Source: Marsupella aquatica (taxonomy: Eukaryota > Plantae > Marchantiophyta). Taken from it: a DNA stretch of 64,000 bases. The position numbers and the translations under genes were made by a program. The stretch spans positions 6,994,184 to 7,058,183 of the forward strand of contig OZ316895.1 in assembly GCA_973895155.1 (NCBI GenBank), given 5' to 3'. How positions within the stretch are numbered: position 1 is the first letter of the stretch; every line of letters begins with the position of its first letter. The notes under the pieces were generated by a model, which saw only the letters and a list, made by a program, of their open reading frames with translations, searched no databases and was not told where the DNA came from. Positions 1 to 64,000 of the stretch are shown here, piece after piece.

Positions 1-22
1 AGTATTTCTTAATTATCCTGTA

Positions 23-1058
23 TTGCATAATGATGGAAACTTGACAGTCACAATCCTGCAAAGGGTGTTTCACGAATGGGAAGAAAAGCCTGGTGGCTTG
101 CCGCCTGTTCTCTATCTTCAACTTGATAATACCAGTAGAGAAAATAAAAATAATTTACTCTTTGCCTATCTTCATATGTTAATTCGAAGAAAGGTTTTTC
201 GGAAAATCAAACTAGGATTCTTGTTGGTTGGACACACACACGACCAAATAGATCAAATGTTCAGTCGATTTTCTAAACGACTAGCAAGGTTTAAGGCATT
301 CACATACGAAAGCCTATGTGATATTATTTGCGAATCATATCAACCCCAACCAAATATCACTCTTTTAAAGGAAACATATGATTTCCGTCAATATGCCTTC
401 TTAGATCCACCTTTAGTCATTGAAAGGATTTGAAATGTTACCTTCCACCACCAGTACAAATTTGCACTTGACAAGTTGGAAGATCAAGTTCCAACCCAAT
501 GGGGGAAGAAGTTTTCCACGGACTCAACTTGGAAACCTGACGGAGGCGTGAAATTTTTAGGGAAGAGGAGCCAGAAAAGGTGATGGGTTGTGCTCCCGGA
601 TTACCCCTTTTCAAAAAGGGGGATAAGAACGTTACAAGGACTCAACCAAATATGTCTAGTTCTTCAAGAATGACTTTGAAGGAGATGGATGATTCGTTAA
701 ATGAGATTCAAAAGGGAATACTTGCAGTTGAAACTTTATTCTCAGAAGAGGAAGTGAACTGGTGGAGAATGTTTTTTGAAGAGCAGTGGGAATTGAATAA
801 ATCCTTGCTCCTTGATCAAAGACCATTGATTTTCCCTTTTCAATGGCCATGTTCCCAAGGGGAGATTGCTGTTGCTGCTGAAGTTCCCAGAGTCCTTGTC
901 AATGAAGAGGAAATTGAAGAGAGAGTATACGGACCTACCAGAGATATATACGTGGGTCCTTATCGGAATCAAGGAAAGATAGATGCAGAGAAGGAGAATA
1001 TGGAAGGAGACTTTTCCGATCTTGAAGTCAACACTTATATTTCTGTTGCTAGAGATGT
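23..1058 (+). pseudogene. Fragment of a DDD-type DNA transposase (Sola-like / DUF7869-like), disrupted
   Basis: Motifs LYLQLDNTSRENKN and FLLVGHTHDQIDQMFS. After the TGA at 431-433 the same frame continues plausibly (NVTFHHQYKF...WGKKFSTDSTWKPDGG), then shifts into ORF 580. The 5' part lies outside the window; the 3' limit is approximate. Confidence 0.55.
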
Positions 1059-1569
1059 TGTCAACTTTTCCTTTTTCAAATTGCCTTTACCACTTATTCA
1101 TGAATTCATGGTTAAAGTTTCTTGAGAAATTTTTAGTTTAATATTTTCTTAGTGGGTTGTGTTTCAATTCAATTGGATGGTGTCATTTCTATCCTCCTTG
1201 TCTTCTTTTCACAATAATGTGTATCAGGCTAAGTTGTAGTAGTTTATTTTCTGGTTTTTAAATGACAATGGCTTTTGGAGGTGATTTAGTTATCGGTTCA
1301 AGAGACAGCTCGTGTAATTGTGAGACCATTGTAGATAATAGTGTTGTATTTGAGGTCATTTATTGGTGGAATGTATTTTCAGATAAATTTGGTCATTTTT
1401 AGGCTATCAAAACATAGCTAGTTTATGTCATATTTTGTTCGCTCCATATTTTTGTTCTAAAATAGGTGCTAATTTTGGCACTTTTTCTGACTTTTTCGTT
1501 GTTTTTCTGATTTTTTGGCTAGAGTTCCTAAAGTATGGGCTTGTTACTCATCATTTAAGGCTTCTTGTT

Positions 1570-2098
1570 AATAGCCAGGTCGCGGTGAGGGGTGCTTTGG
1601 TGTGTTGTTTTGAGTATTTAGGGGGAGAGCCCCGTAGTAGTGAGGGGGGGAACTCAGTCTAGTGTTTGCTTAGGGAAGTTAGCTCATAGCCAGAATAGGG
1701 AATCAAGCCAGAGTAGTGAGGTAAAGGTGTAGCACTTGCCCCAGTGAGGCAGTAGTTGTACAGACGGCAGGAGACCGGGTTGTCCTTGCAATGTGTTACT
1801 ACGTTTTGCCAAAAGATATGGATTTGGTTTGATTCCTCAAGTTTTGGTGTTACCTTTTCTGGTTCACAATTGTGTTCTTTCCCCAAGAAGCGTCTAAGGA
1901 ATCCTTGCACGGTTTGGTCAACCATGTGAGTAGGAGGGGTGGTGATAGCACTCCACCAACAACCAGTAGGAGTGTGTGTGTGTGTGTGGCGTAGTCCATG
2001 GGACTTGATCAAAAGCAGAGCAGCTAGTCGGTAGACTTGATCAAAAATTATATTTCCGGGAGTGGAAATAAACATACTCATCCTACATGCAATAGAAT
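1570..2098 (+). repeat. E1 5' LTR, left part (5'-truncated, interrupted by A1)
   Basis: Near-identical to 45984-46512 (atagccaggtcg...ctcatcctacatgcaatagaat). Confidence 0.88.
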
Positions 2099-2213
2099 TG
2101 TGATGCCTAGCCAGGAATCACTGGGCTAGTTTTAGGGGAAAAGGGAAGTGTACCCTAGAAACACCTTAGCATAGTTACATAAATAAGGAAAATATAAACA
2201 ATTAAGGGTGACT

Positions 2214-3419
2214 ATGGAACCCGAGCCGAGGCCAGAAGTAAGGACGCCAGGGGAGAGAACACGATTAGGGTTAGGGCACGCTAAGTGCCGGCGGCTAGGG
2301 GTAACCAACGGGAGGGAGAACCAGAGGAGGAGAGGGGTAAGGACCGCTAGTGAGGAATAGTGGCTCATTTGCAAACACGAACTGGGCAGGCGACTACGGG
2401 CGGCCAACTACTGTCAACTGCTTAGGCAAGCCCTTAGGGTGGGAATAGATACCGACTATCAACTCGAGAAGGGAAAGGGCATTGAAGGGGGAGCTCGAGG
2501 TTATCCGCGGAGCCCTTGAGCAGAAGGAGGCCGAACTAGGGAAATCCTATCAAGGGATTATTGCGCTGCAGCAGGATGTGTCCCTGACGGCCAGCTTCAA
2601 AGCCGACCTGCGTGAGAAGGACAATATGCTCGATCAGACTTACACCAAGATGAACCAGATGGAGTCTATCATCATTGCAAAGCTCGACAAGGAGTTAAGA
2701 GCAACCCGGGAGGAGAGAGCTGCGTTTAAAAAGGAATTGGAGGAAGCCCAGAAGGAGCTGGAGGAGGCGTGCAAGGACCTAGACGAAGTGCAGGAAGAGT
2801 TGGAGGAAAGCACGCGAAAGCTAGAGAACTTACAACGACGAGCCGACAACCAAACAGAGCGGAGCGGCTGAAGAAACAAGCCGCAGTATTTAAGTGCTTG
2901 GCTTCATCAGGGCCAACTCAAATTGAGGCCACTAAGTTACCAGGAGTGGTACTGGCCGAAGGACAAGCCGCGCCATTTGCACCAGTGCCGGAAGTAAGTG
3001 GGAAGGGGAAGGGGCCAGCTGCCAAACCAGAAAAGAAGAAGAAGCGGAAACCTTCAGGGTCAAGGAGTAATACGGCTCCATAGGTAGTGGTGACCATGGA
3101 GGTAAACCCAGCACCGACCTACGGCAGGATTACGGCAGAGGATCCAACTACCCTAGAAGAAGGGGATGACAAAGCCGAGGCCAGGATACTCGGTAATGAA
3201 GCCGAGGTACCCAATCCGCCACTTGAGTGTGCAGGGGAGGCCGTAGCCGAGGCTGATGTTGAAGCCGATGCCGTGGCCGATGCCGGGGGTGGACCCAGTC
3301 AGGCCGATGGAGAGTTGACTCAGTCAAGGGCAGGTAATCTGTCAGAGAACGAACCTACGGTAGTGGCTGAGGAGGAAGCATTGGGGGCGTCCACTGAGGA
3401 ACAGACACCGCTGCCATGA
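2214..3419 (+). pseudogene. Remnant of the unit-A ORF (N-terminus joined to the coiled-coil C-terminus)
   Basis: Matches the A2 ORF start (MEPEPRPEVRT), jumps ~2.4 kb of A2 sequence near 2468, then ELGKSYQGI...RRADNQTER. A short GGAGC duplication near 2860 shifts the frame, and there is a stop at 3081-3083. Confidence 0.85.
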
Positions 3420-3883
3420 CGGTGGTGGAGGGCCGCTCCTTTCAAGGAGGGCGGATGTGGAGGGAGGAGGCGTGAGTGGGCAGGGCGGGCTCAGATCTCT
3501 AAGTTTAGGATTAGGATCAGGACCAGGAGACACTTAGCTTAGTGGGATTGTGGTTCCACTGGTAAGAGCAACACTTGTACTCCTGCCTCGCTGTACATAG
3601 ATAGATCCAGTTAGGTAGATTCAGTTAGGTAGATTAGGCTTACGCTGCAAAGAATTAGGCGGATCCACTACCAGGATAAGTACCTGGGCAGCGGGGAGCT
3701 AAGGGCCTCTTCTTTAGCAAGTTTTTAGTTGCACCAGCCGGGCTGGGATCAAGTAGTAAGAGAAGCTCTCGGTTAGTCATACAGTGACCCTTGTGTATAT
3801 TCATGTTTCCTCATGCCTAAGAGCTGAATAGAGTTGGCCTCACGGCTTAGTTCGCAGAGCTTGTGTATGAGATGTACTGTTTG

Positions 3884-4075
3884 CACTAGTAGAAACCGGG
3901 GCAATTTAGACCATACCTTATAGGACTATGCCTACTAAGTCCTTTTTCCATACTTAAAACGACTCGCACCCATTGCACCGGTTTTGTTGAAGACTAGAAA
4001 AGACTATGAGAGTTTTATGGTTCACTAAAAGACTATGAGAAGTAACCTTGCTACTTTGTGAAGGGTGACTAGTCT
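3884..4075. repeat. CACTA left TIR and subterminal repeats
   Basis: cactagtagaaaccggggcaatttagacc followed by repeated AAAAGACT/ACGACT/AGGACT motifs. Confidence 0.85.
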
Positions 4076-4545
4076 AGCACATCATGGGTAATGTTCACTC
4101 TATGTTGAGGAGGGGTAATTCTCCTTCATCTTTGAGCCGAAAGCACCGACGTCTATCGAGTGCCAAAGAACTGCTGGAGATCGAGCGAATTCACACTCTC
4201 AGATGTGGGTCGTGTCAAATTGTTTCCTCCATTGATGGCAGCCTTCTGTGAGATTGATTTATACTGTGTGGCTATCTGGGAGTTTTGTCGACTCATTTGA
4301 CACCAATACTCCCGTGATTTCCTCATACATAGTGCCACTGCCCCCCCGCATTGTGTTCAATCCCTATAGCTTATAGCTGCACCACTCTTGGTGGCCCTTG
4401 CTCATGCCTTGGTTTTTTTTTCTTTTTCCCATTACAGTATACACCCCCTTCTTACTAATCAGGTGGATTAATTTAGTACTAGACAATGCTTTGACACTTT
4501 ACACTTACACTATGCTGACCTACTGCGCCTTCTAGTGCTTATTCC

Positions 4546-7500
4546 CTAGTTGTTACTTACCCCGTCACATAGCTCCTCTCTTAATTGCGAAGCGCCCCCG
4601 CGAGCACCATACTCCTCCTCCGTGTAATACTTCTTTAGACGTTCTTGATTGATCCGTGTGTTGAGTAGTTGCCCCTCCAATGTCCTGAGTTGAACTGATC
4701 CGTTGGAGTAGACGGCGTCTACTACGTAGGGCCCCATCCAACGTGTATGCAACTTCGCCGGGAAATGCATAAAACGACTATCGTACAGGAGTACCAAATC
4801 TCCCTCCTCAATGGACACACGACGGAGACGAGAATCGTAATGTGACTTCCGTTTGCTTTGCTCCTGCTCCGTACGGGTCAAAGCCTCTTCTCGTGTCTCA
4901 GTGAGTTGCTCCAACTGTTGGATCCGTGCAGCTACACTTCTTTCTTCCCCTTCCCTTTGCCGTGTGAGGATCCGAATGGTGGGCACTTCAAATTCCACCG
5001 GCACAAGAGAGTGTTGTCCAAACACAAGGAAATAGGGGCTGTGGCCCGTGGTAGTCTTGTGAGCCAGGTTGTAGGCGTAAGTAGCAGCCAACAACTTGAA
5101 ATCCCAATCGGTCTTGTGAGCTGATACCGTCTTGTTAAGAATCGTGCCCATGATCCCGTTTGCTCTCTCAGTGAGCCCGTTGGCTCGAGGATGGTACGGA
5201 GTGGTCTTCCTATGTGAGATCAGGTAGTTCTCCGTCAGACGTTCAATTGTATGATTGAGAAAGTGAGTACCCCTGTCACTCACCAGCTCCAATGGGGGAC
5301 CAAATCGTGTAAAAATCTGCTCGTACAAAAAACGTGCCGTGGTGTTGGCATCATCCTTGGCAGTGGCTCGGGCCTCCACCCACTTTGTGGCATAGTCCGT
5401 TGCAAGAATGATGTAGCGCTTCCTCCCTCTTCTAGTGATGGGAGTGAAGGGGCCAATGAAATCAACCCCCCACTTCTCAAAGGGTGCCAGAGGAAGTATG
5501 GGCACCAATGGGTGGCGTGAGGAGGGCCCTGGCTTGCCTTGCCGCTGGCACGGATCACATCGCTGGATGTACCGGTGTACATCCCGAAAGAGAGTTGGCC
5601 ACCAATATCCAGCATCTAGTATTTTCCTTGCGGTGGTCTCCCGTGCAAAGTGGCCACCAGCTTCCTCCTCATGTAGTGCTGCCATGACTGTACGTATCTC
5701 AGCTTCCTCCAAACAACAACGAAGGCGGCCATCCATGCCATACTTGTGAAGTACTCCCTTCACAAGCAAGTAGGGACCTGTCTTACGTAAAAACACTGCT
5801 GCTCTCTCCGGGCCCAAACGTGAGGGAACTCTCGCCGTACGGAGAAATTCCAAAATTTCTCCATACCAAGTAGTGGCCTCCGTAGTCACGCTGAACACTT
5901 CTTCATCCGGGAACCGATCATCAATCTCCTGTGAGTCAGATGCTCCCTCAATACGGGAGAAGAAGTCTGCATTGTTGTGATTCTTCCCCGGTCTCACTCT
6001 CACCTCATAGTTGAACTCTTGCAACAACAAAACCCAACGTGCAATTCTTCCCGACAAGTCTGGCTTGTTGACCATGTACTTCAAACTATTGTGATCCGTG
6101 TGGAACACAACCTTGTAACCCAACAAATAATGACAATACTTCTTACAAGCATAAATGATACCAAGTGCCTCCCTATCGGTGGGTGAGTAGTTCTTTTCTG
6201 CCGGGGCCAACTGCCTACTGGCAAAGTAGATGGGATGGTCCCTTCCATCATCATCCAACTGACTCAACACGGCACCGATGCAAAATCCTGATACGTCTAC
6301 GTAAACATGGAACTCCTTATTCCAATTAGGCGTAATGAGTACGGGGGCCTCTAGCAAACGTTTCTTCAATTCATCAAAAGCAGCCTGTCGGGGTGGAGTA
6401 GGTTCAAATTCACTTCCCTTCTTCAACATGGAGGTGAGTGGCATGGCTACCTTGGCAAAGTCTTTGATGAAGCGTCGATAGTATCCAACACACCCTAAGA
6501 ACCCTCTCACTTCCTTTACGTTCTTGGGAAATGAGACTGCTACCCACACGGCCACCTTCTCGCGGTCAACTTCAATCCCCCGTGCAGACACTTTGTGGCC
6601 CAATAGGATCCCCTCCTCAATTCCAAAGAAACATTTCTCAGGATGCAGCCTCAAGCAAGTCTCCCGGCACCGCTGAAAAGTCAACCGTAAGTGTTCCGGA
6701 TGCTTGACTCGTTTGCCATAGACAGCAAAGTCGTCAATAAAGATCTCCAAGAACCTGCGTAAAAAGTCATGAAATATATTCATCATGAGCCGCTGGAACA
6801 TGCCAGGGGCATTGCACAACCCAAAAGGCATTCTACGGAATGCAAAAATCCCCCACTCCGTAGTGAAAGCCGTCTTGAGTTGGTCCTCCTCCCGTATCCA
6901 AATTTGGTTGTAGCCAGAGTAGCCATCCAAGAAGCTGTAAATCTCCCAACCAGCTACCATATCCAACACGATATCGGTAAACGGCAGTGGGTAGTGATCC
7001 TTCTTGGTCGCCTCATTCAACTTTCGAAAATCTTGGCACACCCGTATTTTCACCTTCCCGTCTGGCCCCTTCTTCTTGGGCACGATCACGATGGGTGACA
7101 CCCACTCACTATGCATGACCGGATAAATGAAGCCTGCATCCAACAAACGGTCAATCTCCTCCTTCACCATGAGTGAGTACTTGGGGTTGAGGCGGTATTG
7201 GCGTTGCCTCACAGGTCGTGCTCCTGACATCAGGTCAATGCTGTGCTCACCAAACTCAGGTGGCACTCCTTTCAAATCTTGGTGGCCCCACGCAAATACG
7301 TCTTGGTACTCCTTCAACAATTCTTGAATCTTGCGTTGCTCCGTAGCATCCAACTTACTACCAATGTTGAGTGTCTTGCCCTCACCCACTTCCACCTTGG
7401 TGTACTGCTCCGGCCTGATCACGTCCAACTTGTTGCGTGTCTCCTCATCAAAGGTCTCTTCCAACCGTGCGAGCCTCATCCCTCCATACACAGGTGCATC

Positions 7501-8346
7501 ACTCTCCTCCTGGTCTGGCCGGGTTGGAGGTGGATCTTTTGTCACATGGGCCATCATTTCTTCCACATCAGATTCTTTGTAATGTGACAGTAGCTCCTCT
7601 CTAAATTCTTCATCCAAGAGGTCATTCAACCACTCCTCCCTTCGTTCATCGTCAAACAAGATGGCTTGAGCTTCCTGGCCCTCCTCCTCCGTTTGTTCCT
7701 CCTCCTGAGTATCAACAAGCTGGGCCATTGGTGGTGTAGGTGGCTCTTCTCTGGTTTTCTTCTGCACAACACAACTTTGGTCAAGTGGTACCTCCTGAAT
7801 TCTCTCCTCGGGGGTAGCAGCTTGTGGGCCAAATACATCTTCCTCCGTCAGATGAGAAATCAGCTTCACCATGTATACTTCATCCTCGTCCTCATCTGAG
7901 GTGACCTCTGAATCATATTGCTCTTCCATAGAGGTAGTCTCCCCTTGAGGTGACTCCGCTGACCAGGGAATGGTAATAGTGGGGGTGCCAAACCGAAATT
8001 GCCGTTTGCCCCAATCACTTGTGACCTTGGCCACATACAACCATGGCCTGCCAATTAAGATGGGAAAACCGTATGGCCGAACGGGTCGCATCACCAAATA
8101 GTTGAGGGGGAAAGATTTTCCCCCAATCATTGTTGGAATCTTGGTGAGACACCCCAACGGCACCACCCGTGCACCATCAGCCAACCTCATGGCACGTGCT
8201 GGTGGCTCTAACTCCGTATACCCCAACCGGTTTGCCGTCTCCTTAGTCATGATGTTGACTCCCGAGCCCCCGTCCACCGGTACAAACCGTATTGCACATC
8301 CGTTGATGTCTACCGTGAGTTCTGGGGCACCCAAATCCTCCGTGAC
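4546..8346 (-). CDS. pol: Retrotransposon Pol: protease - RT - RNase H - integrase (GPY motif, no chromodomain)
   Basis: VDGGSGVNIM (protease); FLDGYSGYNQI, MPFGLCNAP, IFIDDF (RT); VYVDVS, DREAL, TDH, NADFFSR (RNase H); H-H-C-C zinc finger, WGVDFIGP, SDRG, NGLTER (integrase); WMGPYVV. Open over ~1260 codons. Confidence 0.95.
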   Translation of the reverse strand, partial: VTEDLGAPELTVDINGCAIRFVPVDGGSGVNIMTKETANRLGYTELEPPARAMRLADGARVVPLGCLTKIPTMIGGKSFPLNYLVMRPVRPYGFPILIGRPWLYVAKVTSDWGKRQFRFGTPTITIPWSAESPQGETTSMEEQYDSEVTSDEDEDEVYMVKLISHLTEEDVFGPQAATPEERIQEVPLDQSCVVQKKTREEPPTPPMAQLVDTQEEEQTEEEGQEAQAILFDDERREEWLNDLLDEEFREELLSHYKESDVEEMMAHVTKDPPPTRPDQEESDAPVYGGMRLARLEETFDEETRNKLDVIRPEQYTKVEVGEGKTLNIGSKLDATEQRKIQELLKEYQDVFAWGHQDLKGVPPEFGEHSIDLMSGARPVRQRQYRLNPKYSLMVKEEIDRLLDAGFIYPVMHSEWVSPIVIVPKKKGPDGKVKIRVCQDFRKLNEATKKDHYPLPFTDIVLDMVAGWEIYSFLDGYSGYNQIWIREEDQLKTAFTTEWGIFAFRRMPFGLCNAPGMFQRLMMNIFHDFLRRFLEIFIDDFAVYGKRVKHPEHLRLTFQRCRETCLRLHPEKCFFGIEEGILLGHKVSARGIEVDREKVAVWVAVSFPKNVKEVRGFLGCVGYYRRFIKDFAKVAMPLTSMLKKGSEFEPTPPRQAAFDELKKRLLEAPVLITPNWNKEFHVYVDVSGFCIGAVLSQLDDDGRDHPIYFASRQLAPAEKNYSPTDREALGIIYACKKYCHYLLGYKVVFHTDHNSLKYMVNKPDLSGRIARWVLLLQEFNYEVRVRPGKNHNNADFFSRIEGASDSQEIDDRFPDEEVFSVTTEATTWYGEILEFLRTARVPSRLGPERAAVFLRKTGPYLLVKGVLHKYGMDGRLRCCLEEAEIRTVMAALHEEEAGGHFARETTARKILDAGYWWPTLFRDVHRYIQRCDPCQRQGKPGPSSRHPLVPILPLAPFEKWGVDFIGPFTPITRRGRKRYIILATDYATKWVEARATAKDDANTTARFLYEQIFTRFGPPLELVSDRGTHFLNHTIERLTENYLISHRKTTPYHPRANGLTERANGIMGTILNKTVSAHKTDWDFKLLAATYAYNLAHKTTTGHSPYFLVFGQHSLVPVEFEVPTIRILTRQREGEERSVAARIQQLEQLTETREEALTRTEQEQSKRKSHYDSRLRRVSIEEGDLVLLYDSRFMHFPAKLHTRWMGPYVVDAVYSNGSVQLRTLEGQLLNTRINQERLKKYYTEEEYGARGGASQLREELCDGVSNN

Positions 8347-10937
8347 CTAGTTGACTTGTATGGGGTCAACCCCGACTTTGGGTAACCTTCGTCTACGTCT
8401 CCTCCTCATAAGAATCTCCTTGACTTGGCGGCGGTAGAGGGAGCTATCACGTAGCAGTTGCCCAATCGTGGCACTGGCTGGACAATCTAGAATATCTTGA
8501 GCAATGTTGTACGCAGTTGCAGGAGGTATGGGTGGGATGACCTCCTCTCCTGGTTTCCAACGAACAACCTTCTCCTCCGCTTTCTTTCTGGCCTTTGCCT
8601 CCTCTAGGTCTTTGTCAATGGCCGCTTGCATGGCTTGTGCTTCTAGTTGCTCCAACTGCTTGCGTACCTCTTTTCCCACCTTTGGGTAGAACAACTTGGG
8701 GTTATCCCGGTCAAAGTCGCTATCTTCCATGGGTGGCACCTCCGGTTCGTGTGAGGTGCCCGATGTGGAAGCTTGATGCACCTCCTTGTACTTCTGCTTG
8801 AGTTCAGACTTGTCCTTCTTTTTCCCAGACCGAGTGGAGACCCGGTAACAAGAGTAGTGTCTCCTCTCATCATCACTGTCCACCTCCGGCAAATTTTCAG
8901 TGTGAGTCCACTCATGACTTGGGGACCGTGTGTGCTCAACAACTTCCGCAGAGACAACGACCACCAAAGGCGCCTCCACAACTGGAGATACTACAACGAC
9001 TGATGGTACTAACTGTTCCTTGATGGTGACCAGCCTCTGCTTGGGAACGTCCACTACGGGCTCTTCCCGTTTGGTGACCAACTCCTTTGCAGGGATGAAC
9101 TCAAGCGGGTCAACCGCTTCCGTGGCAAGAAAGTTGACGTTGGCTTCTTTGAGCGGGGGTGGTGGTCCCTTCTTCTCCGGTCCTCCAGCTTGTTGAGCCT
9201 TGATTGCTTCCAAGGTTGGACAGTGTGGTGCAAGATGACCCTCCCCCTTGCACAATTGACACAACCGGGCAAAATCTCCGTTCCCTTGACGTGTGGGCTC
9301 CGGGCACGCGTTAGCGTAGTGGCCAGCCACTCTACAATTGTAACAAATAGGAATCTTCCTCACTCCAGGATACGGTGGCCTATTTCCGGGAGTAGCGTTG
9401 GAATAGTTAGCATATGGGGGTGCTCCAGCGTTAGTTGAGATCCCATGAATGCTCCTTGGTCCCGGGTTGAGCAGCTGCACACTATACACATTGGACTCCG
9501 GTGGCTCCTCCATGAAGTACTCAACAGGCCCCTCCGCTGCATAGGAAGAGGTTGAGTAGCTGGCTCCTTCAACGTCCTCCTCCCGTACTTGGAAAACCTT
9601 GGCTGGTTCTCCCGCTGGGCACTCTTTCGGGGCATGACCAAACTTCATGCACTTGGTGCACCACACGTTGGCTCTCTCTACTGGAACCTTCCTCCTCTCT
9701 GGCTTGAGACCTGCAAAGTGCACCTTCAACGCTTTCATTTGCTCTGTCAACTCATCATACCTGGCCTCTTGCTCCTTGAGACGTCTTGCCGTAGATAATG
9801 GGGTAATGGCCACCGTGGGTATCATCACTTCTCGATGAGACGACTTCTTGGTCTTCTTGGACAACTTCTTCTTCCTCTTCTTTCGCTTCTCAGCTTCTGA
9901 CTCCGTAGTGTCCGACTCCGTAGCGCTCTCAGAATCCTCAGATTCATCACTACTATCCGACTCAGATCCATTGGATTCATCACTAGACGAACTGTCAACC
10001 GGCTTCAGCTTCTTTCTTCGGCAATGCTTGCTTGTGGCATCAGCTGCAGTGTATGACTCCGCTGCTGCAATAGCTTCACCCAATGTGGTTGCCTTGGCTT
10101 GACGTACAAAGAACCCCATCTTGCTTGGTAGGGCAGCTACAAACCACGCTTGACGCATAGCATCATCGGTACGGGCTTGTATCCGTCGTACTAACTTCTG
10201 GAACCTTTGCAAAAACCTCCGTAATGACTCCTTCTTCTTCATCCTAAGTTGGCCCACCTTCAATAGCGATGTGGCCTCCACTCCGATGGATCTGAACTCC
10301 TTCAAGAAGGCTTGCTTGAACAAAGCCCAATCGGCTTTTACGTTGGGCAACAACGAAATAAACCATGGGCCTGCCTCCCCTCTCATCATTCCAGGAATGA
10401 TAGTGAGCTTATGTGCAGACTCCCCATTAGCTTCGGCAATCCCTTCAAACTCCTCAATCCATTTGTCTGGATCATCTTTTGGTCTCCCCTTGAAGGGTAC
10501 ATACTGAACACGGGTATGTTGTGCAGCTGCCATCGGTGCAGCTGGTGCCTGTATCAACACAGGTAGTAATGGCGTACGTTGGGCCACTGGTAACAGCACC
10601 GATGATAGGTGTGAGACGATTTGTGGCAATGCAGTGAGCTCTGGAATGAGATTTTGTTGCAACTCAGACTGCACCAACACAAAGGGCTCTCCTTCTTCTA
10701 GCTCGTGATCTACGTCTGGCTCTTCGTCTAGGCGTATGGCCTCATTACGTTGAGCCTCTCCTGGTTGCACACCAACTTGTTCTTCCAGCACCAGTGGCAA
10801 CCTCCTCTCTTCTGCAAGCCGTAAGCGTTCTTCGGCAGCAACACGTCGTCTGGTCCCAATCCAACCCCTTCTAGCTCGGGTAGTGGGGTACGTGTGTGTT
10901 GGGGACTTCCTCTACCTCCCCTTCTCCCTCTCGGCAT
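8347..10937 (-). CDS. gag: Retrotransposon Gag with three CCHC zinc knuckles (one frameshift near the start, TAG at the gag/pol junction)
   Basis: PFKGRPKDDPDKWIEEF capsid-like region; knuckles CTKCMKFGHAPKEC, CYNCRVAGHYANAC, CQLCKGEGHLAPHC. The start MPRGRRGGR at 10937 is in frame with gag in copy E1 but shifted here near 10850. Confidence 0.88.
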
Positions 10938-11152
10938 CCCATTGAGACCTGCATTCCAAACTCACACCATTGTCTCAGAAAGCAATCTTTGTGAATATCA
11001 ACCGTCGCACGATGCGTTGTGGTTGACGTACAATAACAAAGTAACCAACAAACTTCTCACGTATCAACCGTCGCAAGTTGCGTTGTGGTTGATAGGCTTG
11101 AATTCCAAATAGACGTAGCTCCCCTCTTTGTGTAGTCAAACAAGAAGAAGGG

Positions 11153-11170
11153 TCCCCGGCAGCGGCGCCA
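11153..11170 (-). promoter_or_regulatory. Primer-binding site (Athila-type, tRNA-Asp-like) of E3
   Basis: TGGCGCCGCTGCCGGGGA on the minus strand, 19 nt from the LTR end. Confidence 0.8.
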
Positions 11171-11600
11171 AAAACAAGGACCACACTTATGTCACTTGCC
11201 TATCCAACGATTAATACGTGCAAACCGTACTTTTTCTTGCTTAAACCGTTGGTATCATATTACGGGGTCGTGGAGGGACGCTATTTGGAGGATTTCCACA
11301 CCTAAGGTTGAGTATGTTTGATTCCGCTCCCGGAAGTGTACTTTTTGATCAAGTCTACCGACTGGTCTCTCCGTTTTTGATCAAGTCCAAGGGACTGGTC
11401 CTACCATCTACAACTCATGCCCACCGGGTGAGTGCTGTCACCACCCCCCTCCTCTCTTGGGCAAGCATACCAACATTTACAATAAGATTTGAACACTAGT
11501 GACAAGGGCAAATGTTTCCACAATGACACCGACCACACGCACTAGGGGAGGAAAACAAACAACACAAGCAACCACAAGTGACACACAAAATATTGGAACC

Positions 11601-12218
11601 TCAAGCCAAATCCATATCTCTTGGTGTTTCTCGTAACACATGCAAGGGCAACCCGGCCTCCTGCCGTCTGCCCAACTCCTGCCTCCCGGGGACAAGTGCT
11701 ACGTTCTCCACCTCACTACTCTGGCTTGAACTTCTCCTAATCGGTGCGCTACTCACAAAAGCTACTCCAAAGCATCCAAGTACTATGCTGAGTTTTCCCC
11801 TGATGTGCCGAGGTGTGAATGAGAATTTCTGATTCTCCAGAAACAGCAGCCTAGCCAACTCTACATGGGGCACTACACGTTTGAGACATTCAAAGTAGAT
11901 TCCCTCCGTTCGTAACTCCATCCCGGCCTCAATGTCCCAGCTCTTCCCCGGGGGGATGGTAATCTCCACCTTCATGAATTCTGTAACCCCGGTGGCTTGG
12001 AAAATATTCCGACAATCCTCTATCACCTTGGCGGAGGTCTTGGGATAAATTCGACGAAAAATCCTCCTACCCACCGGCGTGGAACCTGCTGCCAATCCCG
12101 TGCTCATCGTAGCTTCTCTCTCTTCTCTCTCCCTTGAAATCAAAGTCTCCACGTAGTCACGGTAAGCAGCCTTGTATCTCCGAATGCGTGCCACACTGAA
12201 CTCCGGTTGATCTAGCAT
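11601..12218 (-). CDS. Hypothetical 205-aa ORF inside the E3 LTR
   Basis: ATG-initiated and protein-like in composition over the first ~130 aa; no family recognised. Confidence 0.35.
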   Translation of the reverse strand: MLDQPEFSVARIRRYKAAYRDYVETLISREREEREATMSTGLAAGSTPVGRRIFRRIYPKTSAKVIEDCRNIFQATGVTEFMKVEITIPPGKSWDIEAGMELRTEGIYFECLKRVVPHVELARLLFLENQKFSFTPRHIRGKLSIVLGCFGVAFVSSAPIRRSSSQSSEVENVALVPGRQELGRRQEAGLPLHVLRETPRDMDLA

Positions 12219-12549
12219 TCATGCATCCCGAAATCAAATCCTCAATCACCAAATCCCGTCACCCGTAGCAATGTCAATTCCCTGGCCCGAAACAGCCCCC
12301 GCATCCCGATCAATCGATTACTCTCAATTCCCCCAGAAGCCACTCCGTGCTGCTGCCGCTAATGCCCGGAAGAATCAGGCCACCAAGCCCCACCAATCTA
12401 CCATGAGAGAGAGCTTCAAAAATAATTAGAAGGTGAGAGCTTTCGGCAAGGTGTTGGGAGAGAACTTCGAGTTTTGCTTTCGGCAAGGAGAGGGTCGTGC
12501 AAAAGAGGGAGAAAAGAAGGGAAGAAAAAAAACCAAAAAAATCCCCCCT

Positions 12550-13290
12550 GACACCTCCTTTCGCCTTGCGCCCCGGGCCCTCCTTTAATGGCCCTCCCCG
12601 GTGCCCTCTTTCGCCTGGCTTGCGGGAGCCCTAAATGCCCTGGGCACGCAGCCCTATGGGCTCGCCCCGGCCACCTGCCATCTCACTTTTCTCACGGGAG
12701 TCCCGGCTGCGCTCTCGCCCCGATGCCCCCCTGCGCCACTCGCGGGAGCACTTAGTGCTCGGCTACTCGCGGTTCAAACGGGGGATTTAATTCCCCCCCG
12801 ACAGCCCTCTTTCGCCTCACGGCCACCCCCCGTAGCGCCCTCTTTCGCCTGGCTCGCGGGAGCCCTAAATGCCCTGGGCACGTAGCCCTATGGGCTCACG
12901 GGAGGGTTTTAATACCCCCCCTTTACTCCTCGGCTGCGGCCCGGCTGCCCTTGCCCTGCTCGCGGGAGCCCTTACCTGGGGATTCCACGTGGCGGCCCTA
13001 GGGCTGCCCCTTATGGGCCCTTAAGTGCTCGCCCACTGCTAGGCCACTTAAGGGGTATTTAACCCCCCTCCGCGACCTTCCTGCACCGGCCTCCCTACTT
13101 GGTACTCGCGGTGCCCCTTAAGGGGGAATTTTAATTTCTCCCCCACCCTCGGCGCCTCGCTTCCTTCAGCTCGCGGGGCTCCCCTCAAACGGGGGATTTA
13201 ATTCCCCCCTTTCTTCTCCTGAACGCGGCCCTATGCAGGGCTCGCGACAGCCTCCTCCCTGTCCAGCCCGGCTCCGGCTGCCCATAAAAA
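12550..13290. repeat. GC-rich internally repetitive block in the E3 LTR
   Basis: ctctttcgcctggc(t/c)gcgggagccctaaatgccctgggcacg at ~12606 and ~12840; caaacgggggatttaattccccc at ~12775 and ~13186; many ctcgcgg motifs. Confidence 0.7.
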
Positions 13291-13544
13291 AAACTTCCCC
13301 CTAATCACACTGCCGGGGTCACCTCTACTCAAAAACTTCCTTGCTCCCGGTCCTGTTTTATTTCTTCTTCCCACCAACCTTGCTATTGAGTTCTCTAAAA
13401 ATGGCCCTAAAATAATGGGGAGTCCCCCAAAGGCAGGGCCCTCCTCCCAACATAATTGCAGAACAATTAGGGGATAAAAATAAATACAGTTCTTCGGTCA
13501 CAGGTGATGAAAAAATGGTTATTTACAATGGTTATTTACACTGC

Positions 13545-16500
13545 TGTGATGCCTAGACAGGAATCACTCGGCCAGTTAAGTGGGTAAAGCAGGAAGGCAC
13601 CCTAGGAACACCTTAGTATAGGGACAAAACAAGGAAAATATAAACCATTAGGGGCAACCATGGAACCCGGGCCGAGGCCGGAGGTAAGGACGCTGAGGGT
13701 GAAAACTCGATTAGGGTTAGGGCTCGTTAAGCGTCGGCGGCTAGGAAGGATCAACGGGAAGAAGGACCGGCAGAGGAGAGGGGTAAGGAGCGCTTGCAGG
13801 AGATGGTGGCTCATTTGCGAGCACGAACTAGGCAGACGACTACGGGAGGCCAACTACTGTCAGCTGCTTAGGCAAGCACTCGGGGAGAGAGTAGATACCG
13901 ACAATCGACCTAAGGAGGGTATGAGCAACGTCAATCAAGCGGCACATTTCTGGGGATGCCTGTTCGAACGGGCAACTGAGTACATCAAGACTTACGAGGA
14001 CGAGGAATCAGAAAGGGCAGCTCGAGAACGGCAGGAGCTCGCTCGATTGTGGGAGCTGCAGAAGACAGCTTTCTTAGGAGGCGAACTCATCAAGGACGAG
14101 TTCCTGTGGACGCCTACTTCCAATCAACTCGACGATCTTCTGTTTTGCAAAGATAGCGTCGTCGGCATCCGAGAGGCCATCAAGAACTGCAATGACATAC
14201 ACTGGGAATTAAAGGGTAGCACGGAAAGGTGGACCCAGGCAACGGTGCTAGGAGAAACCTCCACAGCAGCAGAGATGAAGAGGAAGGGAGCCGTCAACGA
14301 TGAAGCCACCCCGGAAAAAAGAACGAGGTCGGCGGCACCAAAGAAGCCAGCCGAGCAGCAGAGCAGGAGGCAGGGAGAAGCCGAAGAGGAGGAGGTCGAT
14401 CCCATCAAGGTCATTCCAACCAGGGATGACACCTGGAAGGGCTGGGCGGCAACCCTACCGGTGGAGGTGCAACTACATTTTGCACGGGAGGAGGATGCAT
14501 GCTTCACGGCCATGCAGACCAAGAAGTACCAAGGCTTCATGGCCGGATCCGGCTTAGAGGCCTTTGTAAGATTACCATGGCTGAAGCCGGAGGTACCGGA
14601 GTCAGACCTATTAGAATTCGTGGGGTCATGGGAACCCGAGACCAATTGCACGAGGATATATGGGAAGGATTTCTATCTTACTCCCAAGGTAATTGCCGAA
14701 GTGTTTGGCTTGCCGATAGGCAATAAGACCAAAGTTGATACCAGGAAGACCTTGCCTGACAAGGAGTTCCGGTCGTTCCCCGGGCCATCAACAAAGAATG
14801 GCTTCTTCCGGAACACCTGCACCAACCCGCACATAGGAGAGATGATCGACTTCTTGCGGGTGACCATGCATTGTAACTTGCCGAGGGCAGAGATCGGCAA
14901 GGCACAGGTCTATCTGGCAGAAAGGCCAGACCCAAGCCGGGACTACAACGGGTACCTCCTCAACCAATTGAAGAAGATCTTAAAGGAGGAGCAACAGGTA
15001 ATCGGCATGGGGAGCGTGTCGCGGCTTGGCTATCACATGCCGCTGTTGTGCCGGTATGCCAGAGGTCAGACTTTTGCCCCGGTACTTCCCCTGCAGGTAA
15101 GGGCACCCGAGGAAGCTCCAACACCGAGGCCGTTGGCTGAGAAGCCTCAACCACCTGTTAGCCCTACGATCGAGCAGGTGTTTAGGCCCAGGAAGGAGGA
15201 CTTGCCGATGCAGCAACCAGGCATGCAGAGTCTGTTGAAACTACTGGAGAACGAAAAGAAATCGGCATCGGCAACAACAACGGCAACGGCAACAATGCAG
15301 GACACTACTACAGAGGTAGGCCTACACCGGCTCACAAGAGAAAACCCCTTTGCTGGAGACAAGGAGAGAATCAGGCCGGAATCCAAGCCCGGTGTTCGAA
15401 TGTATGTGGGAATCTCAAGCTCCGAATCTGAGGCAGAATTGCCTGAAGCTCCTACCGACGAAGAGGAGAGGGAGAAGCCGGACGGCCAAGAAGTAGAGGA
15501 GGCAGTGGAGGACTGCAGCCATGATAATTCCGGCTATGGGTCGGACCATCACGTCCCAGGAGTAAGGACCTGTGGCCGGTTTGTCCCCACACTTCCAAGG
15601 GTAGTGCGAGGGGACCCCAACCAGCAGAGTAGCCCTGAGTCTCCCCCACCAGATGTTGCTCCCCCGAGCTTCGACGGCATAAAACAGACGGTGCAGGAAT
15701 TTCAGGAGCGAATCAAGCAGGAAGAGGAGGCAGCCCTGGCTAGGGAAAAGGATTTACCAGGAGGAGATTGGCCGGAGGACATCAGGCGGCTAGCCAAAAA
15801 AGGAAGCAAACCTCTAGCCACGATTGAAGAGATCCGCAAGACGGCTTGGGAGCAGAGGCCGCGATGGGCGATGCCGATTACTTCTACTTACTCCACCTAC
15901 GCTAAGAATAGAGCCATGGAGTATGGTGAGATGTGTGGGGAACTTGCGCTCGGCATCTTTGGAGAGGAGTTGGAGGTAGGACCCTTTTTCCATAGGGAGC
16001 AGTTGGAGAAGCACCAATTAGAAGAAGCGGTGGCTTTAGAGAGAAGCAAGAAGGACGAGGTCATTCGGCGGCTTAGGAGGATGGAAGCCGAGATTGAAGA
16101 TCTAAGGGCGGCCAAGAAAGCCCAAGATGAACTGCGGATTAAACGACATGAGCTGAACATCATGCAGGGGCAGTTGGACACCGCGCAGGCTGATAATCAG
16201 AATATCAAGGATAAACTGACTCAGACGTAGGGAGAGTTGGCCGACACGATCAAAGAGAGGGAGAAGTGGAAGCAAGAGCTGAAGAATACAGAGGAGGCCC
16301 ACATAACAGCCAACAGCCGGGCCATGGCGGAGACCCAAAGAAAGGAATGGGCGTTGAAGGGGGAGCTCGAGAAAATCCGCGGAGCCCTTGAGCAGAAGGA
16401 GGCCGAGTTAGGGAAATCCTATCAAGGGATTATGGCGCTACAGCAGGAGCTTGCGTCCCTGACGGCCAGCTTCAAGGCCGACCTAAGGGAGAAGGACGAG

Positions 16501-18207
16501 ATGCTCGAACAGACTTACGCCAAGATGAACCAGATGGAGTCTGTCATCATTGCAGAGCTCGACAAGGAGCTAAGAGCAACCCAGGAGGAGAGGACTACCT
16601 TGAAACAAGAACGGGAGGAAGCCCAGAAGGAACTAGAGGAGGCACGCAAGGACCTGGATGAGACCCAGGAGGAGTTGGAGGAAATCACGAGGAAGATGGA
16701 GAACCTCCAGCGGCGGGCCGACAACCAAACGGAGCGGCTGAAGAAACAAGCCGCAGTATTTAAGTGCTTGTCTTCATCAGGCCCAACTCCAATTGGGGCA
16801 ACCAAGTTACCAGGAGTGGTACTGGCCGAAGAAAAAGCCGCGCCACCTGCACCAGTGCCGGAAGTAAGTGGGAAGGGGAAGGGACCAGCTGCCGAACCAG
16901 AAAAGAAGAAGAAACGGAAACCTTCAGGGTCAAAGAGTAATCCGACTCCACAAGCCGTGATGACCAAGGAGGTAGAACTAGCACCATCCTCCGGCATGAA
17001 TACGGCAATAGATCCCGCTATCATCACAGGTGGGGGTGGTGCGGCCCAAGCCGAACTACTCAGTAATGAGGCCGGTATCCCAGATCCGCCTCTTGAGCAG
17101 GCCGGGAAGACCCAAGCCGTGGCTGAGGCCGTAACCGGTTCCCGAGCCGATGCCGACGCCGATGGTGGACCCAATCAGGGCGATGGAGAGTTGACTCAGT
17201 CAAGGGCAGGTAATCTGTCAGAGAATGAACCTACGGCAGTGGCTGAGGAGGAAGCGTTGGGGGCGTCCATTGAGGATCCACCACCGGTGTCGTGACGGTG
17301 CAAGGGCGCCGTTCCTTTTAGGGAGGGCGGACGTGGAGGGAGGAGGCGTGAGTGGGCAGGGCGGGCGCTGATCTCCAAGTTTAGGATTAGGATCAGGACC
17401 AGGAGCGGCCCTGACACTTAGCTTAGTGGGATTGCGGTTCCACTGGTAGGAGCAACACTTGTGCTCCTGCCTTGCTGTACATAGGTAGATTCGGGCAAGT
17501 AGATTACTGTTAAGTAGATTAGGCTTACGATGCAAAGAATGGCGGATCCACTACCAGGATAAGTACCTGGGCAGCGGGGAGCTCAGGGCCTCTTCTTTAG
17601 CAAGTTTTTAGTTTGCACCAGCCGGGCTGGGATCAAGTAGTACGAGAAGCTCTCGGTTAGTCATACAGTGACCCTTGTGTATATTCATGTTTCCTCATGC
17701 CTAAGAGCTGAATAGAGTTGGCCTCACGGCTTAGTTCGCGAAAGTTGTGTATGAGATGTACTGTTTGTATGGCAAGTGCATGGTATGACTTAGTCAGAAT
17801 GAGTCATTTTGCTATTTGTGTGTCGCATTAACTTGTGTGAAGAGTGCCCACATCAACCAAAAGGAAGGAAAGTAAGCAGGGGAGTGAGAGTTGGATGTGT
17901 CGAGCTGAGAGAGGTCTTAGCGGCTTAACCAAGCCTATTGGGGATCATTCCGGCGGCGGAATCCAAACATACCTAACAAGACGGAGGGGAAGACAGGGGA
18001 AGGCCTAGATTAGGCCGGCTACGTATCTCATGACCCGATGAAGGATCTGTCCAGTATATGTGTGTAAAATGTTAATAGTAGTAGTAGAAGGTTAGCAGCG
18101 TCCCATGCCGCTAAGCCGCGGAAACGGCCTCGCCAAGCGCGAAACCTGCGGGAATCGGCTTGAGCTGGGGGGTTTCTTGGGTTTAGGGAGCCATGGCACG
18201 CACCACA
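13545..18207 (+). mobile_element. A2: complete 4663-bp TG...CA solo-LTR-like coding unit
   Basis: TGTGATGCC...GCACCACA with a perfect 5-bp TSD ACTGC (13540-13544, 18208-18212); the flanks rejoin into the E3 LTR. Confidence 0.93.
13660..17295 (+). pseudogene. Unit-A ORF, ~1211 codons with one premature stop: putative plant-TE accessory domain plus long coiled coil
   Basis: ORFs 13660-16230 and 16237-17295 are in frame across a TAG that is CAA (Gln) in A3. GLEAFVRLPW...EFVGSW...YGKDFYLTPKVIAEVFGLP recalls PMD/ATHILA-ORF1-like folds. E/K/L/A-rich coiled coil, KKKKRK NLS-like run. Confidence 0.8.
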
Positions 18208-21200
18208 ACTGCGCGACACTCCGCAACCAAGTTATTCATGATTTTATGTGACGGGGACCCCGTCACAGCAAGGGGCATAACTCATTAAATGTCCTTATTT
18301 GTGACCAAAAAGGTTTTGGGTTTAATGAAGTGGGGTTCATGGAGGTTGGACCATGGAGGGATGGTCAAGATATTCTTGGCCATTACTAAATCCATCTATA
18401 AAAGGTCAAGATGCACAAAGGTAGATTTGTACCGGTCCTTTTTCATACATTAGAGCTAGGTCACATTCTTGCACCGGGAATATTGCATTTTAGGACCGGA
18501 TATAATGTTGGGCAACCTTAATCCTGATTACGGCGTGCAATAAAATGTTACTACCGACCATGTATGTGCAAATATGACCATTCATTGCCTAAGTTGGCCA
18601 TGCAGTAACACTTTGTAGCTTTGTCCCACTTTGGGTGACACTCAACGGCTCACTCAAACGGTAAGGCTGAGTGGCTTCCCCTAATTTGGTTTCAGGCACT
18701 AAACTTCACTTTGGGAGTCTCTTTGGAGTTTTCGCCATTGTCATTGAACTTAGAACGTGAGGGGTGGAGTGTTCGGGGTTTTACGTAGGGTTTTCCTTTC
18801 AGTGTTGCCCACTTTTTGCGACCATTGCGGAGTGAACTTCCCACGCGTTATGTGCTTGTTTATGCTCTCGAGGAGCAGTGTTCAGGCAGTTGCGGTGATC
18901 TAACCTTGCGCTTGCAGTCTACTCATAGACCTGCATTCCTGCTCGATCTCCTTTAGGGACATTTAGTTTTTGGCTGGTAGGGCGAAGAAGGTTGTGGCTA
19001 CTGCAACGTTCGTGAGGAGCTTGTCGGAGTTTGAGGAGTCGGAGGTTGGGGTTTCTTCAAGGTTTTGGGTGACAATCTCGGTCACAGTTGTGGTATAGAC
19101 CCTTTTGCTCGTTATGGGCTCATTGGGAGGTCCTTCAGTTGTCAAGCTGCCGTTGAGCTGGTGAAGTTGCATGCGGGTTGCATCTGTTCTGTGGACACAG
19201 TCAGTGTGGGAATCCATATTTTCATAGTGCTTGTTCTTGCAAACTGGGAGCCGAGAGTTTGGAGTCGGGAGCTAAGAAGGGTATTGTTAGGCTTCAATTA
19301 CTCTGTGGTTTTCTCCAGCTCCATGGTACAGTTTCAATGTTAATGCTTTGTCCTTGTGCTGGTCTAGGTAGCGCGAGCTTCTACCTATTGCGCCCTCTTG
19401 CTGTAAGCGTATTGAGCTGCCAACTGAGTGATTCATACCTGTAGCTGCTTACGCGTGATCAAGAGATTGAACAAATGCCTAGTGCTGTCCAGCAGGAGAA
19501 AACTCTTTTTGGTCATGATCGGGCGTTGGAATATAACTAAGTGTGGCAGAGCAACACGGGGAGCTGTAGAGTTGCAGACAAGACGCAACTACAGAGGAGG
19601 CATTGGGAAGGACACAACGGTGCGGTGAAGGTACAAGGACCGTGGACCCTAACTTGTTTGCTGCCTTGGGAGGATCCGGAGAGCCCGAGGCGACATGCTT
19701 CATTGAGCCTGAGCTAGCTGAATCCAATCCAGGAGTTGTTGCGCTAAGGTGAGACTTTGAGTTTAGGGTTGCTTCAGTGTCCGAGTAGGTTTTCTCTTTG
19801 CGTCGGCAGCTAGAAGGTAAGCTTGGGGGCTTTACAAAGGGTTAGTGTTGCGGACTTTCCCTCCTGGACGTTGTGTGTCTTCATTTGCAACTTGTTTGTG
19901 GACCTGTGATCCTAAGATTGTCAAAATTGTTGTGGCCGCACTGACAACTTGATGACGCGTTTTGTGGATGCACCGTTAGTAATCGCGAGTACAGCTCTCC
20001 AACAATTGCACTTACCATTTTTGACCACCTTGCATGATGTCCATCCGTGGGCTGGACCCCAAGAAGTAGATTTCGGTAGATTTTGGTAGATTTTGTCTCT
20101 GCCCCCGGTCCTCATTTTGTGCAATGTCCGCCTGGCACTTGGTTCTTGATCCCTACATTATCGTCTGCCGCTCGGCTGCTTGCGGAAGGGATCAAACAGA
20201 TTGGAGGTGCTTGGTCTTTTCATTTTGAGTGTCAGAGTTTAGGAGGACAGCTTGCACCATCGCCGACAAGAATGACCTGCTTGCAGAACAAGAGGGACGA
20301 GCGTGAGCTGCTTGTAGAATAGGAGATTGACCGCGAGCACGAGCTGCTTGAAAAGAGGAGACTGAGGGCAACCTGCTTCTTTGTTGCTACTCTGGTTGCG
20401 CTGCTACATTGGTTGTTGATCTTCACCCACCCACTTGCCTACTCAATTGACAGAGTACAGCTTTGTCTCTGCGTCTGTTACTGCTGTCTTTGTCCCTCCC
20501 CTTGAAATTGTGGGCCTTAAAAGGTCAGTAAGTTGGCTTATGTAGTTTTTATGTCCCTCCGCTATGTCAATGCGTGTTTCATTGCATCAGGGCATCAGTC
20601 GTTGTTTGCCTATAACCGGACTGTTCATTCTCTGTCCACTCATTTGATGTAATTCTTCCCATTGCCGCCCAATGCTATGGCGCCCATGCTACAATTTGTG
20701 GTTTTTGTCTAAGCACAAATCCTCTCTATGCCTGGTCTCTGTGTCCCGTCATTTGGATTGATTGTGTAGACGTTTCCTCTTCTCCCAGTCCTTGTCATCC
20801 ACCAGCCAAAGCACATTGGATTGTTTTCAAAGGAGGGCTGTGTAGTTTGGAGGGTTTGATCTATGCAGCGGATTTGAGCAGATTGGCGGTTGTTAGTTTC
20901 TTCTTGTAAAACCTGTCTGTCTTTTCTGCTTTTGGCCATGCTCCTTCACTTCTTGCTGCAAGCTCAATGTGCTTCAGCTATGGCAATATTCACTTACCCT
21001 ATCCCAATGGCACTACCGTGAGCTATAGGACAGCCAACAGAAGCAGATTGTATCGATTGCATGTAAGTCAGGGTATTTTATGTATTGCGGAACAACTGTC
21101 CAAGTTTGCTGCAATGGCCGGTCTTGCGCAGCTGAATGAGCCAATTTCATTTTCCCTGTGCACTTCTATTTCTCAGAGAATTCCCTGGTCATGCTCATTT

Positions 21201-21762
21201 CCCCCAGAGTTAGAAAACAAAGAAGAAGAGCTGACTAATTGTAATTCCAATCCATATCCTGATCGGTCAAGGATTGTTCACTACATTGGCCTTGTCATTG
21301 GCCGAGGTCACCAAATTTTGCTTGGTTTCATTCCTGTGGAGCACTGCTGTGATGGATTTGTCATAGCATTCTGCAAACTCTCACGGTTTGCTTATGGCCA
21401 TTATTTGCAATTTGCTGCTACTAATATGTCTTCTTCTGAGCAGCATACACCAGAAGTAGCAATAGTGGAGGTTTAACTGCACATCAACACATCTAGTGAA
21501 CTACCTCTCTGCTGCTCACTGGAGGGTGAGACTTTCACTCTTTCTGGATATTGTAGTTTGTAAGCAAGTTGATTAGGAGTGTTTCATGCTATGTTTACAC
21601 TGTGACCCCTAGCTGGAACCAATGGAATGACACAGTGAGTGGGAACTGATAATTTAAGGTTGGTTGCTGTTGGTGAGGCAAGTACAGCTCCTACTCACCT
21701 TGCTGATCGAAGGTGCTTATCAGAGGACGTGAACACACGACATCTCCACAAAAGCAACACTT

Positions 21763-22212
21763 ATGGTGAGGACCCGCAACGCTGAACATGTGCGGCTTGC
21801 ACGCAAGGCAGAGATGTTGCGCCTTGAGTATGTCAGACTTGGGATCCTTCCAGCCCAGTTTGCATGGTACTTTGAGTACCCAGTTGTTGCCAGGAACAAC
21901 TACAGCCGGCCTGTACCTGCTTCTCCACCCTTCCCAACATCCTTGGTATTTCTGTCTCTCATACATGACCCGCCACAAATTAGGGCCCAAGGGTGTGTGC
22001 ACAGTTGCCAATATGACTGTCCTGCCTGTAGGGCTTCTGGCCTAGAGTTGGATGACCGTTCTCTTGGATGTCGGTTTTTTCACAGAGCACAATGTATCAT
22101 CTGGAACCACTCGTCATCCTGTAGTGTGCCTGGCGATGTCACTTGTCCTGCCCTCCCAGACCCCACCACCGGTCACTTTGGTGTCTACACATGTTTGGAT
22201 CACACGCTCTAG
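21763..22212 (+). CDS. CACTA cargo 1: small protein with a Cys/His-rich PHD/RING-like C-terminus
   Basis: ATG ORF of 149 aa; CVHSC..DCPAC...GCRFFHRAQC...YTCLDH pattern. Confidence 0.5.
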   Translation: MVRTRNAEHVRLARKAEMLRLEYVRLGILPAQFAWYFEYPVVARNNYSRPVPASPPFPTSLVFLSLIHDPPQIRAQGCVHSCQYDCPACRASGLELDDRSLGCRFFHRAQCIIWNHSSSCSVPGDVTCPALPDPTTGHFGVYTCLDHTL

Positions 22213-22881
22213 AGGACCACTTGTGTCACCGCATGCACAAACCAGAGACCATTGACCTATAACTTAACACTTTGACTTGAACAGAGAGGATATTTACTTA
22301 AGATTTTGAATTATGACCAATTTTGGGTCCAGGGTTTAGGGTCAACAGTACATAACTTATCCTATTATGGCTGCACTAAGTACAATATCCTAATTTAAGA
22401 GGCTAGCAAGCTCACTTAAAAGTCTCCTTTCAAAGACTGGAATTAATGGGCCATGTGATAACCTGGAAAAAGTGATTTCTGCCTAACTTATTTGTCTCAT
22501 TCACTATCATAGCCTATTTAGGATGTATAAATTACAACCCTGATCACAGTGCTTGATACCAATCCTGTTCAAAAAATGCCTGTTTTACATGTCACGACTG
22601 TTATATGTGATTCAAATGCATTAAATCTTGTTGCAGATCTCCTTTGGTGAATCATAGCCACAAAATTGAGGTGTAGGTGGAGCTATTGTACGAGGGGACC
22701 AGTTTTTAGTGTGGGCTCAACAAACCAAAAAGTATGTCTACTCTGCACATGTGTGTGAACATTTCATTGCAGTAGCAATTGCCACTCTAGTCTATATGCT
22801 ACACTGTACTTTTTGTACACTGCACTAAATTGTATTGTCTGTGCACTCTGCTAAATTATACTATCTGTCTCATGCGTAGGC

Positions 22882-23562
22882 ATGGCACGCCCTAAAATCC
22901 GAGCCAAGAAGCGGGGGATAGAGGTGAGCAACACAGGTGTAGTTGGGCCAGATGGTAGTAACTTCTCCGCAAGTCAGATTTTCCAGAAGGCAGCTCATTG
23001 TTGTGCCATTTGTGACGATGGTGGTGGCGTAGCCATATGTGAGGGCCCTTGCATGAGGCATTTCCACCTCAACCCGGAGTCTGACCTTGCTGCAGAAAAC
23101 AACTGTCTAGGGGTGGGCCTCCCGTCAGCACACCAGGGAGGCTGGATGTGCACTGATTGTTTGGAGAAGCAGGCTAAGTGTGCACAGTGTGGGAAGTTGG
23201 GGTCTTATGAGGGCTCTGTTGATGCTCCACCACTTGTTAGGAAATGCCCTGACAGATATTGTGTGAGGTTCTTTTGTTTTTCATGTTTGCCCGATCTTGC
23301 CACAGCTTGCCCACTTCATAAGTGCAAGGCATGTGGTCAGCATGATGAAGATTTATGGGTGGACATAGTCCACTGTGTTAGGTGTCCCACCATGTGGCAC
23401 TTTCATTGTTTGAAGGAGCGTCAAGCAGAAGGCTATGCTTGTGACAGACACATCTATGATCACTCTGCACATGGTGTTGATCAATGGATCTTTTATTGTC
23501 ATCGCCATGCCATAGATCCTACTTTGCACACTCCCATGAGAGATCACATTTCTTGGCTTTGA
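22882..23562 (+). CDS. CACTA cargo 2: stand-alone EDM2/NSD-type multi-PHD finger protein
   Basis: CAICDDGG..ICEGPCMRHFH...CTDC...KCAQCGKLGS...CPLHKCKAC...CVRCPTMWHFHCL...FYCHRHAIDPTLHTPMRDHI parallels the EDM2 PHD region as recalled (CAICDNGG..CEGSCLRSFH...CPLHKC..C...CRRCP..YH..CL...YC..HEID..L.TP.RDH). Basic N-terminus. Confidence 0.82.
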   Translation: MARPKIRAKKRGIEVSNTGVVGPDGSNFSASQIFQKAAHCCAICDDGGGVAICEGPCMRHFHLNPESDLAAENNCLGVGLPSAHQGGWMCTDCLEKQAKCAQCGKLGSYEGSVDAPPLVRKCPDRYCVRFFCFSCLPDLATACPLHKCKACGQHDEDLWVDIVHCVRCPTMWHFHCLKERQAEGYACDRHIYDHSAHGVDQWIFYCHRHAIDPTLHTPMRDHISWL

Positions 23563-24160
23563 ACCTGAATAATGTACATGCATAGTGCACCTGATGTGGA
23601 TACCTTGGAGATTGCAGACATTCCAATTTTGAGAAGAAGGACCTCTGTAGGAGAGGATGCTTAGGCAACAAGTACCCTAAGTTCATTACTTGTTCCTGGG
23701 TACATGCCTTCAAAAACTCCCCTTAAGCCTTCTAGGAACTTTTTTAACTCTGCAATCATTTTGATCACGACTTACATGACACTGCTTAAATTAAATCAGG
23801 ACTTCTCATTATGAGCATATAAGTTACAAGGCTATTTAATTTGCGAGAATTCCCTTAAAGTGTACCAACATTTTGTATTCTCATTGAATGTCTGCCCATT
23901 TACAACATCTGTATGTGGCATCACAAAACAATTGCACTTGTCACCTTCAATATTGTGAAGGCACATATTCAAACTATGAGGTGCATGCTTGCAGGTGTCT
24001 AGTACGTTTGTCCCAATATTTCTCCCGTTTGGAATCGGAGCAGAGACTCACCAGACGATTGGACTGGACCAAGTTATAAACGCAGCATTTTAAGGGCCCT
24101 CCGATTATCAGGTGAACGCATTATCTTCTGGTCTGCAGTGATTAGGTGGCCCGTGTGTAC

Positions 24161-25009
24161 ATGGCCTCTAGGAAACATACAAAGGTTGACCACCCGCCTC
24201 TGTTGGCTGGAATCAAAGCCATTTTGATTCCTGGCCACTATGGGTTCACCCAAGTGAGTTGGCCAATCGTACAAAAACGATTCTCAGAGTTCCATGGGAT
24301 TGAAGTCAAGGACATCACTCCACAAACTACACATGTTGTTGCGGGGACATGGCTGGATGTGATGAACAAGTGGTCATGGTCCTTCATTGATTCTGCCATT
24401 ACCAACCAAGGTCTAAAAGTAGTTGAAGTCTCTTGGCTGACCGATTCTGTTAAACATAGGTGTGTACAGAGTACTGAGCAATATGAGTTGTGGGAGAGTG
24501 AGGAGGCCACTGCAGAGGCTTTGGCTGAAAAGGAAGCCTATGAAGCAGCGGCAGAGAAACCCAACTTTGCTTCTGTCCAATATGGACCTGTTGTCAACAT
24601 AGGACACCATCCTATGCGTGCAGATGCTATATTGAATGAGCATGGCAAGGAGAGAAATACCATTATGAAGGGGTTCAGTGTGGTATTTGCAGAAGAAGGA
24701 ATTGGGGAGACTAAGTGCAGACTGTACAAGTCCATAGTTGTTGAGCTAGGTGGGACAGTGGAGGAGAGTCTAACAGAAACCTCCACTCATGTTGTAGGTC
24801 TGTCATACATGAAAATATGCAGAAAATTCTTTAAGACAATAGTGCGTGATTTTGTCATGAACAACAATCTTTGGGTGCTTTCCCCTGATTGGCTTCTGGA
24901 ATCAGCAGCTAGAGGGAAGCGACAGCATGCTTGGGACTTTGATATTTTTGAGGCCTGGCCCTCCAAGATTCAGCGGAGATGTATGCTTAGCAAAGGTGGG
25001 AGAGAGTGA
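24161..25009 (+). CDS. CACTA cargo 3: tandem BRCT domain protein
   Basis: Two repeats with BRCT hallmarks: ...TTHVVA...VVEVSWLTDSV and ...LGGTVEESLTETSTHVV...VLSPDWLLESA. ATG at 24161. Confidence 0.8.
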   Translation: MASRKHTKVDHPPLLAGIKAILIPGHYGFTQVSWPIVQKRFSEFHGIEVKDITPQTTHVVAGTWLDVMNKWSWSFIDSAITNQGLKVVEVSWLTDSVKHRCVQSTEQYELWESEEATAEALAEKEAYEAAAEKPNFASVQYGPVVNIGHHPMRADAILNEHGKERNTIMKGFSVVFAEEGIGETKCRLYKSIVVELGGTVEESLTETSTHVVGLSYMKICRKFFKTIVRDFVMNNNLWVLSPDWLLESAARGKRQHAWDFDIFEAWPSKIQRRCMLSKGGRE

Positions 25010-25185
25010 GGAGTAGGAGTCCCTCATATTTTTGTATAAATCACAATTTTGTAATAAATGTGATCCTTGAACTAACTCATCTTGTCATGGTTGGTCGCAG
25101 TTGAAGTGATTGTTGTTTCCTGCTGCGTCGGGTGTGACTGTGAATCTACTTGCTGGGCTCTGTTTGGTTGAAGACTTTGGTGGGT

Positions 25186-25719
25186 ATGCTGCCTCTTCCA
25201 GACCGTCAGGCCCTATGTAGGGTCCTCCTACGGGTTGCATCGTGCATGGCTACTGCTTGGGCTTACTTGTGTGGATTGGTAACCAGACAGAGTGTAGCTC
25301 CATCCGAGATAATGTCTGCAGACCTTGGATGTGTTGTGAATGCTGTGGTGAATGAGGATGCACAGTCGGAAGAGGACATTTACTTTTCAGCAGATGAGTT
25401 AGACAAGCACGATGCTGTAGGTGGTTCCTTGTTGCCTGATTTGGCAGATGATATAGTTCTTACACATGTCTGGCCGAGGGTTCTTGTGGTGTCTGGCGCA
25501 CAAGATATCTGCAAATATAGACTAATTAGTACCCAGTGGAGGGACTTGGTAGCAACATGTGCACCATGGAGGGCACTGCTGCCACTGCTTGTAGGCACGG
25601 ATCGAAGACCACCATGGCATGAGCAGGGTTTAGACCTTGATGACTTAATGTACATGCCTGAGTACCTCAGGGCTGAGTGCCATCGACAACAGGATTGGTA
25701 TCCGTATTTGATGTGGTAG
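25186..25719 (+). CDS. CACTA cargo 4: small F-box-like protein
   Basis: SLLPDLADDIVLTHVWPRV...YRLISTQWRDLV fits the F-box consensus; no recognisable C-terminal substrate domain. Start codon uncertain. Confidence 0.6.
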   Translation: MLPLPDRQALCRVLLRVASCMATAWAYLCGLVTRQSVAPSEIMSADLGCVVNAVVNEDAQSEEDIYFSADELDKHDAVGGSLLPDLADDIVLTHVWPRVLVVSGAQDICKYRLISTQWRDLVATCAPWRALLPLLVGTDRRPPWHEQGLDLDDLMYMPEYLRAECHRQQDWYPYLMW

Positions 25720-26045
25720 TAAGATGAGAACATCTCACACCGGTCTCACACCTGGCACCTGTGTCTATGACTATACATGATTGGACTCTGATATGGTCAT
25801 GGATGTACGTGCAGAGGCAGTACATGTGAGGACAGCGGAGGAGTTGACACCCTCAAACATTTAGGAATTTTGTCTCATTCACTTGAGAATAGGTACATGA
25901 CTCAGGCACCTATATTTTTTGTTTTTTTGTTTTTTTGGAACGTTACGTATTTTGGCAAGTACAGTCGGGGGTGAAATCCTTAACAGGAAGTGTATTTTTC
26001 ACTTGCATAATAAAATGACAGGGTGCTGAGTGCGTGTGTATAGTG

Positions 26046-29000
26046 ATGGCTCCAAGGTTGCCTCTTCACAACCCATTTAGGATTAGGCATCATGATTCTA
26101 AATTGTGGATGCGTGAACAAGCTCGGGCCGCCCAAGGTAGGAGTAGGAGGATGAGATGCCCATGCACACAGTGCCAAGGATTCAAGTCGTTGAGTTTGAA
26201 CACTGTGCACCTTCACCTGCTGCGGCATGAAAGGCACCCTCGGTGGAGGGTTTGGAATGTACCAGCAGAAGAAGACTCCTCTGATGAAGAGTGGAGAGCT
26301 GACTTTGTGGATTCTAATACAGCTAGGTGTAGAGACTACGTAGAGCAGGACATAGACTGTGCAGAGGATGGTCCTGGGGTCCAACATGAGAACGTGGATG
26401 ACCAAGATGGAGAGGCAGAGGCAGTCACTGAGGACGGTGGGATGGATGTCCCAAGAATGGTTCAAGAGATTTTTGAAGACCTTGATGCTTTTTACGACAC
26501 AGTGGAATCAGAAGAGGACAATGAACCGCAGCCACACATTGGCGACGGCCAAGCTGAACCTGACTTTGACATTGGGGAAGGTGCAGCAAAGAGGGAGTGG
26601 GTGTTTGGGGGCCCAAAACACATCAAAGAAGCTTGCATTCCTATCTACGAGGGGTCGAACTGCTCCAAGCTGGGTTTTGTCGTGTTGTTGTTGAACATCT
26701 GTGGCAATCACAATGTTCCCAATATATTTGTGACAGAGTTGTTGACCTTCCTGCGCCGAAATGTGTTACCAGATGGTAATTCAATTCCAAAAAATATGTA
26801 CGAGGCTAGGAAATTGATGTCTAACCTTGGGCTGAACTATGTGTCTATTGACGCATGCCCTGATGGGTGTGTTCTCTTTCGCAAAGAGCATGCAGATAAA
26901 TTGGCATGCCCTCATTGTGGTAAGCACAGGTACAAGAATGTAGGGAAATGTACACATCCTGCCAAGGTTCTTCGTCATTTTCCTCTCATTCCTAGACTAC
27001 AACGTCTATTTAGATGCCCTGCCATTTCCAAGCTGATGACATGGACTCCTGATAACAAGAGCAGTGATGGCCTGCAGCGTCACATTGGAGATTCCAACCA
27101 TTGGAAATTTGTTGATGAGAGGTGGCCACAGTTTGCTGCAGAGAAGCGGAACTTTCGATTTGGTCTATCACTGGATGGAGTAAACCCATTTGGAGACAAA
27201 AACAACCGTTATTCATGTTGGCCGGTTACGCTGCTAAATTACAACCTTCCCCCATGGATGACTACAAAGAGGTTTTTTGTCATGATGGTGCTGTTAATCC
27301 CTGGACCAGCTTCTATGACCGAGCAATTCATAGATATCATGTTGGCTCCAACAGTGGAAGAGTGGAAGACTTTGTGGATAGAAGGGGTGTTAACCCATGA
27401 TGTTCTGAAGGGGCTTCTTCAACCCAGCCCCTTTAGACTGCATGCAATTTGTTTGCTGGATATAGCAGATTACCCAGGCCATGGCATCATATCTGGACGA
27501 GTGACAAAGGGCTATGTGGGGTGCACACCATGTGGGAAAAATGTGACAAGTGAGTGGTCGCATGCCCTGCACAGTATGAAATTTCAGGGGCATAGAAGGT
27601 ATCTGCCTGTTGATCATCCTTACAGGCACACACGGTCTCAAATTGCACACTTCAACAACAAAACAGAGCTTCGTGGCCCACCACAGAGGGTCACCAGAGA
27701 GCAAGTCCTGAGGTGGGCAGCCAGGAAGGCTGATTGGGATAAGAGAAGTGCCACTGATCGAGAACTTGAGGATCCAGTGGTGAAACACGGTGTGAAAAGA
27801 CAGACCTTGATGGACTTGGAGTTGGAGTACTGGAGGGTAATGTACTTAGCCTCCAGCCCCTGTATGATTGCAATTTTAGATTGGAGCAATGGTGGATTGA
27901 TGTTGGTTACAATCCTCCTCTGTGGTTAATTAGTGTTTCTGTTGTTGAAGTCTTTGCTTTGTGGAGTGCAGGAATTCGAGCCCAGCAAACACAATGTGGA
28001 CGTCATGCACATTGAGAAAAATATTTGTGAGAGCTTGCTGAAGTTCTTGTCGGGTGAGAAAGATACAGGAGCAGTTCGAGCTGATATGCAACAGAAGGGG
28101 ATTCGCCCTCACCTTTGGTTGAAGCCCCATGCAAGCAATCCCAATGTACTTCTCAAGTTCCAAGCTCCCTATGTGTGCACACAGGATGAATGGAAGACAT
28201 TCTTGTATAGATTGAGCTGTCTGAAAGTGCCCTCTGGCTATGCTGGTGCCTTCAAGAAGCATATTACAAAGAATAAACTTGGCAGTATGAAAACACATGA
28301 CTACCATGTGTTGATGCAACACATTCTGCCCCTATGCCTCAGAGGTCTCATGCAGAAACCAGTCCGTAATGTCATTCTTCGACTGTGCAATGTATTTCGC
28401 CGTATATGTGTGAAAGTGTGGGATCCCCAAGGATTGGAGCAGTTGAAGCAGGATGCTGCTTATGTCCTCTGTGACTTGGAGATATACTTCCCCCCTGCTT
28501 TCTTTGATGTTATGACTCATCTCCTAATCCATGTGGTAGAAGAGCTAGGGCAGTATGGGCCAGTCAGTACCAGATGGATGTACCCTATGGAGCGATACAT
28601 GAAGTTGTTGAAAGGTCATGTGAGAACATACTACAGGCCAGAGGCTTCCATGGCATTGGGGTACATTAAGGATGAGACGTTGGGATTCCTAACAGAGTAC
28701 ATGGCTGGGTCTGGTGAAGCTATGACAAGAGTTTGGAAATCTGGTGAAGATGATGGAGTGAGTGGCGAGGTTGTTGAAGGTGTGGCCGGGACGTGCTATT
28801 CAGCTGCCTGTTGCGATTCGAGACAAGGCTCATTCATATGTGCTGGCAAACACAGAGCCTATGCAACCATGGTGGAGGTGAGTGATTGAATTGACTTGCC
28901 TTTGTTGTGATGCTTCTTGTCTGTTCCAAGGGTGATCTTAGGTTGTCATGTGTTGTTTAGACCTAACTATGCCTGTACCTCATATTGCAGGGAATATGAT

Positions 29001-29750
29001 ATGCAAAAAGCTGCACACTCTGGGCAGCAGGATCCCTTCCCACAGTTCGAGCAGTGGATTCGGGTGACAATTCGAGAGCATAGTAGACATCACCCAGATA
29101 TGGAGAAGGATTTGTATCTTCTATCTGTGCCACCACGATTGTCTATTCTGACCTACAAGCGGATGAGAGCTTATGGAAATCATTATCGAGTGAGGGATGA
29201 GCAGGGTGACCATTGTGTATCATATGATTGTGGTTTGATTTCTGTGTTTGAGCAGAGAACCTCTGAAGAACAGAGGGGGTGGATGAAGATGGGTTACGTG
29301 GGGGAGTTGACCGACATTTGGGTGTTGAATTATGGTAACACAAGTGTCCCAGTGATATTGATGAAGGGATCATGGGTGAAATCAGAGTGGCAGAGACCAA
29401 GGGCCACCATGAAGCGTGATCATGATGGGTTCTTGTTGGCCAATTTTAGGTCCAGAGTACCAGAATGGTCTGAGCCTTTTGTTTTCCCTAGCCAAGTTGA
29501 ACAGGCTTTCTTTGCAGATGTGGAGGAGTCACATGGCTGGAGGGTGGTATGCCATAGCCAAGCACGGAATAGGCGGATGGATGGAAGTAAAGTAGAGTTC
29601 AGTTTGGATGACCATGCTGCATTCGAGCATCCTAGTCATGAGACTGTACTTCCAACTCGGGCAGGGACTGACTACATCCCCTTAACATTGAGAGAGACAT
29701 ATGATGAACCTGGGCAAATGGAATATGATGAGGTTGATGATTTGCAATAG
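26046..29750 (+). pseudogene. CACTA TnpD/Tnp2 transposase (Transpos_assoc, Transposase_21, DUF4218, DUF4216), two introns, one frameshift
   Basis: RCPCTQC..HLLRH; DACPDGC..CPHCG; LRHFPLIPRLQRLF; DGVNPF..SCWPV..YNLPP; DVMHIEKN; KTHDYH; RWMYPMERYM; EPFVFPSQV. GT-AG introns 27837-27971 and 28878-28990. Frameshift at ~28788: the KAHSYVLAN..PW motif lies in the shifted frame. Confidence 0.9.
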
Positions 29751-29926
29751 GCAACAGCTGGCGATTGGCAAGTATGAGGTTGAGGATGACTACCTGCACA
29801 GAGTCACAGAACGGGAATTGCTGCCTGGAATGATGTTTAGGACAGTTGGATATGCATGAAATTGATTGATACTTTGAATTTAGTGTGCTGATTCCCCTGT
29901 TTGGTTGTGGGTGCTGTGCAGAAGCT

Positions 29927-32900
29927 ATGGGGGAAGAGGGTGATGACATGGAGACAGACATGGGGCTTGGAGAGGGGTGAAGAGGAAAGATTGGATATGG
30001 ATGGAGACCCAGATGCAGGGGGCTCACAGAAAAATGCACCTGTGCAGGATGCACAGGGCCCTCATCAAGTCCCAGGTAGGTGGGCAGCTAGAGAGAAATC
30101 ACATAATCCATACCCTAGAAGGAGCCAGAGTTATTGGCAAGGGACGCCTGATAATTATGATGATGACTATGATGGAGCAGAAGATGGATGGGATGAATAT
30201 GAACACCCAGAGCGTGGTAGAGACGGGTACAGAGGGCAATGGAAAGGTGAGGAGGATGATTGGACAAGTAAGTGCCTTGTGCTAGTGATTTTGTGATGGT
30301 AGTAGAGATTTAGCTCAATATGGACTTATCTGATGTGTAGCTAGGGCAAAGAGTTTATCTTACAGGTCCATGAGTGTGGCATGTACCTGTTGGTATGCAG
30401 ACTCTGATTGGGACAATCACGAAAACAACAAAGGCCATCCACGTTCAGATAGGCGGCAATCATTCACAGGCGGGAGAAACGGCCCTAATTCATCAAGACA
30501 AAGCAATAGGACAGGTGGTCCAGAACCATCTATGCGCCAAGGGAGAGGTAACTTGGTCATTGCAGAATTGCTCTGAATTCCAATGTATATTTGGCAGCAG
30601 GATTTATGATTCATACTTACCTAATGTAAGTGACTGTAAATGGATCCTGTAAATGTGCAGGGACTCCAGGGAGGTTTGGACAATGCAATCCAGGCCGTGG
30701 GGGGAGATCAGGCCGTGGAGGGACCCCAGGCCGTGGGGGGACACCAGGCCGTGGAGGGACACCTAGTAGCGCTTCAGGGAGTACCAAGGCAGGAGACAGT
30801 AACAAATTTGGTAAAGTAGAAGTGAATTCCGAAGGTTGGATAACTCCCACATGTGATGGTAAGAACCGTTGGCATTCTGACCTAAGAGGAGAAGTATTGC
30901 GTTGGTTAGATTTGAGCATTACAGAGTTTAGGAGTCAGAACAAAGCTGATTGGGCTGCTATCTGCAAGGACATTCTTGAACGGTGGGACTATGTTGGTAA
31001 TGATGGTAAGGGCCCAGTTGAAGATTGCATATCAGATTATGCAATGAGGATTTTGAAACAAGAGAGGCATAGGTTGAAAAGGATGTGGATAGACAATGGT
31101 TCTAACAGGAGAATGCCACCACCCCCATCATTGGAACTGGATCAATGGACACGGTTAATCAAAGGGTTCATGTCGGAGGCTGGACAGAGCAAGAGTGAAC
31201 TGATGTCAAATGCTCGAGGCAAAGTGAAACACCTTTCACAGGCTAGGAGAGGAAGTTATGCTCCAGTGAAAGAACAATTGGTAAGGCAGTGACATGCCTG
31301 ATAGTAAGCCTCAAACTTAATCTTGCTACCATTATTACATTTTCATTGACAATCAACACTTGGTTTCATTCATATGTATGTTGATGTGGACTGCAGAAGA
31401 AATTGACAGGTGAAGAACCATCAGCACAAGAAGTGAGAGAGGAGTTCATGAAACAAAGGAGTGAGGTGACAAGTGTGACTTCCAAACAGGTGATTATGTT
31501 GTAATTCTGTATGTTCTGTGACTATTTGGCCTTGAGCATCAGAAAGAAATGTAATAGGAAGTAAGCAACCAGTTCTTGGGGACAGTTATCTGAGATATGT
31601 AAGCTGTGTTATGACAGGGAACTGTTACAACTCTCACAGAGATGTGTGAACAGTTGAAGTCATTAGAGTGTGGACTCCCTCGAGTGGAAAGTAAATTGGC
31701 TGATCGTTTGGATATTGTGGAGGCATCTGTAGCGAACCTTCTTGCATCAGTGGAATCTAATTTCAAGCTTGTGATTGAAAAATTGGGTGGTTCCCAACCA
31801 AACAATGAGGGCAACATTGTACAAAGTGTGCCCTTGTTAACAAAAAAGGGAATTGGCAAATCTGACACAGGTATGGAAATGACACCGGCCCATTGTTCAT
31901 TGTGTCCTATGTTCAAATGTTAGAAGTAAGTTTTCATGAATTGAGTGAATGGTTTGAATGCAGGAAGAGTGGAGGCAGAGAAGGACCCTGTAATCAGTAA
32001 GCAGAAGGGCAAGAAGGTTGCTGAGACAGGTAACCTGCTATGATCCAGTAGATTACATTTGAAAAGTGCATGGAGTTTTGTGAAGCTTAAGCCGGTTGCA
32101 GGTAATCTTTTCTGTAAGAACTGGTTGGATGAACTGGGATCTGAAGTGACATCATGATTGATGTATCAGGTGATTCAAAGAGCAATAATGAAGAAGATGT
32201 GCCCAGTGCCTCAGTGACCATAGCCAAGGAGGTATCAGGTAAGCTGATGCTTTAAATTCCTCTATATGAATGTTGAGCAACAATTCAGTGGTTAATAGAT
32301 TCAACCTGAATATTGTGGTGTGTTTATTGATCAACAGAAGCAGACATGGAGCATATGGCAATGGCAAAGAAGGGGAAGAAGGCTGTTCATAATGGTAAGG
32401 AGATAGTGACAACTTTGTGGTTGGTGACATGTACATTTAGCACATGTGATGAGTGATTGACTTATGTTGGACATGACACTGAATTGTAGTTGATGCAGAG
32501 TTGACAGACTCTCAACCAAGTGGGAGCAGGGTGAAGCGACGTCAAAACTTGGGAGCAACATTGGATGCAAGTAAGATTGTAGATGCTTTAATTGAAGCAA
32601 GTACAATGTTGGCAGATACTGAGATGATGTCGCAGGGAAATCCTGCTACACAATCAGAAGTGTCAAATATGGATGCAGATTCTTTGAAGAAGAGTGTAGC
32701 CAATTCTCGATCACCAGCACAAAACACTCGTGCCAAAGTCATTACTCGCAACCAAGGTATGAATAATGTCATGTATAAGCCACCCAGGAAAGCCAAGAAA
32801 AACAGCCAGGGTAAGGTGGAGGTGATAGCCACAGCAGAGCCAGTCCATAATCTTCTATCATGGGAGGATGACTCGCAGGTATGTGTGGGTACAGGCATTT

Positions 32901-33091
32901 TGCAACCGGATCATGCAAAATTCCATGGCAAAGTGGTCCCGGATGACCATGTAGTAGTGTTGTTGACTACAGTGATTGTATCTGCTTGTAATTTGCCATT
33001 TCCGAATAGAGACGATGATCCACCTCAGGAAATAATTGCAGATGTAGTAGGATCTCTTGTGCTTTGGCCATCAGAGTGTGTTAGTCTGTAG
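29927..33091 (+). CDS. CACTA TnpA-like second gene, multi-exon (boundaries approximate)
   Basis: Exon 30661-31280 has PGRGG repeats and LKQERHRLKRMW..PPP..DQWTRLI..KSELMSNARGKV. Last exon has FHGKVVPDDHVVV..LPFP..VVGSLVLWP (Tnp1/En/Spm-type C-terminus). Several short GT-AG-bounded exons lie between. Confidence 0.7.
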
Positions 33092-33594
33092 TGACTGAAT
33101 GCAAGTGTAGATAGAATCATGTGAATTGTGTCACATTTTGACATTGCCTTGGAAAGATCCAAGAAATATCTGTACCAATTTTTCCATTTGGTAAAGAGGA
33201 TGAAGGAGCCGTTGTGTGTGACATTGATATTTCTGAATTCTGTATGTATGAAACAAGTGATTGATGTCAAACTATGGCTCTATGGTGATTGTCTATGATA
33301 CTTGAATCTGTTTTGTATCATTTCAGTATTAGTGTGTATGGTATAGAGGAATACTTTGTGACCTTCTTTGTAGTCTATGAAGTTTGAATCTGTGAATTCA
33401 TATTAGTGTACATGGTATAGAAGATGGCTTTCTGAAACTATGTATTCTAATGTTAACATGATGAATGGTGAACTTATAGAGTGAGTTCATTCCAAGTACA
33501 CAATAAAACATGAATGCAATATGTTATTTGTGCACAAGAGTGGGTTCATTCCAAGTAGTATAGTGGGGTCTTCATCACTCATATCCAGTTGACA

Positions 33595-33922
33595 TGAAAG
33601 ACTTATACATACCCCACAAAGTATATTTAAAGACTACCCTCCATAACTTTTTTAGTCATTCCCAACGACTCACCATCTCAGCCCATAAAAGACTGAAAAC
33701 GACTCACCAAAGCTACCCACACAAAGACTAAAATAGACTGAAAATCCAGTCTATTAAACGACTTATAAACCAGTTCTATAAAGGACTCAGTTGATTATAG
33801 TAACAAAACATACGACTCGCAGTCCTATAAAGGACTGGAGTCCTTCCCAGTCGTTTCCAAGTCCTATACGGTACTGAATAGTCGTTTAATGGGGTCTAAA
33901 TACCCCCCGGTTTCTACTAGTG
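33595..33922. repeat. CACTA right subterminal repeats and TIR
   Basis: Many AAAGACT/ACGACT/AGGACT motifs in both orientations, ending ggtctaaataccccccggtttctactagtg. Confidence 0.85.
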
Positions 33923-34370
33923 TTGTATGGCAAGTGCATGATATGACTCAGTCAGAAGGAGTCATTTTGCTATTTGTGTGTCGCATTAACTTGTGTGAAG
34001 AGTGCCCACATCAACTAATAGATGAAGGAAAGTAAGCAAGGGAGTGAGAGTTGGATGTGTCGAGCTGAGAGAGGTCTTAGCAGCTTAACCAAGCCTATTG
34101 GGGATCATTCCGGCGGCGGAATCCAAATATACCTAACAAGAAGGAGGGGAAGACAAGGGAAGGCCTAGATTAGGCCGGCTACGTATCTCATGACCCGATG
34201 AAGGATCTGTCCAGTATATGTGTGTAAAATGTTAATAGTAGTAGTAGAAGGAGGTTAGCAGCGTCCCATGCCACTAAGCTGCGACAACGGCCTCGCCAAG
34301 CGCGAAACCTGCGGGAATCGGCTTGTGAAGGGGGGTTTCTGGGGTTTAGGGAGCCATGGGACGCACCACA

Positions 34371-34475
34371 AGAATCCTAATAGCATCCCTCCACGTTCCC
34401 GTCATACGATAACAAACAATTTTAGTAGGAGTAAATACATATTTGTCGTGTAAATCGTTTGATAAGCAGGTGACA
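34371..34475 (+). repeat. E1 5' LTR, right part
   Basis: Matches 46508-46612 and ends ...aggtgaca. Confidence 0.88.
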
Positions 34476-34494
34476 TAAGTGTGGTCCTTGTTTT

Positions 34495-34512
34495 TGGCGC
34501 CGCTGCCGGGGA
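34495..34512 (+). promoter_or_regulatory. Primer-binding site of E1
   Basis: TGGCGCCGCTGCCGGGGA, 19 nt after the LTR end. Confidence 0.8.
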
Positions 34513-34733
34513 GCCTTCTCCTTGTTTGGTTGTAGGAGGAGGGGAGCTACGTCTATTTGGAGTTCAAGCGTATCAACCACAACACAACTTGCGATGGTTG
34601 ATACGTGAGAAGTTTTTTCTTGGTTACTCTGTTATTTTATGTCAACCACAACGCAACTTGCGACGGTTGATGTTTGAGGAAGATTTTTTTGTGATATTGT
34701 TTTTCGTGAGCTTGGCATGCAGGTCTCAATGGG

Positions 34734-37273
34734 ATGCCGAGAGGAAGAAGGGGAGGAAGAACAAGCCCCCAACACTCACGTACGCTTGAGCTAGACCAAG
34801 TACCCTCTTGGGTTGCTGCCGAAGAATGATTATGACTTGCAGAAGAGGGGAGGTTGCCACGGGAGCTGGAAGAACAAGTTGGTGTGCCACAAGAAGAGTC
34901 TCAACACAACGAGACCATACGTCCTGACGAAGAGCCAGACGTAGATCACGTGCTAGGAGTAGGGGAGCCCTTTGTGTTGGTGTAGTCTGAGTTACGGCCA
35001 AATCTGATCCCAGAGCTCACTGCATTGCCACAAATCATCTCACACCTATCAGTATTGCCATTACCGGTGGCCCAACGTGCGCCATTACCGCCTGTGTTGA
35101 TACGGGGACCAGCTGCACCAATGGCAGCTGCTCAACGTACCCGTCTTCAGTACGTACCCTTCAAGGGAAGACCAAAAGATGATCCAGACAAATGGATTGA
35201 AGAGTTCGAAGGGATCGCTAAAGCCAATGGAGAATCTGCCCACAAGCTCACTATCATTCCCGGAATGATGAGGGGGGAGGCAGGCCCATGGTTCATCTCG
35301 TTGCTACCCAATGTGAAAGCTGATTGGGCTTTGTTCAAGCAAGCATTCTTGAAGGAGTTCCGATCTATTGGAGTGGAAGCCACATCCCTGTTGAAGGTGG
35401 GTCAACTTAGGATGAAGAAGAAAGAGTCGTTATGGAGGTTGTTGCAAAGATTCCAGAAGTTGGTACGGCGGATACAAGCCCGTACCGACGACGCTATGCG
35501 ACAAGCGTGGTTTGTAGCTGCCCTACCAAGCAAGATGGGGTTCTTTGTACGACAGGCCAAGCCAACCACATTGGCTGAGGCTATTGCAGCAGCGGAGTCA
35601 TACACTGCCACCGATGCCACGAGCAAGCGCTGCCGAAGAAAGAAGTTGAAACTTGTTGACAGTTCCTCTAGTGAGGAATCAAGTGAATCTGAGTCGGATG
35701 GTAGTGATGAATCTGAGGACTCTGAGAGCACTACGGAGTCAGACACTACGGAGTTAGAAGCTAAGAAGCGAAAGAAGAGGAAGAAGAAGTTGTCCAAGAA
35801 GGCCAAGAAGTTGACTCATCGAGAAGTTGTGCTACCCACGGTGGCCGTTACCCCATTGTCTACGGCAAGACGTCTCAAGGAGCAAGAGGCCAGGTATGAT
35901 GAGTTGATAGAGCAAATGAAAGCGTTGAAGGTGCACTTTGCAGGTCTCAAGCCAGAGAGGAGAAAGGTTCCAGTGGAGAGAGCCAACATGTGGTGCACCA
36001 AGTGCATGAAGTTTGGTCATGCCCCAAAGGAGTGTCCAGCGGGAGAACCAACCAAGGTTTTCCAAGTACGGGGAGGAGGACGTTGAAGGAGCCAACTACT
36101 CAACCTCTTCCTATGCAATGGAGGGGCCAGTTGAGTACTTCATGGAGGAGCCACCGGAGGCCAATGTGTATAGTGTGTAGCCGCTCAACTCGGGACCAAG
36201 GAGCATTCATGGGATCTCAACTAACGCTGGAGCACCCCCATATGCCAACTATTCCAACGCTACTCCCGGGAATAGGCCACCGTATCCGGGGGTAAGAAAG
36301 ATCCCTATTTGTTACAATTGTAGAGTGGCTGGCCACTACGCTAACGTGTGCCCGGAGCCCACACGTCAAGGGAATGGAGATTTTGCCCGGTTGTGTCAAT
36401 TGTGCAAGGGGGAGGGACATCTTGCACCACACTGTCCAACCTTGGAAGCAATCAAGGCTCAACAAGCCGGAGCGCCAAAGAAGAAGGGGCCACCACCCCC
36501 ACTCAAAGAAGCTAACGTCAACTTTCTTGCCACAGAAGCGGTTGACCCGCTTGAGTTCACCCCTGCAAAGGAGTTGGCCGCCAAACAGGAAGAGCCCGTA
36601 GTGGACGTTCCCAAGCAGAGGCTGGTCACCATCAAGGAGGAGTTAGTACCATCAGTCATTGTAGTATCTCCAGTTGTGGAGGCACCTTTGGTGGTCGTTG
36701 TCACTTCAGAAGTTGTTGAGCACACACGGTCCCTAAGTCATGAGTGGACTCATGCTGAAAATTTTCTGGAGGTGGACAGTGATGATGAGAGGAGACACTA
36801 CTCTTGTTACCGGGTCTCCACTCGGTCTGGGAAAAAGAAGGACAAGTCTGAACTCAAGCATAAGTACAAAGAGGTGCATCAAGCTTCCACATTGGGCACC
36901 TCACATGAACCAGAGGTGCCACCCATGGAAGATAGCAACTTTGACAGGGATAACCCCAAGTTGTTTTACCCCAAGGTGGGGGAGGAAGTACGTAAGCAGC
37001 TGGAGGAGCTAGAAGCACAAGAAATGCAAGCGGCCATCGACAAAGACCTGGAGGAGGCAAAGGCTAGAAAGAAAGCGGAGGAGAAGGTTGTTCGGTGGAA
37101 ACCGGGAGAAGAGGTCATCCCACACATACCTTCTGCAACAGCGTACAACATTGGCCAGGACATTCTGCATTGCCCGGTCACTACTACCATTGGTCAACTC
37201 TTACGTGATAGTTCCCTCTACCGCCGCCAAGTCAAGGAGATTCTTATGGGGAGGAGATGTAGAAGAAGGTTAT
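34734..37273 (+). pseudogene. gag: E1 gag, with stops and a frameshift
   Basis: Highly similar to E3 gag; TGA/TAG at former Arg/Gln codons; frameshift near 36070; cut by A3. Confidence 0.88.
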
Positions 37274-40200
37274 TGTGGTGCGTCCCATGGCTCCCCAAAC
37301 CCAAGAAACCCCCCTGCGCAGGCCGATTCCCGCCGGTTTCATCCTCGGCGAGGCCGTTTCGCGGCTTAGCGGCATGGGACGCTGCTAACTTCCTTCTACT
37401 ACTACTATTAACATTTTACACACATATACCGATGAAGGATCTGTCCCTTGTATTCCCCTCCTTTTCTTTAGGTATATTTGGATTCCGCCGTCGGAATGAT
37501 CCCCAATTGGCTTGGTTAAGCCGCTAAGACCTCTCTCAGCTCAACACATCCAACTCTCACTCCCTTGCTTACTTCCCTTCATCTATTAGTTGATGTGGGC
37601 ACTCTTCACACAAGTTAATGCGACACACAAATAGCAAAATGACTCCTTCTGACTGAGTTATACCATGCACTTGCCATACAAACAACACATCTCATACACA
37701 AGTTTTGCGAACTAAGCCGTGAGGCCAACTCTATTCAGCTCTTAGGCATGAGGAAACATGAATATACACAAGGGTCACTGTATAACTAACCAAGAGCTTC
37801 TCTTACTACTTGATCGCAGCCCTGCTGGTGCAACTAAAAACTTGCTAAGAAAGAGGCCCTGGACTCCTCGCTGCCCAGGTACTTATCCTGGAAGTGGATC
37901 CGCCAATTCTTAGTAGCGTAAGCTTAATCTATCCTACCTGTAATCTACCGAACTGTAATCTACCTAAGTATAGCGAGGCAGGAGCATAAGTGGATCCGCA
38001 ATCCCACTAATCTAAGTGTCAGGGCCGTCTCCTAGTCCTGATCCTCAGCCTAAACTTGGAGATCCGAGCCCGCCCTGCCCACTCACGCCTCCTACCTCCA
38101 CGTCCGCCCTTCCTAAAAGGAACGGCGCCCTTGCACCGTCACGACACCGGTGGTGGATCCTCAATGGACGCCCCCAACGCTTCCCTCGCAGCCACTGCCG
38201 TTGGTCCTTCCTCTGACAGATTACCTACCCCAGACCGAGTCAACTCTTCATCGGCCTGACTGGGTCCACCCTCGGCTTCGGCATCAGTATCGGCCACGGC
38301 CTCCCCGGCTATGGTTTCCTCGGCTGGCTCTAGTGGTGGGTTTGCTACCACGGCTTCATCAATAGTTGTCCCGGCCTTGGCCTTGCCATCCCCACCTTCC
38401 TTGACAGGTGGATCCATTGTCGTGACCATGCCGGAGGTTGGTGCCGGGTTTACCTCCTTGGTCACAACGACTGGAGGAGCCGTATAACTCCTAGACCCAG
38501 AAGGTTTCTGCTTCTTCTTCTTCCCTGTTTCGGCAGTTGGTCCCTTCCCTTTGCCACTTACCTCCGGCACCAGGGCGTGTGTCTCGGCTTGTCCTTCTGC
38601 CAGTACCACTCCTGGTAACGGGGTTCCCACAATTGGAGTTGGAACAGATGAAGCTAAGCACTTAAATACTGTGGCCTGTTTCTTCAGCCGCTCCGTTTGG
38701 TTGTCAGCCCGACGCTGTAAGTTCTCCATCTTCCGCGTGCTTTCCTCCAACTCCTCCTGCAATTCATCCAGGTCCTTCCTTGCCTCCTTCAGCTCCTTCT
38801 GGGCTCCTTCCAACTCTTTCTAGGCTTCCTCCAACTCTTTCTTTAAGGTAGCCCTCTCCTCCTGGGTTGCTCTCAGCTCCTTGTTGAGCTCCGTAACAAC
38901 CTCAGACTCCATTTTATTCATCTTGGCATAAGTCTGGTCGAGCTGGTCATCTTTCTTACGGAGGTCGGCCTTGAAGCTGGCCGTCATGGATGCGAGCTCC
39001 TGCCGCAGCATGATAATTGCCTGATAGGATTTCCCTAACTCGGCCTCCTTCTGCTCTAGGGCTTCGCGGATATCCTCGAGTTCCCCCTTCAACGCCCTCT
39101 CCCTTCTCTGAGTCTCTGCCATGGCCCGGTTGTTGGCTACTATGTGGGCCTCCTCTGCGTCTCTCAGCTCTCGCTTCCACTTCTCCCTATCTTTGATCGC
39201 CTCGGCCAACTCTCCTTGGGTCTGAGTCAGTTTATCCTTGATAATCTGATTATCAGATTGCGCAGTATCCAACTGCCCCTGCATGATGTTTAGCTCATGC
39301 CGTTTAATCTGTAGCTCATCTTGGGCTTTCTTGGCAGCCTTTAGGTCTTCCACCTCGGCTTCCATCTCCCTAAGCCGCTGGATGACCTCGTCCTTCTTGC
39401 TTCTCTCCAAAGCCACCGCTTCTTCTAATTGGTGCTTCTCCAATATCTCCCTCTGGAAAAAGGGTCCCTGCTCCAACTCCTCCCCAAAGATGCTGAGCGC
39501 AAGTTCCCCACACATCTCCCCATACTCCATGGCTCTATCTTTAGCATAGATGGAGTAAGTAGAAGTCATTGGCATCAACCACCTCGGCCTCTGTTCCCAA
39601 GCCGCCTTGCGGATTTCTTCTATGGTGGCAAGAGGGTTGCTTCTTTTTTCGGCAAGCCGCCTGATGTCCTCCGGCCAATCTCCTCTTGGTAAATCTTTCT
39701 CCCTAGCCAGGGCTGCCTTCTCTTCCTCTCTGCGTCGCTCCTGAAACTCTTGTGCCATCTGCTTTATGCCGTCAAAGCTCGGGGGAGCGACATCTGGTGG
39801 GGGGGACTCGGGGTTGCTCTGTTGGGTGGGATCCCCTCGAACTACTCTAAGCGTGGGGATAAAGCGGCCACAGGTTCTTACTCCTGGTACATGATGATCC
39901 GACCCATAGCCGGAGTTATCATTGCTGTAGTCCTCCACCGCCTCCTCCACTGCTTGGACTCTCGGCTTCCCCCTCTGTTCTCCTGGTCCCGCCATAAAAA
40001 CGGCCTCACAGATCACGGGCCCTGGTTCCTCCTCTGGCTTCCAGGCTATCTTCTCCCTCTGCTTTCCATGAGCAGGAGCCTTAGGCTGCTCTGCCTCCGA
40101 TTCGTGGCTGGAGGCTCCCACATACATTCGAACTCCCGGCTCGTGTTCTGGCCTCCTTCTCACCTTGGCGCATGCCAGATTGCTGCATCGGCAAGTCTTC

Positions 40201-41862
40201 TTTTCTTGGCCGAAACATCTGCTCGATCGTAGGACTGGCGGGCTGGTTGGGCTCCTCTGTTGCCGGCCTCTGCTCCGGGACTTCCTCTGGTGCCCTCGCC
40301 TGCAGGGGAAGTACTGGGGCAAAGATCTGACTTCTGGCATACCGGCACAACAGCGGCATGTGATAGCCGAGCCGGGACACGCTTCCCATGATGATCACCA
40401 GCTGTTCCTCCTTCAAGATCTTCTTTAGTTGGGTGAGGAGGTACCCGTTGTAGTCTCGGCTTGGGTCTGGCCTCTCTGCCAGGTAGACCTGTGCCTTGCC
40501 GATCTCTGCCCTCGGCAAGTTGCAATGCATGGTCACCCACAAGAAATCGATCATCTCTCCGATGTGCGGGTTGGTGCAGGTGTTGCGGAAGAAGCCATTC
40601 TTCGTTGATGGCCCTAGAAACAATCGGAACTCCTTGTCTAGCAAGGTCTTCCTGGTATCTACTTTGGTCTTATTGCCCATCGGCAAGCCAAACACTTTGG
40701 CAATCACCCGGGGAGTGAGATAGAAATCCTTCCCATACACCCTTGTGGAATTGGTCTCGGGCTCCCATGATCCCACGAATTCTAATAAGTCTGAATCCGG
40801 CACCTCCGGCTTCACTCATGGTAATTTTACGAAGGCTTCCAAGCCGGATCCGGCCATGAAGCCCTGGTACTTCTTGGTCTGCATGGCCATAAAGCATGCA
40901 TCCTCCTCCCGTGAAAAATGCAGTTGCACTTCTTCTGGTAGGGTCGCCGCCCAGCCTTTCCAGGTGTCATCATTTGTTGGAATGGCATTGATGGGATCGA
41001 CCTCCTCCTCTTTGGCTTCCGCCTGCCTCCTGCTTCCCTGCTCTGCTGGCTTCCTTGGTGCCGCCGACCTCGTTCTTTTTGCCGGGGTGGCCTCTTCATT
41101 GTTGTTTCCTTTCCTCCCGCTTTCCTCTTCATCTCGGCTGCCGTGGATGTTTCTCCTAGCATGGTTGCCTTTGTCCACCCCTTTGTGCTACCCTTCAACT
41201 CCCAGTGTATGTCGGTGCAGCGGTTGATGGCTTCCCGAATGCCGACAATCTTGTTTTCGCAAAAGAGAAGGTCGTCAAGCTGATTGGCAGTAGGAGTCCA
41301 TAAGAACTTGGCCTTGATGAATTCTCCTCCTAAGAAGGCAGATTTCTGCAGCTCCCACAGTTGAGCGAGCTCCTGCTGTTCTCGAGCTGCTCTCTCCGAT
41401 TCTTCATCCTCGTAAGTCCCAATGTACTCAGTTGCCCGTTCGAACAGGCATCCCCAAAAATATGTCGCTTGATTGACGTTGCTCATACCCTCCTTGAGTC
41501 GTTCGTTGGTATCTGCTCCCGCCTAGAGTGCTTGTCTAAGCAGCTGATAGTAGTTGGCCTCCCGTAGTCGTCTGCCCAGTTCGTGCTTGCAAATGAGCCA
41601 CCATTCCTCGCGAGCTGTCCTTACCCCTCTCCTCCTTTGGTCTTCCCTACCATTGGTTACCCCTAGCCGCCGACACTTAGTGCGCCCTAACCCTAATCGT
41701 ATTCTCTCCCCCGGCGTCCTTACTTCCAGCCTCGGCCCGGGTTCCATAGTCACCCTTAATTGTTTATATTTTCCTCATTCTTGTAACTATACTAAGGTGT
41801 TTCTAGGGTACGCTTCCGTTTTCCCACTTAACCGGCCTAGTGATTCCTGGTTAGGCATCACA
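37274..41862 (-). mobile_element. A3: third copy of the solo-LTR-like coding unit, inverted
   Basis: Same termini; TSD GTTAT/GTTAC (37269-37273, 41863-41867); the flanks rejoin to the RRRLPKVG gag-pol junction seen in E3. Confidence 0.92.
38139..41747 (-). pseudogene. A3 copy of the unit-A ORF, disrupted
   Basis: ORF pieces 41523-41753, 40827-41486, 40816-41178, 40081-40815, 38820-40340 and 38139-38813 align colinearly with the A2 protein. Confidence 0.85.
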
Positions 41863-44800
41863 GTTACCCAAAGTTGGGATTGACCCCATACAAGTCAATT
41901 GGGTCACGGAGGATTTGGGTGCCCCAGAAGTCACGGTAGATATCAACGGATGTGCAATACGGTTTGTACCGATGGATGGCGGCTCGGGAGTCAACATCAT
42001 GACCGAGGAAACAGCCAATCGATTGGGATATACGGAGTTGGAGCCACCAGCACGTGCCATGAGACTAGCGGATGGAGCACGGGTGGTGCCATTGGGGTGT
42101 CTCACCAAGATTCCAACAATGATTGGGGGGAAATCCTTCCCCCTCAACTATTTGGTGATGCGACCCGTTCGGCCATACGGTTTTCCCATCTTAATTGGCA
42201 GGCCATGGTTGTATGTGGCCAAGGTCACAAGTGATTGGGGCAAACGGCAGTTTCGGTTTGGTACCCCCACTATTACCATTCCCTGGTCGGCGGAGTCACC
42301 TCAAGGGGAGACTACCTCTATGGAGGAGCAATATGATTCAGAGGTCACCTCAGATGAGGACGAGGACAAAGAATACATGGTGAAGCTGATTTCTCATCTG
42401 ACGGAGGAAGATGTCTTTGGCCCACAAGCTGCTACCATTGAGGAGGGAATTACGGAAGTACCACTTGACCAAAGTTGTGTGGTGGAGAGGAAAACCAGGG
42501 AAGAGCCACCTACACCACCCCTAACCCAGCTTGTTGATACTCAGAAGGAGGAACAAACGGAGGAGGTGGGGCAAGAAGCTCAAGCCATTTTGTTTGACGA
42601 TGAACAAAGGGAGGAGTGGCTAAATGACCTCTTGGATGAAGAATTTAGAGAGGAGCTACTTTCACATTACAAAGAATCTGACGTGGAAAAAATGATGGCC
42701 CATGTGACAAAAGACCCACCCCCAACTCAGCCAGACCAACAAGATAGTGATGCACCGGTGTACGGAGGAATACGACTAGCACGGTTGGAGGAGACCTTTG
42801 ATGAGGAGACACGTAACAAGCTGGACGTGATCAGGCCGGAGCAGTACACAAGGGTGGAGGTGGGTGAAGGCAAGACACTCAACATTGATAGCAAGCTGGA
42901 TGCTACGGAGCAACGCACTATTCAAGAGTTGTTAAAGGAGTACCAAGATGTATTTGCGTGGAGCCACCAAGATTTGAAAGGAGTGCCACCTGAGTTTGGT
43001 GAGCATAGTATTGACTTGATGTCAAGAGCACGGCGTGTGAGGCAACGCCAATACCGTCTCAACCCCAAGTACTCACTCATGGTGAAGGAGGAGATTGACC
43101 GGTTGTTGGATGCAAGATTCATTTATCCGGTCATGCATAGTGAATGGGTATCACCCATCGTGATTGTGCCCAAGAAGAAGGGGCCAGACGGTAAGGTGAA
43201 AATATGGGTGTGCCAAGATTTCCGGAAGCTGAATGACGCCACTAAGAAGGATCACTACCCGTTGCCGTTTACTGACATTGTGTTAGATATGGTGGCCGGT
43301 TGGGAGATTTATAGCTTCCTAGATGGTTACTCTGGGTACAATCAAATCTGGATACAGGAGGAGGATCAACTCAAGACGGCTTTCACTACGGAGTGGGGGA
43401 TTTTTGCATTCCGTAGAATGCCTTTTGGGTTGTGCAATGCCCCTGGCATGTTTCAGCAACTCATGATGAATATATTTCATGACTTTTTATGGATTTCATG
43501 ACTTTTTATGGAGGTTCTTGGAAATCTTTATTGATGACTTTGCTGTCTACGGCAAACGAATCAAGCACCCTGAACACTTACGGTTGACTTTTCAGCGGTG
43601 CCGGGAGACTTGCTTGAAGCTACATCCTGAGAAATATTTCTTTGGAATTCAGGAGGGGACACTATTGGGCCACAAGGTGTCGGCTCATGGAATTGAAGTT
43701 GATCGTGAGAAGGTGGCCGTGTGGGTGGCGGTCTCCTTTCCAAGAGATGTGAAGGAGGTGCATGGCTTCTTGGGGTGTGTTGGCTACTATCGACGCTTCA
43801 TCAAGGACTTTGCCAAGGTAGCCATACCACTCACATCCATGTTGAAGAAGGGAAGTGAATTTGAACCTACTCCTTCCCGACAAGCTGCTTTTGATGAACT
43901 AAAGAAACGTTTGCTAGAGGCTCCCGTACTCATTATGCCTAATTGGAATAAGGAGTTCCACGTTTACGTAGACGTGTCAGGATTTTGCATCGGTGCCGTC
44001 TTGAGTCAGTTAGATGAGGATGGGAGGGATCGTCCCATCTACTTTGCCAGTAGGCAGTTGGCCCCAGCAAAGAAGAACTACTCACCCACCGATCGGGAGG
44101 CTCTTGGTATCATTTACGCTTGTAAGAAGTATCGTCATGATTTGTTGGGTTACAAGGTTGTGTTCCACACGGATCACAACAGCTTGAAATACATGCATGG
44201 TCAACAAGCCAGATCTGTTCGGGAGAATTGCACGTTGGGTCCTCTTATTACAAGAGTTCAACTATGAGGTGAGGGTGAGATCCGGGAAGAGTCACAGCAA
44301 TGCTGACTTCTTCTCCCGTATTGAGGGACCATCTGACTCTGAAGAGATTGATGATCGTTTTCCCGATGAAGAAGTCTTCAGGGTGACTACAGAGGCCACT
44401 ACTTGGTATGGAGAAATTTTTGAATTTCTCCGTACAGCCAAGGTTCCATTACAGTTGGGTTCGGAACGTGCAGCAGTGTTTTTACATAAGACGGGGCCCT
44501 ACTTGCTTGTGAAGGGAGTACTTCACAAATACGGGATGGATGGACGCCTTCGCCGTTGTTTGGAGGAAGCTGAGATACGTACCGTCATGGCAACACTACA
44601 TGAGGAGGAAGCAGGAGGTCACTTTGCTTAGGAGACAACTGCTAGAAAGATACTAGATGTGGGATATTGGTGGCCAACTCTTTTTCGGGATGTGCACCGG
44701 TACATCCAGAGATGTGACCCCTGCCAACGCCAAGGGAAACCTGGCCCCTCCTCACGACATGCATTGGTGCCAATCCTCCCTCTTGCCCCATTTGAGAAGT

Positions 44801-45738
44801 GGGGAGTGGACTTCATTGGTCCGTTCACTCCCATCACACGGAGGGGAAGGAAGCGGTATATCATCCTAGCTACGGACTACGCTACCAAGTGGGTGGAGGC
44901 CCGAGCGACTGCAAAAGATGATGCCAACACCACGACACATTTTTTGTATGAGCAGATTTTTACACGGTTTGGCCCACCCTTGGTGCTGGTAAGTGGCAGG
45001 GGTACTCATTTTCTGAATCATACAATCAAGCGTCTAACGGAGAACTATTTGGTCTCCCATAGGAAGACCACCTCGTACCACCCACGAGCCAACGGGCTCA
45101 CTGAGAGAGCAAACGGGATCATGGGCAAGATTCTCAACAAGACGGTGTCAGCTCACAAGACAGATTGGGATTTGAAGTTCCTGGCTGCCACTTACGCCTA
45201 CAACCTGGCTCACAAGACCACCACTAGTCACAGCCCCTACTTCCTTGTGTTTGGTCAACATTCTCTTGTGCCGGTGGAATTTGAGGTGCCCACCATTCGA
45301 ATCTTGACACGGGAAAGGGAAGGGGAAGAAGTAGTGTAGCTGCACGGATCCAACAGTTGGAGCACCTTACGGAGGTAAGAGAGGAGGCTTTGACTCGCAC
45401 GGAGCAGCAACAAGGCAAACAAAAGTTGCACTACAATTCCCGGCCCGCTGTGTGTCCATTGAAGAGGGGGATTTGGTGCTCCTCTACGATAGTCGTTTCA
45501 TGCATTTCCCCGGGAAGTTACATACACGTTGGATGGGGCCCTACGTTGTCGATACGGTCTACTCCAATGGGTCGGTTCAACTCAGGACGCTGGAAGGGCA
45601 ACTACTCAACACACGGATCAATCAAGAATTTACCTAAAGAAGTACTACACAGAGGAGGAGTATGGTGCTCGCGGGGGCGCTTCACAATTAAAAGAGGAGC
45701 TATGTGACGGGGTTCCCGTCACTGAAAATCCTCAATAA
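41863..45738 (+). pseudogene. pol: E1 pol, disrupted
   Basis: Same domains as E3 pol. Lesions: ~19-bp duplication at ~43474-43511, 4-bp duplication at ~44192, TAG at 44629-44631, further frameshifts in the integrase. Confidence 0.92.
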
Positions 45739-46612
45739 TTGTTTATTGGGTTGTGCCATGTAAATAACCATTGTAAATAAGCCGTTTTTTTGTTTTTTAG
45801 TTAATTATGTCATTATCGGTTGCTATGCCCCGGAGGTCTCTACTTACTTTTATATCCTAATAGTTCGGATGCCTAAGGCTCCCCAGCAAGCAAGAATGTT
45901 GGGATCTTTAAAATAGGGTCGATCTAATCGGACACCCCGTTTCCCTTAGGCCATTATTTCCTTGTTATTTTCTTGAGACCCCAATAGCCAGGTCGTGGTG
46001 AGGGGTGCTTTGATGTGTTGTTTTGAGTATTTAGGGGGAGAGCCCCGTAGTAGTGAGGGGGGGAAGTCAGTCTAGTGTTTGCTTAGGGAAGTTAGCTCAT
46101 AGCCAGAAGAGGGAATCAAGCCAGAGTAATGAGGTAGAGGTGTAGCACTTGCCCCAGTGAGGTAGTAGTTGGGCAGACGGCAGGAGGCCGGGTTGTCCTT
46201 GCAATGTGTTACGACATTTTGCCAAAAGATATGCATTTGGTTTGATTCCTCAAGTTTTGGTGTGGTGTTACCTTTTATGGTTCACGATTGTGTTCTTTCC
46301 CCAAGAAGCGTCTAAGGAATCCTTGCACGGTTTGGTCAACCATGTGAGTAGGAGGGGTGGTGATAGCACTCCACCAATGACCAGTAGGAGTGTGTGTGTG
46401 TGGCGTAGTCCATGGGACCTGATCAAAAGCAGAGCAGCTAGTCGGTAGACTTGATCAAAAATTACATTTCTGGGAGCAAAAATAAACATACTCATCCTAC
46501 ATGCAATAGAATCCTAATAGCGTCCCTCCACATTCCCATCATACGATAACAAACAATTTTAGTAGGAGTAAATACATATTTGTCGTGTAAATCGTTTGAT
46601 AAGTAGGTGACA
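45703..46612 (+). repeat. E1 3' LTR (910 bp), preceded by PPT aaaagaggagcta
   Basis: TGTGACGGGGTTCCCGTCAC...AGGTGACA; matches the 5' LTR pieces. Confidence 0.88.
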
Positions 46613-46787
46613 ATCATCCTGGTTGGTAGAACCAGCCCATTTGCCAGAGAACACAGCTTGTACCTGTAAGTAGTGGGTAATTCCAAAAGCATGAAGAAAC
46701 TGAAAATTTTTAAAATTTTTATGGTGTTTAGACTGCAATTATTGCTAACTATAATTGAAACAGCATTCAAAGTTACTAAGTTCCTAA

Positions 46788-47700
46788 GTTACGAGTAAAC
46801 TCAGTTTACGAGTTTACTAGTTCACTGCTTTACGAGTTATGCCTTAAGAGTTGGCGACCCTGTGATTGTGACATCTTACGACTAGTTCAACGGGACTCCA
46901 CAACGGATGAAGAGCTCACCTTGAAAGGGAAGGAATGCAAGACATAGGCGCTCATTACTGACTTCTCTTCCACCTTACCTCTCAAACTTTGGCCAACTTC
47001 AACTGATATTTCAGAGATGTCAAATGGAGGCTTCACCCTTTCTATTCCAGGATGTTGAACTCTGTTGAGTTCCTATACCATTATCCCCAAGTATATGCTG
47101 CTACCTGTAACAACTATGATGTAATTGGGATGTACAGAGAAGCTCTTCGTATAGATTCATGCTACTTAATGAAGAGAATGCCTTTGATGTACCCTGAGAG
47201 ACAACTGAGATGTCTACCTTACTCCAGAGGATCCCCACGCCAAGCTGAGCTGATAGAGGCTACCCAGAATCGAACTATTACCCTTGTGGAGTTACTAGAA
47301 CCAGAGGACATCCGACAGCAAGCTTGAAGAAGTCTTTAAGTGTTCTTAGTTAGTTTTAAGAGTAGTGCATCTTATCTGATTTTTAGAAATATGTTCTAGA
47401 GCTTTAAAATCTGTCATACTTCTTTAGCATATAGTCTATACTTAGGAAAGCCTTCTGGCAAAATTTGAGGCTTTTCTGAGCTACGAGTAAGAAGTTAAAA
47501 ATAGTTGAATTCATCAAGTCTTTACTTTACCGCGATTACGAGTTACGAGTCAATGACTTTACGAGTTTACATCTTTACGAGTTTACGTTTTTACGAGTTT
47601 ACTAGTTTAAGAGTTACTAGTTTATGATTACGAGTTTCGACAGATTTCCGATTACGAGTTTAATAGTTTACGAGTTTACGAGTTTACTAGTTTACGAGTT
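46788..47700 (+). repeat. Two clusters of degenerate TTTACGAG repeats
   Basis: Clusters at ~46788-46885 and ~47480-47700 (tttacgag/tttactag/ttacgag). Confidence 0.75.
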
Positions 47701-49939
47701 CAGACTTAGTCATTTTTCTGACTTTTCACTCGCAGTTTTGTAGTTTTAAAATTTTGAGAGGTATGAAGAGGCATGTCTCTTCGACCTTGTGACCTCTCAC
47801 TCAGTAGATTTTTACTATAAGACCCCTCCACCACTAGTGTAGATTATGGTAAAGTCTAGCAATTTTTGCCTTTCCTTGGTTATCTGCCAGTTGATCATGA
47901 ATGTTAAGAGTTCGAGATCAAGCTTGACACCAGGAGAAGACTTTCCTCCTTGTGGTTTAATCCTTTGAATAAATCATGGGAAGTAAAATTCCAATTGTGT
48001 AAATCTTATGAGATATGATGACAGATTCCTCTTTGGTGACTCATTACAATCTCCTGAGTTCTTGAAGTTAACTCACTGAGTTTAAGTCTTATTTGAAATT
48101 GATGGATTTTCTTTCATGTTGCTTAGTACCATCTAAATGTTGAAGTAGCTACCTTTTAGATCTTATCTAAGTACCACTTAGAAAGAAAGGATAAGACATG
48201 TTGACGGCATTTTAAAAGGTACTCTAGTAAGCAATTTAGATCTGAAAAGCAATATGGATTTGTATCCTTAAGTTTTTTCATTTTGACTTATGTCTAAGGA
48301 GTAACCTTGGAAAATTCCAGACTCCCTTAGCATACTTTGAGATATTTTTCCTTGTGTTTTGTTAATCATTTCCTTTTCATTAATTTATGGTTACCCAATG
48401 CTGAGTTACCATTAAAAACTACTCACCGCTGTGGAGTGATCTTCAAAATACCTTATTAAAGTAATCAATTCTGATTACTGTGTGTTAAAGAGAGTCCTTA
48501 AACTCTCATTTGTGTTTTTATGTATCAAATCAACCCCATCTTGTTCTTTACGGGAACGAATACCGAGTTTGAAGACCTTTAAGTGTGTTTTTGGTTCTTC
48601 ATAGCAAACTACAGTACCCATCAAAACTCTGATGATTACTCCCTAGGAAGCCAACATGTGTACCCACCGATACTCCAATGAACACTCCCTAGGAAACCAA
48701 CATGTTTACTGAATGACATATCTCACAGCACAACTCGGTACTAGAGAATATGGACGATGAGTAATAGTGTTGTGAGAGACGGATAACAAAATCCAATGCA
48801 GGATTCCAAGTGAAGTCGAAGGGACGTCTCCATACAATTACTTAGTTAGCCTTTAAGTGGGAGGAGAATAGTAATATGCGGTCACAAGATGAGAGTTTGA
48901 GGTGTGATCAGGAAGTGTCATATAGTAGCCGATGATGAGAGTCTGGAAACCCTGAGTCAGGGCATCTACTATGGCTGCACCCGGCATGCAACAAATCCCT
49001 GAGAGATATTCAAAGAACAAGGGGACTGGCAAAGCCATGTTTGGGAAGCATGGTCCCAAAAGTTGAAGAACTCCGGCCACACAACCCATTGTACGTTGTA
49101 TGAGAACCAATTGATCCCCATCAGAAGAATGACCAGCTTGTGGAGAATGGAGAGGCAAGAAGGCCATGAGCAGAACCAAGAATAGCAATCCATCCATGCA
49201 TGCATCTAGTAACATCCCCACCTGACAAAAGAAGTCAATCCTTGTAGCATCACCAATAGAACACTATACTATGGTAATATTGAGATAATTCTAAGCTATA
49301 TGAGAGTACATAGATATAGCAACGAAACTCTTCAACACTAAAACTAGTATCTATATATAGGTCTGGAGGGGCCCATGGATAACTAATCTATACAGTATGC
49401 TAAGTGAAGAGCCAATTATAAGTTGTATGATGGTAAAATATTGATCAAGATACTGTAGCTAAAGAGGAAGAAGAATCAGAATGAGGGTATACAATAGACT
49501 ATTATTTAGACCGGAGAGGACAATTGATAAAAGATAAGAACCCAATATATGAGGCCCTGACAGTCCAACATCCAACATGTATAAAATGATAAGAAGAGAA
49601 TATTGGAGACCGGGACCACTTGGAACTCCACCGAACACAATAAGCCATGAGAGCCATCTCCAAAGAATATAACATCACCAAGCAGCTGCATCTTGGGCCA
49701 GAGCCCAAACCAATATATATGTAGCCACCACCACCAGCCAACAAAGCTGCCAACATCAGCAACAACTCCCAGTGAGATCCGAGCCGAGGAACAAGGAGCA
49801 GCCAGACAACAGAGCACAGGGGGATGGCACAAACTACAGAGCATGGGAATACTTGGGGGGAGAGAAAGGAGAAGAATGGACATCCAAGCAACAGATGTGG
49901 CCCATGGCTGAACGGAGATTGTCACTAGGAGAATATGCT

Positions 49940-50477
49940 ATATACTAGGAGAGATTCCAGAAATACTGGGTGGAAACGAGGAGAGGAAATAAAATATGCA
50001 TGACACCAGTGAAAAAGAGATTTGCATGAAAAAGAGTGGCCCATTCAGAATGCAGGTCATTAATGATTCGAACAGCCCAACGAGCCAACAGGGCTGATGG
50101 TTGAGGGTGAACATCCTTAAATCCAAGCCCTCCATCTTGTTTCCTGCCACACAACCATTCCCAGGATACCAGGGGAGTTTTCCTTTCTTTGTCCTTATTG
50201 AACCCCCCCAAATGAAGTCTTAACACATCTTTTGAATCATATCACTAAGAGTGCATGAAAAGTTAGTGTACATCATGTGGTAAACCGTCATAGAGAGCAA
50301 TACCTGCTTTACCAAAAGAACACGTCCAGTGAAAGAGAAACTTTTGTTAGACCAATTAGCAAGCTGGTGATGCAATTTCTTCATACAAAAATCCTGGAAT
50401 TGTACTCTGGACAAATCCTGACCAAATGGGGCACCCAGATAGTTGGATACATGCCCTGGGTATGATCCCTTGTACAC
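49940..50477 (-). pseudogene. LINE (L1-type) ORF2 fragment, C-terminal to the RT core
   Basis: YLGAPF...KKLHHQLANWSNKSFSFTGRVLLVKQVLLSMTVYHM and LVSWEWLCGRKQDGGLGFKD..ALLARWAVR; frameshifted. More degenerate sequence may extend toward ~48.9 kb. Confidence 0.8.
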
Positions 50478-51107
50478 TTAGGCCACTTGTGGCTTCTTTT
50501 GCCTTCTGGCCTGCTGGGTCCCCTCTTCCGTGAGGTCACGCAGAATAAATGCTAATTTAAAAATAATAATTAAAACAATATATTGGGTAGTTTGGGGGAC
50601 AAGGTAATAAAAAGCTAATATTGGGTAGTTTGGGGGAAAACTTAGTAAACAGCTGTATTTGAAAATGGCCCCATGAAGGATGGTAGAAAATTTCATTGTA
50701 GAAAACGGCCCAGAACTTTACAACATGCCCATATCCGATTGTGACCACATAGGTTTGGTGACGGACCTGGTTTTTTGTACAGTTCTACTTATTAATTTCC
50801 CTTCTCTCGTCCGCTCACTATCTTTCACAAGTGGATTTCTGCTGGACACGTGACCTCCTCTCATCAGTACTCTCCTCTACAGCCTCCAATCTCGAGTTGA
50901 ATTTCTGTTTTCTCTTCGAATCTCTTCCAATGTAGATCAGGACACGAAGGAGCACCATGACTGCTGCCGTTGTGTGCGAACAAGCAGACCGTCGCACTCG
51001 ATAAACCCACTCGAAGAAAATATGCAGAGCCGAATCCTCCCCCTCCTGTATTTCTTCTTCCTGTTCCGAATTCTGACTGATCAGCCTCAATACCGGTTTT
51101 CAGTGCA

Positions 51108-51172
51108 ATCGAGTTGAGCTCAGTTGAGTTGGGTTCCATTGGAGTGGAGTGGAGTGGAGTGAAGTGGAGTGG
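51108..51172 (+). repeat. Short GAGTT/GAGTG pentamer microsatellite
   Basis: gagttgagctcagttgagttgg and ggagtggagtggagtggagtgaagtggagtgg. Confidence 0.7.
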
Positions 51173-51193
51173 AATTTGATTCAACATAAGAGA

Positions 51194-51400
51194 ATGGGCT
51201 CGTCGAAGTCAACAGTGGCAGCGTCCAGCGAGTATGAGGCACAAATGGGATTGCGAGCTCTGCACACAACTGTACTCCCAGACTGGCTGATTTGGCTTGG
51301 CACCGGGCATCTGCTCGCGTCTCGCCTGAAGGAGCTCACGCAGCCCACTGGAGAGAAGCAGCAGCTCCAACAGCTCCTGCAATTCGCTCAATGTCTGTGA
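51194..51400 (+). pseudogene. Orphan first exon of a coclaurine-N-methyltransferase-like / cyclopropane-synthase-family SAM methyltransferase
   Basis: YEA..GLRALHTTVLPDWLIWLGTGHLLASRLKELTQPTGEKQQLQQLLQFAQ resembles the recalled N-terminus of the At4g33110-type family (LLPD.VIR..TR.LLA.RL....PT.E.QL..LL.F). Possible donor at 51393; no downstream exons found. Confidence 0.55.
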
Positions 51401-54326
51401 GCAACCAGTACATGTGAATATGTGTTTGTGCAGGCTTCCAAAATGTGCTTTCAATGAACAAACTGAAGAGTTATTTTTTAATGCATGCTGCTCTTGGTAG
51501 CATCCATAGGTAGGTGATGTGGTCGAGAAAATCTTTAAGAATACAGCTCAGGCATATATTCTTTGTCGAAATTGATAGTTATTGTGAACTCCTTCCTCCA
51601 CTTGTGTTCCCCTGTCCTCTCCTGTTCCCTTTAATTCAGTCCTTTCCGTTCAACATTAATGTTTCATCTCCCCATCCTGCTTCACGTCCTGCTCAATTCT
51701 TGGATGATGTCTCCTGCTGCCTGCAATTATCCGCATTTGCCTTGTTTCGTCAGACATGCTAAACTTTAAAGGATATCACCGTTTAGGAGATTCTCTTGTT
51801 TCCCATCACAATCTAGATCAATTTTGTGCCCACTTGCATAAACTCCTTGTTCTGGATGATTGAATTCTCGAGCTTTCTGCCGAATTTGCTACTTATACGG
51901 TCTGCCGATCACTTGTACACAAGTTCTTCTTGAAGAACTGTCGTCACGTTTTCGTGTGGTATGCAGGACAATTTGGTTCGAAAGGGTTCTTTCGTGGAGT
52001 GCGATAAACAAGGACCCAGCTGTGTGTGGCTGCCTGCTTACGAATCAGTGATCTCTGTGAGGTTTGCTCTACCACTTTTACACGGTCTCTATACTCTATG
52101 TTCTTCTACGTTTGAACCCTAAATTGCTGGGCAACAATACTTCTCAACTCTTACACTTCAATAAAAAATAGTCATAGGAACAAAGAGATCGACAGACAGG
52201 GTTCCTTTGCCCCATAGCTTCGCAACTCCACTGCATAAAACGATGACGTGCTCTCCAACAACTCGTAGGAGCCAGCTTAATGGGAGTGGGAGCATCGTAC
52301 TGCCACGTTTTGAGGGCATGTACAAAGCCCGTCACTCGAAGTAAATGTACATTGCTCGAAACGATCATTCTGAGAAATGATCAAAAAATAAAATAATCCA
52401 AAGGACAATGACTATCACTCAGAGTGCCGATGAACCCCTGCTTTGCAATCCTAAAGAAGGAGAGATGGAAACAGAGGTGGGACTACTACAACAGAACTGA
52501 AGATGGTGTGGGAGAGTGCAAAGGATTGGTAGCCTCCGTAGAGACTGAGGGAGACCGCAATGCCAAGCTACCTTCCCTCGAACTTACACTCCCTTCCCGA
52601 GACCGAACAGCGCTACGGACCATACGGGGGTGCCCAAGGAAGCGGGACAGAATGTCCTTTTCAGCCTGGGATACTTTTTCGTCTCCTCATCCTGGTTCAA
52701 GTCCTGCTCAATTCTTGGATAATGTGTCTTGATACTACTATGCTTCTAAGGGTACCTCCGACTGTTCCGTTGAGCTGAGATTCCTCTGCTCGGGTAAGAT
52801 TTCCTCACAGAGTCTTCCCCTAGAGAATTTTCTTTCCTTAGCTCACGAGGAAGGAATGACGAGACTTGAAATTTGAGGGCTCTGCAACATTTTACTTTGT
52901 GGACTGATTGAACGTTTGTGAACAGGTAAGATTATATTTCTCACATCTGTATAATTAAGCTCTTTATTCCCGAAACGAGAGCAGAGCTTACTCGATGGAA
53001 ATTTTGGATATGGGCCGTTTTAGGCAACATTCCACAGCCAGGTATGCCTCTTTAATGCCTCTTTAATTTGACTTTCCGTGCTAGCGCAGACGAGCCTTGG
53101 TCCCAATTCCGTTTATATTCTGCCGATTTTTCGGAAACTAACATTTCGCGTTCGATTAAGTTTGTATGCATGTCACTTTGTTGGATTGTGGTGCAACCAA
53201 ACTACCTTGAATACATTCTGAACGAAGACGTTTCATTTGCAGGGTTCATCCTTCGTCTTCCGGTTGGATTGGTATTGGCACCAGCCAGTGTCATTGTACA
53301 AGGCCTTCAGGTAATAAGACTGCCGAGCGATTTCAACGTTGTGATTACCTACTTTTAAACAAAAACCCCGCGTTTCAGCACTGCGGTGTGACATTTAGGG
53401 TTACATGAGTTTCCTGCTATGAGACTTATGTGACGAAGACTTGAATTTCCAGTTTGATTCTTTTTTCATCTGGAAGGAAGTATAGGGAGGGGGGCCACTA
53501 TCACATTGATGTCGTATGTGTCCTGGCTCAATGGATTCCGTAGAGCCAATTTAAAGAACGTTGCATAGGCGTTATTCTGAATTGTAGGAGAGGGAAGGGG
53601 AGGGATTTCACATTCATGTCATCTGTTTCTAATGCCAATGAATTCTATAGAGCCAGTGTCAGGTATGCTGGATAGGCTTTTGTTCTGAGTTGTGGTCTCT
53701 TTTCAATAACCTGAGATCGTTGCAGCAAGGTTATAATTAGACAGGGTAGGCAACTTACAAATGAACGCCTGTCAAGGTGCCCTAATCGTCTATACTATAA
53801 ACAAACCAATGATAACATTCGACTGATTGTGAAGTTATTAGTGTCAATTTGATAGGCTCTTGACTCTCTCATTTCTATGCTTACTGTGAGATACCGGAGT
53901 ATGAACGAGCTTATTGATACTTGAGCTACCTGGATATGCCTTCCACAACTATTTTTCAGATTCTACTCTAAGATCATTGCATACTTGACAGGTAGCCATT
54001 ACTCTCAACTGACAAGGAGTCATACAACTTTTGCAAGTTATCTGTACCAAAGATCACAGCAGAGCAAGGGACACAAGAAAATACATCTTTGGACGGAGGT
54101 AGGCTTGCATCCTACCCGTAGGACTCAAGAAACCTACCGGCCTGCTATCGATTTCTGAACATTTCGTTTTGGAAATATCGTTGCAGTCCTTAGGAAATAA
54201 AAGCAACTTCAGTGCACCTCGTCGAACCTCCTGGATTTTATCCTGGTATCAGTCAGGCTTTCTAGATCTGATCGCGAGTTGTGGTGCTGACAGGGGAAGA
54301 CTAGAGCACCTGAGTTTAATCATAAG

Positions 54327-57300
54327 ATGACAAGGAAAGCACTTTGGGTGGATGGGTGGTCAACTCCAGCGTGCGTTAAGTCAAGGGCAAATTTGAATAC
54401 TCAGTGCAAATTGCACTCGCGTGCTAGTTATGGCACAAGAGATTGGTCTCAAGTCACTGCAAAAGGGAATAGCAGTAGGCGCATGCATGATGCTGACACC
54501 ACAAGTGAAGCGATTGCTGCTTTGAAGGATCGTCTCCGACGAGGCATTGCTATAGACTCGTCCACATATGTTAAAGCTCTGCAAATGTGCTCGAAACAGA
54601 AAGACCTTTTAGCGGCCACTTTGGTGCACGGCCACATCATCCAAAGTGGAATGGATAAGAATCCAAATGTGGCTGTAACCCTCCTGAATGTGTATATAAA
54701 ATGTGGGGCATTGTTGGATGCACGTCGAGTTTTTGATCAACTTCAGAAGAAGAGTGTCATTACTTGGAACGCGATGATAGGAGGGTATGCTAACAGTGAT
54801 CATGCTCAATCTGTACCAGAACTTTTCAATCAAATGCGTCAAGAAGGCGTGCAGCCTAATGAGATCACATATCTGAGCATACTCAAGGCATGTGCCAGCC
54901 CTGTAGCTCTAAAATGGGGAAAGGAAGTTCATGTGTATATTCGACAGGCTGGATTTGAATCAGACCTGCGTGTAGGGTCTGCCGTCTTACAGATGTATGC
55001 AAAATGTGGGTGCATCACCGAGGCAACGAAAGTTTTTGAAAAATTGACCAATCGAAATGTCATTACATGGAATGTTATGATTCGAGCATATGCAGAACGT
55101 GGTCGTGGTGTCGAAGCATATAAACTGTTTCTCCAAATGAGACGTGAAGGCTTCGAGCCCGATGCAATCACTTATGTGAGCATCCTGAATGCATCTGCAA
55201 GTGCCGGAGCTTTGGAGTGGGTGAAGGACGTTCATGTCTATGCTAGCAAAGCGGGACTTGAGTCAGATTTGCGTGTGGGCAGTGCCCTGGTTCACATGTA
55301 TGGAAAGAGTGGCAGTATCGAAGACGCCCGACTTGTTTTTGACAGAATGGAGAAACGCGATCTAGTCACATGGAATGTAATGATCGGTGGTCTTGCACAG
55401 CATGGATTTGGGCACAAAGCATATCGACTGTTTCTTCAAATGAGACGTGAAGGCCTGGAACCCGACGCATTCACTTATGCTAGTATTCTCAATGCATCTG
55501 CAAGTGAGGGAGCTTTGGAATGGGTGAAGGAAGTTCATGCCCATGCTAGCAAAGCGGGACTAGAGTCAGATTTGCGTGTGGGCAATGCGCTGGTTCACAT
55601 GTATGCAAAGAGTGGCAGTATAGATGACGCCCGACTTGTTTTTGACAGAATGGAAAAACGCAGCGTTGTCACATGGACTGTGATGATCGGTGGACTTGCA
55701 CAATATGGATTTGGCCATGAAGCTTACCGACTATTTCTCCAAATGAGGCGTGAAGGCTTGGAACCAAATGCAATCACTTACGCTAGTATTCTCAATGCAT
55801 CGGCAAGTGAGGGGGCTTTAGAATGGGTGAAGGACGTCCATAAGCATGCTAGCAGAGCAAGACTGGAGTCAGATTTGCGTGTGGGCAGTGCGCTGATTCA
55901 CATGTATGCAAAGAGCGCCAGCATAGATGACGCACGACTTGTTTTTGACAGAATGGAGAAACGCAATGTAGTCACATGGAATGTAATGATTGCTGGACTT
56001 GCACAACATGGATTTGGGCATGAAGCATATCGACTGTTTCTCCAAATGAGGCGTGACGGCTTCGAACCCAATGCAATCACTTATGTAGGCATCCTGAATG
56101 CATCTGCAAGTGCCGGGGCTTTGGAGTGGGTGAAGGACGTTCATGTTTATGCTAGGGAAGCGGGACTGGAGTCAGATTTGCGTGTGGGCAATTCACTGGT
56201 TCACATGTATGCAGAGAGTGGCAGTATAGATGACGCGCGACTTGTTTTTGACAGAATGGAGAAACGCGATGTAGTCACATGGAATGTCATGATCGGTGGA
56301 CTTGCACAACAAGGATTTGGGCATGAAGCATATCGACTGTTTCTCCAAATGAGACGTGAAGGCTTGGAACCAGATGCAATCACTTACGCTAGTGTTCTCA
56401 ATGCATCTGCAAGTGAGGGGGCTTTGGAATGGGTGAGGGGAATTCATGGCTATGCTAGCAAAGCGGGACTGTTGTCAGATTTGCGTGTGGGCAATGCGCT
56501 GGTTCACATGTATGCAAAGAGTGGCAGTATAGATGACGCCCGACTTGTTTTTGACAGAATGGGGAAACGCGATATAGTCACGTGGAATGTATTGATCGGT
56601 GGACTTGCACAACATGGATTTGGGCATGAAGCATATCGACTGTTGCTCCAAATGAGTCGTGAAGGCTTGAAACCAGATGCATTCACTTATACTAGTATTC
56701 TCAATGCATCTGCAAGTGAGGGGGCTTTGGAATGGGTGAGGGAAGTTCATGGCCTTGCTAGGAAAGCGGGACTGGAGTCAGATTTGCATGTGGGCAATGC
56801 ACTGGTGCACATGTATGCAAAGAGTGGCAGTATCGATGACGCCCGATTTGTTTTTGACAGAATGCAGAAACGCGATGTAGTCACATGGAATGTATTGATC
56901 GGTGGACTTGCACAACATGGATTTGGGCATGAAGCATATCGACTGTTTCTCCAAATGAGTCGTGAAGGCTTGAAACCAGATGCATTCACTTATACTAGTA
57001 TTCTCAACGCATCTGCAAGTGAGGGGGCTTTGGAATGGGTGAGGAAAGTTCATGACCATGCTAGCAAAGCGGGACTGCAGTCACATTTGCGTGTGGGCAA
57101 TTCACTAGTTCACATGTATGCAGAGAGTGGCAGTGTAGATGATGCCCGACTTGTCTTCGACAGAATGGAGAAACGCGATGTTGTCACATGGAATGTAATG
57201 ATTGGTGGACTTGCACAACATGGATGTGGGAATGAAGCCCTCGATCTCTTCAGGAAAATGACCACAGACGATGTGAAGCCCAACAGTTATTCATTCGTGG

Positions 57301-58103
57301 CAGTGTTGTCAGCCTGTTGTCACGGAGGCCTTGTTGATGAGGGCCGAAGTCTCTTTTCAGCTATGACGCAAGATTATGCTGTCGAGCCCCACATGGTCCA
57401 TTACAACTGCATGGTGGATCTTCTTGGTCGGGCTGGACATTTGGAGGAAGCAAAGCTCTTCATTAGTGACATGCCAGTTGAACCGAATGCAGTAACTTGG
57501 AAAGCCTTACTTGGGGCTTGTAGAACTTACGGGAATGTGGAGTTGGGCGAATTTGCTGCTAAAGAGCTTCTGAAGTTGGAACCCAATGATGCCTCTACAT
57601 ATGTGCTCCTCTCCAACATCTATGCGGCAGCTGGTAAGTGGGAGAAGAAGTCTTTGGTGCGAACCTTGATGCAAAAGGGAGGTGTTCGAAAGGAGCCAGG
57701 ATGTAGCTGGATTGAAGTTGACAAGAAGATCCATACATTTGTTGTAGGGGATAGATCTCACCCAGAAGCAAAGGCCATATACTCTGAGCTTTATAAATTG
57801 ACTGAAAAACTGAAGGCTCAAGGCTACATTCCGGATACCCGACTTGTGTTGCATGATATCCATGATGAGGATAAGGAATTAGCTCTTTGCTCTCATAGTG
57901 AGAAGTTGGCTATTGCTTACGGACTTATGCACATACCTGCGGGAAAAACAATTCGTGTATGGAAGAACCTTCGGGTGTGTTCAGATTGCCATACCGCAAC
58001 CAAGTTTATTTCTAAGGTAACTGGACGCGAGATTGTAGCTAGGGATGCCAATCGCTTTCACCATTTTAAAGATGGCATATGTTCTTGTGGCGATTACTGG
58101 TGA
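54327..58103 (+). CDS. PLS-class PPR protein with E1/E2/DYW deaminase domain (organellar C-to-U RNA-editing factor)
   Basis: Intronless, 1258 aa: L-S-(PLS)x8-P2L2S2-E1-E2-DYW; PGCSWIE, SHPE, HSEKLA, CSDCH, ends CSCGDYW; N-terminal extension could be a transit peptide. Confidence 0.96.
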   Translation: MTRKALWVDGWSTPACVKSRANLNTQCKLHSRASYGTRDWSQVTAKGNSSRRMHDADTTSEAIAALKDRLRRGIAIDSSTYVKALQMCSKQKDLLAATLVHGHIIQSGMDKNPNVAVTLLNVYIKCGALLDARRVFDQLQKKSVITWNAMIGGYANSDHAQSVPELFNQMRQEGVQPNEITYLSILKACASPVALKWGKEVHVYIRQAGFESDLRVGSAVLQMYAKCGCITEATKVFEKLTNRNVITWNVMIRAYAERGRGVEAYKLFLQMRREGFEPDAITYVSILNASASAGALEWVKDVHVYASKAGLESDLRVGSALVHMYGKSGSIEDARLVFDRMEKRDLVTWNVMIGGLAQHGFGHKAYRLFLQMRREGLEPDAFTYASILNASASEGALEWVKEVHAHASKAGLESDLRVGNALVHMYAKSGSIDDARLVFDRMEKRSVVTWTVMIGGLAQYGFGHEAYRLFLQMRREGLEPNAITYASILNASASEGALEWVKDVHKHASRARLESDLRVGSALIHMYAKSASIDDARLVFDRMEKRNVVTWNVMIAGLAQHGFGHEAYRLFLQMRRDGFEPNAITYVGILNASASAGALEWVKDVHVYAREAGLESDLRVGNSLVHMYAESGSIDDARLVFDRMEKRDVVTWNVMIGGLAQQGFGHEAYRLFLQMRREGLEPDAITYASVLNASASEGALEWVRGIHGYASKAGLLSDLRVGNALVHMYAKSGSIDDARLVFDRMGKRDIVTWNVLIGGLAQHGFGHEAYRLLLQMSREGLKPDAFTYTSILNASASEGALEWVREVHGLARKAGLESDLHVGNALVHMYAKSGSIDDARFVFDRMQKRDVVTWNVLIGGLAQHGFGHEAYRLFLQMSREGLKPDAFTYTSILNASASEGALEWVRKVHDHASKAGLQSHLRVGNSLVHMYAESGSVDDARLVFDRMEKRDVVTWNVMIGGLAQHGCGNEALDLFRKMTTDDVKPNSYSFVAVLSACCHGGLVDEGRSLFSAMTQDYAVEPHMVHYNCMVDLLGRAGHLEEAKLFISDMPVEPNAVTWKALLGACRTYGNVELGEFAAKELLKLEPNDASTYVLLSNIYAAAGKWEKKSLVRTLMQKGGVRKEPGCSWIEVDKKIHTFVVGDRSHPEAKAIYSELYKLTEKLKAQGYIPDTRLVLHDIHDEDKELALCSHSEKLAIAYGLMHIPAGKTIRVWKNLRVCSDCHTATKFISKVTGREIVARDANRFHHFKDGICSCGDYW

Positions 58104-58619
58104 CCAGATTAAAAGTGTTCAATAGTGACTGGACAGCAAGACTCACTCATGCCCATCTGTCTTTCTGTTCCAATCCTAAGCTTTGTGATTTCAACCCTAT
58201 GCGTGTTGTGTTTGCTGGAAGATGGTAGGTGGAACCAAGAAGACTTTCAGAGCCTTCTAAGTCAGAAGCTCGGCAAGAATCTATATCCTTCCAAATCTTT
58301 GAACTCGGATGGAATCCCAAAATGCCCTTTGTATGAAAGTTGGTCACTCGAGTAATGGGACCCCACTGCACACTTACGGTATTCCAGGGTAGGGTAACCA
58401 TGGTAGAGTATTTTTGCACAAAACACATAGAAAATCAGGAGAGGAATAAGAGACAGTACCTGGGAGGGGAGAAGACAACTTGGTTCGGTCTTCGTGTGAC
58501 GAATAAGCTCTTTGCTGACCAAACCTGGTTTACCTTAAACCCATGTCATCCTCGTTAAAATGCACCATTTCCATAGATCATTTTAAGAATCATATCCCAG
58601 CAACACCATTGGGTTGGAG

Positions 58620-58815
58620 ATCCCATCCTAGCTTATGGGTCATTCTTTTTGAGTGAGTGATTTCTTGTAGTTTAAAAAAACGGTCATTTTTCAGTGAGTG
58701 ATGTCTTCTAATTTACAAAACTGTACATTTTTGTATGGGATGGAAATCCCATCCTAGCTTCGCTCTTTTACAGTGAGTGATCTCTTCTAATTTACAAAAT
58801 TGTACATTTTTGTAC
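58620..58815. repeat. Short local duplications between the convergent gene ends
   Basis: cagtgagtgat(g/c)tcttctaatttacaaaa(c/t)tgtacatttttgta twice; cccatcctagctt twice. Confidence 0.65.
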
Positions 58816-58818
58816 GTC

Positions 58819-60918
58819 CTACATATTGATTTGTTGCTGAACCTGTCTCGCCAATATTGTGTCTAACTCAGCACTTGGAGGCTCTGAACTGTATATGGGA
58901 GTGGGCTTAGAGGCTGGAAGCGATGGAACTGGAACATCTCCAGCAAGCATTTCGACAACACCTCGCATTGATGGCCGAGCTGAAGGATCAGGATGAGAGC
59001 ATAACAACCCAACTTTCAAAATGACCTCCATTTTGCAGCGATCATACTCGAGTCGGTTGTCAACCGCACTGAACAGATCATTGTTAGTAAACTTATCCCA
59101 TACCCAATCTACAAGCACCTGTTCTTCGTCTGGGAGCATAGATGACAAAGCTTTCCGTCCGCATGCGACCTCTAAAAGCACGGCACCAAAAGCAAACACA
59201 TCAGTCTTGTCAGTGAATTTGCCTCGAGGAAAAACCTCTGGAGCAAGGTAACCAAGAGTCCCAGCCAGTCGAGTTGTGTTTGCTTCCATATGGTGATCTA
59301 CCAAACGAGCAAGACCGAAATCCCCAAGCTTTGCATTCCACTGCTCGTCCAGCATAATATTTGAAGACTTGACGTCCCTATGCAAAACCTGTTGCTTCCA
59401 TCCTTGGTGCAAATAGTCCAGAGCGCTTGCAGTGCCAGTGACTATGTTGAACCTTTGTGGCCAAGACAGACAAGTTCGTGAGCTGCCTTGGCTTTCACCA
59501 GATTCTGAGCTGCATTGGCTTTCACCAGACTGCGTAGTAAACAACGCCTTGTCAAGACTCCCATTCGGCATCAATTCATACACAAGCAAGTATTTTCCTT
59601 GGGAGGGATCTTTACACCACCCTTGAAGCTGGATCAAATTCCTGTGTCTCAGCAGACCAATGATGGAAACCTCGGCCATGAATTCCTTCTCTCCCTGATT
59701 AGAGTCACTTTTGATTTTCTTCACTGCCACTGGAATCTTAGACGACGGCAACACTCCACGGTACACACTTCCAAACGCTCCTTGCCCTAGTTTTGACCCG
59801 TCGGAGAAGCGTTTAGTGGCCACACTCAGCTCCCTGTAGGTGAATCGCTTTGACAACTCTAGCCCCTTCATTGCTTCCTCTTCTACAAATGCACCTCGAT
59901 ATCCGCGTGTCCAAACGAGAGCACTGATGGCAATTATTATGCAAGCTATAAGAGGACAAGTTATACTCACTGAGATTACAATCGTCTTTGTCATGCGCTT
60001 CTTATTTCCCTTCGATTGTAACCGAGACGTTGGAGCACCGGTTGGAGAGCCTGCACCTGATGGACCCTTTGCAGGCACTGGTACTACCGTATGTAGATGA
60101 GGTTCAAAGCTCGAGTTAAAGGTCCAATCGCCGAGATAGAAATTGAACACGCCAGAGGAACCAGACCTGTCAGGTGTTCCAGAGGAACTCGAGAAACCCA
60201 CCCACATGTACTCCTCAACGAAATCGAAAAGATTCACTGTGTAGTTCAGCAGTGGGCCGTTGGGTCGAATGGAACTGTAGCTAAGTCTCACTTCGAACAG
60301 CCCAGTGTCGGCGCTATAATCCACCCAAGCATATTTTGTGTCAATGTCTGAAAGAATCACCGCCGAGGTTGCATCTTCGGTAGCCACCGCTGTGATGTTC
60401 GTAAAGTCGAGGCTGACATGGTTCGAATTGATATCGTTGATAGGGAAATCCGGATTCTGGAAAGTGTCAAACTCAACGACTATGGATTTGACTTTAGTGG
60501 AGAAATTAGATGCAGCATCAAAGATCCCCAAGCTTGCTCCAGCTGAGCCGGTAGATGAGTTACTCGCACTGATGACGAAGGCCATCCCATCTCCAGGCCA
60601 ACTATTATCGTTCCTTGCGTCTATCGTGAACCAGGTACTGAAGGAAGCCACTTTTTGACTGGAGAGGTCCCGCAATTTGACTACCTGCTGGTAGTATGCG
60701 ACTCCTACCTTCGAGAGATTTCCACGATACAGAAGGGCTAATCGCCCGTCCAATATTCCATAGACTCTCACTCTCTGATTGGCTGGATCGTACGGATGAG
60801 CTTGCCCCAAACAGATGATATTGGTTGAACAGTTGTAGTCATTGGCTTGCACAACGAAGTTCGCAACGCCTTGGCCAGAAATCCCACTGCAGTAACTCGA
60901 AGCAAAAATCATCAACAT
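58819..60918 (-). CDS. L-type (legume) lectin receptor-like kinase
   Basis: SFSTWF, PGDGMAFVI, VVEFDT..N, NSNHV, AWVDY, MWVGFS (lectin); TM segment; RFTYREL, LGQGAFGSVY, VAVKK, HRDVKSSN, DFGLA, GTLGYLAPE (RD kinase). Intronless; true start uncertain. Confidence 0.93.
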   Translation of the reverse strand: MLMIFASSYCSGISGQGVANFVVQANDYNCSTNIICLGQAHPYDPANQRVRVYGILDGRLALLYRGNLSKVGVAYYQQVVKLRDLSSQKVASFSTWFTIDARNDNSWPGDGMAFVISASNSSTGSAGASLGIFDAASNFSTKVKSIVVEFDTFQNPDFPINDINSNHVSLDFTNITAVATEDATSAVILSDIDTKYAWVDYSADTGLFEVRLSYSSIRPNGPLLNYTVNLFDFVEEYMWVGFSSSSGTPDRSGSSGVFNFYLGDWTFNSSFEPHLHTVVPVPAKGPSGAGSPTGAPTSRLQSKGNKKRMTKTIVISVSITCPLIACIIIAISALVWTRGYRGAFVEEEAMKGLELSKRFTYRELSVATKRFSDGSKLGQGAFGSVYRGVLPSSKIPVAVKKIKSDSNQGEKEFMAEVSIIGLLRHRNLIQLQGWCKDPSQGKYLLVYELMPNGSLDKALFTTQSGESQCSSESGESQGSSRTCLSWPQRFNIVTGTASALDYLHQGWKQQVLHRDVKSSNIMLDEQWNAKLGDFGLARLVDHHMEANTTRLAGTLGYLAPEVFPRGKFTDKTDVFAFGAVLLEVACGRKALSSMLPDEEQVLVDWVWDKFTNNDLFSAVDNRLEYDRCKMEVILKVGLLCSHPDPSARPSMRGVVEMLAGDVPVPSLPASKPTPIYSSEPPSAELDTILARQVQQQINM

Positions 60919-60938
60919 CACACAAATTCCATACGAGC

Positions 60939-60966
60939 AGGGTTTAGGGTTTAGGGTTTAGGGTTT
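60939..60966 (+). repeat. Interstitial plant telomeric repeat (AGGGTTT)x4
   Basis: agggtttagggtttagggtttagggttt. Confidence 0.9.
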
Positions 60967-62929
60967 CAAATCATGGAATGGCTGCCAGGCAACAACTGCA
61001 GGTGGCAACACATGTGACGCATGACTCTGGATCAATGCAACATCATCACCTTGGTTGTAATTGTAGCAGCTGCGGTGAGTAAATCCTCCGTCCTCTAGTG
61101 TCATTCTGGTGGAAGAGGTACTAACCCGCCAATCGTCATGATCTAATGATATTCCGAGATGGCATATCGGCCACTCCCAATTTTCTCCGAACTTGCGTGC
61201 TTTCAAGTCAGTTCACTCCTCGTTGATTTGTGACCCCAGGGCCTATAGATTATTCCAAGCCAATTTGTATGAGCGTAACCCGCAGCTAGCGAGCAGCTCC
61301 ATGGATCCAGCATTCCATCAAGAATCAAGTTCGCACTTGGCGGTTCGTTCATTGTTCCTAAGGACTCGAGCTCGACTTCACTTGCAATCAAAAAATTGTT
61401 GCTGAAAGTGAATTCTGATTCAGGCTCCTGAGACTCGAATTCTGATGACTAAGAACTGATTTGGGCGTCTACGGAATGAGTCTCTAATTAAGTCGGACCG
61501 GTCGTCCGGACTTGGAAAGGGATCACGACCTGAAGTTTGTAGAGCCCTCCTATGTATCATAGGGGCAACTTTTCCGGGATGTAAGACCTTTAAAATTCTG
61601 CATTACTTGAATACCTGCTGCAGGCTTCGAATTCAGTGATCCAACTCTATTATTTAGTAAGATCCAGGGGAACCCAAAGCAGGTTGTCAATCCACCGGCA
61701 GAAAATGTTGTCACCATGTGCCACGAAAAGGTTTCCCCAGATGGGTCCAGGAACCAGACGACACTGTCGATGATTTCGATGCCCTCAAAAGTTTCCCTGC
61801 TTGCGTGCCTTCTGTGTCTAATCCTATAGAACCGACCGAGAACCCACAAGGGTCACTGCAAAAAGGCCAAAACGATTCTGTCGTACCAAACGAATTAAAA
61901 CAGTAGAGTATTGCAAGGGGAACCGTAATCATTGTTCAAGGGCTCCAGCGCAAGAGAGACACAAGTCATATTATGATCCAGGTTCAAGATTTTTCTTATC
62001 ACATCTAATTCCTATGACGGTGCTCTGCCAGTAGGGGAAGCGAAGCGGTCACGTTGTCTTGTTTATTTTGGCGTAACTTGCTTTTCATTCGATCCAGTTC
62101 GGTCGATCACTTGTTTCGTCCGATGCACACCTGGGTCCGGCGACGTCACCGATCAATCACATTGCAATTGACTACCGTTAGTGGAGATTTTCGTCTCCAT
62201 CCCATAAGTAACGTCGACGTTATGAAGGAAGATTCCATGGCCTCCACCTCGTCCTATATATATGTACCACTGCCTCTCTGCTGGCTCATTACACTCACTA
62301 GAGCCACTGCTGATCGATACAGTCCGAATATATAGTTATCCACGCCCTAAGCAACATACCGATGATATGTGTACATGCATGAGCGAGATGCAACACCCTC
62401 TCCCAAACAATCACGTTTGCAAGAAAGCAACAAGCCGCTCTGGCTCTTCTGTCAGCAGATCGATTAAGCTTGACAGCAAGCCCTGAGGTGGCTACGTACA
62501 GCACCGCACTAGCATCGTTAGGCATAGGTAAGTGTCGATCGATGTCTGTGTTTCCTTATCTGTGGATGGCATGTCACAGATTTCGCGAGATCTAGTGAAA
62601 TGAACTTCCGGTATTTGGAAAACTGCAAGAAACTGCCGGCTGGCCGAGGAGATTAAGGAAGAACATCTAAAGCTCGACTGAACCGCGGTGCCTGTGAAGG
62701 GACAACCATGACCACCAGTACATTATTGCGAAGGAGTGAGCGGGTGTGAACGCGGAGTGAGCGTATTGAACGCGTGTACTGGCGGTTCGTGTTTTGAACG
62801 CGAGATTGAATCATCTGGAGTTCTTTGTACATTAAGTGATCGCTGAAGGACACAGATGAGTGAATATTTGAAGCAAATTGATAACAACCCACATTTGAAT
62901 TTTGTTAGGCTACCGGGCTACAAGTGTAC

Positions 62930-64000
62930 AGAGACTCATTGTAGACCCTGAAACTTGGATAGTGGACACGGAACTCTACAGCAAGTTCTGGTCGGTCGAG
63001 ATACTGCCTTCCTAGCTAGACGCCAGCCCCGACTCGAAACAAAACTAATGACCCAAGTAAATGGGAAGCTATGCAAATGTGCTGTCGAATGGAATTCACT
63101 CTAATGGACTCCAGTGAAGGCTAGGGGCTTAGTCACAACTCCGTAGAAAGCTTAACTTTTTGCGCAACAATTCACTTTATGGCGTTCACCAAGACAGTTG
63201 AAGTGAAGATATCCAAAAAGGAGTAACAGTGGTAGGACGGAAAACCTCTTGCGTGGGAACTCGAACTTGGGAGGCTAATAACAATCTGGCTAAATTGTTA
63301 GACTCAAACAAGGTGAACAGTGTTTGCTGTGTCTTCGGAGTCTTCGGTGCATGATTGATCAGCCGGTATGATCTTCGGATGGCCCTAACAGTTTCAGGAT
63401 TCGAATGTAAGTTCTAGACGTGACAAGATCGGTGGAATAATGCTGCATCAGAGACTTCGTAAAAGGAATCGAAAGAGGTATGGAACATCCGCAATCTGGA
63501 TTGCCTAACTGTGGATCCAGGGCATGACTCGGAATGAGAGCTGAAGAGGGAAGTTAGTTACAAACCGTCACAAAAGTTGCACTGGATGACATCAGAATCC
63601 CTGGCAGATCGATCGACCGAGCGACTTGGAAGGCTTGCATGCGCTGACTTTCTCTTGACGTGATCAACCGTTTCCCGATCAATAGTCTCATCAACAACCT
63701 GAGACTGACCACCGTTACGATTGATGCACCAGCGACCATCGAGCCACTTAAAATGGAGGGAACTTGTCTCGTTCAAGGGTAATTGCGAAAGGTTGTACCA
63801 GAGAAGTTTCGGATGGCAGCAGACGCGTATGTTACCATCAGGAGTGTAGATTCTGGATGTTGCTAGTGTCTCGTTTGACATGAAAACCAGAGAGCATATG
63901 TGATCAGCTTCATGTACCGTGCCGGGAGAATTGGAAAGGGAATGCGATTCGCAATGGATTGGAGCAGGAGTAGTGCACATACTAGGTGTGACAAGATCTC
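62930..64000 (+). pseudogene. Possible highly decayed LRR-coding sequence
   Basis: Scattered LRR-like peptides in mixed frames (NNSLYG, LELG..NNNL, GNCERL, ILDVAS, IHSNGLQ) among many stops; weak. Confidence 0.25.

Follow-up and report, generated by a model that had tools for sequence, protein, structure and literature searches.

A probable coding solo LTR with a gene under purifying selection in the liverwort Marsupella aquatica

Solo LTRs are usually regarded as non-coding debris, and a unit of Marsupella aquatica DNA, here called A2, raises the question of what kind of element begins with TG, ends with CA, lies between target-site duplications and yet consists mostly of one gene. It is found in a window (the whole stretch analysed, 64,000 nucleotides) that is a nest of elements, and an earlier note on this DNA had proposed either the solo LTR of an element whose LTR encodes a protein, or a non-autonomous unit integrated on its own. 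We find that A2 is probably a Ty3/gypsy solo LTR holding a selected 1,124-codon gene, the product of which would be a VANC/PMD-like DNA-binding coiled-coil factor directed against silencing of its own family. The architecture in this reading is likely right; its functional part is a prediction with weak support. Whatever its function, the A unit is real and combines known parts in an unusual way.

Inspection of the sequence bears out the ends described in the earlier note, TGTGATGC at 13545 and GCACCACA at 18207, with an imperfect inverted match (7 of the first 8 bases, collapsing beyond) and ACTGC on both flanks. Self-comparison of the window recognised two further copies, A1 and A3, the latter 84-85% identical to A2, and TG...CA termini are present in all three. 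Each is flanked by a 5-bp duplication (4/5 matching at A3), which supports the LTR-integrase type of insertion that had been proposed; a 5/5 match arises by chance with P of about 0.001 per copy, homologous empty sites in the surrounding elements hold one copy of each 5-mer, and the empty-site joint of A2 (13539 to 18208) is seen in one contig of run X2. Because the first 700 and last 900 bases of A2 have no 9-12-mers in common, the unit contains no internal LTR pair, and a Pfam search of A2 gave no gag/pol or transposase match, so that the absence of internal direct repeats and gag/pol, also claimed earlier, holds. The same ends could be read as those of a non-autonomous Ginger/TDD-like cut-and-paste DNA transposon with cargo, given that A ends in TGT...ACA and that TDD-4/5 give 5-bp duplications in the available text of PMC2836005. 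That paper, however, describes TIRs of 40-270 bp, against the 7/8 bases of A, and its main text does not contain the word 'plants'; with no rve or DDE match in either part of the A2 ORF in the Pfam search, and thus no integrase domain, this origin is very improbable.

Table 1. Features of unit A2, its sister copies and the surrounding LTR-like segment (window positions)
Feature	Position	Strand	Description
Unit A2	13545..18207	+	4,663 bp, TG...CA; likely solo LTR, inside LTR-like segment of gypsy element B1
Left target-site duplication	13540..13544	+	ACTGC; flanking sequence; empty-site joint
Right target-site duplication	18208..18212	+	ACTGC; flanking sequence
TATAAA	13639..13644	+	sole TATA-type hexamer in unit, conserved in all three A copies; likely promoter
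In-frame upstream extension	13660..13920	+	noncoding; dN/dS 0.92
Accessory gene	13921..17295	+	purifying selection; one private stop in A2
Conserved globular domain	14413..15105	+	aa 165-395
Predicted coiled-coil region	16003..16755	+	aa about 695-945; long, highly charged
Basic run KKKKRK	16903..16920	+	possible nuclear localisation signal
3' non-coding part	17296..18207	+	79-99% identity between copies per 100-column block; likely poly(A)/U5 signals
25-nt motif	17948..17972	+	22/25 same-sense match to 3' end of B1 LTR (11335-11312, minus strand)
A1, 5' piece	2099..3883	+	left duplication AGAAT; in B2 5' LTR
A1, 3' piece	33923..34370	+	right duplication AGAAT; beyond 30-kb CACTA insertion
A3	37274..41862	-	4,589 bp, frameshifted, in B2 gag-pol; duplication GTTAT/GTTAC
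B1 LTR-like segment	11190-13539 plus 18213-18268	-	2.41 kb; ORF 12218-11601, 205 codons from ATG

The gene itself was assessed by pairwise codon comparison of A2 with A3. From the ATG at 13921, dN/dS is 0.25 (95% bootstrap 0.21-0.31; 1,070 codons), compared with 1.06 and 1.29 in the other two frames, a record of selection during the replication of the lineages and not necessarily in the present solo copies. Purifying selection has kept the frame of the gene, and the ratio, which the earlier note had named as a check, is far from 1 and supports a protein function. The ratio is lowest in the globular core (about 0.14), followed by the N-terminus (0.17), the linker (0.18) and the coiled coil (0.23), and rises to 0.68 in the C-terminal tail; A1 compared with A2 gives 0.21 for the coiled coil and 0.83 for the tail. 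Up to the stop, the longest frame that begins with ATG has 856 aa; none of 200 shuffles came up to this length, and their best was 287 aa. As had been noticed before, A3 has a Gln codon where A2 has the stop (16228-16230), and the public contigs of all four runs examined carry a different letter there at essentially their full depth, so that the stop is private to A2. Of the single ORF first described, the long selected frame stands; its start and coverage (about 1200 aa, 78% of the unit) were overstated, because codons 13660-13920 evolve neutrally and contain stops in A1 and A3, which leaves 1,124 codons and 72%.

That the frame is functionless, a captured host gene fragment or a chance frame in a GC-rich LTR, would agree with the state of the window copies, none of which is intact (in A1, an internal deletion takes out the start codon and the core domain), and with the lack of a named family. 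The dN/dS result, low in the gene frame only, largely refutes it; together with a stop confined to A2 and homologues of the same layout elsewhere, present in several copies in the liverwort Calypogeia fissa, this makes it the least probable of the readings considered.

The remainder of the unit resembles regulatory DNA. Divergence in the 3' non-coding part is about 0.1, against a synonymous dS of 0.44 in the gene, which fits the expectation for cis signals. The 25-nt motif that this part has in common with the B1 LTR was noticed post hoc (2/300 shuffles), and the B2 LTR has no counterpart to it. No enrichment for target-motif arrays was found in the 3' non-coding DNA of A2 or A1; in that of A3, one 7-mer occurs four times (2/200 shuffles).

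Public sequencing data place these copies in a larger family. The A unit, whole or in part, was found in 15 of the 17 runs listed, from 10 studies; at least half of its words are present in five of them, and no run is recorded as RNA. In all four runs examined through public contigs, read depth spans the whole unit, and depth, which here is summed contig depth and not a copy number, is 157,000-938,000 inside the unit in run X1 compared with 3,200-3,800 in flanking bins, and jumps at 13545 from 1,135 to 36,703 in X3 and from 1,241 to 27,815 in X4. High depth with such sharp edges marks the unit as a discrete, abundant family. At its 5' end, one contig was aligned from X6 and none from X7. Most contig joints, considered as deletions, cluster at GATC sites and were rejected as Hi-C ligation products. 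The 5' flanks visible in contigs are diverse; no PPT is common to them, although this comparison may miss contigs that overlap the unit by just some 30 bases, and the purine-rich 5' flanks seen in X5 and X6 were dropped as a candidate PPT, since the two disagree.

These data bear on whether A2 was ever part of something larger. Under the second of the two models, A would be a stand-alone non-autonomous TG...CA module, copied and integrated by a gypsy integrase in trans and never with a partner LTR. Such a module would account for the visible 5' flanks without a common PPT and for the window copies, all three of which are single between target-site duplications; no paired copy appeared among the sequences examined here. 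Canonical reverse transcription, however, needs a terminal repeat pair, a PBS and a PPT to rebuild both ends of an element, and A has none of these. Single copies between duplications are also what LTR-LTR recombination leaves, a process favoured by long LTRs, for which more solos are reported in the accessible part of PMC7251063. Lacking a repeat pair, a primer site and a transposase, the unit has no known route of copying itself and is improbable as a stand-alone module, which makes the coding solo LTR the preferred model of the two.

According to the coding solo LTR model, an integrase would have put in a full LTR-internal-LTR element, and recombination between its LTRs would have left one LTR between the duplications, a sequence of events that we consider highly probable. 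The LTR may well be its own transcription unit, in which the TATA box at +95 precedes the ORF and poly(A)/U5 signals follow on the 3' side. Because the gene is located inside the LTR, it would outlive the recombination that removes gag-pol, and because the LTR would be transcribed as a unit, intact solo copies could provide the protein in trans. In its boldest form, which we regard as possible and rather doubtful, a bryophyte Ty3/gypsy lineage would have moved a complete anti-silencing gene of VANC/PMD fold into its LTR, with solos de-silencing the family in trans. If true, each insertion carries two copies of the gene, and solo-LTR formation, the host's main deletion route for LTR elements, leaves behind self-contained expression units.

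The elements around the A copies are informative about this setting. B1 and B2 are autonomous gypsy elements; B1 has Pfam matches to gag, zinc knuckle, protease, RT, RNase H and integrase, and in both a TGGCGCC-type primer site, which we take to be Athila-like, comes after the LTR. The LTR-like segment of B1 has the same start as the B LTRs, is homologous at both ends to the B2 LTR (0.91 kb), and is followed by a PBS and gag-pol; it represents a second type of LTR, which may be coding. Its 205-codon ORF (4/300 shuffles), which has no Pfam match and no detectable homology to the A protein, makes coding within an LTR plausible in this setting. Just the 3' end of this ORF is retained in the B2 LTR. 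A near-perfect 21-bp palindrome opens the B LTRs (18248-18268, 45703-45723, 4560-4569); the B1 3' LTR breaks off at the centre of the palindrome, with 10 bases retained, and the B2 5' LTR is without its first 280 bp. The insertion sites of the A copies (2099, 13545, 41862) are all within B-family gypsy elements, two of them in LTRs, which may reflect targeting or only a TE island. Elsewhere in the window, the 30-kb CACTA element (3884-33922, duplication TTG) has matches to Transposase_21, DUF4218 and DUF4216 and possible cargo ORFs that are PHD-finger-like (22855-23562) and twin-BRCT (24146-25009). By their translations, two further genes read as a PPR gene that ends in DYW and has young tandem repeats, each about 303 bp long (54291-58103, plus strand), and as a lectin-receptor-kinase-like gene (58819-60957, minus strand). 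The PPR-DYW style, together with named homologues of the A protein from C. fissa only, makes a bryophyte host likely.

What the A protein does is approached through its relatives. Its globular domain matched no Pfam family above the cut-off, coiled-coil families matched below threshold only, and the VANC (DUF1985), PMD, Transposase_32 and Athila ORF-1 families were found in none of 25 alignment members at E<=10. A PDB sequence search returned no match, word-index protein searches at near, domain and longer lengths and scans of viral and metagenome contigs gave no relative, and the viral fold library held no match at E<=0.001 (best, an 805-aa protein at E 0.042); a single-sequence fold prediction was uninformative (pLDDT 31). 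Homologues with the same domain-linker-coiled-coil layout do occur in other organisms, and all the named ones, from 3 of 10 clusters looked up among 23 matches, belong to C. fissa. The PMD/ATHILA kinship suggested in the earlier note is thus without a Pfam match and survives as a lead, through Atlas scores of 0.83-0.86 on homologues of the protein and a weak whole-domain match of the core to the fold of VANC21 (PDB 9lnj/9lnk) at 8-12% sequence identity. These structural and language-model leads converge on chromatin-associated TE proteins (VANC/DUF1985, PMD, Transposase_32, ATHILA), and kinship in fold with VANC21 appears fairly probable from the predicted match. The protein likely works in the nucleus on the DNA of its family, where the globular domain may bind family motifs and the coiled coil may oligomerise, in the manner described or predicted for VANC21. 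Anti-silencing would be its single most likely role, though we propose it tentatively.

The coding solo LTR could instead house a protein with another role, such as nuclear import, particle assembly or integration targeting, functions that are listed for plant extra ORFs in the available text of PMC7264820. This alternative, itself short of probable and yet substantial, draws on the weakness of the VANC21 match, on the 3' non-coding parts in which target-motif arrays were not found and, for targeting, on the three insertions in B elements. Against it, the structural and language-model leads all point to the same VANC-to-ATHILA group, and with just three insertions, all in a TE island, targeting cannot be established. 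The protein is not env-like, since it has no transmembrane segment (highest 19-residue hydropathy 0.83, Kyte-Doolittle).

The literature searched, which covered few subscription papers, gave no plant example of a whole gene inside an LTR, and a coding LTR is not mentioned in the accessible parts of PMC7466625 or PMC12885004. For annotation, the consequence is that such solos would be called host genes, and that LTR finders with an upper limit near 5-6 kb can only just accommodate them. The nearest parallel in position is the sag gene of MMTV-type betaretroviruses, a protein gene inside the LTR, in U3, with 490 of 527 in solos and an omega of 0.289 that the consulted part of PMC4667437 ascribes to replication-time selection. 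By contrast, A is a plant retrotransposon-type repeat in which 1,124 codons take up 72% of a 4.66-kb LTR; its protein is unrelated and likely nuclear, and its gene, preceded by a TATA box close to the 5' end, is likely in R/U5 and not U3. Among the giant LTRs of Retrosat2, RIRE3 and RIRE8 (over 3 kb; 429 solos and 162 complete elements in the sections available of PMC3485330), many solos and an extra ORF are likewise found, but there ORF0 is upstream of gag-pol and does not fill the LTR.

In content, the A gene resembles the extra ORFs known from OTA Ty3/gypsy elements, namely Ogre PMD (PF10536), Retand Transposase_28 and Athila ORF-1 (PF03078), which as far as the available text of PMC6317226, PMC7264820 and PMC11963269 describes them are accessory ORFs with a globular domain and an SMC-like coiled coil, in elements with LTRs up to about 5 kb and 5-bp duplications. 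Unlike the A ORF, which lies between TG and CA, they sit in the internal region, as the earlier note had stated and as these papers and PMC3485330 agree in those parts, and are thus lost in solo LTRs; the A protein also matches none of that group's Pfam families. VANC21, the anti-silencing factor of VANDAL21 MULEs in the portions seen of PMC5735166 and PMC13547354, resembles the A protein as the product of a TE-encoded accessory gene, with a conserved domain amid variable low-complexity stretches and a coiled coil. It belongs, however, to a dicot DNA transposon, whereas A has no DUF1985 match in its protein and showed no tandem arrays of target motifs in its 3' non-coding parts. If A is nevertheless VANC-like, sequence-specific anti-silencing would reach beyond dicot DNA transposons into a retrotransposon of a non-seed plant, and the long-unexplained extra ORFs of PMD and Athila type would gain a testable function.

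What the first reader, a model, noticed from the sequence alone, without database searches (positions are those of the whole stretch)
21763..25719. CACTA transposon carrying a co-oriented cassette of four minimal chromatin/repair/ubiquitin modules
Seen: between the TIRs and directly upstream of TnpD are four same-strand, intronless, open ORFs, each essentially one module (Cys/His finger, EDM2-like PHD array, tandem BRCT, F-box). The transposase beside them has a frameshift. Known: CACTAs capture host fragments, and some TEs encode anti-silencing proteins (VANC of VANDAL MULEs). Inference: the modules share a theme of histone-mark reading, DNA-break/repair protein binding and SCF recruitment. 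They also look diverged from host genes rather than freshly copied. This suggests a maintained TE-encoded counter-defence or integration toolkit that I do not recognise as described for CACTAs.
Basis: partly seen in the sequence, partly recalled or inferred. Interest (0 to 1): 0.88.

Follow-up and report, generated by a model that had tools for sequence, protein, structure and literature searches.

The report
CACTA transposon with conserved accessory cassette
A plant jumping gene carries four extra small genes beside its cutting enzyme; three have full-length relatives at 37-81% identity and one is a stripped-down relative of the plant chromatin reader EDM2, so the element likely keeps its own toolkit for staying active in silenced chromatin, a function that is still untested.

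Summary
A CACTA element (TIRs at 3884 and 33922, TSD TTG) has four open, same-strand ORFs before TnpD; this copy's TnpD has one real frameshift (the other break is an intron). The ORFs are not fresh neutral captures. ORF1 has full-length homologs at 53-55%, ORF3 (tandem BRCT) at 61%, and ORF2 belongs to a family of stand-alone EDM2-type PHD proteins (37-81%) that forms one long-branch clade, only 28-34% identical to host EDM2, with its own zinc-ligand switch and often a histone-H3-like N-terminus. ORF4 is only a weak F-box, with pN/pS about 0.4. The cassette is covered in runs of several organisms. Against: no DNA context for the distant homologs, no contig linking all four ORFs to TnpD, no RNA data, and abundant copies with frame-shifting gaps in ORF3 or ORF4. 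Multi-gene accessory cassettes are known in EnSpm/Plavaka elements; this content was not found in eight literature searches. Verdict: new variant of a known kind; anti-silencing role likely but unshown.

The parts
3881..3883 (.). Left target-site duplication TTG
3884..3912 (+). Left TIR (18 bp perfect, about 29 bp with one gap)
3913..4558 (+). Left subterminal region with GACT-core repeats
4559..18257 (.). 13.7-kb nested insert, mostly Gypsy-type DNA (reverse gag-pol, extra ORFs, LTR), bounded by an 11-bp direct repeat; not part of the CACTA proper (inferred)
20967..21476 (+). Fifth ORF, 169 aa, no family; status unknown
   Evidence: other copies have one extra base at 21457
21763..22212 (+). 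ORF1, 149 aa, conserved Cys/His protein of no known family
   Evidence: homologs P0007 55%, P0008 53%, same MVRTR start; no Pfam, PDB or Atlas hit
22882..23562 (+). ORF2, 226 aa, stand-alone EDM2/NSD-type PHD array with a histone-H3-like N-terminus
24161..25009 (+). ORF3, 282 aa, two BRCT domains
   Evidence: Pfam E 1e-13; P0005 61% over 270 aa; the two halves align at 23%
25186..25719 (+). ORF4, 177 aa, probable F-box at about residues 83-129
   Evidence: Pfam E 0.06-0.1, Atlas 0.91, pN/pS 0.34-0.45 against one X8 contig
26046..29750 (+). TnpD transposase, exons 26046-27836, 27972-28877, 28991-29750; frameshift near 28786 in this copy
   Evidence: Transposase_21 E 1.6e-59, DUF4218, DUF4216, Transpos_assoc; splice model; X1 contigs read differently at 28785
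29922..33091 (+). TnpA-like multi-exon gene (boundaries approximate); this copy lacks two bases at 29969 that other copies have
   Evidence: Transposase_24 E 0.011-0.027; frames
33630..33892 (+). Right subterminal GACT-core repeats
33893..33922 (-). Right TIR
33923..33925 (.). Right target-site duplication TTG; the host site is a Gypsy-type LTR split at 3883/33923

Best explanation
This is a young copy of a multi-copy plant CACTA family that carries four conserved accessory genes, which likely act in trans from intact copies to keep the element transcribed and mobile in silenced chromatin. Shown: the element's ends, the four ORFs, their protein-level conservation, ORF2's kinship with the EDM2-type PHD array. 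The ORFs would be expressed by alternative splicing from one upstream promoter, as recalled for maize En/Spm (untested).
For: Full-length homologs with shared start and end: ORF2 81, 74, 37, 37%, ORF1 55, 53%, ORF3 61%. The profile of ORF2 ranks short stand-alone proteins first, then EDM2. 13 of 14 stand-alone rows form one clade, support 97/98, stem 1.66, with internal branches longer than those among flowering-plant EDM2. A Cys-for-His ligand switch with a 20-residue deletion is in 16 of 28 short rows and 0 of 130 long rows. 14 of 14 family rows looked up come from Logan, JGI or ENA, none from NCBI or UniRef, and 7 of 21 non-window family rows run off into unrelated tails (read by eye), as decaying transposon copies would. 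The whole CACTA, cassette included, is covered in 30 of 30 bins in runs X1, X2, X5 and 27 of 30 in X7 (four organism labels). ORF4 against X8 record 16: 14 synonymous, 16 non-synonymous of 30 listed differences (36 in all), pN/pS 0.34-0.45, P 0.004-0.026, one in-frame gap. EDM2 binds H3K9me2 chromatin, suppresses early polyadenylation and keeps COPIA4 transcribed (passages).
Against: No function or expression was tested. The distant homologs are proteins without DNA context, so their place in CACTAs is inferred. No contig spans the four ORFs with TnpD; the best bridge joins the spacer after ORF4 to TnpD (X1 record 2). A contig of X1 at the main family's depth skips 91 nt of ORF3 (24607-24697, replaced or deleted not known), which would leave a one-BRCT protein. 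Run X5 has no cover over 43 nt of ORF4, a frameshift, although a 115-aa F-box ORF stays possible. Over all 40 listed ORF4 variants (of 93) pN/pS is 0.50-0.66, P 0.03-0.14. The F-box is below Pfam's cut-off. ORF2 lacks the acidic stretch before PHD1 seen in EDM2, so its mark preference may differ. Bryophyte and algal host EDM2-like proteins also begin Met-Ala-Arg, so part of the H3 likeness is inherited or a nuclear signal.
Confidence: 0.5

Rival explanations
1. The cassette is maintained but serves transposition itself: ORF2 tethers the TnpD/TnpA complex to a chromatin type (target choice) and ORF3 recruits end-joining factors, with no effect on silencing.
For: PHD readers guide other DDE systems (RAG2, recalled; search listing). 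This copy landed in an LTR within a repeat cluster. The weak PDB hits of ORF3 are repair BRCTs: ligase IV E 0.006, BRCA1, Rtt107, TdT. Same conservation evidence as the best explanation.
Against: One insertion site says nothing about preference. The donor family, EDM2, acts on transcripts in heterochromatin rather than on integration. An F-box fits this reading poorly.
Confidence: 0.22
2. The four are small host genes, or accessory genes of other mobile elements, picked up whole by this CACTA lineage fairly recently; the deep conservation reflects their earlier life and they are now dispensable passengers.
For: No DNA context for the distant homologs (blank). Frame-shifting gaps in ORF3 (X1) and ORF4 (X5) in abundant copies with apparently intact TnpD contigs. 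Plavaka accessory genes move between transposon types.
Against: No annotated host gene among 14 family rows looked up; many broken family members; in-frame, mostly synonymous divergence in contigs that lie on ORF4 with element-like flanks; diverged subfamilies within single runs (loose ends).
Confidence: 0.18
3. Neutral Pack-CACTA capture of host exon fragments.
For: CACTAs are known to capture host fragments (passages). This element also holds 13.7 kb of foreign DNA.
Against: ORF2 is 28-34% identical to the closest long proteins, has its own start and stop shared across a 37% family, and sits in a separate old clade; ORF1 and ORF3 have full-length homologs at 53-61%; ORF4 pN/pS is below 1.
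Confidence: 0.05

Closest known systems
Plavaka (EnSpm/CACTA superfamily) elements of red algae with the PAG1-3 cassette (bioRxiv 10.1101/2025.02.11.637652; passages read; supplements closed)
   Same: Same superfamily, 16-19 kb size, a multi-gene accessory cassette beside the transposase, one gene of unknown function, proposed chromatin role without experiment.
   Different: PAG genes are enzymes (adenine methylase-SET, ParB-2OG oxygenase). Here the modules are non-enzymatic binders (PHD array, BRCT pair, F-box), the transposase is a plant TnpD with TnpA-like partner, and the host is a land plant.
VANDAL Mutator elements with VANC and Kaonashi (KIU) Ulp1 genes (passages in PMC13317346 and PMC6446971)
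   Same: Plant DNA transposon with extra genes, one captured from a host pathway and then conserved; model for trans-acting anti-silencing.
   Different: Other superfamily; VANC binds DNA motifs and its effect is shown by experiment. No VANC likeness was found for any ORF here and no activity was tested.
Arabidopsis EDM2 of the ASI1-AIPP1-EDM2 complex (PMC7529245, PMC3632883, passages; cluster of P0077)
   Same: Same PHD array with nearly all zinc ligands and the closing H-x-I...TP-x-RDH motif.
   Different: ORF2 is 226 aa against about 1300, lacks the RFTS and C-terminal domains, has a 20-residue deletion and a His-to-Cys ligand switch, is 29% identical, and lies inside a transposon.
TET/JBP-carrying EnSpm, ESTA and Plavaka elements of fungi (PMC12730594; abstract and outline only)
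   Same: EnSpm elements with a captured chromatin gene proposed to help escape silencing.
   Different: One enzyme that erases DNA methylation, in fungi; not a reader/adaptor set.
Pack-CACTA elements (passages in PMC13317346)
   Same: CACTA ends around host-related sequence.
   Different: Pack elements are non-autonomous and hold recent fragments; this element has TnpD and TnpA-like genes and old, conserved whole ORFs.

Membership tests
CACTA/EnSpm superfamily | Short TIRs beginning CACTA | tested here: met
CACTA/EnSpm superfamily | 3-bp target-site duplication | tested here: met
   TTG on both sides
CACTA/EnSpm superfamily | TnpD transposase (Transposase_21, DUF4218, DUF4216) | tested here: met
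   frameshifted in this copy
CACTA/EnSpm superfamily | TnpA-like second gene downstream, and subterminal repeats | tested here: inconclusive
   Transposase_24 only E 0.011-0.027; GACT-core repeats at both ends
EDM2 family | EDM2/NSD-type PHD array | tested here: met
EDM2 family | RFTS domain and long C-terminal region | tested here: not met
   ORF2 is 226 aa, PHD only; DNMT1-RFD is found in the long hits. It is a derivative, not an EDM2 orthologue.
EDM2 family | Binding to H3K9me2 chromatin and control of polyadenylation | not testable with these tools
   needs peptide binding, ChIP and RNA data
BRCT proteins | BRCT profile match above cut-off | tested here: met
   51.7 bits against 21.3, two stretches; subtype not resolved
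F-box proteins | F-box profile match above cut-off | tested here: inconclusive
   13-14 bits against 20.5; Atlas 0.91 with a low shared-feature count; no PDB hit
F-box proteins | Skp1 binding | not testable with these tools
   no plant Skp1 available to the folding tool
VANC-type anti-silencing systems | Sequence-specific loss of silencing marks on own family | not testable with these tools
   no methylome or expression data
Pack-CACTA (neutral capture) | Near identity to host exons, no selection, non-autonomous | tested here: not met
   the host's own genome was not available
Plavaka PAG cassette | Methylase-SET and ParB-2OG genes | tested here: not met
   no such Pfam match in any ORF

The most novel reading that the evidence does not exclude
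An old lineage of plant CACTA elements encodes a protein counter-defence cassette whose core is a minimal EDM2-derived H3K9me2 reader with a histone-H3-mimicking tail, letting the transposon hijack or jam the host's heterochromatin read-through pathway while a BRCT pair and an F-box steer repair and degradation: a VANC-like system built from host reader and adaptor modules.
Probability: 0.3. Interest if true: 0.88.

Novelty: new variant of a known kind. Interest (0 to 1): 0.7.

Why it matters
In plants, protein anti-silencing by transposons is shown essentially for VANC alone (passages). A conserved family of transposon-borne mini-EDM2 readers would be a second, independent route, aimed at histone marks rather than DNA motifs, and would give small, testable proteins (150-280 aa) for probing how EDM2 reads H3K9me2 and how transposons stay active in heterochromatin. 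Even if the role is target choice, it would be a chromatin-reading accessory factor for a superfamily whose insertion rules are poorly known. A survey of 775 active plant CACTA clusters lists no PHD or F-box accessory protein and one BRCT row (Table S6 of PMC12973397), though it was limited to elements of 2-12 kb.

Tried and rejected
No whole genome is held for this window, so family copies could not be collected and no proper dN/dS was possible. Scans for DNA around ORF2 or TnpD relatives were blank in metagenome, viral (78) and prokaryote (79) collections. No RNA holder was listed; this is no evidence on expression. AlphaFold models were poor: ORF2 pLDDT 55, whose Foldseek hits were PZP/PHD domains at E 0.002 or weaker; ORF3 pLDDT 32, not used. 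Folding the ORF2 N-terminal 30 residues against its own PHD array gave no verdict (score 0.00). A recalled likeness of the BRCT domains to plant polymerase lambda could not be tested: PDB searches gave only weak ligase IV, BRCA1, Rtt107 and TdT hits. ORF1 found nothing in Pfam, PDB or the Atlas. No Rfam match and no long hairpin in 18209-33922, so a miR820-like RNA route has no support. P0141 grouped with the stand-alone rows in the quick tree but not in the careful tree and was dropped from the family counts. Two Polytrichum CACTA clusters in the supplement of PMC12973397 have other TIRs, and their sequences are cut in the held copy, so they could not be checked for a cassette. Earlier-finding look-ups by sequence and place were empty. 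Depth figures from contigs were taken as hints only. Rejected: the idea that open ORFs next to a broken transposase prove selection.
Full report
Element. The 18-mer CACTA TIR occurs twice in the window, at 3884 and inverted at 33905-33922 (0.02 expected), with TTG on both sides. The element splits a Gypsy-type LTR and holds a 13.7-kb nested block (4559-18257), mostly Gypsy-type DNA 84-89% identical to the flanking elements, so the CACTA proper is about 16 kb. TnpD has three exons (26046-27836, 27972-28877, 28991-29750). The break at 27929/28005 is an intron; the real frameshift is near 28786, where contigs of run X1 read differently. A TnpA-like gene follows (weak Transposase_24) and this copy lacks two bases there that other copies have. 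The copy is young: 24 differences in 5217 bases from the six gap-poor X1 contigs I summed. The neighbours, a DYW-type PPR gene and a lectin receptor kinase, mark a land plant; a bryophyte host is my inference and was not tested.

The four ORFs are real. Five plus-strand ORFs of 149 aa or more in 7.8 kb, none on the minus strand, exceed all 1000 simulations (cut-off chosen after the fact). That they are open while TnpD is broken means little in so young a copy.

ORF2. Pfam gives three NSD-type PHD models below cut-off and the profile matches NSD2 at E 3e-9. Four near-length homologs (81, 74, 37, 37%) share the start and end within the same RDHISW motif. A search of 1.84 billion representatives put short proteins first and EDM2-like proteins next; the cluster of P0077 contains Arabidopsis EDM2. 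ORF2 is 28-34% identical to the long proteins shown. Of 158 rows, 28 are 260 aa or shorter; 16 of these and 0 of the 130 long rows have a Cys-type second finger with a 20-residue deletion, while 122 of 130 long rows have the His type. In a tree of 44 rows chosen from 143, 13 of 14 stand-alone rows form one clade (97/98, stem 1.66; bootstrap not fully settled; long branches, so the sister group is unsure). All 14 family rows looked up are unnamed or hypothetical records from Logan, JGI or ENA, and 7 of 21 run into unrelated tails (by eye), the pattern of a multi-copy gene with decaying copies. Their DNA context is unknown.

An extra feature: after the Met, ORF2 matches the histone H3 tail (motif recalled) at 5 of 9 places, including A1, R2, K4, A7 and K9. 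8 of 22 family rows reach 4 or more matches at the first Met, against 6 of 129 long rows and 1 of 80 window ORFs, that one being ORF2. Among the 9 rows that begin Ala-Arg, 20 of 27 K4/A7/K9 places match, against 6.9 in shuffles. The rows are related, so these are not probabilities; one subclade lacks the motif; and liverwort and algal EDM2-like proteins also begin Met-Ala-Arg. It is a lead, not a result.

ORF1, ORF3, ORF4. ORF1 has two full-length homologs (55, 53%) with the same start and conserved Cys/His and no known family. ORF3 has two BRCT domains and one homolog cluster at 61%; the BRCT subtype is unresolved. ORF4 had no protein search left; its F-box is weak. One contig of run X8 covers it whole with 36 differences and a 3-base gap; the 30 listed split 14 synonymous to 16 non-synonymous, pN/pS 0.34-0.45. 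All 40 listed variants (of 93) give 0.50-0.66. Loose ends of more distant copies stay in frame with mostly third-position changes (read by eye).

Spread. Nine runs from seven studies and five organism labels hold the stretch; one may be the window's source. I laid seven. The whole element, cassette included, is covered in X1, X2, X5 (30 of 30 bins) and X7 (27 of 30); ORF4 in X4, X5, X8, X9 (25-28 of 29 bins). None of the 12 listed small indels (of 115) falls in ORF1-4. But no contig links all four ORFs to TnpD, an abundant X1 contig skips 91 nt of ORF3, and X5 lacks 43 nt of ORF4. The cassette is therefore family-wide, but single genes may be dispensable in cis or decaying in some lineages.

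Mechanism. Shown: anatomy, conservation, kinship with EDM2. From the literature (passages): EDM2 binds H3K9me2 chromatin at transposons, suppresses early polyadenylation, keeps COPIA4 transcribed and represses Mu1. Inferred: a reader-only EDM2 made by the element would compete with or replace the host protein on silenced copies; the BRCT pair and F-box would act on repair and on protein turnover. Each ORF has a candidate splice acceptor shortly before its ATG and candidate donors lie at 19749 and 19817 (crude scores, no test), which fits one promoter with alternative splicing. I put anti-silencing at 0.5, a transposition or targeting role at 0.22, recent pickup of older genes at 0.18 and neutral capture at 0.05.

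What is known. EnSpm-superfamily elements with accessory genes are in print: red-algal Plavaka with three (passages; supplements closed) and fungal elements with TET/JBP (abstract); VANC and KIU are the plant models (passages). Eight searches found no CACTA with an EDM2-type PHD, BRCT and F-box set, and the Arabidopsis transposon-product atlas has no such terms in its main text. Table S6 of PMC12973397 lists, for 775 active CACTA clusters, no PHD or F-box accessory row and one RTT107_BRCT_5 row; P0005 has a weak hit to that model, so a relative may hide there. Repbase and subscription journals were not searchable. Earlier notes of this scan report a peat-moss CACTA with a SET exon (unchecked), which suggests that bryophyte CACTAs recruit chromatin modules more than once. 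Verdict: real, a new variant of a known kind, interest 0.70.

Noticed in passing
window 22885-22911: ORF2 and many relatives begin with a histone-H3-like tail (A1, R2, K4, A7, K9); bryophyte and algal EDM2-like host proteins also begin Met-Ala-Arg, far upstream of their PHD array.
   Followed up: partly
window 20967-21476: Fifth plus-strand ORF (169 aa), no Pfam hit; other copies have one more base at 21457, which makes a perfect splice donor, so it may be a spliced exon.
   Followed up: partly
window 4559-18257: 13.7-kb insert of mostly Gypsy-type DNA inside the CACTA, bounded by an 11-bp direct repeat that is part of a 20-bp palindrome also found in the Gypsy element at about 45705; looks like a microhomology-mediated insertion rather than a normal LTR integration.
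   Followed up: partly
window 13660-17295, 38139-40340: The Gypsy-type family carries long extra ORFs (856 and 323 aa, coiled-coil C-terminus) with no informative Pfam match, in several copies and both orientations.
   Followed up: no
window 18258-20900: The left internal region has lower contig depth and several large gaps among copies (for example 18310-19132, 18364-19633), so it varies more than the cassette.
   Followed up: no
window 54291-58103: Intronless PLS-type PPR-DYW gene with eight 303-nt repeat units, recently expanded.
   Followed up: no
window 58819-60957: L-type lectin receptor kinase on the minus strand, tail to tail with the PPR gene.
   Followed up: no
window 46800-47720: Array of 8-nt repeats next to an LTR end, possibly subterminal repeats of another element.
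   Followed up: no
proteins P0016, P0018, P0019, P0023: Liverworts have a second EDM2-like class of 620-770 aa with the PHD array at the C-terminus; it lies nearest the stand-alone clade in both trees, with weak support.
   Followed up: partly

Follow-up and report, generated by a model that had tools for sequence, protein, structure and literature searches.

The window, which is the whole stretch of 64,000 nucleotides analysed here, contains a CACTA (En/Spm) transposon, and between its ends lies an intact gene for a short protein with three PHD fingers of the EDM2 type (Table 1). The element measures 30 kb with a nested Gypsy element and about 16 kb without it. Its classification rests on TIRs that both begin with CACTA, a 3-bp target duplication, with TTG on the outer side of each TIR, and a TnpD transposase. 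Two further copies of the repeat interrupted by the element occur in the window, and in these the halves are joined with a single TTG; the CACTA element is thus a true insertion. The TnpD domains found by Pfam (Transposase_21, E 1.6e-59; DUF4218, E 2.3e-27; DUF4216) lie on the same strand as the PHD ORF, 2.5 kb downstream. The TnpA-like gene has Transposase_24 as its sole Pfam support, a weak match with E 0.074. Downstream of the nested Gypsy, the plus-strand order is the 149-aa ORF, the PHD gene, the two-BRCT ORF, the F-box-like ORF, TnpD and the TnpA-like gene.

Table 1. Coordinates of the CACTA element, its ends and the genes carried between them, as positions in the window
Feature	Position	Strand	Remarks
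CACTA (En/Spm) element	3884..33922	+	basis: TIRs, 3-bp TSD, TnpD domains
Left TSD (TTG)	3881..3883	.	
Left TIR	3884..3901	+	18 bp identical to right TIR, 81% over 47 nt
Nested Ty3/Gypsy	4559..18267	-	gag 8347-10533, pol 4546-8250; 11-bp direct repeat at bounds
Cys/His-rich ORF, 149 aa	21763..22212	+	no Pfam match
Predicted 5' untranslated exon	22637..22731	+	prediction; followed by a 148-nt GT-AG intron to 22879, acceptor picked by eye
Stand-alone EDM2-type triple-PHD gene, 226 aa	22882..23562	+	
Basic leader, residues 1-11	22882..22914	+	predicted disordered
Clade-specific cap	22963..22986	+	aromatic 13 before Cys41, E/Q four later, predicted helix 30-33
PHD finger 1, C41-C93	23002..23160	+	C4HC3
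PHD finger 2, C100-H146	23179..23319	+	His-to-Cys at 132; ~20 residues deleted, C135 to C143
PHD finger 3, C148-H209, and EDM2-family tail to 226	23323..23559	+	finger ends in His
Two-BRCT ORF, 282 aa	24161..25009	+	one relative, 294 aa, 61% identity
177-aa ORF	25186..25719	+	matches the F-box weakly (E 0.082, under the Pfam cut-off)
TnpD transposase exons	26046..29750	+	Pfam domains
Likely TnpA-like multi-exon gene	29943..33091	+	weak Transposase_24 match at 30630-31289
Right TIR	33905..33922	-	
Right TSD (TTG)	33923..33925	.	

The repeat that received the CACTA element itself interrupts a Gypsy LTR, and the second Gypsy element is nested within CACTA. The original prediction, in which the ORF was carried by a transposon that had landed in a nest of other elements, is borne out on both counts. 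The nested Gypsy inserted later than CACTA; it ends at about 18267, and its right-hand border with CACTA is approximate. Membership of the PHD ORF in this Gypsy was considered and rejected, the region 21300-26000 having no similarity to the other Gypsy copy. The Gypsy LTR begins with a palindrome, half of which forms the 11-bp direct repeat of the nested copy (sites at 4559-4569, 18247-18267 and 45703-45722). A 4.6-kb unit with TG...CA ends is present in three copies (13545-18207, 37274-41862 and, split, 2099-34370); its ORFs of 856 and 323 aa have no clear Pfam match and run antisense within or beside Gypsy elements, and it may be a separate element or a part of the Gypsy repeats. The BRCT and F-box-like ORFs form a cargo cassette directly behind the PHD gene (24161-25719), inside the CACTA ends. 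Host genes begin 20 kb to the right of CACTA: a PPR-DYW gene in which a 303-bp unit is repeated in tandem seven to eight times (54327-58103) and an intronless gene for an L-type lectin receptor kinase (58819-60918).

Judged by its sequence, the PHD ORF is a stand-alone gene. Its product contains 22 Cys and 16 His and consists, as had been predicted, of a basic leader and a Cys/His array, with the end as originally quoted plus one Leu. The ORF is intronless, and a likely 3' splice site precedes its ATG by 2 nt. An N-terminal extension through the nearest predicted exon is unlikely, because that exon lacks an ATG and contains two stops in frame. Relatives in the stand-alone clade described below begin at the same start motif, and in seven full-length members the stop comes after the last conserved motif. 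In the window protein, Cys or His stands at every one of the 24 positions where the three fingers hold their zinc ligands. Three NSD-type PHD models of Pfam match the ORF in order, each below cut-off. AlphaFold2 (60-row alignment) gave a pLDDT of 87.5, high over residues 31-226 and with residues 1-21 disordered, so that the predicted protein is a folded six-zinc module preceded by a disordered basic leader. The best fold matches of this model are chromatin-reader PHD cassettes, namely PZP domains (with low TM-score) and the NSD PHD5-C5HCH module (Z 5.8-5.9, rmsd 2.6-3.1 over 83-85 residues); they confirm the predicted finger type only. The CpG o/e ratio is 0.27 in the ORF, 0.23-0.38 in the rest of the element and 0.68-0.71 in the host genes, and the depletion in the ORF fits a presumed long residence in methylated DNA.

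ORF residues 41-225 are 29% identical to residues 225-432 of Arabidopsis EDM2 (BLASTP, E 1e-24). The match runs through the C-terminal tail, which two NSD-like proteins lack; the tail motif YC.EHEID..L.TP.RDH, given in the original prediction, is indeed common to EDM2 and absent from these two. An HMM search covered 1.84 billion representatives, and the best 150 of 477 matches were examined. The best nine were all short stand-alone or repeated-module proteins, the short ones at the top of the list being 166-245 aa long. Next among the best 150 of 477 came mostly plant EDM2-family proteins, many with an RFD domain, and proteins with both RFD and PHD occurred among the 46 plant matches scanned, including the Arabidopsis EDM2 cluster. 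The protein is of the EDM2 family, as had been proposed, and its nearest relatives outside the clade are plant EDM2-family proteins. An NSD origin was rejected. The two NSD-like proteins are without the tail, and theirs are the lowest scores with the clade profile (72-80 bits vs 83-147 for plant EDM2-family proteins). A word-index search for longer relatives returned only two distant NSD-like proteins.

The stand-alone clade comprises about 20 unnamed proteins with pairwise identities of 34-84%. The ten members that were looked up are unnamed or hypothetical (Logan, JGI, ENA), with none from an annotated genome, and the window copy is the only one shown to lie inside a transposon. In quick trees of rows selected from 157, with SH-aLRT support only, the stand-alone proteins formed one branch on a long stem (support 95, 98 and 100 with 65, 29 and 23 rows, respectively); in trees with NSD-like outgroups, long branches meet. 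In one tree, without NSD-like rows, the clade came out as sister to liverwort paralogues with a C-terminal PHD module (support 80). Topology tests did not reject a grouping with long liverwort EDM2s (p 0.43) and rejected a grouping with four flowering-plant EDM2s (AU p 0.023). The ORF is no recent capture, since the clade is old and its members are 34-84% identical. The best long relatives of the window protein are 29-34% identical to it, with no close host donor among them. Liverwort proteins lead these long relatives, which suggests that the host, a land plant, is a bryophyte. The RFD and C-terminal domains of EDM2 are absent, but the ORF need not be a truncated EDM2: six liverwort-type paralogues, five named as liverwort proteins (619-768 aa) and one of 280 aa, already have the PHD module at or close to the C-terminal end.

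Six other short EDM2-like proteins (P0027, P0033, P0054, P0030, P0046 and P0049), two of them named from grasses, likewise consist of a leader and a PHD module, and three start with M-A-R-x-K. Since these proteins fall within the flowering-plant EDM2 branch, modules that stand alone must have arisen repeatedly. Algae, liverworts and one lycophyte also have EDM2-family proteins that often begin with M-A-R (P0014, P0016, P0017, P0019, P0041, P0047, P0094 and P0107), unlike the acidic start of flowering-plant EDM2.

Six of the eleven aligned clade proteins have the full ligand set although pairwise identity falls to 34-48%; the other five lack one or more ligands at scattered places. Retention of the zinc ligands across copies, proposed as a check on the module, thus holds in six of the eleven and fails in the other five; the window copy has all its ligands. 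About 9 of 20 clade members, the metagenome locus L001 among them, are truncated or carry a frameshift, which is what decaying copies would show. The window copy itself departs from the clade consensus at the conserved sites L76 and V50.

Contigs of four public runs (three organism codes), found with 21500-26000 as query, cover 30/30 bins of 18000-34200. In all four runs contig depth over the PHD gene is at least that of most transposase bins, a depth that does not measure copy number, and no listed contig of these runs spans both the ORF and the transposase. Contig depth at 18541-20704 is below that of the rest of the element in 4/4 runs, and the family may vary in this part. None of the eight listed common indels (about four independent sites in the four runs) falls in the ORF, which makes up 61% of the compared stretch; low-depth contigs with gaps inside the ORF exist. 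Thirty ORF changes, taken from 40 of the 112 listed variant rows, include ten synonymous ones, against 21-27% expected (p 0.08-0.26). An apparent stop at codon 158 in the contigs proved to be an artefact of two adjacent changes. A metagenome scan gave 69 pattern matches that reduce to six loci, of which only L001 belongs to the clade. Its gene (754-1420 in a 1.5-kb contig) is broken by a frameshift and a stop and has a good plant start context; the short flanks carry no transposon signal, and beyond the gene nothing in the contig resembles the window.

The module differs from that of host proteins at the surface predicted to face the histone. EDM2 binds H3K9me2 through its PHD fingers, and AIPP1 bridges ASI1 and EDM2 (PMC9910501, PMC3776765, PMC7529245, PMC9292364, PMC11265718, PMC7472560). 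An acidic residue stands within five positions before Cys41 in 110/114 host proteins (12 of 126 were dropped, their first Cys not being located or lying too near the start) and in 6/6 liverwort paralogues, but in 0/17 clade members. In its place the clade has a cap with an aromatic residue at -13 (17/17) and E or Q at -9 (16/17). In AIRE PHD1, Asn295, Asp297 and Glu298 contact K4 and K9 of H3, and Asp304 and Asp312 contact R8/K9 and R2 (PMC2685098). The alignment puts A37, H39 and C40 at the former three positions and the retained D46 and E54 at the latter two, the match being inexact in position, as the acid of EDM2 sits at -3/-4 and that of AIRE at -2. Sequence and fold comparisons with known structures found no solved EDM2 module or EDM2-histone complex. 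Further changes affect fingers 2 and 3: position 132 is Cys in 11/11 clade proteins and His in 48/51 host proteins, the C135-C143 spacing is 8 in 11/11 clade proteins and 11-56, mostly 26-28, in the host, and R120, R129, W172 and H194 are newly conserved. The H3K9me2 read-out of EDM2 is not transferable to the clade, because the acidic residues before finger 1 are missing. What remains of the proposed EDM2-type reader is the family and the module; H3K9me2 reading is not to be assumed. The module is more diverged at its predicted histone-facing surface than first assumed, and with the acidic patch lost it could bind histones only weakly or not at all. NSD-type PHDs may also act as protein-protein modules.

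We consider it very probable, from comparison of these sequences, that the PHD ORF is a functional accessory gene of the CACTA element, because it stayed intact across much divergence, has a start, cap and stop of its own, and has no close host donor. The protein has no catalytic domain and must therefore bind. The reading we favour, tentatively, is that it is a maintained chromatin-binding accessory protein aiding the element's own expression in silenced, methylated chromatin. The protein would be expressed and nuclear, and its module would dock on the H3 tail via D46 and E54, without the acidic patch on the K4/K9 side and with a chromatin specificity likely different from that of EDM2. There it could serve as a tether for the element's own proteins (BRCT, F-box-like, TnpA-like) or for factors of the host, and such tethering would likely let the element be transcribed while it lies in silenced, methylated chromatin. 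The TIR-bounded position, the family identity, the complete ligand set, the age of the clade and the residency-like CpG ratio all point this way. Precedents are the promotion of COPIA4 transcripts by EDM2 (PMC3632883) and the activation by Spm TnpA of its elements while H3K9 methylation stays (bioRxiv 10.64898/2026.08.24.746577). EDM2 represses Mu1 (PMC3632883) and thus acts on transposons in both directions. Selectivity for the element itself would need a partner, because a PHD module has no sequence specificity, in contrast to VANC and TnpA. We judged this tethering function the likeliest, ahead of action as a decoy or histone mimic, then integration targeting, and last, at equal rank, a non-histone scaffold and neutral cargo.

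The leader bears on the second of these. After removal of Met, the window leader has A1, R2, K4, A7 and K9 spaced as in the tail of histone H3, A1 and A7 being the corresponding H3 residues; the consensus of the clade leaders is the same except for A or S at position 7. R2, K4 and K9 are residues of the H3 tail (PMC2685098). Host readers or writers of H3K4/K9 might bind or methylate such a leader, or the bare module might compete with EDM2-like proteins, and silencing would be weakened broadly; we regard this as unlikely, if the best of the alternatives. An M-[A/T]-R start occurs in 13/17 clade leaders, with K4 in ten of these, A/S7 in ten and K9 in six. The leaders have 26/39 matches to H3 against 9.1 when each is shuffled, and a joint column shuffle gives p 0.008 for a pattern that was spotted post hoc in related rows. 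The full pattern is present in 5/17 clade and 0/125 host proteins, the linker behind it is not conserved in the clade, and a protein without a catalytic domain would suit the role. However, Pro at position 3 and Lys at position 6 each occur in 7/13 of the M-[A/T]-R leaders, M-A-R starts are also found in 10/125 host proteins and 3/6 liverwort paralogues, and an NLS or DNA-binding arm is a simpler account of a basic leader. At 29-34% identity and with 20 residues deleted, surfaces for host partners may be lost, which would weaken competition with EDM2. A wider conjecture, which we rate lower still, credits the DNA transposons of bryophytes with a common, ancient accessory protein made of a retuned EDM2 reader and an N-terminal H3 mimic; the module would anchor on chromatin, the leader would absorb host H3K4/K9 writers and readers, and the protein may pass between unrelated superfamilies. 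If true, it would be the first case of a plant transposon encoding an anti-silencer that mimics a histone.

It is improbable that the module joins a TnpD/TnpA complex and steers insertions to one chromatin type. Reader-guided integration is known for chromoviruses, and the window copy does lie in a repeat within a Gypsy LTR. The PHD gene is separate from the transposase gene, however, and this is a single insertion in a repeat-rich window with host genes 20 kb away. The earlier hint of steering into heterochromatin keeps its observation, a copy in a nest, but not its inference, as one insertion shows no targeting and the nested Gypsy arrived after CACTA. A scaffold role away from histones seems equally doubtful as the absence of any role. 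The zinc module might bind a protein of the host or of the element, acting for instance as a substrate adaptor with the BRCT and F-box-like proteins in excision-site repair or removal of a silencing factor. The same-strand BRCT and F-box-like ORFs adjoin the gene, finger 1 has lost its acidic patch and the four new conserved residues have appeared; but D46 and E54 are retained, the F-box match lies below cut-off, and neighbours need not interact. CACTA elements often capture genes (PMC13317346), and the ORF might be neutral captured cargo of the Pack-CACTA kind, amplified with the element and of no function for it. The many broken relatives and the departures of the window copy from consensus would suit such cargo, and the synonymous count given above is compatible with it. 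Against it stand the lack of a close host donor, the clade's own conserved start, cap and stop, the ligands kept across 34-48% identity, and an intronless ORF free of the listed common indels.

PHD fingers are known from further transposon-borne proteins. Their presence in transposons is documented in a figure legend (PMC9977147), and literature listings record them in RAG-like elements. The transposon-side sources were PMC13317346, PMC13547354, PMC10398659, PMC9977147 and bioRxiv 10.64898/2026.08.24.746577; in a search whose scope excluded Repbase and most subscription journals, no EDM2-type module was found in print in a transposon. In their main texts, neither the 2026 Spm preprint nor the Arabidopsis TE-product atlas nor the gene-capture review uses the word PHD, and the supplements of the preprint (78 Spm elements) could hold a PHD accessory gene. 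Pack-CACTA elements likewise carry host-derived coding sequence between CACTA ends (PMC13317346), whereas the ORF described here is whole, intronless and long-conserved, has no close host donor, and resides in an element with transposase genes of its own. With NSD1/2/3 the protein shares the Pfam matches below cut-off and a weak PDB match to NSD2 (E 0.018); it has neither the SET nor the PWWP domain of the NSD methyltransferases.

Closer are the liverwort paralogues (Calypogeia P0014 and P0036, Riccia P0016, Marchantia P0017, P0021 and P0057), which end 3-47 residues after the module. Among long relatives, three of these six score highest with the clade profile, and P0014 shares the cap motif of the clade. 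Unlike the clade, they have long N-terminal regions, the acidic residues and the His ligand. Arabidopsis EDM2 (P0157, EDM2_ARATH) shares with the ORF the three-finger module and tail, and the last finger ends in His in both (EDM2: PMC3776765). EDM2 also has the RFD, acidic regions, an ELP domain that resembles methyltransferases, and an end rich in proline; the ORF consists of leader and module only, and differs further in the missing acidic run before finger 1, the His-to-Cys swap, the 20-residue deletion, the new leader and cap, and its carriage by a transposon. The clade module is a natural variant for dissecting histone-mark reading by the EDM2 module, and a soluble protein of 226 aa, easy to express, makes it possible to ask directly whether transposons use the chromatin readers of their hosts to counter silencing. 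VANC of VANDAL elements and TnpA of Spm are likewise accessory proteins of plant DNA transposons that act on silencing; they bind DNA sequence-specifically and reduce its methylation, whereas the ORF would encode a host-derived PHD module. To our knowledge, plant transposon anti-silencers are DNA-binding proteins, either transposase-derived or of unknown origin. Here, a transposon appears to keep a miniature of a heterochromatin-handling host factor, with its predicted histone-facing surface rebuilt.
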